The position numbers and the translations under genes are program-made. From assembly GCA_002104905.1 (NCBI GenBank), contig MCFE01000692.1:1-44552 (forward strand): a stretch of DNA of 44,552 bases. The letters run 5' to 3'. The notes beneath the pieces are model-generated. The model had not been told where the DNA came from and made no database searches. It saw nothing but the letters and a program-made list of their open reading frames with translations. The stretch comes from Basidiobolus meristosporus CBS 931.73 (taxonomy: Eukaryota > Fungi > Basidiobolomycota). This document shows, piece after piece, positions 1 through 44,552 of the stretch. Within the stretch, counting starts at the first letter, position 1, and each line of letters begins with the position of its first letter.

Positions 1-1963
1 ATGGAGAGGCCCATCAGGAGCTACCGCTGGAGCATCGAACTCCCCCCCCCCCAATATGGGGATAGACATGCATGCGTATGGCAGGCGAATCAGCTTGGGC
101 ATGAATATGAACAGACTGGATGGATTTCAGGGCTTACGCCTCCATGGTGATGCAATTATTAAGGATATATGCTGTAAACGGGATACTAGGATCCTGCTTG
201 TCATATGGATAGGATGGGCCAACTGGCATTGGCCAATCCACTGCACTCAGTGGGTTGCTACTAAGTGATGTGGCACATACCGAAGGAGATGTCGCACCAA
301 TATATGAATTGTGTATGATATCTCCCACTGGCCCTATAACGACGAGGTCGTTCACTAGGGAGACAGCGGTGTCACCACCCCGAAACCCCGTAGACCGCCT
401 ACCTATTGCTAGCAAGTGAACCCACGAAAACCGGATTTCTCTGCACCTGTGTTTCTCACTGGCCTCCCAACGGTCCACCCAATATTACTGAACGGTTGGC
501 TGAGATCAATGCTGCTCCAATGGCTGAGCAGCTCGTTCGCGGTTGCCGTGGTGCTATTACAATCCCTTGGATGTGGTACGGAGCGGGCATCAGATGACTG
601 ACTCATCAGCAATTTAGCAGTTTATGGTATAGCAGTTGTCTAAACCTCAGCGTTGACAAATTAAATGTCAGATAAGGTTTTTGTTAACAAACAATTTTAG
701 GTTTGGTCGAATCGCTCAGCAGTGATGCCGATGTATCCCCCCCCCAAAGCCCTATCTACGATCCGTGGTCGCCACCAAACACTACAGCTCGACCCCTCCG
801 CCGTATTGCCGAGGGAGATCGTGTGAGTGTGAGTGCCGGTCAGCAATGACGTCACCCACCTCCTTCGTGGTATGGCATGGACAGCTGGTAGCAATGGAGT
901 CCAGGCCCAGGCGGCGGACTCGGCCACATCCACCCAAGCCAGACCCTGCAGCAAGGTCTGAATCCATATAGCCATCAAAGGAATGGCATCGCCAATTTAC
1001 AATCCACTGGCGAAAATCCCAATTCGTGCGCTCAATCCGCTCCAAACCTAAGATTGCTTCATACCTCAGTCATCTCCTCGCCAGTCAGCCCTTGATTCGC
1101 CCACGCCGCATACAACATGGGGATGGAATTCATTAAACTAATCGAACGTCATACATGGGATGGAAGATTCTTAATTGGACTGGAACGTTCTTTCGAAATG
1201 TCGCTCCATATCGAGCGGGTCAGTCGACTGCTGAGCGCATGTTTTCAGTGCCATCTGTCAGAGACAATTAACCTTGGGTGCCCAGAGCCACGTCAAACAT
1301 CGTTCCATAACTGGACACAGGGGCCAGGATGATCACTCTGCCGGCATTGCATCCTTGGAGCAAGATGATTGGCCGCGGGCACAATGGCCCAGGTAACTTG
1401 GAGTTGGGTGGATTATGGTCGGGCTGGCTCAAGGTCGCAAGGGCAATAAATCGCTATATCGGTGGATGGCTCAAATCTACATGCATATGTCCAAATAAGG
1501 GCACTCCGGCTTTGTAGCATTAGCCATGTAGCTTAATGTACCCACAAGGTTGGCCATTCTCCTAATCCAAGCTGTGCTCAGGATATTTTCCCCGAAATGG
1601 CGGCTAAACGAAATTGCTGAGCTTACCAAATGGATTGTCCACTGCGTGAACTCAGCACCATTTCGCTCATGTACCTCGTCCACCAATCATTTCCGGTCCT
1701 GATGAATCGCTACTGTTATGATCTTGTTTGTTAAGGACCGATTGTTGGTATATATTCTCGTACGTCGGCACCATTTATTGGACTTTCGTTTTCCAGCTCA
1801 CTTTCTTATCTCCCAGTGTTAACGTCTTTGGCCTCAGTTCACACTTCTTTACCTCTCAGTGCATCAAAGAACCGACCATCCTTTAGGATAACATAGCCAG
1901 CACCACTTACTGGTGTTTACCTTTATCAACCAACTACCCTTCCCTGGAACCAAGTAACTTCCC

Positions 1964-3328
1964 ATGAACCAGCAACTCACTGTACAAACTCAGGAGAGTT
2001 TACAGATCCCTCAAAGTGGAAATATTGAGGTTGGCACACCTCAGATCCCTTTGTCCCCTACCTCTAGTGAAAGCCCTTCTGATAAATCCTCCCCCTCGCC
2101 CAACGTTCGCATCTTGAACAATAACTTCGTCCACAAACTCCACGGGTAACCATACGTTTGTACCGACCTTTGTTTCTGACTTCACTCTAACCACCTCTCC
2201 CCTCGTCGCTTATTTCAAAGAATGGTCATCGACAAGCAGTATCAACATTTGATCTCCTGGAACTACTCCGGTACCTCCTTTATCGTGTGCAATATCACCG
2301 AGTTCTCCAAAGATGTGCTCCCGAAGCACTTCAAGCACAACAACTTCTCCAGCTTTGTCCGGCAACTTAATATGTGAGTGACCCCTCTTTGGGAAGTTCC
2401 CTTAGGTTCACCGACGCTAACTGTGCACCATTTACAAAGGTACGGCTTCCACAAGGTGAACAAGTCCCCTCGAGGTCACAGAACCCTCGCCGAGAATCAG
2501 ATATGGGAGTTCTCCCATGCGAAATTCCTTCGGGATCGTCCGGACCTCCTAGATGATATCAAAAGAAAGGCTCTAGAATCGGAGAACCTTAGGAGGGAGA
2601 CCGGGGACCTGCACGCACATATCACCATGATGCAAGTAACCCAATCGGATATGATGCAGCGTATCGCTCACCTCCAGGCTACCTTGTCGGAGGTCGTTCA
2701 AGAGCTCACCGAGACCAGAAGACGACAAGAGGTACAGCAACAGATGATCAAGAATATGATGGATCACCTGCAGCAGAATTCAGCCCTACCTCGTAAGTAT
2801 CCCTTCCCTCAGCCCTCTGACATCCAGCTGACCTCATGTGTTATAGCGGCCTTCCCAACAGACATAAGTCACTCGGCCAGCCCCGACATTAAAAACGAAG
2901 GTGACAGGCCACCCATTTACATCACTAGTCCAGAGGATTCGAACAACCTCGTGCACGACATGCAGCTTAACGTCCCGTCGAATGGACCGATCCAAAGCCA
3001 GGGGAATTGTCTACAGCCGCCTGGCAACATCTCCACCTCCCAGGCCTTTCAACAAAACAACTTCAACCGTAACGGCCTGCAGATCCAGATAGGCTCAAAC
3101 TACATGAACCATTCGAACGCTGCCAACATGATACCCACACAGATGGCGCCAGATAGCTTCCACCAGTACAACCAACCCATGAATCACCCCTTGCCCCCGT
3201 CCCCTCACTCACCACTGGGGATGATCTCGGATGATGAGTTGAACAGCCCAATTTATGGCACCAACCCGCATGGTGGCTTCCGAAACCTCGAATACGGGGC
3301 CGATGGCCAGCCGCTATTCAATATGTAA
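1964..3328 (+). CDS. HSF-type DNA-binding transcription factor (heat shock factor family), spliced
   Basis: The spliced exons read FVHKLHGMVIDKQYQHLISWNYSGTSFIVCNITEFSKDVLPKHFKHNNFSSFVRQLNMYGFHKVNK...WEFSHAKFLRDRPDLLDDIKRK, which is the HSF DBD. A heptad coiled coil and a Q/N/P-rich tail follow. GT-AG introns lie at 2146-2220, 2374-2439 and probably 2793-2846. Confidence 0.9.
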
Positions 3329-3443
3329 AGCAATATAGAAACAGTTCTCTTGTTTATCCTTCACATCCGTATCCCCGCTACGCCCTTCAACCAATTCGCC
3401 GCCCGCGGTCCAGGAAGCAGGAAATATGATCACCCTTAGTTGA

Positions 3444-3465
3444 AGTGTAGTGTAGTGTAGTGTAG
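3444..3465 (+). repeat. (AGTGT)4 microsatellite in the HSF 3' region
   Basis: agtgtagtgtagtgtagtgtag read directly. Confidence 0.7.
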
Positions 3466-5748
3466 CATTAGTAATCCTACACATCAATGTATTTTCTAGT
3501 TCAGTAAGGTTGGGTGGGGTCGGTGGGAGCATCATGATCGCCTTGCGCACATCCATCGCCACCACATCACATCACACCGGCGCGCCAATTCAGGCAGTCG
3601 CAAGGCTGATGGATTTTGGGGGGCGAGGGGGATTTTTGGAAATTCCGTAACCACTCACTTGACAAATTTGTAATATATTGGATCTAATTAGTACCAACCA
3701 CCTTTATTTGTCATCCATTTTCTTTCTGGATCTGACCCACGGCGGAAGGCAGGTTGTGCGTTGGCCAATCAGGGCGGGGGAGGCGAGAGGTGTTGAGCAT
3801 GGATCAGTTTAGTGGAGACCTGCCATAGTTGGGGTCATACGAGTTCCCTAAGGGTCATAGCAGTGGTTGTGGTTGCGGCCGTGAGTAGCTGGGAAAGGGA
3901 TGTGACATGGTTTCAATGCTCGGGGATACGCTGGACTTTTCCCTTGCCATTGACAGCCACCGGAGCATCTCTCATTTCCGATGGCTGATCAGGAAACCCT
4001 TTGGCACATCGTTCAGGGATGATCTCACAGTTGCCAGATCGCTGCGTGAGCACCGCTGGGCATCCAATGAAGTGGCGCTCCCGAGATATTTGCACGGTTA
4101 TCACTGTAGATACCGTCGTCTCTGATCTAAGCTCGAGATGGATCTGGCTCAGATCTCATCACACAACCAACCATGGCACGGGAAGTGCCTGTTTGAAGTC
4201 CAGGCTCCTTATGGGCATAGCCTCGGGGGAGATGTTTCCCATCTGGATGGTCCTGTCCTGCGACACCATGCGGCCGAGATGGAAGTCACAGCAGGTGTGG
4301 CAGGTGAAGTGGTGAGGAATAGCAGGTCTTGAATACATGTCACAGTCTCTTTCAAATGGTACATGACGTTGAGCGTTTCTCACCCCCCTTCTCCGCTGCT
4401 CAGCCTACCCTGTTGCTCTCGCCGTGCGCTTCCACTCCTACCTGCTCGCGAGGATTCGTCCAAAACCACTCCCATCCATCAAGAATTGCTTCCAAATGCA
4501 GCCAGATTTCTCTTGGCTCATTTATCCCAAAATTGATTCATTTGGGCCTGATCTGTGAGGAACCGATGATTCGCCCATTTGGTCGGACGAATTCCCATCT
4601 CGCGAGATGGTTGGATTATCTGTTCGAGGCGATGGTCCGTCACCCTGACGTCATTGGCAAAAGGGGCCATATGGATATCCACACTTGCCCTCTACATTTC
4701 TGCGTACAACGCAGCCACGGGACCCACCATTGGTCGGTGAGAAAGCATCAGGAAAGATTGGTGAGATCGTCTTGCCAGTTTGGTTGGAGTATGGCGATGG
4801 GATTGTGCGGCATGCCGAGAGATCTAGGTAACTCCAGCCAGGAAACCCATTTCGATCTAGTGGGGGAGGGGCTAGGGAAATTCGGTCAATGGAAACGGCA
4901 ATGACAGGTGGTTCGTCGGATCCCTAACCCCGTAATTCCATTCACGACGGTTCCCTCGGCGTCGGTCCGTTGTATTTTCACATGAACCGGGAAAATGGGG
5001 ATGGGAATCTGGCTATACCCGGCAAGGCGGGTACTCCACTTGGTTCGGTATGGCTGTGTATGGTATGGAGCAGATGGGGTTTTTGGTGTTTAGTGTTCTT
5101 CCGGATGCGTCCCCTGGGTCGACTTCGTTCCCCTACCGAAGCCCAGTATACACCCCGCCGCATACTATCCACAATCACCATGAAGGTTACTCATACGGCC
5201 GCAATATCCTACGTTGAGTCGAACGGTGTGCCATATGCGAGCACGTTGAAGCCGCATATAATCTATGTGGTAGCTTGTCCTGTTTGGAGATCCTGTCAAC
5301 TAGTATCGAGTAAAATATCCTCTCCACCGTACGATGGATTATGGGCCCTATAAGGCATTTGAGCGACTCATCATGAGGGACCATTTGTTTGTGAGAGCCA
5401 AAGACATGATGGTTATAATGGTCTGCGGATGGGTGGTGGTTGTTTCAGCAGTTTCAAGGTATCCGTTTTGATCAATCAGCATTAAATATTCTCTCGGCTA
5501 TTCTGTTGGGAATAGAATTATTCCCAAAAACTCTGAAAAGAAGGAACCGACCTTAAGGTCGCTCAATATTGCCCAAGCTCCGTGCTCGTCAGCCTAAAAA
5601 TAAATAATCTACAATCCTACATGAAAGCCGGGCAAAACCATGGATGCTACGTTTTCACCCCATCAGCCAGCTGGCGAAGCATCCATTTCCAAATACTCCA
5701 TATCACTTCCCAGTTCGTTTGCAACTTGCCCTTACAATGACTTCCCAC

Positions 5749-6012
5749 TGTTAAAAATACTCAGTTTTCACCTAAACCACTCATAAAGCGCAAGATTCTA
5801 CTTGGCTCATTGCTTAGGTTATGAATTATTTACTTCCGAGTTGGTTTGTAAGATATTGGCTAATATTTAGAATTAGTGAAGGCCTGGAAGTTATCAGTAA
5901 TCTCACACTGGTCCATAAGCCTCCAAATTTTGCACACTGCTTTTTGGGACCTTCTTGAAAAATTTTATCATTAGCTTTACAAGGCTCCCCAAAATGTATA
6001 TATACTTTATTT
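5749..6012 (+). mobile_element. Left part of an older, diverged copia-family solo LTR, split by the later insertion
   Basis: Begins TGTTAAAAA. The segment ggtccataagcctccaaattttgcacactgctttttgggaccttctt resembles the reverse complement of the younger LTR (gtccaaacagcccaaaactttgcacacatgttcttgggaccttctt). It resumes at 9583. Confidence 0.65.
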
Positions 6013-6349
6013 TGTTGTCAGAGTCTTGGAGAAATTGGAAGTGATTGGGAGAACAAGTAGATTGTGCGGTTTTCACTTAATAAATTATTGAATGTAAAAG
6101 GAATATAATCTTTATACTTTTACATGGTCTTGGTATTACAAACATGTAGAATAGGTTAAAGAAGGTCCCAAGAACATGTGTGCAAAGTTTTGGGCTGTTT
6201 GGACAACTTATCTAATCTTCATGTTCTGGGTAAATATTTTAAGTAAATTCCAACAGCAAATTTGGTCAGTATTCCCTAGGATTTGAAGGTAATGATCCAA
6301 GTGATCAAGTTAAGTGAATATTTAGGTGGAATTACAAATTTTTATAGCA
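6013..6349 (-). repeat. 3' LTR of the copia element
   Basis: Alignable by eye with 9229-9577 and adjacent to the PPT. Confidence 0.85.
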
Positions 6350-9228
6350 CTCCCACTCAGCTAAATGCTCATACTGACTAGTCCTAATTTTGACCAAAGG
6401 TATTCAAACTTCTCTCTAGCTAATGGCTTGGTAAATATGCCTGCAATCATTTCATCTGAAGGACAGTAAACTAAGCTAGCTAAGTTATTCTCTATAGCCT
6501 GATGTATTGAATGATGTCTAATATGTATGTGCTTAGTTCTAGCATGAGAAGTTGGATTTCTACCTAATTGTATACATCCTTGATTATCTTGAAATCAAGT
6601 AATAGGTGTTTTTTGACATAGGCCTAAATCTGCAAAAAGCTTTCTTAACCACATTGCTTCTTTTGTAGGCTCACAGGCTGCCATATACTCTGCCTCTGTA
6701 ATGGAAAGTGCAATGGTTAGTTGCTTTCTTGAATTCCACAATATTGCTCCTTTACAGTAAAGAAAGGTGTATCCTGTAGTAGATCTTCTGACTTCCAAAT
6801 TTTGTCCTCAATGAGCATCAGAGTATCCCACAAGATCCTGCTCTAAATCCTTATAAGTGTATCTTAAGCAGATATCAGCAGTTTTTTTTAGGTATCTAAA
6901 AATCCACTTAACTGCTGCAATATGATCAGATCCATATTTCTGATTATGCTGGCTGATAACTCCCACTGAATATGAGATATCTGGATGCATTTCCAGCACT
7001 AAGCCCACTTGATTTGGTTGAGTTTTGACCAAGTTAAGGTTTGTCTCCATTGGGGTAGCTGCCAGTTAAAAGTCTTCCATTTGGTACTTCTTTAGTATAT
7101 CTTGAATATACTTGGATTGGCTTAGGGTGATAGTCTGGGTACTTTTGTCTATGGAGAACTTTATCCTAAAGTAGTAACTGTGTTCTCCTAGATTGGACAT
7201 CTTGAGCTCTTTAGACAAGCTGGATTTAGTCTCTTCCAATGTATTGAGGTTATTGGTGGCTATAATAAGATCATCCACATATCAAGCTAGTTGAACTGGA
7301 TTTGCTCTATCTGGTTTATAGTATATTCCATAGTCAGCATTACTCCTTTTGAAACTCAAAGATTCCAAATAAGAATCTATCATGCAATTCCAGGCTCTTG
7401 GTGATTGTTTGAGAACATGTAGAGACTTTTTAAGCATGCAGACCAAATGGTGGTTATCTTGGTCAACAAACCCATCAGGCTGGTCCATGTACATGTCCTC
7501 ATCAAGTTTTCTATTCAAAAAAGCAGTTTTTGCATCTGTTTGATGTATAAAAAACTTATATTTGGCTGCAATAGCCAATATTAATCTAATGGAACTAAGC
7601 TTGGCCACTGGTGCAAAGGTCTCAGCATAGTCAGGTCCTTCTGTCTGAGAGTATCCTTTGGCAGCAAGTCTTGCTTTGTATCTTTCATTTGAACTATCAG
7701 CCTTGTATCTTGTCCTGAAGACTCATCTGCATTCAATGGATTTTGGTTGATTGGTAATTTGACTAAGTCCCAAGTTTGATTTTCCATTAGGGCCTGACAT
7801 TACTCAGTCATTGCAGATCTCCAAAACTTCATCTGAGGGCTATTTAGGGCCCCCTTTACAGTCTGGGGCTCATCAATATGGACTGAATAGGCATAAGCTA
7901 AGTTTGTACCCTCATTAATATAGTAATTTGGGCTATTTCTGGTCTGGTTGGATCTCTGGGCATTTGATATCAGAATGATTACATACGGGATATTCCTGGG
8001 CACTGATTCAGGCTGAACCATGGTTGTAGAGTCCTCTGGAGTGACAATGTTTTCATTGTTTTGCTCTGATTTAATCCTGACTATTGGCAGACTTGGCTTC
8101 TCTGCTTTTGTATTGTAGAGTCTGTATGCTTTACTTTCATTGCAGTAGCCCAAGAATATGCATTTTACACTTTTTGGCTCAAATTTTGACTGATTTCCAG
8201 GCAGTTTCTTGGCATATGCTGTACACCCAACTATTCTTAGATCTTCTGCACTTGGTCTGTATCCATACCATGCTTCAACTGGAGTAGAATCACAAAGTAC
8301 TCTGTTATAACTCCTATTCTTAAGGTATACAGCTGTGGCAACAGATTCTGCCCAAAAATCATAGGATAATTTTTGATCATGAATCATAGATATTGCCATA
8401 TTGATAATTGATCTGTTTGCACATTGTGCTACTCCATTTTGCTGTGGGGAGTATGATACAGTTGTCTCTTGCTTTATCCCATGAGTTTTGCAGAAGTGGA
8501 TGAAGAGTTTTGAAGTATATTCTCCACCATTGTCTGAGCGTATTCTCTTTTTGGGTATCTTCTTTGTTGGTTATCATGGCTTATTAAAGCATTTTCTTCT
8601 TCCTTCTTATTAGCATTTGATTTTCTTAATTCTTCATCCAGGAGCCTTCCATATACTTAATCTAAGGTCAAATCCTCAGTTCTGTACTCTAGGGCTGATA
8701 CAAGGCCCTGAAACTTGTCTGTCAGGCTAATCAGGATGGTAACTATCAAATCCTCATCAGTAGTTGGTACACCTACAGATTCTATCACATTCACCAGCAG
8801 GGTAATTCTGTTATTTAGATTTTTCATTTCTTCTCCTGGCTGCATCTTTGTAGTAAAGAATTTTTGTCTCAGATACATTTTCTTAGCAGCTGAACATGAC
8901 TGGTAGGTGTCTTCTAATGCCTTCCAGGCATTCTTTGCCACTTTTGCTCTTGGGCATTGAATTAGCAATTTGTCTTTAACATTGAGGCAAATGCAGTTGA
9001 AGGCACTTTGTTCTTTCTTCTGGTACTTTAAGGCTTGCTCTCCCACATTTTTAGGAGGGCATTCTTCTCCCATGACAATATCCCAAAGGCCTCATTCTTG
9101 TAGCAGCATCTTCATCTTTACCTTCTGCACTTGGTAGTTAGATCCATCCAACCTTTTCAGCAGAGGGAGAAATTCCAGTAATAGCAGTAGTAGACATTGC
9201 AGAGAGTGACAGCTTGGGGCTCATAACC

Positions 9229-9577
9229 TGTTGTAACAGTCTTGGAGATATTGGAAGTGATTGGGAGAACAAGTAGATTGTATGATTGTCACTTAATAAT
9301 TTATTGAATGTAAAAGTAGTATTTATACTTTTACCTGGTCATGGCATTACAAGCACGTAGAGTTGGTTAAGGAAGGTCCCAAGTGCATGTGTGCAAAGTT
9401 TGGGGCTGTTTGGATAACTTATCTAATTTTCATGTTCTGGGTATCTGGTATTTTGGTGAAAATATTCCCTGTAAATCCTGACAAGGAATTTGGTCAGTAT
9501 TCCCTAGGATTGGAAGGTAATGATCTAAGTGACTAAGCTAGGTGAATATTTAGGTCAAATTACAAATTTTTACAACA
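9229..9577 (-). repeat. 5' LTR of the copia element
   Basis: TGTTG...CAACA termini, immediately followed on the minus strand by PBS GGTTATGAGCCC. Confidence 0.9.
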
Positions 9578-9582
9578 TATTT

Positions 9583-9666
9583 GAGCTCAATAAAACACCA
9601 GGTGAATATCATGTAATTCTTCTGGTCCTCCAAATCACTTTCAGTACTCCCTTGAATCTTGCAACA
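9583..9666 (+). mobile_element. Right part of the older solo LTR
   Basis: ctcaataaaacaccaggtgaatatcatgtaattcttctggtcctccaaatcactttcagtactcccttgaatcttgcaaca is homologous to the 3' end of the younger LTR read on its sense strand, and ends in CA. Confidence 0.65.
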
Positions 9667-10340
9667 TTCACAACCTAACCCTGGTCAACATTTCCAATCT
9701 GTTTTTTGCAGGCACTTCACCCCACTTACAATCATGCAGCATTCATAATACATATCAATGACTATGCTTCTGATTGTTGTAAATTATGTACTTTCATCTA
9801 AAGATATACATTGGCATAGTCTCTTGAATCCTAGCTTATAAGCTTTACAGTTTCCAGCTGTACTTCTTTGCCATGACTTGCTTTGAATATTTACACCAAA
9901 ATGTCAGGTACTCAGACAAAATTCTTCAAGTTGATGCATGCTCACTGTACCTTCCTTGTGGCAGTATAAGTACTAGTGCATTCAATTGATCATGAAGTGG
10001 AACCATAAAATCTATGTATTGCCCTAATCACCTTTGATACCTTCCAAGCTCTGATAATAGTGTGCACCCACATATTACCTGTATTGAAGCACTAAAATAC
10101 TGGTCCTGATCTTAATTGTGAAAGCAGGTGGGTTAATTCAAGTGGGATCTTTCCTCATTCTTATATAACACTCTGATGATGTTCATCAAAGATCTCACAC
10201 TGGGAAAAGTCATTGTCAGTGCATACCACATGTTGATACTTCTATTCACCAACCTTCTAAATGTACTTCGATTACCAGCTCAGAGGTGGATCCTGGTGCC
10301 TTGCTGGCGATGACTGATCCAATACAGGTATGGGGCAGAT
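9667..10340. other. CpG-depleted, probably repeat-derived remnant of unidentified family
   Basis: Almost no CG dinucleotides, as in the flanking TEs. All frames examined are interrupted by stops and no motif was recognised. Confidence 0.3.
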
Positions 10341-11070
10341 TAGATGAGCTCAACAATCATTTAGCTTGCCCTCAGCAATCCCATCCCTATCCGCGTCCCA
10401 CGACTTGATAATCGGCAGATGACAGATGTAGCCATGTACATCCAAGGTTGGATAAAACGGTCCCAATGGTGGCTGAAATCATCGCCGACCACATGACCCC
10501 AAGGATTGTGGATAAGCTTCCGAGAATGTTGGCAGGTCTGCCCCGGCAGTGGCAGTGCGAGTGTGTAATGAAGGTATTGATGCTTTCGGTTTGCGCCTGT
10601 GGCTAGGAAATAAATGCCCTCATGACCCGCGTACATGACAAATCCTAGCTTCTCGTAGCTAGGGTCAATCGGGTGACTTAATTTTATCAACATGATAAAA
10701 CGAGACAGGATTTTTGGGAGTCGCGATTATCTTTCCCGCTTATAACTGTCGCGTGGGGGGGGTGACCATAGTAACAACTCCTACGAAATGCCGGGCTACT
10801 CGACAATCAGTCATAGTGAGGGATGGCCATGCCAGTTGGAATAGGTGATTTATATAAATTCAGTAGAATGGCAATTTAAACTGCATGTGCTGTGTATGAC
10901 TATTGATAAGGCAGAGGCTATTTCTTCTGAGTGGCATGGGCGCATTTGATCGGAAACGGAGAAAAGGCAAGTCTATACAAATATTTGAAGCAGTGGAGCA
11001 GGGGATCTAGACACAAGAGAGGCATTCGGGACTTTGAAGATATCAAACAAATTCCGGGTCCCAGGTCCGA

Positions 11071-12132
11071 TCAAGCTTTTTTGGGTGTAGGTCTATAGAC
11101 ACCGACGACCAAAGCGTGGTCCCTCTCGTAAGGTTCAAGGGTGAGTTGCTCTTGGGGCTTGATCCGTTCCTGCTGCAACTTTTTGACCTCAGAGGCAAAC
11201 ACCTTCACGGCCTCGACCGTCGAGTCGATGCAGTTGGCCTTGATGGAGATGACAATGTGGCCACCGGCCTTCAAGAAATGATGAGCGTTTAGTGAAATGA
11301 TACGCGCTTGGTCGGGCTGGGCAACGTCGGCAAACACAACATCTACCAAGTCGATCAACATGCGGTATTTATGGGGATGACGAGCATCCTCAATAATAGG
11401 GATGACGTTGGTGCGCTTCTTGGCCATGTTAATCAAGTCACGGCCAGAACGATGCGAGAATTCCACAGCATATACCACACCCTGAGGGCCGACGATATCA
11501 GCGACGTGTGAAACGGTGGTGCCACTGGAGCCGCCAAGATAAAGGACTCTGGACCCGGGGGTGATATGAATGTTGTCAACGCCACCCAAGATACCAGCGG
11601 CCAGCTTGGAGCGGAAAGGATTCCATACGCGGTACTCGACTTTAGTGCCATCGGGCCCTTCCACTGAGACTCGTTTTTCCCCGTACACCGATTCTCCAGG
11701 AGTGAGATTCTTGGTTACCAGAAGATCTTCCTTGCCGCGAGCGATGAAGACCCCTTCATGTCTGTGCGGCTCAACTACCACTTTGGAGCCACCTTTGGCG
11801 CCTGCATTACCGCCACGGCCTCCGCGTCCACCTGAGCGTTGTACAGTATTGAGTTTCAATCTCGCCTAGTATGAATGGTACGCAAACCTGTATTTACCAC
11901 GGGCACCACCACGGGCACCACCTCGACCTCCACCACGTCCGCCGCCAAAGCCACCACGGGCACCGCCTCGACCTCCACCGAAACCGCCACGTCCGCCGCC
12001 GCGACCACCCCCACGACCGCCTCGGAAACCACCACGACCTCCACCACGATTATCTATTGAATCGAAGAAAGCATTAAGCAAGCGGTCCGCCTCGAAGACA
12101 GGAAACCCCGGCGGGAACTAACCAAAAGCCAT
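11071..12132 (-). CDS. NOP1: Fibrillarin, box C/D snoRNP rRNA 2'-O-methyltransferase
   Basis: N-terminal GAR (RGG) domain, then [25 protein letters not shown]...[14 protein letters not shown]...[15 protein letters not shown]...[13 protein letters not shown]. Introns at 12054-12122 and 11832-11897. Confidence 0.97.
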
Positions 12133-13402
12133 CTTCAGCTGGGAAACAAACAACCAGGAGTTATGTAAAAGCAAGGGAAACCAGACTATCACCAGAGCAA
12201 ACCTTTCAAGGAATGGGATAGAGGATAGGAACAGTTGGGAAGGAGAACGTGACCATGGTACATGCAAATAATGCCATGCAAGCGAGGTGACTCGATGAAA
12301 AAAACTAGTCCTAAGAAAAAAAATCGGATCGAAATGATTCGTTTGTGGCGGATGTTTGGGATCTGTTTTCACCAGGTGGTGTTCCATTCCACAAAAATCC
12401 AGTCATGGATGACTTCTTTTCTGCCCTCATTGCTGATTTCGTCGATGCTCTGATTTGCCTGAAGGGTGCTAGGGCCGCCAGACAGGAACAGTCAGTATTT
12501 GCCACACCTTGGGAGCGGGGCCGTAGGTGTCTGGGCTATCGCGCGGTTCACTGAAGCGATAGAGGAGTAGAACTGGTCAATGTGGGTAGCAGAAAGGCTT
12601 GTGACCAGCAAGTCCAGAAAGGGTGGCACCGCCAACTTCGACCCTATATGACGGATAGGACAGCATGCCGATCAATAAAAACCAAGAGTGGATGAGACTG
12701 TAGACGAACAGCACTGAGCCCCCAATCCATGAGGTCGTATGGTGGAGAGAGACCAGGGTGGATGGATCATGTCTAGCACGGCAAATCCAGGATTCAAGTG
12801 TCGCGTCTCGAGTTGATGGCAGCACAAGTGCTCATCGTCCTTGTGCTTCTAGATCATCTGGAATCTTTTTCGCTACGAATACCTACTGACACGGGACATC
12901 TCGAGTTCCACAAACCAAGCCTATACTACTGTGGAGTAAATCAAGATCCGGCTTTGATATGGAGCGCTTTCATATTATGAGTCAAGTCTATCACAAGACG
13001 TAGATACTCGAATCTGATCGTTATGCCAGTCGAAGTGGTTCACAAGGCACGTGTACCGTGCTTGGAATCGAACGTGCGCTTGCCACGGTTAATCCCACCA
13101 CCATAGCGTATCAAGCGCACCCAGTATATTGGTTTCGAATGGGAACAGTACATAGCAGGCTATCATGGATAAAGCATATAACAATTTTCAACAAGTTGGG
13201 CAATTCCGGGTATTTGTTGAATCATCTAATACAATATCAGCGTTGGATGGGCCACATAAAAGGAAATGGCCGGTTCGGGGCACGTGATGGAAGATTCCAG
13301 CTCGAAAAAAACCTGACAGCAGCGGTATACTTGAGCAGAGGAAGAGCAGCAACCAGTTTATAATGAATGCGCTCGGCGTCCCTGCCTTACCCACTCGTCA
13401 AA

Positions 13403-14002
13403 ATGTTCCAAGATATCGAAAGAGTTAAGAGTTTGATTCGCGTAATCCCTGACTTCCCCCAAAAGGGAATCCAATTCCAGGACATTTTCCCAGTGTTCCA
13501 GGATCCTTTGGCCGTTGAAGCTATCATCTCCCATTTTGTTCAACACATCTTGGCCACACACTCCAAGAAAGTAGACGTAGTAGTTGGTATGCTAGCCCCC
13601 TCCGTCAGGTCTCTCGGCCAGTCCAAGCTAATCATCCAACCTCTTTGAATAGGTCTTGATGCTCGTGGCTTCCTCTTCGGTCCCTTGATCGCCCTTCGCC
13701 TCGGTGCCAGCTTTGTCCCAGTTCGTAAGGCCGGCAAATTGCCAGGGGAAAACATCAAGGCTATCTATGAGAAAGAATACGGAACTGATGAGTTCGAGAT
13801 GTCCGTTGGTGCCATTAAGCCTGAAAGCAACGTTATTGTCGTAGATGACCTGGTCGCCACCGGCGGAAGTGCATTCGCCGCCGGTGAATTGGTAAAGAAG
13901 AGCGGAGGAAACATCCTCGAATACCTTTTCATGATTGAGCTTGTCGATTTGAACGGTGTCAAGACTTTGCCTGCCCCGTCCTACGCCTTGATCAAGGTTT
14001 GA
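13403..14002 (+). CDS. APT1: Adenine phosphoribosyltransferase
   Basis: IPDFPQKGIQFQDI, G/LDARGFLFG, PVRKAGKLPG, YEKEYG and the PRPP motif VIVVDDLVATGGS. One intron at 13587-13652. Confidence 0.96.
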
Positions 14003-14952
14003 TGTTTCCTGGCTGTAGGTCGAGTTGACCAAAGCAACTGACAACTGCTGATCAGCATAATAGAAGTCATTGATTGTTTCCGTGTAAGTAGTAATTCGCA
14101 ATAAATATCCTGGCTGCAGTTCGTTGCCTTGTCATAGTTGGCGCATTCCAATACGTCTTGCAAGTGGCGCAGAATGAGTGGATTTGTAATACGTATTGAT
14201 GTTCATGATCACTTTAAGTTTGGTGGCTTAGCGGAATTTCGGGTGTTGCTTCTTTTTCCACAAAGATTCTATTGAAACCGTGACAAATGATTCTATTCAG
14301 GCTACACTTCTCCCCATTCTAATTGGTAGACTAGCCACCTCCAACATGGTTCGGTAGAATTGGCATTATGCTGTGGTGCTTCATATGTGTATAGTAGTGG
14401 CTTGTTGATCCTTGCTAATTCCTGCTGCCACATGTTCTATAATATCCCACAAAACTAAACAACCTGCTAAGTATATCATCAAGACTAGGCCTGTACTCGA
14501 CAGGATATATTGGCTCTGCGCACTACGGGGATCTACATTAGGCTGCGAATTATCAACAATAAAGATCAATACTAGCAGCGTATCGTTGGCTACAGATGTT
14601 GACCCAATCAGCATAAGGATAGATGGGTTCAAGCATATCTTGCCTCCCTACTGAAACCCAAATTACTTTAAGGCCATGAAGGGGTCTTTACAAGGCGCAA
14701 ACAGGCTGGCGAGGGTAAGAACCGGAACCCAGGTCATGGAGCTTGTAGTGTTGAAGTTGGAGAAAGATGCAACATGCACTCTTCATTGATGTGCCCATGT
14801 ACGTAGGCAACTGAGCACCTACTGTTCTAGTGAATGATTTATTACTTCAGAGGTCATCACCGCTAATTATAAATACACTGAAACTTCAGTATTCCGAATA
14901 CGATAGTTTAAATTTCATCAAAAATATTGCCAAGTGGCGCATGGTGGCTGGG

Positions 14953-17900
14953 TTACTCGCCGAGGTTTTGGTGTTGAACCATGGTGAAGTATTTCTTCTT
15001 CATAGCCATCAGCTCCTGATGACTCCCTTCCTCGAGGATTCTCCCTCCTTCAAAGACGAAGATTCGATCGGCGTTCTGTATGGTGGAAAGTCTGTGTGCC
15101 ACAGCAATGGTAGTTCGTCCAGATGCAGCCTGCAACAGTAGGTTTAATGACAGAAACTTGAGGCAGTATTTGATGGATTCCGCTTACCTTGTTCAGAGCA
15201 CTCTGCACCAACTTCTCACTATGTGAATCGAGAGCCGACGTGGCCTCATCTAGCAAAAGAATCTGCGAGCTGTTGGTCAATTAGTCCTTCAAGCAATCAT
15301 ATGACCCAACCTACCTTGGGATCCCGGATTAATGCCCGGGCAATTGCTATGCGTTGCCTCTGGCCTCCACTAAATTGGGAGCCCTTGGTTCCACACTCGG
15401 TATCATAGCCATTTGGCAAAGACATGACATAGTCGTGAATGTTGGCTTGTTTGCAAACCCTTTCGACATCCTCTTGCGCAATATCGTCACGATCAGTGCC
15501 AAGCAAAACATTGAAGCGAATGCTACCCTGGTACAATACTGGCTCTTGACTAACAAGAGCGATTCGGCTTCGATGTGCACGGATATCGTGGGTGCGAATA
15601 TCCTCGTCATCAACGACCACTTGTCCACTGAGGGGGTCGTAAAATCTGGTTCGAGAGAACGCCCTGGTGAATCCATAGCCCGCATTGCTTCCCAAAAATT
15701 TCGCTTACCTTTCGATTAATGAGATGACCGTACTCTTCCCACACCCACTCTCACCCACGAAGGCGCAAAACTGGCCTGGTTTTATCTATTTGTCGTGTCG
15801 TTAGTTAGTACCAGCCTTGAAATCACGCAATACTCGGAAACGAACCGTTATGCTAAGCCCCTGGAGGACTGGGGTCTCTGGGCGTGACGGGTACCGGAAA
15901 TGAACATCCTTCAAAGTGATTGCGCCCTTGGTCTCGATGCCCTTGGTTTGGATGACTGCCGTTGGCTGGCTGTCGATCTGGGGCTTTTGGTCAAGAAGCT
16001 GGAACACATTTCCAGCCGCGATCTTGGCCTTGGTTAGATCGGGTGCCAGAGAGAACATCTGGCCAGATGCTTGCGCACTGAACAGAAGGGCTGGAAGCAC
16101 GATGAAAAACTCCGTCGAGGTATATTCCCCCCTGCTAATCAACTGAGAGCCCCACCTTTTGAATTAGAAAGTGCGTTGAGAAGTCGTCCTTGACAAATAG
16201 CATTCGGTCAGCACATACCAATACGCCAGAGAATAGATAAGATAGGATATGCTGTAGCCAAGCGCAAGCCAGAAGTTACCCGTCATGATCGACCGCAGGC
16301 TGTCGCGATACGGCCCTTCCAAGCTTTCGTGGTACAGCCGGCAAACATCACTCTCGCGGGTAAGAGCCACAACAGTCTGGATCGCGCCAATTGCCTCACT
16401 GGCCAACGCTGCAGACTTCACGTATGCGGTTTGATGGCGTTGCTAAAGGGGCAATTTATGAGCTTGAACGACCTCAGATCCAGCCAGACAATCCCCGAAA
16501 CTTACATGGAACAGGGCCACAATCCGAACACGTAGGAACCCGGAAGCCAACATCACGGGCACAGCGGCCAGCACAACAATGGCAATCTTCCATGCTACCA
16601 CGTGGGCAAGCGTGATCCCGGCAATCAAATTCGTAATGATCGAAAAGACGGTGCCTATAACGACACCAGTAAGACCGCCCATGTAATTCGCATCGGTGTT
16701 GATCATGGAGATCAAGGTCCCCGTGGAGTGCGCCTCGTCGTCAAACCATGCCATATCCTGGCTTACAATCGATCTGCGTGTGTAGGGGTCAGCAATCGAT
16801 CGGCTGGGAGATCAGATTCATATGGAGTGTACCTGAATGACATGCTGCGGATTCTCCATAGTAGTCGTTCCGAAACCCAGCCGAAGGCGCTTCCGTTGAT
16901 GGAATAAGCAAAGAGCACGACCACGGCAATCATGAAAAACCCTAGATCCGTATGAAATGAGTACTGAGTTCAAGAAACCTCGATGGTCGTGCACTCACAG
17001 AAGCTGTAGAAATCCACGTCGTGACGCAGCTGTGTTGGGTTTTCGGTTTGGCTGAGCGCCTTGATCATCTGCGCAAAGAGCACTGCCTCCACAGAATAGA
17101 CCCCACCGATGATGATCGACGCTAAGTCATGGTATGATTAGTAACGGGCCTTGGAATAATGCCGTTCTCCTCGCTTACTTATAACCCCAGCAAGAACAAA
17201 TAGTGCTTCCGGTCGGCTAGTAGCCATCATGCGCTTGATAATAGTGGATGTACCGAACTGTCGCGGGGTCTCTGTCTCTTTGACTGGAGTCAATGAAACT
17301 GATTCATCCGCCATATAAGACTTCTCCGAGGTAACTCCTGATTTGTGGTCGACGATAAACTCTCCTTTTTCTCGTGGATACTGCGTTGCTGCTTTTTCGG
17401 TGAGGACAAGCTCCTCATCAGTGGTATCAGAATCCAAAGCTTCATAGGAGAATCGTTGTGTTTCTACCAATTGGTAGTAGGCAGATTGGCGAGCAATAAG
17501 CTCGTCATGTGACCCTTGTTCTATCACTTTACCTTCAGCCCTGTGAACGTTCAGAATAAACAGTTGAGTACGAGTTCTTCACTGATGGTTGAGTAGCTCA
17601 AGGCAATACTCACATAACCACAATATTGTCGGCCTTTCTTATTGTCGTCAGCCGATGGGCGATGATGATGGTGGTTCGATCCTTGGTTGCATGCTCCAGA
17701 GCATCTTGGATGAGGCGTTCACTTTGTGTATCTAGTGCGGATGTAGCCTTGGTCTACGTCAGATCGATCGATTCGACACCAACGTGGCGGGATGTCCTTA
17801 CCTCATCTAACAGCAAAACCGTTGGATCGGCAACCATAGCTCTTGCCAGTGCTATTCGCTGCTTTTGCCCACCAGATAGCAATAGGCCCCCCTCACCCAC

Positions 17901-19788
17901 AATGGTATTATAGCCCATTGGTAGCTTGGATATAAAGGTATGAGCATTTGCCTGGCGGGCGGCCACTACACAGAGCTCCTCGATTTTGTCCCGCGATTCC
18001 TGATTCCGCTTACTATGTAACAATCCATGGGCAATATTGTCCATGATCGAGGTATTGAAAAGAACAGGAGTTTGCATAACCAAGCTCATTTGGCAACGAA
18101 GCCAATGGATATTCAAGTCCTTGATGTTGATACCATCAAGATAAATGTCACCTTCGGTTGGGTCGTAGAAACGCTCTAGGAGACTCACTTTGGGGGTTTT
18201 AACGAACCGTTAGTCTTGCCATATATATCAACCATACAGATACAAGGGTTACCGATTGTCGATTTCCCAGATCCAGAAACACCCACTATGGCCGTGGTCT
18301 TTCCACAGGGTACATCCAAGTCGATTCCTTTAAGCACTTTGATATCAGGACGACTAGGATAACAAAAAGAGACTTGACGAAACTCTATGGTCCCTTGGCA
18401 TTCGGTAGGTTTTACTCCTTCACTAGACGAGCTATCGATTGGCGAAACGCGATCGATAGTCTGAAATAGCTTCTGCCCAGCCCCCGAGGCCAACGAGAAA
18501 GTCTGCAGAAAGGGGGAAAACTGGCCAATAACGAAGGAACCTAAAATAGCAGAAGTATAAGCACAAGTGGCCAATGGCGTAATAAGCAGACTTCCCACAT
18601 ACTATCTAAAACCAGAAAAATCACTGTATAAACGGTGCCTGCGCCTTCCAGTGAACTGGATACAATGAGTCTAGACCCTTCCCAAAACGCCAAGGCATTA
18701 GCGGAATAGGCAACGAAGAATATCCCACCAAGCATAAGCGCGCCTGCGATGGCCTTGAGAAGGCCTTGTCGCTGAGCTAATGTTAAATAGTGATCGTAAA
18801 GCGCCGATAGCCGATCTTGCGAATTGAATGCCTGTGCAACACGGACATTGGCAAACACCTCCTCCGCTAACGTGCTGGCCTTCGAATGCTGGTCTGAAAC
18901 ACGAGCGGTGTATTTTGAGATAACAAACGAGCCGCCCACCATGACAACAATGAAAACAGGTACAACGGAAAACATGATTCCGGTCAGAGTGGCGTTCTTC
19001 ACGAAGCCTACAGTGAAGGCAGCCAGAAAGTAGGAGATCGATTGAATGAAGATCCCCACCTTCTCTGATGTGCCGTTCTGTATGGTTTGGGTGTCACTGG
19101 TGATACGACTGGATACCTACGACGAAGGGGTCACGTTATTCATCTTGGAAGAATTGCCATTGATTGGTCTGACAACTACCTCGCCTGCACCAAGTTTGTT
19201 GAAGTACGCGATGTTTTGTCGCAATACTGCTCGGAGATAGTTTTCACGGAGTTTCCGTGTCAGCCGCTCCCCTATCAGACTCCAGCATACAGTGTATGTG
19301 TATGTCAACAAAAAGTAGCCAATTGCGACATAAATAAGCTTCAACACCTTGTCGTTGACAGCCTCCTTGAAGATACTGGCTTGGTATGCAGAGAGGGGAG
19401 AGGACGTTTCGGAAAACTGCCTTGAGAAATCATTGATCAGGTCTCCGAACAATATACCAATAAGCGGAAGTGGAACACCAGCACCTAGAGCACATACGAC
19501 TCCAACTATGAGGAGGAGTTTGTCGAACGCTGTCGAGTATCTGTAGAGGCTAAAGTATCCGGCTCTTCTCGAGGGACTTCCTGTGGCGAGAGTATCTTCA
19601 TTCTGCTCCTCTACAAATCGACGCTGTTGCTCCCCCAGAATAGAGATAGGTTCTATGATTACTTTATCTAACTGTTTTGACTGCTCCGGGTTTCGGGCAT
19701 TTGGCTCGTTAAGGGATATCCCGAGTTCGTCATTATTCTTGCACGACTTTTCAGCTTCCGACATTCCATCTCCGGACTGAGTATGCAT
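14953..19788 (-). CDS. Full-length ABCB (MDR/P-glycoprotein-type) transporter, multi-exon; candidate siderophore exporter
   Basis: TMD-NBD-TMD-NBD layout. NBD1 has GVSGSGKST and [14 protein letters not shown]; NBD2 has [40 protein letters not shown] and [10 protein letters not shown]. The start may be 19788 or 19764 and exon boundaries were not fully resolved. The siderophore role is inferred from context only. Confidence 0.9.
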
Positions 19789-19968
19789 CGGTGTGGTTGG
19801 CACGCACAGCTAACCTACAAATCTGCAAGGTACTTTTTTTAAGGTTACCACTATAATTGATCTAGACCATGATTCGATCTGATATTTTTTTGGCATTGCA
19901 GGGTGTGTGGAGATTATTACAAGGGTAGTGTATGATGTTTGATGTTGGGGGGATGGGGAGTGGTGATT

Positions 19969-20058
19969 TTATCTGATTCAGTACTCCAAGTAGTGTACCA
20001 CAACTCTAAATATAATTCGCAGATCATGATCTGATAAATTGAGAAAGTAATCAGATAA
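19969..20058. promoter_or_regulatory. Three ATCWGATAA iron-GATA-repressor-type sites upstream of the ABCB gene
   Basis: TTATCTGAT 19969-19977, ATCTGATAA 20029-20037 and ATCAGATAA 20050-20058, plus near-match ATCTGATAT 19877-19885. These match the SreA/Fep1/Urbs1-class consensus. Confidence 0.75.
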
Positions 20059-21509
20059 CCTGATGTACATTGGTTCGGGAATTTACCACCATATTAAGAA
20101 GTCTGTTGGAATGTTTATTTCAGTTTTATATTAGGTGGATTTTTTTGGGATATAACGCCTGAGGCGCCATTTCGAATCAAGGTCATGTAATTTGTGCTGG
20201 ATGGAACAAATAGTAATCAGCAAAATAAAGGATTTCCCCGAAAGGATGCGTGCGGTTAAACACTCCTATATATAGGCAGGTTTGATATTGTTTTAGATCA
20301 AACTTCGTTGGAGTAAATCGTTGGAAAGCATATTCACTGACTAAGCAAAGCTTCTGATCCCTAGCAAATGCAGTTACAGCTTACTTGGCCATAAGCCGGT
20401 GGATATGTAACAAGGCTATCGTAAACTAGATTAATACCTGCTCTCGTTGAGCCCCATTATCATTTTGCGGACCTTACACCTTTGAAGCACATTTCGATGC
20501 TCCAACTTCTTTCAGCTAAAGCAGTAACCAGAATAATGAAACAGGGCAAAGGGATCACCGATCACTGCCCTATCCAGACCTCACCAAATACAACAATGCA
20601 TTAAGAATTGATACCTGATGATCACTATAATGCTTATTAAAGATAATCAAACGTCGGACATATACCTGTATGTCTCGCAATCCGGGAAATACTCTACTAC
20701 GAACGGTGTTTAGCTTGACACGAATAGATATTCTAGGGTCCAGGGTGCTATATACTACAGGGCTATGTGCAGTTGGTCTATTCATGTAGCCCGTATTTAC
20801 ATTGGATATGAGAAGGGTTTGTAAATGGATGGGATGTTAATTTTCTACACAAGCTCTCACAGTCAAATAAACCCTGGCATGGTTTAGTTAATAACTCCTA
20901 TCTGTACACATTAAAAATGGTTAGAATCTCATCTCTGTACTACCCCTCTCGGTCTCCTAAGGAGGGAGGAAAATTTTTCAGCTTAAGCTCATTTGATAAG
21001 GAAGTATTGCACCGCCAATTTTTTAGAGTTGGATCACACAATTGGGAATCTCTACAACACATCGAGGAGATTCTGTTAACGAGAGACGAACTAGCTAGTG
21101 AGCCCTCCTCAATAATACAGCTGTAGAAGGATCTGCAGTGGTATCTTTACAAGCATGGCCACGAAAGAGAGAATACCGATTCCTTAACCATATGCTAATG
21201 AGGTAACCAATAGGACACCGTGTACCCTGACCCTTCACAGAAATGAAGATCTCGGATAAACCCAGAAGAAAATAGGCATGAGTTTCTCCCATGTAGAAGG
21301 CAAGTTTTGGCTGCTGAGTGAAGGCATCATCAAGTGTATTGTTAAAATAGAATGCATATCTCTTCTAAAAAGCGACCAAAGCCATTACGACATTTCCATT
21401 CAATGCCTAGCGCCTGGATCGCCTTGGTTGGTAGAGTACCATCTTGGTGAGCTCTGATTGGGTAATTATGCATAGCGATATATTAGCTCTGAAGGCTCAT
21501 AGGAACTCA

Positions 21510-21847
21510 TTATCAGATTTGCTACGAACAATGTTAATTCATGATCGTGAAAACAATTTCATATAGATTCATTTATGGGAAACTTAGAATGGGGCTAGAG
21601 AATCTGATAGCCACCACACTATTCAAATTAGGGTGCACGGCATTTTAGGAAATCGTTTTCAAGCTGCTACCACCTAGCTGCATGTCACCATTATCTACTC
21701 GGCCTTGGAGTAACCTATCCGGAAATAGCACTTCATTGGTACGCTGTCGGCATGATCCGCTGCCCCCAAAAGTTCCAAGATATAAAAACTTCGTCCTCCT
21801 TGAACAGCGATATTCATTCCTACTATTTCTTCTAACGGATCTGATAA
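21510..21847. promoter_or_regulatory. ATCWGATAA sites and TATA box upstream of the monooxygenase-acyltransferase fusion
   Basis: TTATCAGAT 21510-21518, near-match ATCTGATAG 21602-21610, TATAAAA at ~21781 and ATCTGATAA 21839-21847 just before the ATG. Confidence 0.7.
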
Positions 21848-21859
21848 CCTTATTCAGCA

Positions 21860-24130
21860 ATGGCAGCAGGACACGAAAGCGAGTACACTAACGAGTACGA
21901 TATCTTGTCAGTAGGCTTTGGACCAGCGGGGCTCTCCATCGCTATTGCGCTTACCGAGGCTGAAGGAGCTTCGCGAAATGGCAAACTCTCCCAGGAACAT
22001 CTACGGGTTTGCTTTATTGAGAAGCAGGATTCCTTTGTTTGGCACGAGGGAATGCTTCTGGAAGATTCCAAGATGCAAATCAGTTTCCTCAAAGACCTGG
22101 CCTCGATGCGTGACCCTAGGAGTTACTTCACCTTCCTTAATTATCTTCATCAGAAGCAGAGACTACTCTCATTTTCGAACTTGGGCTCCTTCTACCCCTA
22201 CCGCTCCGAGTATAATGACTATATGGCATGGGCTGCTTCCCATTTTGCCGATGTCTGTCATTTCGGAGAGCAAGTTGTTTCCATTGAGCCCGTCGTTACT
22301 GAGCGAACTCAGGTGGTAGAACGCTTGAAGGTTACATCAAAAAGGCTGACTGACGGAGCTAGTATTGTGCGAATCACCAAGAACGTGATTGTAGCAGTTG
22401 GAGGACAGCCTCACATCCCTGAGCTGATTGCTGAATATAATGCAAAGGACCTCCAGAACTACAATCGGATTATCCACTCCTCCCAGTATGCATATCGTGT
22501 ATCCAAGTCGCTCCCAGATAATGATTGTGCTTATTCCATTGCTGTGGTTGGAGGTGGCCAAAGTGGAGCCGAGATATTCTATGATTTGACCTCTCGTTAT
22601 CCCAATTCACGCGTGTCCCTTGTTCTACGCGATACGGCCTTACGCCCATCAGATGATAGCCCCTTCGTGAACGAAATATTCGATCCCTCATTCACTGACA
22701 CCTTCTATAACATGTCCCCTGAAAAGCGCCAGGCCACGTTGAAGCGCGAAAAAGCCACCAACTACTCAGTAGTTCGTCTCGAGCTGATTGAAAGGATATA
22801 CGGACTTTTGTACAAGCAGAAGCTTCCTGGACACTCGGAGCAACATAAGATCCTCTGCTCTCGCAAGGTTCTTTCGGTCATTCCTTCGGAGGACAGTGTT
22901 ACTTTGAAGCTGGTAAGCACCGATGAAACCGGACCAAAGGAGAACATTGGCGTTGAAACCGAGCATAAGTTTGATGCGGTCTTCTTTGCAACTGGCTACG
23001 AAAGACACCTCCACAAAGAGATTCTCGGCCCCATGTCCCCTTACTTATGCACTGATGAGAATTCCCAAATGTTGCTTCAAAGAGATTACCGACTTCAAAC
23101 CAACTCCAATTGTCGTGCTGGTATTTACCTCCAAGGGTGTTGTGAAAGTACCCATGGACTTAGCGACTCCCTTCTTTCTGTGCTCCCCATCAGAGGTGCT
23201 GAGGTCGTACAGTCTATGATCGACAATGACCCCAGCCTTCGCAGCGTAGTCTCCGCCGGATCTGCCCTGGAAAAGGAGTTATCATCCGCCTTCCAAAAGA
23301 GTGGAACCGATCGCAAGGCTGAGAAAACTACCGAGGAAAACGCACAGAATTCCACTCTTCCATCCCCACCATCCACAAGACCACTCACACCTACTGGTGA
23401 TGAGCTTTGGGAATGGGTTGAGGATGTCGACTCGGACAACGCTAGCTTCGGGTGGTTGCGCTACTCTGGCCCTTCTATGGATTTCAACAAACATATTGAT
23501 GGTCATCCTCCTCGCGTAGCCAGACCTCCAGCAGGCCAATTGCTATACCGCCGCTATATTCCCGCACTTGGGCAAAGCTTATCTCTCAGAGTGGCTAGCC
23601 TAGAGCAGGATATTGACCATTTCCACCGTTGGATGAATGACCCTCGAGTTTCTAAGTTTTGGGGTGAAGATGGCCCAATTGAGCATCAAACGAAGTATCT
23701 TTCCGGTTTGCTGGAGGATAGCCATGCCATGCCGGTGATTGGGCTCTTTGATGATGAATGCTTTGCATACTTCGAGATCTATTGGTCTAAGGAAGATAGA
23801 CTTGGTAAATACTACGAAGCTGAGAACTTCGACCGTGGAATTCACATGCTGGTTGGTGAGCAGAAGTTCCGTGGTCCCCATCGTGTGGAAGCATGGATCC
23901 CATCCTTGGCCCACTACATTCTCTTGGACGACGCACGCACTCAAAGAGTAGTTTCGGAGCCAAGAGCAGACAACGATAAAATGATTGGATATCTTCAGAA
24001 GTACGGCTTCGAGAGACACAATGATATTCAGCTACCACACAAGCGTGCCGCGTTGATGATTTTGCCTCGTGAGCATTTTGCCGAGACCAAAATCGGATCC
24101 AAACTATTCCGCTCAGCCGAGTCAAACTAG
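21860..24130 (+). CDS. Bifunctional L-ornithine N5-monooxygenase (SidA/PvdA-type) fused to an IucB/AlcB-type N-hydroxy-amino-acid acyltransferase; intronless, 756 aa
   Basis: The N-terminal part has VGFGPAGL (FAD), MQISFLKDL, VVGGGQSGAE (NADPH), RPSDDSPFVNEIF, ATNYSVV, FATGY and HGLSDSLLS. After a S/P-rich linker, the C-terminal part has RWMNDPRV..FW, YFEIYWSKED, DRGIHMLVGEQKFRG, EPRADN and PHKRA. Confidence 0.92.
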   Translation: MAAGHESEYTNEYDILSVGFGPAGLSIAIALTEAEGASRNGKLSQEHLRVCFIEKQDSFVWHEGMLLEDSKMQISFLKDLASMRDPRSYFTFLNYLHQKQRLLSFSNLGSFYPYRSEYNDYMAWAASHFADVCHFGEQVVSIEPVVTERTQVVERLKVTSKRLTDGASIVRITKNVIVAVGGQPHIPELIAEYNAKDLQNYNRIIHSSQYAYRVSKSLPDNDCAYSIAVVGGGQSGAEIFYDLTSRYPNSRVSLVLRDTALRPSDDSPFVNEIFDPSFTDTFYNMSPEKRQATLKREKATNYSVVRLELIERIYGLLYKQKLPGHSEQHKILCSRKVLSVIPSEDSVTLKLVSTDETGPKENIGVETEHKFDAVFFATGYERHLHKEILGPMSPYLCTDENSQMLLQRDYRLQTNSNCRAGIYLQGCCESTHGLSDSLLSVLPIRGAEVVQSMIDNDPSLRSVVSAGSALEKELSSAFQKSGTDRKAEKTTEENAQNSTLPSPPSTRPLTPTGDELWEWVEDVDSDNASFGWLRYSGPSMDFNKHIDGHPPRVARPPAGQLLYRRYIPALGQSLSLRVASLEQDIDHFHRWMNDPRVSKFWGEDGPIEHQTKYLSGLLEDSHAMPVIGLFDDECFAYFEIYWSKEDRLGKYYEAENFDRGIHMLVGEQKFRGPHRVEAWIPSLAHYILLDDARTQRVVSEPRADNDKMIGYLQKYGFERHNDIQLPHKRAALMILPREHFAETKIGSKLFRSAESN

Positions 24131-25043
24131 CTCGCCGAAGACTGAAGCATAGCCATGACCCATGCACTATACAACCTAGCACTCGTTTTCATAGAGTATT
24201 CAGTGATCATAATTATTGACAAATCCTATATTCAAATAAAGCCTAACCGATGTATATTTTACACCTGCTGCCCTTGAACATGAATTTCATCTCAGCTGTG
24301 GTACGCGATGCAGCCAAACAAATGCTTCCGTGTCTTCAATGATGGCGCGCTGCATACCTGGCATTCCACTACGATGTTTCGCTGATGCAGCCGTGGTCTG
24401 CGTTGTTGTTCCTGTGTGATCTAGAGTAATACAACCACTGCAATCATTATCTAAATCCCGCCACTCAAAATCAGATAAGTCCAATCATTTGATCTGATAT
24501 TCGGGTGTGAAACATTACACTAGATACAGCAGTGAGACGGATCTCAACACCAAAGATCTATTCGCTCCTACATGCACAAATATAGACTATACTTCCTGTT
24601 GTGCCTCAGATATATAGTGCTTGTAGAATCTGATTACTCCAGCTGGTTGAATAGGACAGCACGTTGGGCCAAGCTAGAGTTAGCCGTGTTGATGCAGAAT
24701 CTGACTCACGGGATTGTTGATAATTTTAATTCCATATATCCAAGTGTTGCTCAGATTAGCAAGTCCCCAGCAGGACCATCTCCGTATATAGGCTACAAAT
24801 AAAACCCCAAACAACGTCGGTATTGGAAGAGAGCAAGTCCATTTGTGCTGGGATTCTTGGCAGCATGCAGACCCGAGGTTGAACAAGGACTGGTATGGAA
24901 AGTAACGCACACGTCTGTATGGTACAGTCACCGTTTTATTATTGAATACCCATTCAGTGTTGAATAATACATGCATATACTAGCGCAAACAAACATCGAT
25001 CCCACGAAACAATCCAACGCTATGTAGTTCTATAGGCCCCTTT

Positions 25044-26373
25044 TCAATGTGCTGAATGGGACAGTTCGTAGCCGAAAAACCGCCAGAACTTTGCAACGCC
25101 AACGTCCTTTTTGAATATGCTAGTAATGAAGTCACCAACGACAATGAAGCCAATCTGTGCAACGCCTCCGGTACGCCCAACGCTAAACGAGATCATTTGC
25201 ATTGGGGCCCGGAATCTGCTCAGTTTCTGCATTGGCTTACCGACTTGCTGAAGAATGAGCTTGAATATATTATCTGCAGCAATTGTTCCTTGTCTATATG
25301 CAATCCCAGCCAACTTTTCACTCCACATGTTACAGACATCTCCAGCTGCAAAGATATGGGCGAGCTCGGAAGACTCCAGTTGCATAGTAGGTAGAACTTT
25401 GATGAGCCGGCTCTTCTCCTCGAGCACGCCTCCGTACTTGCCGTCCAAGTTTTTCAGGAACGAGGAATTGGGATCGGCGCCGAAGCAAAGGAACTAAATA
25501 CAAAAGAGATGGTTAGAAACAATATATGTCCCAGCATTGATAAAGCCAACAAACCTGAATATCAGTTTCAAATACCCTCCCACTAGTTGAGGTCCAGGCC
25601 CTTCTGGTGTAATGTGTCTTGGTCAAGTCCTCTTGTGAGAATATGAGGCGTTCATTAAATACCACCTCTACTCCACGTTTAGTCAAGCTCTTGTGTGCTT
25701 GAGATCTGCATCTATCCGAAACGTTTCCAGGTAGAAGTTTATCACGGCTGTGAATAAGGGTAACCTTTTTCTCCGGAAAATCATCTGCGATCTCGCCGGC
25801 AAGTTCAATTCCATTGCATCCTCCACCAACAATTAAGACATCCTTCGCTCCCTTAATTGCCTCGATTGTTTCTTCTGCAATTCGAATGCCGGTCTTCTTG
25901 TTTAATGATTGGGTATCAATGGGTGTTGGGTACGACAACCCGGAAGAGACCATCAGATAGTCAAATGCTACGGTTTCTCCAGATTCAAGGATCACCTCGT
26001 TTTTACGAACATCTTTGACAGAGGCGTTGACGACTTTGTGCTTCTTATCCTTGAAGAGCCTGTCGCGGGGGATCCACAGTTTCCTGGCAAATCCATTCTC
26101 GACCATCGCCCGGAACGCACCAATGATGAAATAGAACTCTTCTTTCTCATCGATCATCGTGATCTCCACGTTGTAGCTGCCGCATTTTTTCTCGAGCAAT
26201 TTGGCAGCACCAATTCCACCAAACGATGCACCTATGATAACGATTTTGATGGGTGCCTTCAATGCCATCAGTTCCGCGATTTTTTTGCTCGACGCTATCC
26301 AGTAATAGCTCACAACAAGTCCAACACCTGTGGCAATAGAAGCGATTATAGAGTTCATGGTTTGATGATCCAT
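25044..26373 (-). CDS. AIF/AMID (FSP1-like) FAD-dependent pyridine nucleotide-disulfide oxidoreductase with N-terminal membrane anchor
   Basis: IVIIGASFGG, DYLMVSSG, VLIVGGGCNGIELAGEI and IFAAGD. Hydrophobic N-terminus IIASIATGVGLVVSYYWI. One intron at 25494-25554. Confidence 0.88.
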
Positions 26374-26491
26374 TCCATTCCTTGATTTTAAAGCTAATTT
26401 ATGGCATCTGATCGGGAAAATGGCTATGTATTATCCCATGAAGTGCTGCATGGACATGCACAAGGTTGTAATCAGGTGTTACATGAAAAGG

Positions 26492-26649
26492 ATCTGATAA
26501 ATGTGTACAGAAAATATACAGCTATTTGATATAAGAAGATGCACTAATGGTTTGACTCAATATAAGATTTATTATGACTCCTTTTATATAGGTTTTTTTC
26601 GTTATCAGATCTATGATGGTTATGACAAATATTACTTTCGTTATCAGAT
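26492..26649. promoter_or_regulatory. Three ATCWGATAA sites upstream of the oxidoreductase
   Basis: ATCTGATAA 26492-26500, TTATCAGAT 26602-26610 and TTATCAGAT 26641-26649. A minus-strand TATATAAAAG lies at 26581-26590. Confidence 0.75.
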
Positions 26650-28256
26650 CAGAAATCTCATAAGATTAATTGATTGGCATAGTCGACTGGATAGAGCATT
26701 AGCTAAAATGGCTTCATCACGAAAATCACCAAATATTAGCAGCAGTAATTTCCAAGCTGTTCCACATTTATCATCTCAAATATTCGACAGGGTTATTTTA
26801 AGGAGATACCTGCGGAATCAGCGTGGTGTGTGTTGTCATCCAGAAGTGTCTACTAACCGATAATCACTGTGGTATCAAAAATGCTAGTATTTAAAATATC
26901 TATCGAGTGTGCATCTTTGAGTGTATGCAGATTGTGTAGCCTTTAGCAACTTTGAGAATTATTCATCTTCCCATTTTTCAGCAATTATAATTATTAGCTT
27001 AGACAATTGAAGCCCAACTCCAATTTAAATCATAGCCAGATGACTAAGCAGTGGATCTTGATTCGTTTACAGGTCACTGCAACTACACTCATGTATCTAG
27101 GTCTTGAGAAGTTAGCCCAGCTTTTTGGCACCGACCTCAAGCCACTCCTATTATTACCTTTACGATATTCCGAAAGTAAAAAAATACGCCTCCAAATGAA
27201 AATCACTTTGAATTCCAAAAGAATAGTAAGAAATACAAGCAAAAAATTCAGTGAAAGATTCAAGATTCAAGCTTTCACCACACCAAGTATGATTTGCACC
27301 AATTGGTATATCAGAAACCGATTTACTCTTTTTAGGATGAGGAATACCTGAAAAGCAAAATATCCAATGTGCTGGCAACCCCAGAGCTAGATACACAACC
27401 CCTAAAACCCTTCTGGCATATTCTTGCCATGAAATCCTAAACTCTCTGTGATATACCACAATTGATAAACCATAACTACGCTACGTTTGCACTTGTGGAT
27501 TAGAATCATATTGCTACAAAGACACAATGCTAGCTAGGCCTCTAAAATAGATATTACATTTGATAAGGTTATGCATTGGATTGATTTTGTAAGCTCCTTT
27601 TATCAAATCTTCACAACGGGTAAGCTAACCCTAGCGTGCAGCTTTCTATAGCATTTTGCTATACATTCCAATAACAAATTGATCCTAAGATACAAGAACT
27701 CGCATTTGCCCAAAAAATCCAGCGAAAACACACAATTACTAATCGTTGCCGTATTCCTTCTAGGTCCTTATTCAACATCCGAAATGTACCTCTACTTTGG
27801 TTAAATACTCCAAATTGAAACTTAACTGCATGCATTCATATGTGGTGCAGAGCCAACAAATCGCAAATTTGATCCTCTGAAATCAACCCTAAATCACCGA
27901 AAATCAAGATCACTAACAATTCACCAAAACAAGAGTGGTGGTCAGTACCCGAATGCTGTTCAAACGCTATGAACCATTTGGTAACTGGGAAATCACTCCG
28001 TCTAGCCGTATTTGGGGATTACGTGGATTGCCAACAGTAGCACAATCCACGTCAATGAGAAGCTATCCAAGAAAGTGGCATAAGTAATTTCGCTGAGACG
28101 TGCCTACCCACCGTTGTATACTGCGTCCTGGTCCAGCAAGAGCCTGAACATATATCTCAGAAAAAGGTAGAGTTGATGGAAATAAAACAAACTGTTGATT
28201 CATTGATGCCAGGTAATGAGGAACATTTAACGCATTGCGTACAATACGATATAAGG

Positions 28257-29624
28257 TTAGAGACGGTGGATAGATTTTCCATCAACAAATACTTCGATGA
28301 TGTTGCGATCGTCGCCATTGTTAATGAATTTCTCGAAGGTGGTCTTGATATCATCATGATCGAATAGGTCAATGGGGGATCCATGGGAAAGTGGATCAAT
28401 GATCAGAGCATCGAACTGCTTCCCTACCACGAAGTTCCCGATCGAGCTCTTCATACCGAGCACATCTGCACCGCCAAGGGTAGCGAGATAGAACATCTCG
28501 GCCAGCTTGAGGTACTTGTCGTTGGGATGCTCGAAGCTACGGGCGATGGCAGAGAAGTAGCCATTGCGGATGTTGTTAAGGATGGAGGGGCTGTACCCGC
28601 CAGACACATCCGTACCAAGACCAAGCTTTTGACCCTCACTCAGCATCTGACGAATCTTTGCGATGCCGCTTCGCAGACTGAGGTTGGAGTTGGGGCAGTG
28701 AGAGATGCCTGCGTCTCTTTGCTTCAACAGCTGACGCTCAGCATCACTTGGGTACACCACGTGGGCCATGATGGTTCGGTTCGTCAACAGGCCATGGGAG
28801 TCGTACACTGAGGTGTAGTCAGGCTGATCAGGGTGGAGCTGCTTGACCCAGGCAATCTCGTCGAGGTTCTCGTCAAGATGCGACTGGATCGGGACATTGT
28901 ACTTTGTCGCGAGTGCACTCAGTCCTCTCATCAACTCACTCGTGCATGAAGGCACAAAGCGAGGGGTGACAATAGGGGCGACCCGTGAGTTCTTCTTTCC
29001 CTGGACATATTGGATGAAGGCCTCGGTGTCTTTCAGACTCTGAGCGGTGGTCTCGATCAGGTAGTCAGGGGAGTTGCGGTCCATGTTGACCTTTCCTACG
29101 AAGGCTCGCTGTCCCCTGGAGGCCACAATGTCGGCAAGCGCCTTCGAGGCCTCCAGGTGGATGGTGGCGTAGTAGCTTGCGGCCGTGGTGCCGCTTCGGA
29201 TCACTCTGTCGATAACCTTGCTGTACGCGCTCCTGGCATAGTTGGTGTTGTTGAATCGAGACTCGCGGGGGAAGGTGAAGGTGTTGAGCCAGTCCAGCAG
29301 CTGTAAATCCATCCCGGAGCCGGTGAATACATATTGTGGAGCATGGATGTGCGTGTCGATTAGTCCAGGCATGAGAAACTTCTGGTTACCTAATGGGAAG
29401 AGACTGACACCGTACTTGCGGGCAATTTGTTGTGCCTGACTCGCACTGGCATTGGTCTCCACCTGGATGATCTTTCCCGACCTATCCACAGCAATGACCC
29501 CATTGGTAGCATGCTCCAACGAGGTGACATTGACAGAATGGACAAAGTTGCCGTAGAACACAGTCTGGGCAGAAATCGACCCAATCAAGGTGGCAGATAT
29601 AATGGCAAGAGAGGTAAGATACAT
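28257..29624 (-). CDS. Guanine deaminase (amidohydrolase family) with predicted signal peptide, copy 1
   Basis: PGLIDTHIHAPQY, QSHLDEN, MAHVV, SHCPNSN, LGTDVSGG and NGDDRNI, all GuaD/Gud1/cypin-type motifs. Intronless, with N-terminus MYLTSLAIISATLIGSISA-Q. Confidence 0.9.
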   Translation of the reverse strand: MYLTSLAIISATLIGSISAQTVFYGNFVHSVNVTSLEHATNGVIAVDRSGKIIQVETNASASQAQQIARKYGVSLFPLGNQKFLMPGLIDTHIHAPQYVFTGSGMDLQLLDWLNTFTFPRESRFNNTNYARSAYSKVIDRVIRSGTTAASYYATIHLEASKALADIVASRGQRAFVGKVNMDRNSPDYLIETTAQSLKDTEAFIQYVQGKKNSRVAPIVTPRFVPSCTSELMRGLSALATKYNVPIQSHLDENLDEIAWVKQLHPDQPDYTSVYDSHGLLTNRTIMAHVVYPSDAERQLLKQRDAGISHCPNSNLSLRSGIAKIRQMLSEGQKLGLGTDVSGGYSPSILNNIRNGYFSAIARSFEHPNDKYLKLAEMFYLATLGGADVLGMKSSIGNFVVGKQFDALIIDPLSHGSPIDLFDHDDIKTTFEKFINNGDDRNIIEVFVDGKSIHRL

Positions 29625-30598
29625 AGCTAGATGTTGTTAATACCTCTACAGCGAGTTAAGCTTGTTTATATACTTCTATGGAGCACGAGATAGTTATAAT
29701 CTTCTCAAATGTGTAAGGATAGGCTTCACACATTTGATATTTTCAGTGTTCCCACATGGTAATGTAGATTTCCGTTTGAGGGTACATTTGGGCTACATGC
29801 TCTTAGTTTTCACATAGAGTTGGCTTCTGCATAAAAAGTGACGCTATGAACGAATAATATCCGTGAGGGGTTTTGGTAACACGGGAAATCATTGGTAACC
29901 GGACATCTACTTGGCTGAATTTCACTATCGTTTTCAAATCCTATAGAAAACAATACAATAGCGTGATGCGATTATCCAAATTCTCCAAGTATTTCAAGCC
30001 ATTAATAAGTTAAAAACACAATTAGAACCAATGAGGAACAATATCTCGAGATTGTTCAATGGTCTATTGGGAGTCATATAATCTTAACCTGGGAATCCCT
30101 TCTAAAATGATGTAATTGCACATTTGCGAACTCTACACCACACCTCACCACACGGAGGTTTTCGATTTGGAATCAAAGACAACTCTACTGCTGATAGCAT
30201 TAACTCATTCTAATTCAAGCTTGGACCGATGATTAACGAGCGATGTTGTACCGAATCTATGGTAGGTTTACGAAATTTGTGGCAGCGAATGCTCATCAAA
30301 GTGAATAAACTTATCTACTACAGAAAAATGGACCAATAACAGGAATATTTTCAAATCACCTCCCAAAAACACATTTTGATCAGATGAGCATATAAGTACC
30401 TTCCGTTCACAAGTAGTAGCATGGAATATTCCAAGAACTTGAGTGGATCCTGTAGTTATATCGGCAATCATTAATATGGGGACTAATGCGGTAAGATTTT
30501 CCCAAAGATTATAACGCCTGACCTCAAACGGTATAATATAAATACTTTGCATCTGCCATAGGCACTCAAGTATCAACCTAAGAATTGTTCCACTAACA

Positions 30599-31966
30599 AT
30601 GTACCTTACGTCTCTTGCCATTATATCTGCCACCTTGATTGGGTCGATTTCTGCCCAGACTGTGTTCTACGGCAACTTTGTCCATTCTGTCAATGTCACC
30701 TCGTTGGAGCATGCTACCAATGGGGTCATTGCTGTGGATAGGTCGGGAAAGATCATCCAGGTGGAGACCAATGCCAGTGCGAGTCAGGCACAACAAATTG
30801 CCCGCAAGTACGGTGTCAGTCTCTTCCCATTAGGTAACCAGAAGTTTCTCATGCCTGGACTAATCGACACGCACATCCATGCTCCACAATATGTATTCAC
30901 CGGCTCCGGGATGGATTTACAGCTGCTGGACTGGCTCAACACCTTCACCTTCCCCCGCGAGTCTCGATTCAACAACACCAACTATGCCAGGAGCGCGTAC
31001 AGCAAGGTTATCGACAGAGTGATCCGAAGCGGCACCACGGCCGCAAGCTACTACGCCACCATCCACCTGGAGGCCTCGAAGGCGCTTGCCGACATTGTGG
31101 CCTCCAGGGGACAGCGAGCCTTCGTAGGAAAGGTCAACATGGACCGCAACTCCCCTGACTACCTGATCGAGACCACCGCTCAGAGTCTGAAAGACACCGA
31201 GGCCTTCATCCAATATGTCCAGGGAAAGAAGAACTCACGGGTCGCCCCTATTGTCACCCCTCGCTTTGTGCCTTCATGCACGAGTGAGTTGATGAGAGGA
31301 CTGAGTGCACTCGCGACAAAGTACAATGTCCCGATCCAGTCGCATCTTGACGAGAACCTCGACGAGATTGCCTGGGTCAAGCAGCTCCACCCTGATCAGC
31401 CTGACTACACCTCAGTGTACGACTCCCATGGCCTGTTGACGAACCGAACCATCATGGCCCACGTGGTGTACCCAAGTGATGCTGAGCGTCAGCTGTTGAA
31501 GCAAAGAGGCGCAGGCATCTCTCACTGCCCCAACTCCAACCTCAGTCTGCGAAGCGGCATCGCAAAGATTCGTCAGATGCTGAGTGAGGGTCAAAAGCTT
31601 GGTCTTGGTACGGATGTGTCTGGCGGGTACAGCCCCTCCATCCTTAACAACATCCGCAATGGCTACTTCTCTGCCATCGCCCGTAGCTTCGAGCATCCCG
31701 ACGACAAGTACCTCAAGCTGGCCGAGATGTTCTATCTCGCTACCCTTGGCGGTGCAGATGTGCTCGGTATGAAGAGCTCGATCGGGAACTTCGTGGTAGG
31801 GAAGCAGTTCGATGCTCTGATCATTGATCCACTTTCCCATGGATCCCCCATTGACCTATTCGATCATGATGATATCAAGACCACCTTCGAGAAATTCATT
31901 AACAATGGCGACGATCGCAACATCATCGAAGTATTCGTTGATGGAAGGTCCATTCACCGGATCTAA
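30599..31966 (+). CDS. Guanine deaminase with predicted signal peptide, copy 2 (inverted near-identical duplicate)
   Basis: Same motifs as copy 1. The two 455-aa translations differ at only four positions. Confidence 0.9.
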   Translation: MYLTSLAIISATLIGSISAQTVFYGNFVHSVNVTSLEHATNGVIAVDRSGKIIQVETNASASQAQQIARKYGVSLFPLGNQKFLMPGLIDTHIHAPQYVFTGSGMDLQLLDWLNTFTFPRESRFNNTNYARSAYSKVIDRVIRSGTTAASYYATIHLEASKALADIVASRGQRAFVGKVNMDRNSPDYLIETTAQSLKDTEAFIQYVQGKKNSRVAPIVTPRFVPSCTSELMRGLSALATKYNVPIQSHLDENLDEIAWVKQLHPDQPDYTSVYDSHGLLTNRTIMAHVVYPSDAERQLLKQRGAGISHCPNSNLSLRSGIAKIRQMLSEGQKLGLGTDVSGGYSPSILNNIRNGYFSAIARSFEHPDDKYLKLAEMFYLATLGGADVLGMKSSIGNFVVGKQFDALIIDPLSHGSPIDLFDHDDIKTTFEKFINNGDDRNIIEVFVDGRSIHRI

Positions 31967-34900
31967 ATTGCAAAGCAGTATGTTCTCGTTCCAATAGCAC
32001 GCATGGAGTTTTAGGATAGTGTCTAATATTGTAGTCGGAACAAAACAGATACTGAGGTGTTTATTCTTTACCATATTCTATTCATATCTACTGTTGTTCA
32101 TTTCTACTCGACTTTGTGAGTCACATTGGCGCACACGAAGATATAAAAGCATGTTCCTCCAAAATTTCTGCAGCTTGCTATATGTTTTCACTATCAGTGT
32201 TAATGTGTGCGTACCCACCATGTGCATTGATTTCGAAGGCGTTTTACTCGACTACCAAACGAATCATAAGTGTTCCATCTTTTTCACAAAATTAGAACAT
32301 CATTTATCAGGCACGTACATATACATATAAGATTTTCAGTTGCAACCGATATTTTGCCACTTTGAAGTAGACAAAATCATTAAAGCTAGTCCACTCCTTA
32401 CGGCAACTCTGTCTCAGTAGCTATATCTCAATCAAATTTATTGTCTGGAGCAAGAGGAGATGGTAACTTCAAGGCAGTTTGTAATATAATGGATATATTG
32501 CTAAGACCAGTTATACACTAGCTTATGCGTTGGTGTGATTATATTGCCGATTAGGGCAAGCTTGTATGTTGGGGCATTGTGTTGGTGGCTTACAGTCATA
32601 TTGTCAAGACCCACCTTCAACTGCTTGACAAGTTCTCAATGCTTCCCACACTCCTAAAGACGGGGATTAACTTGCATGTCTAATGGATGGGGATGGTTGC
32701 AACAACTTATGTTAAGCTTGCAATCACTCCCGATTAGCTTACCTGCATAGCAAGAGGCTCAAGAAAAGTAGGCTTCCTGATCTGCTGAGCCTTTTGTTAT
32801 AGATAGGGGTTATCTGAGGATTAGGAAAAGAAGATACCCTAGGGGACCTACCCTAACCATAATAGATGGATCCTCGGAACTTTCCACTCCGATCGGAGAT
32901 CCGGTGAAGTATTGACTTTCGGCTTCCTGTATAATGGAATGTTGATCACTTTCACAACTGTCGGAGTTCATACAGAGTAATGTTATCCATTTGCACCACT
33001 ATGTAAACCAAATGCTATTTTAAAAGGAAAAATTTCTACCGAGAATCAACCTTCCCGCAATCCCTATGGTGTATTTATTAACAACACCAACAAGCATTGG
33101 TTCATTCCAGTCAGCAATCAGTTGGTTTTACTTAACTACACATGGGTATACAGACCTGGGGTACATCATCACGGATGGGTATAAAAGCATCACATTGGTG
33201 CAGTGGATACTCAACGCCCATAACCTATTCTACCTGAGACTGTAGACTCTACTTCTAAGACGAGAATCGTTTATTAGATCGAGTAGGTCTTCAATAGTGG
33301 TTCTGCAACGAGTTTCAATGCTCAAGCACCATGGCTCCCTAGCCCTGCTGTGTATTTCGTCATTATAGTAGAGGCACTTTGAAGTGATTAATAAATACTT
33401 CAAATCCAATCCATCATGTTTCACTGTAATATTGGCAGCGTGATATTTATCTTGGCGCATTTACCAATCCTTACCAAGTAAATTTTTGGATCATTTTAGC
33501 TTTGAGCCTGATTATTGGAAAATTTATTCTTCAGAATGTGGGGAAATTGGGGATGTCGTCTATAACGTTATTAACAGAAGACAATGAATTTGCGGCTCAT
33601 TTCTCGCATCATATGGTTAGATTAAGCTTGTCAGGTGCCGGAGACCGTAGTCTGCGATGGTTCGACTTCTCTGGTACTCATATCACCCATAGTAACCTGA
33701 ATTCCAACCAGTTTAACACTATAGCTTTCAAGTATGGATTTCACCAACCATTTCCTCATATGCCAAGGATGTAGTTGATGCTATGGACCTTTTGTTGGGT
33801 TTTAATGTCCAAGAGAAATCCCTGATTAGCAAGCAATCCAGCCTTGGTTTGCAATTTTTGGACGTTACTCCATCGTAATCGTATGTTCTTGGACTGCAAC
33901 CAACTTAGTGATATAAACATTCCAACCTGCAACGTCGCAGAGTAATTTGTTGATTTGGTATGCTTACAGCCTAAAATACTATAAAATGATTGACACTCTT
34001 TCTAGGTGGATGTTAATACGAAGTTCCCTGCCGCAGGCGATCCCATTTCTCACCTACAACGATAATCCATTAAAACCCGGAATCAATCAATTAATGGAAG
34101 AGCGTGTTTTCTCAACTACACACGCCATTGCTAACGATTAATTCAACCATATCGTAAAACGCAGTTTAGAAATGTAGATTTAATGGTCACGTGATTTGAC
34201 TCAAATGGCATGTAATGTCTTACTATTTATAAAGGCAGGAGGCCATAAACAAAAATTTAACAGTAGAGACACCCCGAAGGATGTTCGCGTCAAAGACCCT
34301 GAGGCGCTGTGCAATGCCCAAGTTCTAAACCGAACGGTCCGCCTACCTGATCACAAACTGCTCCTACCAAGTAAGTATGGGTCGCTAATGAAATCAAGTT
34401 GATATTATATATGATGTATATAAGTTATGGGATGAAATTCCATCATGAGATCTAATTTTGGTGTATTGAGCAGTGGCTAACCAACATCAAATGGCCCGTG
34501 CAGTTTGAATACATTTTCAGAGTAGAGAATTCCCGAACCCCAAGTTGTCCTAAAGGCCACAAACCTTGCACACATCTATCCATGGGTTTGCACAACATGT
34601 TTCCATAGTTACGCGATATTCATTTTTAATCAAAGAGTCATCAAGTGAAGGTGATACACTTTCTGATAACCTTAAATCCATTCGAAGTCTTCACTCAGAT
34701 ACATATCGATGTCAGACGACTGTCAAGATTATTTGTACTTCCAGGCTACCTGAAGGCCCCGACACTTTGCTTCCATCTCTCTGTGATATTCTAGAGCATG
34801 ATCAGAACGCCAATCGTAGAGTAACCTTGATACCAATATTTTTAACCCCCTTTGCTGATCATGGGTAATACACAGAAGATTACCGTCTTTCTGATAAGTA

Positions 34901-35720
34901 GTTGGTCATTAGACTTTGCCGTTTGTCTATTGGTGAAGCGGCAATTGTCCTTTCTGTTGGCTGATCTGATCTCGATCCGTATGCTGGCTACTCTATCATT
35001 CATCACCGACACTTCTCATTACTAACCTCTGATGATCGTATCGACAACGTCGAAAGTCACAACTGTGTAGTCGGTTTTTCATAGAATGATCAAATACTCG
35101 ATTCTACATATGTTCCTAGCGTGATCAGAATAAATAATCAGTAATATATTATCATTCCCTATCACTCGATCATCTATCTTTCTTTACGCCAATTTCGAAG
35201 CAAATATTGCCGTAGACGTAGTTGTACTGGTATTTATTGAACACTGCCCTTCATAAGCACTATTGGATATCGACACATACTGCTTTGATGTATGCGAAAG
35301 TGATTACAGGAATCGTCTGTGGAAGTACATATTAACTGGTGTTCTGTCTTATTTGCCCGCTTCCACTATTTATGGAATATAGTAGTTCTCATGCTTATCG
35401 GATGTGAAGAAACGATACCGTTATGGTCAAGCACAACTACAGGTAGCTCACATGAGTCTGATTAGAGTCATACCAGTATAGAGTATGGATTCCTGATGTT
35501 AGCAAGTAGGTCCCTAGCCTCCAACCTGATCAAGTGAACCCGTTGGGTAGTATGGTGTAGCACAAGCATATCTAATGGATATACCTTCCATAACGGTAGA
35601 CTCAGCTCTGTACCAAAATGGTTATATTTGCGTTGTACCACCAGCATGTTGTGTGCAATTCCTCATATAAATAAGCCTGCCTGTAATCCAAGATTGACCA
35701 TCTCACAATCTCTATATACA

Positions 35721-37022
35721 ATGAGGCTTAATTCTCCAATGATGCAGGTCATATTAGTTGGCTTTGCATGTTTCTGCTGCCCGGGTATGTACAATGTAAT
35801 CAACAGTCTAGGTGCCGGAGGACAGATGGACGACAACACCACTAAGAATGGTAATGTTGCTCTTTACGCTTGCTTCTCTGTATTTGGTGTGTTCGGTGGG
35901 GCCATTCACAATGTCCTCGGTGGGCGTTGGACTATGGTTAGCGGCGGTCTCACGTACGCACTGTACTCTGGTTCCCTTGTATATTATAGCAACACCAAAG
36001 AGCCCACCTTCGTCATTATTGCTAGTGCAATTCTAGGTATTGGTGCTGGTATGTTCTGGACTGCCCAAGGTACAATTATGATGTCCTATCCATCCGAGAA
36101 TCAGAAAGGCCGCGCAGTCGGAATCTTCTGGATTATTTTCAACATGGGCGCCGTACTCGGTTCTTTCATTCCCTTCGGCCTCAACTTCCATTCCTCAGCA
36201 GGACAAGTGAGCACCGCTACCTACTATGTATTGATGGCACTTATGGTTATTGGTGCTCTGCTTGGCTTGGGCCTCATTCCCCCCGAGAGGGTAGTACGCG
36301 AGGATGGTTCCCGTGTGCAAGTCTCCAAATTTGAAAACGTCGGTGGTGAGATCATTGAGATCCTGAAACTATTCAAGAACAAGAACATGCTCTTGCTCCT
36401 CCCCTTGTGCGTCACTTCCAACTGGTTCTACTCTTATCAGTTCGGTGCTGTAAATGGTGTTCTTTTTAATGTTCGTACCCGCTCATTCAACAGTGCCTTC
36501 TACTGGGGTGCTCAAATGATTGGCGCCTATGGGGTGGGTCTGTTGCTCGATAATCCCAAGCTTCAGCGTCGCACTCGTGCCTTATACGGACTTGCTCTGG
36601 TAACCGTACTAACAATGATCATATGGGGCGGTGGTCTTGGTCTTCAAGTACAATATACTCGGGAAGATCATCCTAAAGACATCGATTTCATCAACGGCCC
36701 AGGATGGGGCGGCAAGTTTGCCTTATATCTGTTCTACGGTTTTCTGGATGCCGTTCTACAAACTTATGCTTATTGGTTAATGGGTGCTCTCTCTAATGAC
36801 AGTCACGTCCTTGCTCGTTATGCTGGATACTACAAAGGACTCCAATCTGCTGGCGCGGCTATTGCCTGGGATATTGATGCTAAGAATACTCCTTTCTTGA
36901 CTCAGCTGATCATCAACTGGGTACTGTGCACAGCCTCCCTTCCTTTTGCTTACATTGTAGCCAGAGGTGTCAAGGATACCTCAGAGGAGGATGGTGAGAA
37001 GGTCGAGATGGAAAAGTCTTAA
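35721..37022 (+). CDS. UNC-93-like / DUF895 MFS-type membrane protein
   Basis: QVILVGFACFCCPGMYNVINSLGAGG, GLTYALYSG, GAGMFWTAQG and ARYAGYYKGLQSAGAA, with multiple TM segments. Intronless. First ATG at 35721. Confidence 0.85.
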   Translation: MRLNSPMMQVILVGFACFCCPGMYNVINSLGAGGQMDDNTTKNGNVALYACFSVFGVFGGAIHNVLGGRWTMVSGGLTYALYSGSLVYYSNTKEPTFVIIASAILGIGAGMFWTAQGTIMMSYPSENQKGRAVGIFWIIFNMGAVLGSFIPFGLNFHSSAGQVSTATYYVLMALMVIGALLGLGLIPPERVVREDGSRVQVSKFENVGGEIIEILKLFKNKNMLLLLPLCVTSNWFYSYQFGAVNGVLFNVRTRSFNSAFYWGAQMIGAYGVGLLLDNPKLQRRTRALYGLALVTVLTMIIWGGGLGLQVQYTREDHPKDIDFINGPGWGGKFALYLFYGFLDAVLQTYAYWLMGALSNDSHVLARYAGYYKGLQSAGAAIAWDIDAKNTPFLTQLIINWVLCTASLPFAYIVARGVKDTSEEDGEKVEMEKS

Positions 37023-37459
37023 CCAAATATGTTACCGCATGAATGTCATGCCCATTTTATTTAATGCAATTTAATAAACCAAAGTTATTTAGTAGTTATG
37101 AGTATTCAACTCAAGTACAAGCACCTTTCTTTTTCAAGTATAGTGTAGAGGGAATCTAGTGAATGCCGTGGTTTGGAATAGCTACATTGCATGTGTAATA
37201 AAGGTCACATGTCCATATTACCCCGGAGAAACAAAACGGAAAACCTGTTCATCACATTTGCATTCAGAAATTCGGGTGGTCAGTCAACTCCTATTGTTGC
37301 GATTGGAATGATTCACCTACTGAACCTGAAGTAGAAAGACGAGATATCATTTAGCATTAGGATCGCTTGGTTTGAGAAGGGAGTGCTGCGAAGTATTTCA
37401 CGTGAGCAATGCAAAAATACGTACTGAGGAGAGTAAACAGTGGAATAACAATTCGAAAT

Positions 37460-38091
37460 TCTGGATTTGCTCTATCTGGCTTATGGTATATATCATAGTC
37501 AGCATTGCTCCTTTTGAAACTCAAAGATTCCAAATCAGAATCTAACATGCAATTCCAGGCTATTGGTGATTGTTTGAGTATAAATAAAGACTTTTTAAGC
37601 TTGCAGACCAGATGGAGGTTATCTTGAGCAACAAAACCATCCGGCTGGTCCATACACATGTCCTCATCAAGTTCTCCATTCAAAAATGCAGTTTTTACAT
37701 CCATTTGATGTATAAAAAACTTATGTTTGGCTGCAATAGCCAATATTAATCTAATGGAATTAAACTTGGCTGCTGGTGCAAAGATCTCAGTATAGTCAAG
37801 TCCTTTTGTTTGAGAGTATCCTTTGGCCACAAGTCTTGCTTTGTATTCTTCAATTGAACCATCTGCATCCAATTGATTTCTGGTTGATTGGTAATTTGAC
37901 TAAGTCCCAAGTTTGATTTTCCATCAAGGCCTGATATTCCTCAGTCATTGCAGATCTCCAAAATTTCAACTGATGGCTATTTAGGGCCTATTTTACAGTC
38001 TGGGGTTCATCAATATGAACTGAATAGGCATAGGCTAAGTTTGTACCCTCATTGATATAGTAATTTGGGCTATTTCTTGTCTAATTGGATC
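37460..38091 (-). mobile_element. Copia RT fragment related to the 6013-9577 element, truncated at a telomeric junction
   Basis: YKARLVAKGYSQ, QMDVKTAFLNG and KLKKSL. The DNA aligns by eye to ~7295-7950 and ends abruptly before accTTAGGG. Confidence 0.9.
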
Positions 38092-38100
38092 ACCTTAGGG

Positions 38101-39243
38101 GGGAGACAGTTGCCAACAGGTGAAATCTTTATTTCAGTTGAAACAAAGAAGCCAGCACTACTGTTGTAGCTTTGATACAAGAGTGTGTAGCTGCGGGGAA
38201 TTTGTAGGTAAGTTAATAAGAAGTGATGATAGTTCTTCAGTGCTCAAGACACTGTTCAGTGGGAAGGGGGGTAGCAAGAGAGGTAAGAATGACTTGTGAA
38301 CAACATTAATGAGGGGAATGTGATAAGGATTGATATTCATCATAAAGGGAGTGTGCTGCTGCAGATATTGCTGCCAAAGGTCTGTCAAGTATTTCAGGTA
38401 GGCCAGCTTGGGTTTTTCTAACTGCAGAATATAGTGTGCAAACTTCTTAACTTCAGGATCTCCAAGTATAGTTCTCCAGCAGGAGCCAGGTGTAGTGTGA
38501 TGTGTTCTCTTCCAGGCCTTAATCAGTGGGTTGTTGCAGTGGTGAAGTCTGAGATATAATCTGGTTCTAAGGTAGAGAAGTCTGATCTTATAGGGCATAA
38601 ACCCAAAAGCACCAAGAATAGCATGTCTGTAGGGGCATTCAGGCAAATGAGGCACCAAGGAGGTAATGCACCATACTGCAAACTTGTCAAGATTAGTGCA
38701 GTCTCTAGAAGTAAGAGAGAGAAGTGGTAAGCCAGACTCCAGGACAGGGAAGACAAACTGCTTGAGTAGAAGGAGGCAGCTGGGAGCTGAAGTTGTTGGA
38801 GGAGTAACAGCCAGTAGCTTGTGGAGTGCCTGTCTTGCCAGGATAATTCTCTTCTTCAGGTGTGCTCCAGAGTCTAGTCCAGTAGGAAGGAAAGGAAAGC
38901 CAAGATATGTAGCAGAAACCTGAGCAGGTAGAGTGGAGTTCTCCAAGTTGATGGGAGAGCCCAAAGGTACTGTCTTTGCAATGGAAAGCTGGAGATTATT
39001 CTTCTGCAGATACTGGTGGATGGTCTGGGAGTCTTGTTGCACATTGGAGGAGGATATTCTGATGTCATCAGCAAAGAGAGTAACCAGGCAGTCAGCTGAG
39101 AGTCTTGGGAAATCATTCAGGAAGATGGCAAACAGTATAGGACCAAGCACAGAGCCTTGAATCACTCCATTAGGAGCTGAGAACACAGCTGATTGCTCAC
39201 TTGGGTGAAGAATCCTTGCTTGTGGATCTAGAAACAGAGACCT
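38101..39243 (-). mobile_element. 5'-truncated copy of the telomeric non-LTR retrotransposon (3' ~1.15 kb)
   Basis: Highly similar to 40666-41808. Encodes GVIQGSVLGP and LFADDI through the stop. Preceded by TTAGGG and followed by TTAGGTTAGGG. Confidence 0.93.
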
Positions 39244-39254
39244 TTAGGTTAGGG

Positions 39255-39748
39255 GAGGAAAGTCACCAAGTGGTGAAATCTTTATTTACTTATGACAAGT
39301 ATACAAAGAAGCCAAGTTAATCTGAAGTAATTCCTAGAAAGCTAGGTCTGAGAGATATCTACCGGGTAAGCCAGGCCTGAGAGTTGAGAAGCTGAGTGGT
39401 ACTATATTTCCTAGTTAGCTAGGTCTGAGAGAGGTTTCCTGGAAAGCCAGGCCTGAGAAGTGAGAATCTGAGTATATCTGAGGTGAGTTGTACTGATTTG
39501 CGGTAGCATGTTTGTGGCCAGAATGGCCAGTAGACTGGGGGAACTGAGGGGTATTTCTGGGCGATCACTGGCCAAATTTACTAGGCAAATCTGACCAATT
39601 AGCATTTCAAGGATTTCAGCCAATCAGAGCCTTTACTTTGCCCGATGGTTAATCAAGCCATCTCCCAATGAGCACACGTCAATTTATTGATCAAATTTTG
39701 CTGGATCCAGGATTTGAACCCACAACCATGGGTATGGGAGGGTTAGGG
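39255..39748 (-). mobile_element. Telomeric SINE-like element, copy 1 (ends at its internal telomeric repeat)
   Basis: Homologous to 40132-40627. B-box GGTTCAAATCC at 39710-39720 (minus) and 3' hairpin at 39263-39276. Confidence 0.8.
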
Positions 39749-39782
39749 GAGGGAAAGTCACCAAGGTAGGTGAAATCTTTAT
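39749..39782 (-). mobile_element. 34-bp 3'-terminal stub of the SINE/LINE (hairpin only)
   Basis: gagggaaagtcaccaaggtaggtgaaatctttat, directly capped by TTAGGG repeats. Confidence 0.7.
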
Positions 39783-39824
39783 AGGGTTAGGGTTAGGGTT
39801 AGGGTTAGGGTTAGGGGGGGGGGG
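39782..39824 (+). repeat. Interstitial telomeric tract, ~6 TTAGGG units plus a G run
   Basis: Read directly. Confidence 0.95.
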
Positions 39825-40116
39825 AGGAAAGTCACCAAGTGGTGAAATCTTTATTTACTTATGACAAGTATCTAAAGAAGCCAAGTTAATCTGAAGTAAT
39901 TCCTAGAAAGCTAGGTCTGAGAGATATCTTCCTGGTAAGCCAGGTCTGAGAGTTGAGAAGCTGATTGGTACTATATTTCCTAGTTAGCTAGGTCTGAGAG
40001 AGGTTTCCTGGAAAGCCAGGCCTGAGAAGTGAGAATCTGAATATATCTGAGCTAAGTTATACTGGTTTGCGGTAGCTGAATTGTGGGCGGAATGGCCAGT
40101 AGACTAGGGGAACTGA
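39817..40116 (-). mobile_element. Telomeric SINE-like element, copy 2 (5'-truncated, ~300 bp)
   Basis: Homologous to the first 300 bp of 40132-40651 and capped by GGGTTAGGGTTAGGG (40117-40131). Confidence 0.8.
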
Positions 40117-40131
40117 GGGTTAGGGTTAGGG

Positions 40132-40651
40132 GGGAGGAAAGTCACCAAGTGGTGAAATCTTTATTTACTTATGACAAGTATCTAAAGAAGCCAAGTTAAT
40201 CTGAAGTTATTCCTAGAAAGCTAGGTCTGAGAGATATCTTCCTGGTAAGCCAGGTCTGAGAGTTGAGAAGCTGAGTGGTACTATATTTCCTAGTTAGCTA
40301 GGTCTGAGAGAGGTTTCCTGGAAAGCCAGGCCTGAGAAGTGAGAATCTGAATATATCTGAGCTAAGGTATACTGGTTTGCAGTAGCTGAATTGTGGCCGG
40401 AATGGCCAGTAGACTGGGGGAACTGAGATGAATTTCTGGGCAATCACTGGCCAAATTTACTAGGCAAATCTGACCAATTAGCATTTCAAGGATTTCAGCC
40501 AATCAGAGCCTCTACTTTGCCCGATGGTTGATCAAGCCATCTCCCAATGAGCACACATCAATTTATTGATCAAATTTTGCTGGATCCAGGATTTGAACCC
40601 ACAACCATGGCTATGGAAGGGTTAGGGATAACCACAAGGCTAAGTGTTCTT
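40132..40651 (-). mobile_element. Telomeric SINE-like element, apparently full length (~520 bp), with tRNA-like Pol III head
   Basis: The minus strand begins aagaacactTAGCCTTGTGGTtatCCCTAACCCttccatagccatggttgtgGGTTCAAATCCtgg. The A-box-like motif is at 40631-40642 and the B-box at 40589-40599, at tRNA-like spacing. The 3' end is shared with the LINE. Flanked by TTAGGG repeats on both sides, with no long ORF. Confidence 0.75.
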
Positions 40652-40722
40652 GGTTAGGGTTAGGGGGGAGACAGTCACCAACAGGTGAAATCTTTATTTC
40701 AGTTGAAACAAAGAAGCCAGCG

Positions 40723-43491
40723 CTACTGTTGTAGCTTTGATACAAGAGTGTATAGCTGAGGGGAATTTGTAGGTAAGTTAATAAGAAGTGATGATAGTTC
40801 TTCAGTGCTCAAGACACTGTTCAGTGGGAAGGGGGGTAGCAAGAGAGGTAAGAATGACTTGTGAACAACATTAATGAGGGGAATGTGATAAGGATTGATA
40901 TTCATCATAAAGGGAGTGTGCTGCTGCAGATATTGCTGCCAAAGGTCTGTCAAGTACTTCAGGTAGGCCAGCTTGGGTTTTTCTGACTGCAGAATATAGT
41001 GAGCAAACTTCTTGACTTCAGGATCTCCAAGTATAGTTCTCCAGCAGGAGTCAGGTGTTGTGTGGTGTGTTCTCTTCCAGGCCTTAATCAGTGGGTTGTT
41101 GCAGTTGTGAAGTCTGAGGTATAATCTGGTTCTAAGGTAGAGAAGTCTGATTTTATAGGGCATAAACCCAAAAGCACCAAGAATAGCATGTCTGTAGGGG
41201 CATTCAGGCAAATGAGGCACCAAGGAGGTAATGCACCATACTGCAAACTTGTCAAGCTTAGTGCAGTCTCTAGAAGTAAGAGAGAGAAGTGGTAAGCCAA
41301 ATTCCAGGACAGGGAGGACAAACTGCTTGAGTAGAAGGAGGCAGCTGGGAGCTGAAGTTGTAGGAGGAGTAACAGCCAGTAGCTTGTGGAGTGCCTGTCT
41401 TGCCAGGATAATTCTCTTCTTCAGGTGTGCTCCAGAGTCTAGTCCAGTAGGAAGGAAAGGAAAGCCAAGATATGTAGCAGAAACCTGAGCAGGTAGAGTG
41501 GAGTTCTCCAAGTTGATGGGAGAGCCCAAAGGTACTGTCTTTGCAATGGAAAGCTGGAGATTATTCTTCTGCAGATACTGGTGGATGGTCTGGGAGTCTT
41601 GTTGCACATTGGAGGAGGATATTCTGATGTCATCAGCAAAGAGAGTAACCAGGCAGTCAGCTGAGAGTCTTGGGAAATTATTCAGGAAGATGGCAAACAG
41701 TATAGGACCAAGCACAGAGCCTTGAACCACTCCATTAGGAACTGAGAAAACAGCTGATTGCTCACTTGGGTGCAGAATTCTTGCTTGTGGATCCAGAAAC
41801 AGAGACCTGACAAGGAGGGTGAGAGAGGTACTGGAGAAGCATTGCAACTTGGACCAAAGCAGATTTCTGTCAACTGAATCAAAGGCCTTAGTAATATCAA
41901 ACAGAACAGAGGGATACTTGCACTGGAGAGAGTGATCTTGGCTAAGTATGACTGCATATTCCAAGGAGAGGCCAGGAACAAAGCCAAACTGTGCAGGATG
42001 AAACTTGAGAGAGTCAGAGTAGAGCTCCTGAGCAAGCAGAAGCTCAAACACCTTTCTGCAGGTGGGCAGCAGAGATATTGGCCTGTAGGAGCTAGGATCC
42101 AGGTGCTTTCCTTTACCCTTGTACAGTGGCAGAACATTTGCAAAGGACCATTCCTCAGGAGTAGAAAGCTGGGCTGAGCATTGCTGAAACAGTGGAAGCA
42201 GAAGTGCCGACATGGCCTTGGTACTAGTCTTCAGAAGCTCATAGGAGATTGTGTCCACACCTGGAGCAGTAGAGTTGGGAAGCCTCTTGAGCACATTATG
42301 GATTCTCCTTTGATCAAGTGCAAGTGGGATGGGCAGAGTCTTGAAGTCAGGATGAAAGCCAGGAGTTGAGTACTGCTTTGTAGAGAAGAAGATGTTAGCC
42401 AGCTGTTCTGTTGAAGGTAACTTCCTGGAAGAGGGCCTCATTGCCCTGTAGAGTCTTGATACTGTTCTTGTTATAGAGTTGGAAGATTGCAGAGGCAAGG
42501 AACTCATAATATGATCCCAGAGCTGAGTATGCAGAGTGTGGTGAATTGCCTTGGAGTGGTGTATTGCTGTCAGGAGGAGTTTCTCTGTTTTTGGGTTAGG
42601 GAAGCTCAGGTAGCTTTGTTGCAGGGCTGAAACAATGGATTCCCATTTTCTTGAGGTACCAGCAGTAGTCTTGCATGGCAGTGAGAGGGAGGCAGACACC
42701 AGAATAAGATGCTTCACAAAGAGCCAGGCAAAGTTGAGATCATCTGGCTGAGAAAGTAGCAAACTGGCAAGCTTCAAGTAGTTCCCAAAGTCTTTCTTCT
42801 GATTCTTGGTAGCTTTGTGGGTGAGCACAGTAAGTTTTGGCAGCTTCTTCTTCACAACTGGTTGCATAGAAAGGGACCAGGCTGGGTGGTCAGAGGCTCT
42901 CAAGGATCCTAGCTCAGCTCCAGAGAATTGCTTAACTTCATTCACAAAGTAGAGGGCAGCAGCAGAAGGGCAGATCCAGTCAACACATCTTTTCTCAGAT
43001 TGAGCACCTAGTGCTAGCAGGTGGCTTTCTCTCAGGAAGTTCAGTAGGAATGTAGACCTTGGCTTCATTCTTGCAGTCAGAGTAGTCTTGTTCTCAGGAT
43101 GGGGAATGTTGAGATCTCCAAGCAAGATAACAGGTGTTGATATAGATTGTTGGTATTGCTGAACCTTTTGGCATATAACTTGCACTTCCTGAAGGGCTAG
43201 ACTTGGAGGCAGATAGCAGAGCACCAGACTGATAGTTGGCAACTGGAGAGCAGCACAGTAAGGGGAGTAAAGAGGAACACAGAGCTGAGGAGTATTGATG
43301 GTAGAAGAGATGAAGCAGATAGAGGAGGTATTCTTTGTTCTAGGAGTAGAAAAGCAATATAGATTAGTCAAAAGTATAGAGGGTAGCTGGACATCAATCA
43401 AACACAGGAGGGAAAATCTTGAAAGAAGTCTCTCTAGAGTTGGTCTTGATGGCTGTATGCTGTTGCAGTTAAGCAACAGAACTTCAGGTAG
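40723..43491 (-). CDS. LINE ORF2: apurinic-like endonuclease plus reverse transcriptase, uninterrupted
   Basis: EN motifs are LLLNCNSI, CYLPP, ILLGDLN, VDW and SDH. RT motifs are APGVDTI, YRPISLL, QFGF, FDITKAFDSV, GVVQGSVLGP, LFADDI and YLG. There is no ATG before the EN GDLN motif. Confidence 0.93.
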   Translation of the reverse strand, partial: LPEVLLLNCNSIQPSRPTLERLLSRFSLLCLIDVQLPSILLTNLYCFSTPRTKNTSSICFISSTINTPQLCVPLYSPYCAALQLPTISLVLCYLPPSLALQEVQVICQKVQQYQQSISTPVILLGDLNIPHPENKTTLTARMKPRSTFLLNFLRESHLLALGAQSEKRCVDWICPSAAALYFVNEVKQFSGAELGSLRASDHPAWSLSMQPVVKKKLPKLTVLTHKATKNQKKDFGNYLKLASLLLSQPDDLNFAWLFVKHLILVSASLSLPCKTTAGTSRKWESIVSALQQSYLSFPNPKTEKLLLTAIHHSKAIHHTLHTQLWDHIMSSLPLQSSNSITRTVSRLYRAMRPSSRKLPSTEQLANIFFSTKQYSTPGFHPDFKTLPIPLALDQRRIHNVLKRLPNSTAPGVDTISYELLKTSTKAMSALLLPLFQQCSAQLSTPEEWSFANVLPLYKGKGKHLDPSSYRPISLLPTCRKVFELLLAQELYSDSLKFHPAQFGFVPGLSLEYAVILSQDHSLQCKYPSVLFDITKAFDSVDRNLLWSKLQCFSSTSLTLLVRSLFLDPQARILHPSEQSAVFSVPNGVVQGSVLGPILFAIFLNNFPRLSADCLVTLFADDIRISSSNVQQDSQTIHQYLQKNNLQLSIAKTVPLGSPINLENSTLPAQVSATYLGFPFLPTGLDSGAHLKKRIILARQALHKLLAVTPPTTSAPSCLLLLKQFVLPVLEFGLPLLSLTSRDCTKLDKFAVWCITSLVPHLPECPYRHAILGAFGFMPYKIRLLYLRTRLYLRLHNCNNPLIKAWKRTHHTTPDSCWRTILGDPEVKKFAHYILQSEKPKLAYLKYLTDLWQQYLQQHTPFMMNINPYHIPLINVVHKSFLPLLLPPFPLNSVLSTEELSSLLINLPTNSPQLYTLVSKLQQ

Positions 43492-44360
43492 TCAGGCAGA
43501 GGTTGTAGCTTCTTCAGAGGCAGCATTAACAATGTGACCTGCAGAGTCCCAGAGCTCTTCAAATGGTGCATCACTTAAGTCAGCAAGGAGGGAAATGGCA
43601 TGATTCTTGAGGAAGTATGCCACATCATAGGAGGGGGCTTGTCTCTTGATGGCAGCAAAGAAAGACAGAATGGCAACATGGGCTGGAGGCTTGTTGAACA
43701 GTAGAGAGTCAGAGGATTCAGATTCTTCAGGCACTATCTTGAAGTCAGTTTTCAGCCAGTTAAGGTTCTTCTCCACAAAGGCAACAAATGGGTCAGCAAT
43801 GTTTTGGTCTAGGATAACCTCCAGAATCTTCCCTTTTCTCCAGGCCAGGTTGACAATTCTTGAGAGCTGAATATTGCATGCCTTGAGTGCTTTCCTGATG
43901 TTGGAAATGGGGGTCCAAGGAACTTGCTTCAAGTACACCACAGTCCAGGTAGAAGCTGGTGGTAGGTTTGCTGGGGGCTTGTAAGTCCTTCTGTGTTGCA
44001 ATGGAGCTGCAGTAGTCAGATTGGAGTCCACATTCTCAGTAGAAGGTTTTCTTGATGTGTCTTGCTGAATAGTACTGGAGCTGGATGTGCTGATAATTCT
44101 TGCTAGAACCTTGCCTGCATAAGTCTGAGGTATAGCTGAGGTGACTGTAGAGGTGGTGGCAGCTGGTGCAGGTGGAGAGGCAGAGACTGAAGCAGGAACT
44201 GAGGTCACCTGGGAGAAGGCAGTAGAAGCAGATTTTCTGGGAGGAACAGAGTTCACTATCCAGTTGTTCTGTAAAACACTGGAGTAGCTTTTCTGTGGAA
44301 CAGGATCTTGCTCTTGAACAGGAACAGAAGCAGGAGGCTGGGGCTGAGCAGTAGTGGTAA
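43492..44360 (-). CDS. LINE ORF1 (gag-like), 5'-truncated
   Basis: The frame stays open from the telomere junction (LTTTAQPQPPASVPVQEQDPVPQKSYSSVLQNNWIVNSVPP...) to TGA at 43494-43492. It is P/S/T-rich, then has a folded segment (WTVVYLKQVPWTPISNIRKAL). Assignment rests on position rather than a recognised domain. Confidence 0.75.
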
Positions 44361-44552
44361 GGGTTAGGGTTAGGGTTAGGGTTAGGGTTAGGGTTAGGGT
44401 TAGGGTTAGGGTTAGGGTTAGGGTTAGGGTTAGGGTTAGGGTTAGGGTTAGGGTTAGGGTTAGGGTTAGGGTTAGGGTTAGGGTTAGGGTTAGGGTTAGG
44501 GTTAGGGTTAGGGTTAGGGTTAGGGTTAGGGTTAGGGTTAGGTTAGGTTAGG
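44361..44552 (+). repeat. Terminal telomere (TTAGGG)n, ~32 units, G-strand pointing to the window end
   Basis: Read directly. The last few units are TTAGG. Confidence 0.99.

Follow-up and report, generated by a model that had tools for sequence, protein, structure and literature searches.

The window considered here is a whole 44.5-kb scaffold (44,552 bp) of Basidiobolus meristosporus CBS 931.73, in which an ABC transporter gene, a gene for a two-domain siderophore enzyme and a flavoreductase gene follow one another. The first of them (14953–19788, minus strand) encodes an ABCB-type full ABC transporter with two ABC_membrane and ABC_tran pairs. The gene is multi-exon, with an annotated product of 1329 aa; the annotated start is at 19788, and the ORF of the last exon ends at 14953. 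As judged from its sequence, the transporter is a candidate siderophore exporter. The second gene (21860–24130, plus strand) is a single ORF of 756 aa that fuses a SidA-type L-ornithine N5-monooxygenase (PF13434, residues 13–381, E = 3.6e-106) to an Acetyltransf_8 (SidL/IucB-type) N-acyltransferase (PF13523, residues 581–725, E = 1.3e-54), and is broken into two models of 454 aa and 217 aa in the public annotation. The third (25044–26358, minus strand) encodes an FSP1/AIFM2-type FAD/NAD(P)H oxidoreductase of 417 aa. An earlier note on this DNA had proposed an ABCB gene, a fusion gene and a membrane-anchored AIF/FSP1-like flavoreductase, and domain, sequence and structure matches confirm these identities.

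Of the components of a siderophore cluster, the ornithine N5-monooxygenase and the N-acyltransferase are both present, in one ORF. A siderophore synthetase (NRPS or NIS) was not found among the scanned ORFs of the scaffold, nor was one called in the 22 kb fetched for the locus of a paralogous ABC/fusion pair (L001) in B. meristosporus. Relatives with the same fusion were found in Basidiobolus and in chytrids; in Spizellomyces, the fusion gene is divergent from a gene for a 4914-aa NRPS.

The FSP1-like reductase

The reductase gene consists of exon 1 (26358–25555), an intron (25554–25494), and exon 2 (25493–25044, including the stop codon); an alternative in-frame ATG is situated five codons upstream, at 26373. 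Searches were run with exon 1 from the window and, for the whole protein, with the database product P0001. The only Pfam matches are Pyr_redox_2 and Pyr_redox, and neither a SIP (FAD_binding_9) nor an FhuF domain was matched. P0001 aligns with solved FSP1 structures over residues 37–414, a full-length match (E = 4e-47, identity 27–30%), whereas the match to type II NADH dehydrogenases (NDH-2) has E = 4e-11. Likewise, superposition of the structural model (pLDDT 91) and human FSP1 gives a TM score of 0.91–0.92 (8jsc, 8wik), the next closest solved folds being those of NDH-2 (TM 0.66–0.76). Both nucleotide-binding glycine motifs are retained. Across 60 sequences, residues G43, G140, G178, G180, E185, G319, and D320 do not vary, and K396 hardly does; we take these to be the counterparts of the catalytic residues of human FSP1.

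The N-terminus (MNSIIASIATGVGLVVSYYWIASSKK) contains a 19-residue hydrophobic stretch (residues 4–22, Kyte-Doolittle 1.75). The B. ranarum orthologue likewise has a hydrophobic N-terminus (1.72), and the nearest relatives do not; this segment looks like a Basidiobolus-specific hydrophobic anchor. No N-terminal myristoylation signal is present in the reductase.

Vertebrate FSP1 (AIFM2), which suppresses ferroptosis, is an NAD(P)H:quinone oxidoreductase. It resembles the Basidiobolus enzyme in full-length sequence, fold, glycine motifs, Glu185, Asp320, Lys396, and membrane tether, but it is N-myristoylated, whereas the Basidiobolus reductase has the N-terminal hydrophobic segment instead, and putative iron-repressor sites in its promoter. 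NDH-2 enzymes, which are likewise quinone reductases associated with membranes, share the two-Rossmann flavoprotein fold, but are more distant than FSP1. The bacterial ferric-siderophore reductases (SIP/ViuB/YqjH and FhuF families) are unrelated to the Basidiobolus enzyme and comparable with it by functional analogy only: a role in NAD(P)H/flavin-dependent iron release from hydroxamates may be shared, and so may co-regulation with siderophore genes by an iron repressor.

ATCWGATAA sites in the window

Exactly nine perfect matches to ATCWGATAA were counted in the 44,552 bp, at 19969 (−), 20029 (+), 20050 (+), 21510 (−), 21839 (+), 24470 (+), 26492 (+), 26602 (−), and 26641 (−), and none in the remaining window, which reproduces the coordinates and the number reported in the earlier note. 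The placement claimed there also agrees with the mapped gene starts. Three sites (19969–20058) precede the ABCB gene, 181–270 bp 5′ of its ATG, those at 20029 and 20050 being spaced by 21 bp. Two precede the fusion gene, one at 21510–21518 (−), 350 bp 5′ of the ATG, and the other at 21839–21847 (+), 21 bp 5′ of it, bringing the divergent ABCB/fusion promoter to five sites. Three more are located upstream of the reductase (26492–26649, 134–291 bp from the ATG at 26358); read in the orientation of the gene, those at −291 and −252 are forward and the one at −142 is reverse. The last one, at 24470, is accompanied by a site matching at eight of nine positions (8/9) at 24492, at a spacing of 22 bp (24470–24499, +), in the 913-bp spacer on which the fusion and reductase genes converge. 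The three intergenic spans, about 3.6 kb together, thus hold all nine perfect sites and, in addition, three 8/9 matches (ATCTGATA) at 19877, 21602, and 24492.

The enrichment was assessed against 100 dinucleotide shuffles of the window. Nine sites were observed against about 1.5 expected (mean 1.52, maximum 6), and not a single shuffle reached nine. It is the extended 9-mer that is strongly enriched, the HGATAR core being enriched only about twofold. The flanks of the nine sites are all different, and hence the sites are independent rather than copies of a repeat. The intergenic DNA of the window is AT-rich, and its other AT-rich spans (5–11 kb and 32–38 kb) contain no ATCWGATAA.

Sites at paralogous and orthologous loci

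Counting was extended to about 91.5 kb of Basidiobolus DNA, comprising the window and loci L001, L002, L003, and L010. All 26 sites found are localized within about 14 kb of spacers upstream of or between ABC, fusion, and reductase genes, and the other approximately 77 kb have none. Within this DNA, the motif is over-represented before iron-acquisition genes. The paralogous ABC/fusion pair of B. meristosporus (L001) has five sites, all in its 1.8-kb divergent spacer, and the two B. ranarum fusion genes (L002 and L003) have four each, every one upstream.

In B. ranarum, the gene for the orthologous reductase, P0455 (73% identity over 412 aa; locus L010), is also preceded by four sites, all of them upstream, against 0.54 expected at that locus. 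The sites at −284, −240, and −125 repeat the order, orientation, and spacing seen in B. meristosporus, and two sites align in register with those of the window. According to BLASTN, the two reductase loci no longer align beyond the coding sequence; hence, retention of the 9-mers does not simply reflect shared ancestry of the whole promoter.

An alignment of the four fusion promoters shows conservation of a TATA-like box (ATATAAAA; 21780–21787, +) and of the position of one proximal site, the box being kept in the orthologous B. ranarum promoter. The 8/9 site of the window (ATCTGATAg; 21602–21609, +) aligns with perfect sites of the paralogue L001 and of L003; its counterpart in L002 is again an 8/9 match. 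Two of the perfect sites in the window speak against an operator function: the one at 21839 is situated 3′ of the TATA-like box and has no conserved counterpart in B. ranarum, and the one at 24470 has no obvious target.

Motif clusters at the paralogous pair, at both fusion genes of B. ranarum, and at the reductase orthologue lend support to the iron regulon proposed in the earlier note, but the adjacency of reductase and siderophore genes is not conserved. Synteny of reductase and fusion genes in B. ranarum was considered and rejected: L010 has other neighbors, which are not siderophore genes, and L011 is an approximately 90% identical copy of its 3′ part and flank. The clustering in B. meristosporus may thus be accidental. 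Among 30 relatives inspected after an exhaustive search, the only ones from Basidiobolus were P0001, P0455, and the fragment P0335. The possibility that the iron motif is an ancestral trait of the FSP1-like subfamily was also rejected, as no sites were found at the homologues from four other early-diverging fungi (Podochytrium, Mortierella, Mucor, and Syncephalis). For the fused gene, the motif was not seen to be ancestral either: in the chytrid Spizellomyces, the promoter between the NRPS and fusion genes lacks ATCWGATAA, so that the iron-GATA control may be lineage-specific. Taken at the level of sequence comparison, co-regulation of the three gene types has strong backing.

Proposed control by iron and possible roles of the reductase

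Iron-GATA control of siderophore genes is well established in Ascomycota and Basidiomycota, and repressors of the SreA/Fep1 type have a Cys-rich region between two GATA zinc fingers. The published consensus of SreA is ATCWGATAA, and the mapped in vivo sites of Urbs1 and Fep1 conform to it (PMC2610380, PMC10500206), which agrees with the earlier assignment of the motif to iron-responsive GATA repressors. As in Basidiobolus, the 9-bp motif is over-represented before genes for siderophore biosynthesis and transport in the SreA regulon of A. fumigatus (sidA; the cluster with the ABC transporter Afu3g03430), and SreA-repressed siderophore clusters contain ABC transporter genes (PMC2610380). Unlike A. 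fumigatus, Basidiobolus is early-diverging, has the hydroxylase and the acyltransferase in one polypeptide, and lacks an NRPS on this scaffold; moreover, its motif-bearing genes include an FSP1-type reductase, while the word "oxidoreductase" does not occur in the text of PMC2610380. In the parts of that paper that deal with U. maydis Urbs1 (sid1) and S. pombe Fep1 (str1, fio1-fip1), multiple or paired sites fitting ATCWGATAA are likewise upstream, and the targets are ornithine monooxygenase or iron-uptake genes. Binding and repression were demonstrated for those sites, whereas for the Basidiobolus sites we infer both, as well as the repressor itself, a response to iron, and the transport direction. 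SreA-like GATA factors have been reported in Rhizopus (PMC12638772), and a literature search returned no report of an SreA orthologue for Zoopagomycota or for Basidiobolus. Siderophore secretion has been reported for strain CBS 931.73, and the siderophore metabolism of Basidiobolus is unusually expanded (PMC7466969).

We consider it likely that the nine sites are operators of an SreA/Fep1/Urbs1-type repressor, and that the fusion, ABCB, and reductase genes are under common control by iron. Under iron sufficiency, the repressor would occupy ATCWGATAA and keep the promoters shut; under iron starvation, it would leave the DNA and the three genes would be switched on together. The fusion enzyme would then produce N5-acyl-N5-hydroxyornithine, the building block of hydroxamate siderophores, the divergently transcribed ABCB pump would probably export the siderophore, and the membrane-anchored FSP1-type NAD(P)H flavoreductase would be the third gene induced.

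A trivial origin of the sites, by chance in AT-rich intergenic DNA or as copies of a repeat, is refuted for practical purposes: base composition is in its favor, but the shuffles, the differing flanks, the empty AT-rich spans elsewhere in the window, and recurrence at four related loci all contradict it. Control by a different GATA factor, e.g., a nitrogen or light regulator, with the genes responding to nitrogen or ornithine supply instead of iron, has in its favor that the GATA core is common to all GATA factors and that ornithine is a nitrogen metabolite. It nevertheless seems very unlikely, given that HGATAR is only about twofold enriched, while the strongly enriched 9-mer is the form recognized by iron repressors (PMC2610380), and that siderophore genes at four loci carry this extended motif.

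Under control by an iron repressor, the role of the reductase may be read in several ways. In the leading reading, which we hold tentatively, the enzyme retains the chemistry of its family, i.e., NAD(P)H-dependent reduction of quinones in the membrane, and acts as an iron-free antioxidant; it would serve the cell while haem- and iron-dependent defenses fall and siderophore-borne iron floods in. The main alternative, somewhat less probable and on balance doubtful, keeps the same regulation and makes the enzyme an intracellular ferri-siderophore reductase, membrane-anchored with a cytosolic catalytic domain, in which NAD(P)H and FAD would reduce the Fe(III)-hydroxamate, directly or via a quinone or flavin, and free Fe(II) from imported siderophores. 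It is favored by the location of the gene in B. meristosporus, where genes for siderophore biosynthesis and transport adjoin it, by the iron-motif cluster kept in two species, by the expanded siderophore metabolism (PMC7466969), and by the statement of a 2023 review that no reductive release of siderophore iron has been identified for fungi (PMC10500206, section 6). The Basidiobolus-specific anchor, together with the absence of the motif from homologues elsewhere, suggests recruitment of the reductase to a new job; the corresponding scenario, in which a quinone reductase would have gained a membrane anchor and iron-repressor control in Basidiobolus, is part of a reading that we regard as slightly less probable still. 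On the other hand, the enzyme has no kinship with known siderophore reductases, matching only Pyr_redox_2 and Pyr_redox in Pfam, the known substrates of FSP1 are quinones, and B. ranarum does not share the gene clustering. An iron-sparing, NDH-2-like NADH:quinone oxidoreductase that replaces the Fe-S-rich complex I at low iron would fit the rank of NDH-2 among solved folds, the requirement for FAD only, and the membrane anchor; we find it improbable, since FSP1 is much closer than NDH-2 in sequence and the N-terminus appears to be a hydrophobic anchor rather than an amphipathic mitochondrial presequence. In the literature searched, no iron regulon or siderophore cluster of a fungus was found to include an FSP1/AIF-type gene.

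With control by an iron repressor as the preferred reading, the iron-GATA operator code, with a conserved promoter architecture, extends to Basidiobolus, an early-diverging gut fungus. What is new is an FSP1-type flavoreductase with a motif cluster that is kept in two species and missing from homologues in other fungi; given the matching clusters in the sister species, the reductase is a candidate, open to testing, for a function in iron starvation so far unassigned in fungi. Siderophore export and reductive iron release were listed as open steps in fungi in 2023 (PMC10500206), and the locus provides one candidate gene for each of them. If the reductase is instead an iron-free lipid antioxidant, it would link a ferroptosis-type defense to iron-starvation signaling in a fungus.

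Putative iron-repressor sites and their genomic setting

A both-strand search of the 44,552 bp returned exactly the nine perfect ATCWGATAA sites claimed by the earlier note, at 19969 (-), 20029 (+), 20050 (+), 21510 (-), 21839 (+), 24470 (+), 26492 (+), 26602 (-), and 26641 (-), and none elsewhere. Dinucleotide-preserving shuffles of the window gave a mean of 1.52 sites and a maximum of 6, and nine was never reached. All nine sites are intergenic, localized within three spans that jointly cover approximately 8% of the window, and three further matches at eight of nine positions (19877, 21602, and 24492) fall there as well. In these spans, the GATA core alone (HGATAR) shows an enrichment of only approximately twofold, and hence the signal resides in the extended word. 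The possibility that the sites are repeat copies was ruled out, since the flanks of each site are different.

Three genes adjoin these spans, encoding an ABCB full transporter (14953–19788, minus strand; multi-exon, 1329 aa), a hydroxylase–acetyltransferase fusion (21860–24130, plus strand), and a reductase of the flavoprotein type (25044–26358, minus strand; two exons, 417 aa). The fusion gene is a single uninterrupted 756-aa ORF with an L-ornithine N5-monooxygenase domain (PF13434, E 3.6e-106) and an Acetyltransf_8 domain (PF13523, E 1.3e-54). Public annotation cuts it into separate genes for the hydroxylase (454 aa) and the acetyltransferase (217 aa); fusions are annotated for the B. meristosporus paralogue (735 aa), for a gene of B. 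ranarum (745 aa), and for many genes of chytrids. The site at 21839, situated 3' of a TATA-like box, is not conserved. The perfect site at 24470 and the imperfect one at 24492 (24470–24499) are 22 bp apart between convergent gene ends and have no evident target, with no annotated gene start nearby. Their spacing is of the same class as that of the 20029/20050 pair, and a 76-codon ORF starts at 24572.

The ORFs scanned in the window include neither an NRPS nor an NIS synthetase; the strain, CBS 931.73, is known to secrete siderophores and carries many siderophore synthetase genes (PMC7466969). The remaining content includes an HSF-like gene, fibrillarin, an MFS gene, retroelement remains, LINE copies, and an amidohydrolase inverted pair (28257–29630 and 30593–31966), whose 1374-nt arms are 99% complementary, are separated by 962 nt, and each encode one 455-aa guanine-deaminase-like Amidohydro_1 protein. 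Fragments of Copia-type gag, integrase, and reverse transcriptase occupy positions 7282–9073, and the last 6 kb (38158–44256) are filled by LINE reverse-transcriptase ORFs with a strong GC skew; thus, the scaffold end close to the siderophore genes is rich in retroelements.

The identification of the motif as the consensus of fungal iron repressors (SreA, Fep1, Urbs1) agrees with published data (PMC2610380, PMC10500206). ATCWGATAA was derived from SreA-repressed promoters of A. fumigatus and also matches the sites used in vivo by Urbs1 (at sid1) and by Fep1 (at str1 and fio1-fip1) (PMC2610380); according to a 2023 review, SreA recognizes this word through its two zinc fingers (PMC10500206). 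Similarly to the window, SreA-repressed siderophore clusters of A. fumigatus contain ABC transporter genes, listed as possible exporters (PMC2610380). SreA-like GATA factors were reported in Rhizopus (PMC12638772), and no such reports for Basidiobolus were found in the literature searched.

Conservation of the sites

At the paralogous locus of the same genome (L001), the ABC transporter and fusion genes have the same head-to-head arrangement, and all five ATCWGATAA sites fall within the 1.8-kb spacer, the remaining 20 kb being free of them. In B. ranarum, each of the two fusion genes (72% and 52% identical) has four sites, all upstream. Alignment of the four proximal fusion promoters places a GATA site at one common position in all four, and a TATA-like box is common to the two orthologous ones. 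Among the 22 sites of the window and these three loci, the base immediately 5' is A in 8, G in 9, C in 5, and never T, and the W position is T twice as often as A (15 vs. 7).

The B. ranarum orthologue of the reductase (73% identity across 412 residues), hidden behind a 110-aa cluster representative, was recovered by exhaustive search and cluster listing. Its contig (L010) contains four sites, against 0.54 expected, all upstream of this gene. In gene orientation, the proximal sites are at -284 (forward), -240 (forward), and -125 (reverse) in B. ranarum, and at -291 (forward), -252 (forward), and -142 (reverse) in the window; two of the three align in register. BLASTN found no alignment between the two reductase loci outside the coding sequence, and hence the 9-mers have persisted in a changing sequence context. 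The B. ranarum assembly contains two copies of the 3' portion of the gene together with the flank downstream of it (L010 7010–8208 and contig L011 1–1335; approximately 79–90% nucleotide identity), which points to a recent duplication or else to a diverged haplotype. In total, 26/26 sites in approximately 91.5 kb of Basidiobolus DNA are localized in approximately 14 kb of spacers adjoining the three gene types. Based on this comparison, control by an iron-responsive GATA factor seems well supported.

No ATCWGATAA was observed within 5–8 kb of FSP1-like homologues of Podochytrium, Mortierella, Mucor, and Syncephalis, and thus, of the fungi sampled, only Basidiobolus shows the link between the motif and the reductase. 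In Spizellomyces punctatus (L004, KQ257457.1, 1–12100), the fusion gene and the gene of a 4914-aa multi-module NRPS are arranged head-to-head, forming a compact two-gene hydroxamate siderophore cluster; this locus has no ATCWGATAA in 22 kb.

The reductase and its possible role

The reductase matches solved FSP1 (AIFM2) structures at E 4e-47 over residues 37–414, with NDH-2 enzymes ranking next (E 4e-11), and retains the family-invariant residues. Its AlphaFold model, built with 60 relatives (mean pLDDT 91), superimposes on human FSP1 with a target-normalised TM of 0.91–0.92; NDH-2 and AIF rank lower. An N-terminal extension of approximately 33 residues, containing a 19-residue hydrophobic stretch (Kyte–Doolittle 1.75) followed by two lysines, is kept in B. 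ranarum and missing from the closest homologues of other fungi. Given this extension, it is reasonable to read the protein as membrane-anchored: whereas vertebrate FSP1 has a myristoyl anchor, a hydrophobic N-terminal one is predicted in its place.

Three roles fit these observations. The enzyme might release Fe(II) from imported siderophores as a ferri-siderophore reductase, or provide an iron-sparing, NDH-2-like respiratory bypass. We tentatively favor an iron-free antioxidant function, i.e., FSP1-like regeneration of membrane quinols while haem enzymes are scarce, because it agrees with the family chemistry and because clustering with siderophore genes is not conserved, the neighbours in B. 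ranarum being unrelated genes. For A. fumigatus, hypersensitivity to oxidative stress under iron starvation has been noted (PMC2610380).

While iron-operator control is a known kind of system, an FSP1-type enzyme under such conserved control appears to be new, as no precedent was found in the literature searched. Judging by the cis-elements, the best-supported account is that an SreA-type factor represses the fusion, ABC transporter, and reductase genes in response to iron. At low iron, the enzyme for the siderophore precursor would then be derepressed jointly with the ABC pump and the reductase.

Follow-up and report, generated by a model that had tools for sequence, protein, structure and literature searches.

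The analysed window is a 44,552-nucleotide stretch of the Basidiobolus meristosporus CBS 931.73 genome (contig MCFE01000692.1). At 21860-24130 on the plus strand it contains one uninterrupted, intronless open reading frame (ORF) of 756 codons with an ATG start, exactly as delimited in the first-pass annotation. The ORF lies between a divergent ABC transporter gene and a flavin reductase-like gene, and the features of this region are as follows.

14953..19788, minus strand: divergently transcribed, intron-containing gene for an ABC transporter of 1329 aa with ABC_membrane and ABC_tran domains, two of each; candidate siderophore/iron-related exporter
19969..20058: three ATCWGATAA sites preceding the ABC transporter gene (motif scan)
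21510-21518 and 21839-21847: one ATCWGATAA site each, of the iron-GATA type, preceding the ORF (motif scan)
21860..24130, plus strand: predicted bifunctional ornithine N5-monooxygenase / N5-hydroxyornithine acyltransferase (ORF and Pfam)
21860-23221: deposited model A, 454 aa, without a stop codon
21896..23227, plus strand: SidA/PvdA-type flavin monooxygenase domain, aa 13-456 (PF13434, SidA alignment, Foldseek)
21914..21931, plus strand: FAD-binding dinucleotide motif GFGPAG, aa 19-24 (sequence; aligns to SidA GFGPAS)
22550..22567, plus strand: NADPH-binding motif GGGQSG, aa 231-236 (SidA alignment)
23255..23401, plus strand: disordered tether, aa 466-514 (AF2 pLDDT about 30)
23357-23392, plus strand: conserved tether motif LPSPPSTRPLTP, aa 500-511, identical in B. 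ranarum
23477-24130: deposited model B, 217 aa, beginning at an internal ATG (Met540)
23498..24115, plus strand: IucB/MbtK/SidL/SidF-type GNAT acyltransferase domain, aa ~547-752 (PF13523, SidF alignment, AF2)
23843..23845, plus strand: His662 within DRGIHMLVGE, putative catalytic base, unchanged across 14 fused proteins
23957-23959, plus strand: Glu700, partner acid of His662, 38 residues downstream (invariant in 14 fused proteins)
25044..26358, minus strand: Pyr_redox_2 flavin reductase-like gene, 417 aa (gene table)
26492-26649: three ATCWGATAA sites upstream of the reductase-like gene (motif scan)

The N-terminal part of the protein matched PF13434 (Lys_Orn_oxgnase) at aa 13-381, covering profile positions 3-338 of 339 (E = 3.6e-106). 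Its best solved relative was Aspergillus fumigatus SidA (E = 1.7e-120, SidA aa 40-484), and PvdA was also matched (E = 8.8e-110). In Foldseek comparisons, the predicted fold gave a TM score of 0.82 with the SidA structures and of 0.82-0.87 with solved members of the family (target-normalised). Residues G19, G21 and P22 of the FAD motif were nearly invariant across the fused family, and G231, G233, Q234, S235 and R257 (nt 22628-22630) were invariant. R257 aligns to SidA R279, the NADPH 2'-phosphate arginine, and SidA K107, N293, N323 and S469, which contact ornithine, correspond to K78, N271, N301 and S440; these four residues and R257 were invariant or nearly so in 14 fused proteins. By its sequence, the N-terminal domain is a complete SidA/PvdA-type L-ornithine N5-monooxygenase, a class B flavoprotein monooxygenase.

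The C-terminal part contains a PF13523 (Acetyltransf_8) core at aa 581-725 (nt 23600-24034, E = 1.3e-54, profile positions 2-145 of 145), for which A. fumigatus SidF was the best solved relative (E = 1.3e-53, SidF aa 240-435), and in the AF2 model it forms a GNAT domain of alternating beta and alpha elements (pLDDT 84-95). The Pfam matches, the matches to solved structures and the AF2 model thus agree with the earlier proposal that a complete SidA-type monooxygenase and a single IucB/SidL-type acyltransferase domain reside on one chain, and the C-terminal motifs then quoted (RWMNDPRV..FW, YFEIYW..EDR and DRGIHMLVGEQ) were all present. The spacing of His662 and Glu700 equals the 38 residues that separate the catalytic His and acid in Sib3 (H248/E286) and Rv1347c (H130/D168) (PMC11424930). 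Identity of the C-terminal domain was 48% to IucB, 45% to the SidF-length Dikarya clade and 52% to a second Dikarya clade, so that the proposed closer resemblance to IucB than to SidF holds weakly with respect to the SidF-length clade, but not with respect to the second clade, and SidF is the best solved match. The transferred acyl group would most likely be acetyl, because no anhydromevalonyl-CoA genes were found nearby and the Dikarya clade A is slightly closer.

The AF2 model consists of two confident domains and a disordered tether, with an inter-domain geometry that is not confident (pTM 0.55). A disordered linker had been placed at about 23220-23500; it exists, but it is narrower (nt 23255-23401), and a beta-hairpin at aa 517-535, beyond the disordered part, runs into the GNAT domain. 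A homology search with the linker region (aa 456-580) retrieved only Basidiobolus proteins and, from two Dikarya proteins, the residues that open the GNAT domain. The IucB-type N-terminal extension of about 120 aa is absent from the fusion, and the search gave no match of the linker to the N-terminal extensions of IucB, of 337-aa bacterial GNATs or of SidF/SidL. Compared with B. ranarum, the linker had a dN/dS of about 0.15-0.20 (pS about 0.7) and its indels were whole codons; the B. ranarum orthologue was open for 663 codons through the same junction, as far as the contig end. On account of the dN/dS, the whole-codon indels and the open B. ranarum frame, the tether is coding and under purifying selection.

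The ATCWGATAA motif occurred nine times in the window against 1.52 expected, a number reached by none of 100 shuffles, and the promoter of K493DRAFT_293676, the paralogous fusion gene in the same genome, had five iron-GATA sites against 0.9 expected. The motif was absent from the corresponding Spizellomyces cluster, and the extended GATA motif is therefore not shared with that chytrid. A collinear ABC transporter paralogue adjoins the paralogous fusion, the genome thus carrying two copies of the transporter-fusion pair, and the reductase-like gene is probably the third member of an iron-regulated module. Neither an NRPS nor an NIS gene was found across the 44.5-kb window, and for this reason the link of the fusion to a particular siderophore is indirect. 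There was likewise no NRPS gene within 10 kb of the paralogous fusion; the Basidiobolus neighbours are the ABC transporter and the reductase. Clustering with NRPS genes was seen in Spizellomyces and Dinochytrium but not in Basidiobolus: the fusion genes of these two chytrids divergently adjoin multi-module NRPS genes of 4914 aa and 6116 aa, respectively, a size similar to that of SidC.

A second Basidiobolus paralogue has the same domain order, as do Conidiobolus and more than 10 chytrids. Counted over these groups, at least 15 other proteins share it, and the uniqueness implied for the fusion was overstated. Homology searches recovered no monooxygenase-GNAT fusion in this order from Dikarya or bacteria, and the ESM Atlas contained no cluster of at least 50 members with PF13434 and PF13523 together. 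The top ESM Atlas match was an unrelated bacterial Pyr_redox_3 + Acetyltransf_1 'ArsN2' fusion, which we record as a lead only. We found no description of a monooxygenase-acyltransferase fusion in the open-access PMC and bioRxiv literature, in which this fusion family is undescribed. Hydroxamates and the sidA gene are still confined to Dikarya in reviews (PMC10500206, PMC4133162), and according to a preprint from 2024 Chytridiomycota have no SidF/SidL homologues (10.1101/2024.08.20.608788). The earlier remark that this lineage is not usually credited with hydroxamates is therefore fair to the reviews, but siderophore NRPSs and a positive CAS reaction had already been reported for B. meristosporus (PMC7466969).

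The annotation deposited with GCA_002104905.1 cuts the ORF into models A and B, and Met540 could serve as a start codon; the locus might accordingly hold two genes, with a monooxygenase ending near aa 454, an acyltransferase produced from Met540 by an internal promoter or start, and an open frame between them that is incidental. We consider this very improbable. Model A has no stop codon, and the 255 nt separating the models are in frame, stop-free and the only open frame among the six (3.4% of 20,000 shuffles of this gap remained open). In addition, the linker is under purifying selection, and its 12-residue motif is unchanged in B. ranarum; the fusion is unbroken in the orthologue, in the paralogues and in about 15 homologues; and model B would remove the beta-hairpin ahead of the GNAT core. 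The deposited annotation wrongly splits a single ORF, presumably expressed as one transcript, and the correction merges two called genes of the reference Basidiobolus genome into one. Very little weight can also be given to a role outside iron siderophore synthesis, with an N-hydroxy-N-acyl amine as the product, or to lysine, a diamine or another compound replacing ornithine as the substrate. The window has no NRPS or NIS gene, the PF13434 family covers lysine, ornithine and diamine hydroxylases, and the best NCBIfam match was a sub-threshold 'histamine N-monooxygenase' model; however, all four ornithine-contacting residues of SidA are kept, no other solved enzyme comes nearly as close as SidA and PvdA, the window is enriched in iron-type GATA sites, and the chytrid orthologues adjoin the large NRPS genes.

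Phylogenetic analysis bore on whether part of the fusion was horizontally acquired, as had been suggested. In the tree of the N-terminal domain, all fungi formed one clade (98/99; 92 with added taxa), with Basidiobolus as sister to Ascomycota and chytrids below, and the domain clustered with those of the Basidiobolus, chytrid and Conidiobolus fusions. In the tree of the C-terminal domain, the backbone was poorly resolved and the domain from the window fell outside the bacterial clade (93/85); AAC(6')-Ib, considered as a root, was dropped as too distant (about 24% identity). The grouping of the Basidiobolus C-terminal domain with bacteria was disfavoured, not formally rejected (AU; delta lnL = 13.0, P = 0.073), and monophyly of all fused fungal C-terminal domains was not rejected (AU; P = 0.32). 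A bacterial source of the acyltransferase alone, or of an entire monooxygenase-GNAT operon pair, with later fusion in Basidiobolus, would agree with the adjacent bacterial gene pairs of the same order, with the bacterial transfers known for Basidiobolus (PMC7466969), with the above AU value for the bacterial grouping, and with the scores of the C-terminal domain, which reach 236-253 bits for Pseudomonas and Methylomagnum GNATs, at 53-61% identity, but only 193-213 bits for ascomycete proteins. The higher bacterial scores are attributable to the short bacterial branches, and the mean identity in the trimmed alignment was 53% to bacteria, 54% to the domain's own paralogues and 52% to Dikarya clade A. 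The plasmid-borne Methylomagnum pair was ruled out as a donor operon, since its monooxygenase resembles IucD and lies very far from the N-terminal domain. Together with the single fungal clade of N-terminal domains, the position of the C-terminal domain outside bacteria and the occurrence of the fusion in both chytrids and Conidiobolus, this makes a bacterial origin very unlikely. A bacterial IucB affinity is not seen in the phylogeny either, IucB being no closer than the fungal clades, and a recent bacterial import of the fusion is not supported, as the compared sequences give no sign of recent acquisition.

Taken as a whole, the data are best explained by a bifunctional fusion that makes the hydroxamate unit of a siderophore and is vertically inherited in early-diverging fungi (chytrids, Basidiobolus and Conidiobolus), and we hold this explanation with good confidence. 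With FAD, NADPH and O2, the N-terminal monooxygenase would hydroxylate L-ornithine at its N5 amine, and the C-terminal GNAT would transfer an acyl group, likely acetyl, from acyl-CoA onto N5-hydroxyornithine. An NRPS whose gene lies at another place in the genome would then build the resulting N5-acyl-N5-hydroxyornithine into a hydroxamate siderophore. The flexible, conserved tether of about 50 residues may hold both active sites close and in 1:1 stoichiometry, so that the fusion would correspond, in covalent form, to the fission yeast Sib2-Sib3 complex. That it couples the two steps is plausible, since the unfused Sib2 and Sib3 of Schizosaccharomyces pombe physically interact (PMC11424930); coupling or channelling in the fusion, with any kinetic benefit, is conjecture, because the inter-domain geometry of the AF2 model is not confident. 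The gene is probably iron-repressed through a SreA/Fep1-type GATA factor, along with the divergent ABC transporter and the flavin reductase. Tentatively, and leaning somewhat against it, we also consider that the fusion may be the ancestral fungal arrangement. In that case hydroxamate synthesis would be older than Dikarya and go back to an ancestor shared by chytrids, Zoopagomycota and Dikarya, the separate SidA and SidL/SidF (Sib2 and Sib3) genes of Dikarya would have arisen by fission, and the Sib2-Sib3 complex would be a relic of the earlier covalent link. If true, the textbook account, in which sidA and hydroxamates first arose in higher fungi and are absent in chytrids, would be overturned.

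To our knowledge, both activities belong to textbook enzymes that have been studied only as separate proteins. The natural fusion independently corroborates the recently reported Sib2-Sib3 interaction, and it offers a ready-made system for asking whether coupling protects N5-hydroxyornithine or cuts uncoupled NADPH oxidation. Chytrids, Basidiobolus and Conidiobolus are predicted to carry the committed hydroxamate steps, often beside giant NRPSs. This distribution contradicts the stated absence of SidA and SidF/SidL homologues in these lineages (PMC4133162, PMC10500206, 10.1101/2024.08.20.608788), and the likely origin of fungal hydroxamate siderophores is pushed back. SidA and SidF/SidL have been discussed as antifungal targets, and the single-chain form may suit structural or inhibitor work.

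Among known systems, SidA and PvdA resemble the fusion over their full length (about 46% identity for SidA), with both dinucleotide-binding motifs (FAD, NADPH) and the four residues that bind ornithine (K, N, N and S) kept, but they are stand-alone proteins of about 430-500 aa, whereas the fusion runs 300 residues further into the acyltransferase. For SidF, SidL and Sib3, the C-terminal domain aligns to SidF aa 240-435 and keeps the catalytic His and acid, at about 52% identity to one Dikarya clade and about 45% to the SidF-length clade. SidF function requires a 'unique N-terminal domain' of about 240 aa (10.1101/2024.08.20.608788), which is absent from the fusion, where the monooxygenase and the tether occupy its position; the C-terminus of the fusion (...RSAESN) also has no PTS1-like signal. 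Enterobacterial IucD/IucB of the aerobactin pathway and the Methylomagnum pair, the latter in the order monooxygenase to GNAT, share the two-step chemistry, and the C-terminal domain is 47-50% identical to IucB and 61.5% to the Methylomagnum GNAT; they differ in being separate genes with monooxygenases that are lysine-type and distant from the N-terminal domain, and IucB has its own N-terminal extension. The actinobacterial Lentzea flava WP_189253289 (598 aa) also has PF13523 and PF13434 in one chain, but in the reverse order (GNAT at aa 25-167, monooxygenase at aa 185-516) and at 30-35% identity, and its tree position outside the fungal/PvdA group marks it as an independent fusion. For the S. 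pombe pair, a Sib2 tetramer with four Sib3 was proposed to couple steps 1 and 2 (PMC11424930). Its contacts have been mapped to Sib2 aa 1-135 and 281-358 and to Sib3 aa 290-334. The same two activities, predicted for the fusion, are physically associated in both; the association is non-covalent in S. pombe, whereas in the fusion, known from its sequence, it is covalent and 1:1 by construction.

One open reading frame (ORF) fills 21860..24130 (+); it starts with ATG and encodes 756 amino acids, with full-length Pfam matches to PF13434 (Lys_Orn_oxgnase, aa 13-381, E 3.6e-106) and PF13523 (Acetyltransf_8, aa 581-725, E 1.3e-54). Among solved structures, the N part is nearest by sequence to A. fumigatus SidA (E 1.7e-120, over SidA aa 40-484; PvdA gave E 8.8e-110), and the C part to A. 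fumigatus SidF (E 1.3e-53, over SidF aa 240-435). An AF2 model based on 14 fused homologues (mean pLDDT 75.5) has a SidA-like N domain (Foldseek TM 0.82 against SidA structures, normalised to target) and a disordered stretch at aa 466-514 (nt 23255-23401, pLDDT ~30). After this come a short beta-hairpin (aa 517-535) and the GNAT domain, which is modelled with confidence (aa ~556-752, pLDDT 84-95); no single chain spanning both halves was among the Foldseek matches listed. The ORF, the Pfam matches and the model thus bear out the first-pass annotation of a monooxygenase-GNAT fusion with a disordered linker, although the disordered part is narrower than the ~23220-23500 proposed there.

The residues that bind ornithine in the SidA structures (K107, N293, N323 and S469) are all kept in the alignment as K78, N271, N301 and S440; the NADPH-binding R279 corresponds to R257, and M101/Q102 to M72/Q73. 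The FAD motif GFGPAG and the NADPH motif GGGQSG are intact, and these motifs and matched residues are invariant or nearly so in 14 fused proteins. Two GNAT residues, His662 (within DRGIHMLVGE) and Glu700 (within SEPRADN), do not vary among the same 14, and their spacing of 38 residues is that of the catalytic pairs H130/D168 of Rv1347c and H248/E286 of Sib3 (PMC11424930). The C-terminus (...RSAESN) has no SKL-like peroxisomal signal. The fusion is real and intact, and very probably works as a bifunctional enzyme, with an ornithine N5-hydroxylase and an N5-hydroxyornithine acyltransferase in one protein.

In the deposited annotation the ORF appears as two models, one of 454 aa that lacks a stop codon (21860-23221) and one of 217 aa that begins at an internal ATG (23477-24130). 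The 255 nt separating them are in frame and free of stops, this being the sole open frame of the six, and such a gap was open in only 3.4% of 20,000 shuffles. In B. ranarum, the orthologue (N domain 77% identical) runs through 663 open codons from the monooxygenase across the linker into the GNAT motif FAYFEIYW, at which point its 4.7-kb contig stops. Between the two species the linker shows pS ~0.67-0.71 (synonymous sites saturated) and pN ~0.26, giving a rough dN/dS of ~0.15-0.20; its indels all keep to whole codons, and both species share the 12-residue motif LPSPPSTRPLTP unchanged. Assembly GCA_002104905.1, which contains the window contig MCFE01000692.1, also carries K493DRAFT_293676, a paralogue annotated as a 735-aa fusion. 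The open in-frame gap, the continuity in B. ranarum, the constraint on the linker and the fused paralogue together argue against two genes, and at the sequence level the ORF is mis-annotated as such; the split probably arose as an artefact of seeding gene models by homology. In the paralogue, the reading frame shifts within the linker (11376-11419 of its locus, L005), so that the one intron of this gene falls precisely between the monooxygenase and GNAT domains. The window copy and the Spizellomyces and Rhizophlyctis genes are intronless.

A word search with the full-length fusion returned, among the matches listed, 13 other proteins that carry the two domains in this order: those of B. ranarum, the B. 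meristosporus paralogue, Spizellomyces, Powellomyces (two genes), two Phlyctochytrium species, Nowakowskiella, Rhizophlyctis, Dinochytrium, Globomyces and one Chytridiales species, and one metagenomic protein. When 1.84 billion cluster representatives were searched exhaustively with phmmer, 2,885 matched; nine of the best 150 were such fusions, every named one from an early-diverging fungus, adding Kappamyces and Conidiobolus coronatus (782 aa; monooxygenase aa 10-449, GNAT aa 514-691). No Dikarya or bacterial protein had this order among the word-search matches listed or the best 150 of the 2,885. The fusion, which recurs in chytrids, Basidiobolus and Conidiobolus, is therefore not unique; it belongs to a widespread fusion family of early-diverging fungi, undescribed in the open-access papers searched. 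Three proteins without GNAT have N domains inside the fused clades: P0002 of B. ranarum (582 aa) is truncated at a contig end, and P0016 of Chytridium lagenaria (573 aa) and P0017 of Fimicolochytrium (464 aa, partial) may be truncated models too. The actinobacterium Lentzea flava has a fusion in the reverse order, GNAT then monooxygenase (WP_189253289, P0386, 598 aa), with 30-35% identity and a placement outside the fungal/PvdA group; it is thus an independent fusion, and the two activities have been joined at least twice. Other architectures observed were a tandem double GNAT in Derxia (P0362) and monooxygenase-FMN_bind_2 fusions in actinobacteria (P0441, P0458, P0476).

In Spizellomyces and Dinochytrium, the fusion gene divergently adjoins an NRPS gene (4,914 aa, starting A-T-C-A-T, and 6,116 aa, respectively), a classic siderophore-cluster layout. 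In the window, its neighbours are a divergent 1,329-aa ABC transporter gene upstream and a reductase gene downstream, and no NRPS or NIS gene was found within the 44,552 nt. The reductase and the other features are as follows.

25044-26358, minus strand: Pyr_redox_2 (AIF/FSP1-like) flavin reductase, with three ATCWGATAA sites upstream (26492-26649)
28257-29624, minus strand: amidohydrolase (Amidohydro_1), exactly 455 aa
30599-31966, plus strand: amidohydrolase (Amidohydro_1), exactly 455 aa, divergent from the preceding gene
[quoted passage not shown]
40723-43473, minus strand: LINE-like ORF of 916 aa with reverse-transcriptase and endonuclease domains

The sequence ATCWGATAA, the extended GATA consensus bound by SreA/Fep1/Urbs1-type iron repressors of fungi, occurs nine times in the window (1.5 expected; 0/100 shuffles reach nine), always within 19969-26649 in the intergenic regions of the transporter-fusion-reductase trio. 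One site (24470-24478) falls where the fusion and reductase genes converge, between their 3' ends, an odd position for a promoter element, and none was found near the UNC-93/MFS ORF. At the paralogous locus, the fusion has a paralogue of the ABC transporter beside it, collinear with the window copy (mostly 59-78% identity over exon-sized pieces), and the divergent promoter holds all five of the sites there (0.9 expected; 0/100 shuffles). This repeated design indicates duplication of a transporter-fusion module, which from its promoter sites looks iron-regulated, and since B. ranarum and B. meristosporus each have both fusion copies, the duplication is older than their split. The reductase apparently shares its regulation with the fusion and transporter genes, with ferric-siderophore reductase and redox partner as candidate roles. 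The amidohydrolase pair looks like a local inverted duplication, and the LINE-like ORF, with the strong GC skew of the contig's terminal 6 kb (38-44.5 kb) that holds it, fits a telomere-associated retroelement array.

The first-pass annotation had placed the C domain nearer to bacterial IucB and suggested horizontal acquisition. By raw score, some bacteria do come out ahead: GNATs of Pseudomonas and related ones gave 236-253 bits (53-59% identity) and ascomycete proteins 193-213 bits, with true IucB at 47-50% identity. On a common trimmed alignment, however, this lead vanished (own paralogues 53.8%, bacteria mean 53.1%, Dikarya clade A 52.3%, IucB 48.4%, chytrids 47.9%, Dikarya clade B 45.1%). 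In an unrooted maximum-likelihood tree of 72 C domains, the named bacteria formed one clade (93/85), except one long-branch Enhygromyxa sequence, and the window C domain fell outside it; the backbone that it shares with its paralogues, the chytrid fusion clade (95/86) and Dikarya clade A was unresolved. Terminal branches were short in bacteria and the Dikarya stems long (0.65 and 0.83), which accounts for the high bacterial scores. AU tests did not reject a single clade of all the fused fungal C domains (delta lnL 2.3, p 0.32) and disfavoured, although without formal rejection, a grouping of Basidiobolus with bacteria (delta lnL 13.0, p 0.073).

In a separate N-domain tree (IucD outgroup; sampled without Basidiomycota or S. 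pombe), all fungal sequences formed one clade (98/99), with the chytrid lineages branching first, Basidiobolus sister to Ascomycota (86/87), matching the species tree, and PvdA of Pseudomonas, Azotobacter and Cupriavidus outside; the fungi stayed together when Conidiobolus and Kappamyces were added (SH-aLRT 92). On plasmid pRS11DPr1 of Methylomagnum ishizawai (L002:6064-8558), the GNAT closest to the window C domain (61.5% identity) lies 144 bp from a monooxygenase, within an NRPS/PKS cluster that also has MbtH, TauD and a gene of the penicillin-acylase family. We rejected this operon as a donor because its monooxygenase is IucD-like and very distant from the N domain. With this exclusion, the two trees leave a bacterial origin of the C domain, and any Basidiobolus-specific horizontal transfer, unsupported. 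Since the fused forms make up a paraphyletic group with respect to unfused Dikarya SidA in the N tree, a single early fusion that was later undone by fission on the stem of Dikarya would be the most parsimonious history under the limited sampling and with an unrooted C tree.

Expanded siderophore NRPSs and CAS-positive activity were reported in B. meristosporus CBS 931.73 by Tabima et al. 2020, who mention neither hydroxylase nor acyltransferase (PMC7466969). Reviews assign hydroxamates to Ascomycota and Basidiomycota (PMC10500206), Schwartze et al. placed the 'appearance of sidA' in higher fungi (PMC4133162), and Caballero et al. 2024 reported SidF/SidL homologues as absent from Chytridiomycota and Mucoromycota (bioRxiv 10.1101/2024.08.20.608788). 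We found no description of a monooxygenase-GNAT fusion in open-access texts. The chemistry is already known; the architecture, and its presence in lineages said to lack these genes, merit specialist attention. In S. pombe, unfused Sib2 and Sib3 co-immunoprecipitate, and their complex was proposed to optimise the first two steps (Brault et al., PMC11424930). Whereas those are separate interacting proteins, here both domains lie in one chain, which by analogy could plausibly couple hydroxylation and acylation; the fusion bears both on the age of fungal hydroxamate biosynthesis and on the Sib2-Sib3 complex.

What the first reader, a model, noticed from the sequence alone, without database searches (positions are those of the whole stretch)
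28257..31966. Guanine deaminase with a signal peptide: an apparently secreted purine-scavenging enzyme
Seen: both copies start MYLTSLAIISATLIGSISA|QTVFYG, a hydrophobic core with a small-residue cleavage site directly before the first catalytic-domain strand. They carry N-glycosylation sequons (NVT, NAS, NNT, NRT, NLS) and intact metal ligands. Known: GuaD/Gud1/cypin enzymes are cytosolic. Inference: extracellular deamination releases ammonium from poorly soluble guanine, which is abundant in arachnid excreta and animal reflective tissues. This would be a niche-specific nitrogen-acquisition trait, amplified by duplication.
Basis: partly seen in the sequence, partly recalled or inferred. Interest (0 to 1): 0.7.

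Follow-up and report, generated by a model that had tools for sequence, protein, structure and literature searches.

The report
Guanine deaminase carrying a secretion signal
A frog- and lizard-gut fungus (Basidiobolus) keeps, besides its ordinary cell-internal guanine deaminase, a separate conserved set of copies that begin with an export signal, two of them here near a chromosome end, so it probably breaks down guanine outside the cytosol; this has not been tested at the bench.

Summary
Two intronless 455-aa genes (28257-29624 minus, 30599-31966 plus) lie head to head. They score above the curated cut-off for guanine deaminase, and all metal and catalytic residues are intact. Both begin with an uncharged 19-residue hydrophobic leader placed directly before the first strand of the fold.

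Several in-silico results support a signal peptide:
- All seven members of a Basidiobolus-only clade encode the leader, across three genomes. Three published gene models had missed it.
- The sister Basidiobolus clade, which sits in conserved synteny, has no leader and is presumably cytosolic.
- The leader clade keeps only the 2 family-wide cysteines. None of 100 other homologues has so few (median 8).
- It has three or four clade-specific conserved N-glycosylation sequons.
- The leader is disordered in the AlphaFold model.
- The leader's sequence changes fast but it stays hydrophobic.

The pair is an older inverted duplicate homogenised by gene conversion. It lies about 12 kb from a terminal TTAGGG array.

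Secretion itself, the final destination (medium, wall or vacuole), the substrate and the ecological story remain untested. No SignalP run and no RNA or proteome data were available. I found no paper describing an exported guanine deaminase. The scan already reported the same kind of gene on another piece of this genome (s1-239732).

The parts
30599..31966 (+). Guanine deaminase copy B, 455 aa, intronless, with the N-terminal leader
   Evidence: ORF. TIGR02967 guanine deaminase scores 445.7 bits against a cut-off of 375.4. Pfam Amidohydro_1 E 1e-62. Human GDA 2uz9 E 1e-121 over residues 21-452.
28257..29624 (-). Guanine deaminase copy A, 455 aa. It differs from copy B at 4 residues: G304D, D368N, R450K and I455L.
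   Evidence: Position 304 is a variable column in the family, so the change is probably harmless.
30599..30655 (+). Leader (putative signal peptide) of copy B, codons 1-19. The predicted cut lies between A19 and Q20.
   Evidence: There are no K/R/D/E residues in the first 18, and the mean Kyte-Doolittle value for residues 3-17 is 1.92. A cut after residue 19 fits the (-3,-1) rule in every leader whose junction with the fold could be read, and in L001 as far as the frameshift allows. pLDDT is below 50 for residues 1-16 and the fold starts at residue 19. Human GDA aligns only from residue 21.
29568..29624 (-). Leader (putative signal peptide) of copy A, codons 1-19
   Evidence: The peptide is identical to copy B. 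The two nucleotide differences, at codons 2 and 4, are both synonymous.
29625..30598 (.). Shared 974-bp divergent promoter region. It is not palindromic and the two halves are unrelated.
   Evidence: The best local alignment of the two upstream halves scores no better than shuffles. Only one inverted pair was found, and it ends 6 nt upstream of each ATG.
30537..30542 (+). TATA-like box 62 nt upstream of the copy B start codon
   Evidence: All seven leader-clade genes have TATA[AT]A 44-68 nt upstream of the leader ATG. This supports that ATG as the first in a short 5'UTR.
29665..29672 (-). TATA-like box 46-48 nt upstream of the copy A start codon

Best explanation
Each gene encodes a zinc-dependent guanine deaminase of the eukaryotic amidohydrolase type. 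Its first 19 residues act as a cleavable ER signal peptide. The enzyme therefore enters the secretory pathway, is N-glycosylated and, lacking any retention or sorting signal, is most likely released to the cell wall or the medium. There it would convert guanine to xanthine plus ammonium. A Basidiobolus-specific duplication of the cytosolic gene produced this form. The new copy then gained the leader, lost its free cysteines and gained surface sequons, and it has since multiplied into dispersed copies. The two copies here are an old inverted pair near a chromosome end, kept nearly identical by gene conversion. Shown: family assignment, active-site integrity, the leader's features and conservation, the compositional signatures and the phylogeny. 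Inferred: cleavage, glycosylation, export, the extracellular destination and use of the products.
For: Enzyme identity:
- The protein scores 445.7 bits on the TIGR02967 equivalog, against a cut-off of 375.4.
- It matches human GDA at E 1e-121.
- H92, H94, H249, E252, H288 and D339 are invariant, and Q97, L109, L110, W112 and L113 are also invariant. The last four match human L99, L100, W102 and L103, which PMC3360617 and PMC11694556 name as contacting the base or lying beside the active site.

The leader:
- It is a 19-residue uncharged run at the extreme N-terminus, among the longest in 123 homologues.
- A cut after residue 19 fits the (-3,-1) rule.
- All seven clade members encode it, including upstream of three mis-modelled B. 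meristosporus genes.
- The sister clade P0007-P0009 lacks it, with no hidden upstream leader.
- The AlphaFold model (pTM 0.88) leaves residues 1-16 below pLDDT 50, and the fold starts at residue 19.
- The leader's pN is 0.449 against 0.125 for the body, with synonymous sites saturated. This is fast sequence change with hydrophobicity kept, over a body under purifying selection.

Signatures of a secretory route:
- The clade has 2 cysteines, against 4-18 (median 8) in 100 other homologues, none of which has 2 or fewer. Five cysteines kept by the cytosolic sister clade have been replaced.
- Sequons at 32, 58, 125 and 282 are kept in 3-4 of 4 intact clade members, against 1, 7, 1 and 14 of 100 elsewhere. 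They fall in loops or at the ends of secondary-structure elements in the model.
- There is no KDEL/HDEL, no C-terminal hydrophobic tail and no propeptide.

Start codon: a TATA-like box lies 44-68 nt upstream of the leader ATG in all seven genes, and there is no in-frame upstream ATG.

Origin: the leader clade has 100/100 support, is sister to the Basidiobolus cytosolic clade (98/95) and is nested within fungi.

Precedent: ADGF/ADA2 are secreted purine deaminases that exist beside a cytosolic ADA (abstract of PMC10358891).
Against: - No trained predictor (SignalP, DeepLoc) was on hand.
- No RNA run was listed, so the transcript start is not confirmed by reads.
- No secretome or proteome data for this protein were found.
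- The n-region of this subclade has no basic residue, and the h-region contains several Ser/Thr/Gly residues, so hydrophobicity is only moderate.
- A signal peptide proves entry into the ER, not release. ADA2, the closest analogue, is also lysosomal (PMC12060026).
- Sequon totals (4-6) overlap those of cytosolic homologues (0-6), so only their positions are clade-specific.
- Two B. meristosporus copies carry frameshifts between the leader and the body. These may be pseudogenes or long-read errors.
- No purine transporter or other purine gene lies beside the pair.
Confidence: 0.6

Rival explanations
1. The leader is a true signal peptide, but the enzyme stays inside the endomembrane system. It would act in the vacuole (the fungal lysosome) on guanine released by RNA turnover or endocytosed material, and would not be released.
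For: All the secretory-route evidence fits this equally well: the leader, the cysteine loss and the sequons. ADA2, a signal-peptide-bearing purine deaminase, is now reported to be lysosomal as well as secreted (PMC12060026 abstract).
Against: There is no propeptide or other recognisable vacuolar sorting element, because the leader abuts the first strand of the fold. From general knowledge of yeast, soluble proteins in the secretory pathway without a sorting signal are released by default.
Confidence: 0.2
2. The hydrophobic N-terminus is an uncleaved signal anchor. The enzyme would then be a type II membrane protein with its catalytic domain facing outward or into the lumen.
For: The uncharged stretch is 17-19 residues long, near the lower limit for a membrane span. 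There is no basic n-region in this subclade.
Against: The stretch is rich in Ser, Thr, Gly and Ala. It ends in a conserved small-x-small motif (I-S-A before Q, or A-A-A/A-T-A before G) in every leader read through the junction. No spacer separates it from the first beta-strand, so an uncleaved anchor would pin the fold against the membrane.
Confidence: 0.07
3. The leader has no targeting role and the enzyme is cytosolic. The N-terminus would be a lineage-specific appendage, or the real start or exon structure would differ.
For: There is no experimental or read-level support for the start codon. Published gene models of three relatives omitted the leader.
Against: The leader is kept in frame and hydrophobic at seven loci in three genomes, even though synonymous sites are saturated. 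TATA boxes sit at a fixed distance from its ATG. Two of the three omissions are explained by frameshifts in a long-read assembly and the third by the choice of a downstream Met. A cytosolic reading does not explain the loss of five cysteines or the clade-specific sequons.
Confidence: 0.08
4. The exported enzyme has shifted substrate and acts on something other than guanine, such as another aminopurine, a pterin, 8-oxoguanine or a triazine-like compound.
For: The stem branch of the clade is long (0.47 changes per column). Next to the catalytic Glu252, Cys251 of the sister clade has become Asp in all clade members. The neighbouring families 8-oxoguanine deaminase and TRZ/ATZ hydrolase also give weak matches.
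Against: The score is above the trusted cut-off only for the guanine deaminase equivalog. The other families score 100-240 bits against cut-offs of 520-780. The base-contact residues are invariant (with PMC3360617).
Confidence: 0.12

Closest known systems
Eukaryotic guanine deaminase of the amidohydrolase superfamily (human GDA/cypin, yeast Gud1; EC 3.5.4.3; TIGR02967)
   Same: Same fold and family. Identity to fungal and animal enzymes is about 50%. It has the HxH, His and Asp zinc site, the catalytic Glu and the same base-contact residues.
   Different: The known members are cytosolic and start a few residues before the first strand. This clade adds a 19-24 residue hydrophobic leader, keeps only 2 cysteines and has clade-specific sequons.
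Basidiobolus leaderless guanine deaminase paralogues (P0007, P0008, P0009)
   Same: They are the sister clade in the tree (98/95 support), from the same genus, intronless and 53-57% identical.
   Different: They have no leader, carry 7-8 cysteines and sit in conserved synteny (kinase, isochorismatase, GDA, kinase). The leader-bearing copies are dispersed, and here subtelomeric.
ADGF/ADA2 (CECR1) secreted adenosine deaminases
   Same: They work alike in principle: a zinc purine deaminase with a signal peptide, existing beside a cytosolic counterpart and acting on extracellular purines (PMC10358891 abstract).
   Different: They belong to a different family (adenosine deaminase with an extra N-terminal domain) and use a different substrate. 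Pfam finds only Amidohydro_1/3 in the protein here. The two arose independently.

Membership tests
Guanine deaminase, amidohydrolase type (TIGR02967, EC 3.5.4.3) | Whole-protein score above the curated equivalog cut-off | tested here: met
   445.7 bits against a cut-off of 375.4, covering profile positions 2-401 of 401.
Guanine deaminase, amidohydrolase type (TIGR02967, EC 3.5.4.3) | Zinc ligands (HxH, His, Asp) and the catalytic Glu/His | tested here: met
   H92, H94, H249, E252, H288 and D339 are invariant columns in both copies. They align with the matching residues of human GDA.
Guanine deaminase, amidohydrolase type (TIGR02967, EC 3.5.4.3) | Residues that contact the guanine base (human L99, W102, L103; also Q87, R213, F214 from my own knowledge) | tested here: met
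   L109, W112, L113 and Q97 are invariant. R222 and F223 are nearly invariant. The residue names for the hydrophobic patch come from PMC3360617 and PMC11694556.
Guanine deaminase, amidohydrolase type (TIGR02967, EC 3.5.4.3) | Catalyses guanine to xanthine plus ammonia | not testable with these tools
   This needs an enzyme assay.
Eukaryotic Sec-type cleavable signal peptide | N-terminal uncharged hydrophobic core of at least 7-15 residues | tested here: met
   The uncharged, non-polar-interrupted run is 19 residues long. The best 10-residue Kyte-Doolittle mean is 2.28, against a median of 1.36 in 123 homologues.
Eukaryotic Sec-type cleavable signal peptide | c-region with small residues at -1 and -3 before the mature protein | tested here: met
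   A cut after residue 19 fits the rule in the leaders examined. Here the motif is I-S-A before Q.
Eukaryotic Sec-type cleavable signal peptide | Not part of the mature fold | tested here: met
   pLDDT is below 50 for residues 1-16 and the first strand starts at residue 19. Homologues align from residue 21 onward.
Eukaryotic Sec-type cleavable signal peptide | Called by a trained predictor (SignalP, Phobius, DeepLoc) | not tested
Eukaryotic Sec-type cleavable signal peptide | Cleavage and export observed | not testable with these tools
   No RNA run was listed. No proteome data were found.
ADGF/ADA2 secreted adenosine deaminases | Adenosine deaminase catalytic domain plus the ADGF N-terminal domain | tested here: not met
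   Pfam finds only Amidohydro_1 and Amidohydro_3. The resemblance is an analogy in mode of action, not membership.

The most novel reading that the evidence does not exclude
Basidiobolus runs the first steps of purine catabolism outside the cell. Exported guanine deaminases, together with the other signal-peptide deaminases and the xanthine/urate permease that the scan noted elsewhere in this genome, would let it mine nearly insoluble guanine from arthropod excreta or prey and from herptile tissues or gut contents. The guanine would be converted to xanthine, which a permease can import, and ammonium would be released. That would be an extracellular nucleobase-scavenging pathway not described in fungi.
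Probability: 0.3. Interest if true: 0.7.

Novelty: new variant of a known kind. Interest (0 to 1): 0.55.

Why it matters
Guanine deaminases are treated as cytosolic salvage and catabolic enzymes. A conserved, multiplied, export-tagged clade in one animal-associated fungal genus would be the guanine counterpart of the ADA1/ADA2 split. It would point to extracellular use of guanine, a nitrogen-rich (5 N per molecule) but almost insoluble compound. From general knowledge, guanine is common in arachnid excreta and in the reflective cells of fish, amphibians and reptiles, which are the organisms Basidiobolus cycles through. The case is also a clean natural example of how a cytosolic enzyme is refitted for the secretory route: gain a leader, lose free cysteines, gain sequons. 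And it yields a glycosylation-tolerant, cysteine-poor guanine deaminase that may be easy to produce as a secreted enzyme. The claim is directly testable with culture filtrate.

Tried and rejected
- RNA evidence: the look-up of sequencing runs listed no run, so read laying was not used and the transcript start is unconfirmed.
- Horizontal transfer: rejected. The clade is nested in fungi and is sister to the genus's own cytosolic clade.
- Retrocopy origin: no support, because the cytosolic paralogues are intronless too.
- Recent tandem or segmental duplication, or an assembly foldback artefact: rejected. Identity stops 6 nt before each ATG and at each stop codon, the flanks and spacer are unrelated, and 9 of the 11 differences lie in the first 12 and last 30 nt of the CDS. 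This is the pattern of gene conversion between old duplicates.
- Mitochondrial presequence: rejected. This leader has no Arg or Lys and is not amphipathic.
- ER retention or a GPI anchor: no KDEL/HDEL and no C-terminal hydrophobic tail.
- Peroxisomal PTS1: the clade's conserved C-terminus, I-H-(R/K)-(L/I), resembles but does not match the canonical (S/A/C)-(K/R/H)-(L/M), and it would conflict with an N-terminal signal peptide. I noted it but did not adopt it.
- Nitrogen-type GATA sites and UaY-type TCGG-N6-CCGA sites in the promoters: no enrichment and no sites.
- A shared promoter word, CCACACGGAG: found, but weak once the window site is counted once.
- Conserved gene neighbours of the leader-clade copies: none found.
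- Solvent exposure of the sequon asparagines and the distance between the two cysteines: could not be computed, because model coordinates are not exposed.
- Literature: eight searches found no exported guanine deaminase and only the ADGF/ADA2 analogy.
Full report
WHAT IS THERE

The window holds two 455-codon ORFs without introns, at 28257-29624 (minus) and 30599-31966 (plus). They are transcribed divergently from a 974-bp spacer. They form a 1374-nt inverted repeat that is 99% complementary. The repeat ends 6 nt upstream of each ATG and exactly at each stop codon. The copies differ at 11 of 1368 nt, giving four amino-acid changes: G304D, D368N, R450K and I455L. Nine of the 11 differences lie in the first 12 or last 30 nt of the CDS. 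The upstream and downstream flanks are no more alike than shuffled sequence. This is the signature of an older inverted duplicate whose coding region is homogenised by gene conversion. It does not look like a fresh duplication or a foldback assembly artefact. There is no third copy or fragment in the window.

ORGANISM AND PLACE

The closest proteins are all from Basidiobolus ranarum and B. meristosporus, at 74-90% identity. The next best hits, at 53-57%, are a second set of Basidiobolus proteins, followed by Mortierella, Mucorales, chytrids and animals at about 50%. At DNA level the relatives match only within the CDS, at 73-81%. I therefore call the source a Basidiobolus species without naming it.

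The window ends in a terminal TTAGGG array from 44364 onward. This array is preceded by LINE-type and copia-type reverse-transcriptase ORFs. The only ordinary gene between the deaminase pair and that debris is an UNC-93/MFS-type transporter ORF at 35628-37022. The pair is thus subtelomeric, about 12 kb from the chromosome end.

ENZYME IDENTITY

- Pfam gives Amidohydro_1 at E 1e-62.
- NCBIfam's guanine deaminase equivalog TIGR02967 scores 445.7 bits against a cut-off of 375.4. All other amidohydrolase families fall far below their cut-offs.
- Human guanine deaminase (2uz9, 4aql) aligns over residues 21-452 at E 1e-121.
- In an alignment with 14 homologues, the zinc and catalytic residues H92, H94, H249, E252, H288 and D339 are invariant. 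So are Q97, L109, L110, W112 and L113.
- The last four correspond to human L99, L100, W102 and L103. PMC3360617 and PMC11694556 name these as the hydrophobic patch contacting the base, or as residues beside the active site.
- The AlphaFold model is confident, with pTM 0.88 and mean pLDDT 86.

Guanine is therefore the best-supported substrate. The one clade-specific change next to the catalytic Glu (Cys251 to Asp) and the long stem branch leave some room for a shift.

THE LEADER

Residues 1-19 carry no charged residue and form one of the longest uncharged hydrophobic N-terminal runs among 123 homologues. They end in I-S-A before Q20, which fits the (-3,-1) rule. They sit directly before the first beta-strand. 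The model leaves residues 1-16 below pLDDT 50, and the fold begins at residue 19. No in-frame ATG lies upstream.

The decisive evidence is comparative.
- B. ranarum P0002 and P0004 carry the same kind of leader.
- Three B. meristosporus gene models appeared to lack it, but all three encode it just upstream. P0003 was simply started at a downstream Met.
- In P0005 and P0006 a frameshift separates the leader from the annotated body. This could be a pseudogene or an error in a long-read assembly; I cannot tell which.
- All seven loci therefore encode a leader.
- A TATA-like box lies 44-68 nt upstream of the leader's ATG in all seven genes.
- Between the two subclades, synonymous sites are saturated (pS 0.81). 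The enzyme body has pN 0.125 and the leader 0.449. The body is under strong purifying selection, while the leader changes fast yet keeps its hydrophobic character, as signal peptides do.

THE LEADERLESS SISTER CLADE

P0007, P0008 and P0009 have polar N-termini and no hidden upstream leader. They are also intronless. They sit in conserved synteny between kinase and isochorismatase genes. The leader-bearing copies share no neighbours.

The tree recovers the leader clade at 100/100 support. It is sister to the leaderless Basidiobolus clade at 98/95, and the two together are nested among fungi. Both subclades of the leader clade occur in both sister species. The leader therefore arose once, after a genus-level duplication of the vertical gene and before those species split. 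Horizontal transfer is not involved.

SIGNATURES OF THE SECRETORY ROUTE IN THE MATURE PROTEIN

- The four intact leader-clade proteins have exactly two cysteines, C227 and C310. These are the two that 97-100% of all homologues keep.
- The 100 other homologues have 4-18 cysteines (median 8), and none has two or fewer.
- Five cysteines retained by the leaderless sister clade have been replaced, at positions 150, 160, 251, 289 and 322.
- Sequons at N32, N58, N125 and N282 are kept in 3-4 of 4 clade members, but occur at those columns in only 1, 7, 1 and 14 of 100 other homologues. The fifth, N314, occurs in 57 of 100 and is uninformative.
- The four informative sites fall in turns or at the ends of secondary-structure elements in the model.
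- The protein has no KDEL/HDEL, no C-terminal hydrophobic tail and no propeptide.

From general knowledge of fungal sorting, a soluble protein with none of these is released by default. That is why I put wall or medium ahead of the vacuole.

WHAT IS NOT SHOWN

No trained signal-peptide predictor was available. No RNA run was listed. No proteomic evidence was found. Cleavage, glycosylation, export, destination and substrate are all inferences. Nothing here tests it, however. The promoters show no enrichment of nitrogen-type GATA sites.

COMPARISON WITH WHAT IS KNOWN

By every testable criterion the protein is a member of the guanine deaminase family, and within it a variant with a new predicted location. 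Eight literature searches found no exported guanine deaminase. One survey lists guanine deaminase among families expanded in early-diverging fungi, but it says nothing of secretion (PMC8778642).

The closest analogue in mode of action is the ADGF/ADA2 family of secreted adenosine deaminases. That family is unrelated in sequence at family level. It also brings the caveat that ADA2 is reported to be lysosomal as well.

EARLIER NOTES OF THE SCAN

The scan already reported a leader-bearing guanine deaminase on another piece of this genome (s1-239732) with the same reading. I repeated the tests independently here, and they agree. A note on a xanthine/urate permease beside four signal-peptide deaminases (s1-197436) would strengthen the pathway idea, but I did not check it.

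VERDICT

The signal-peptide reading is well supported in silico, by several lines of evidence that do not depend on one another. Export and ecology are open. My confidence in the full best explanation is 0.6. This is a new variant of a known kind, of moderate interest, and cheap to test at the bench.

Noticed in passing
window 44364-44552 and 37357-44360: The window ends in a terminal TTAGGG array (34 overlapping 12-mer hits, none expected by chance). The array is preceded by LINE-type RT ORFs (38158-39186, 40723-43476) and a copia-type RT fragment (37357-37872). The deaminase pair is therefore subtelomeric.
   Followed up: partly
window 35628-37022 (+): A 464-aa ORF with UNC-93 and MFS_1 domains. 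It is the last ordinary gene before the telomeric retroelements and the nearest neighbour of the deaminase pair. Its substrate is unknown, and I did not test for a link to purine uptake.
   Followed up: no
window 30148-30159; L005 about -493 and L001 about -377 from the leader ATG: The word CCACACGGAG(G/A)T occurs once in the whole window, inside the deaminase intergenic region, and upstream of two leader-clade genes in other genomes. It occurs nowhere else in 72 kb of loci. Window and L001 share about 22 of 28 positions around it. With the window site counted once the statistics are weak (shuffles reach it in about 7%).
   Followed up: partly
L001 5940-6010; L002 5906-6000; L003 5980-6000: Three public B. 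meristosporus gene models (P0005, P0006, P0003) miss the leader. P0003 starts at a downstream Met. P0005 and P0006 have a frameshift between leader and body, which could be a pseudogene or a long-read indel error. P0006 is also cut by a contig end.
   Followed up: partly
L006 4590-5132 (-); L006-L008: The leaderless guanine deaminase paralogues sit in conserved synteny (kinase, isochorismatase, GDA, kinase). In L006 a CMP/dCMP-type deaminase gene lies directly downstream.
   Followed up: no
P0110 (Planoprotostelium fungivorum), residues 1-27: Its guanine deaminase has a 27-residue N-terminal extension with a hydrophobic core (the best Kyte-Doolittle 10-mer in the set, 2.68) ahead of the first strand. 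This may be an independent case of a targeted guanine deaminase. P0053 and P0105 also have long N-terminal extensions, of a different, Arg-rich kind.
   Followed up: no
window proteins, residue 251 and C-terminus 452-455: Two clade-specific features are unexplained. Cys251, next to the catalytic Glu252, is Asp in all leader-clade members. And all of them end in I-H-(R/K)-(L/I), a loosely PTS1-like tripeptide.
   Followed up: no
window 21860-24130 (+) and 25513-26373 (-): A 756-aa ORF fuses an ornithine/lysine N-monooxygenase domain to a GNAT acyltransferase domain (siderophore-type). Next to it is a pyridine nucleotide-disulphide oxidoreductase ORF. Others in the scan have already noted both.
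   Followed up: no
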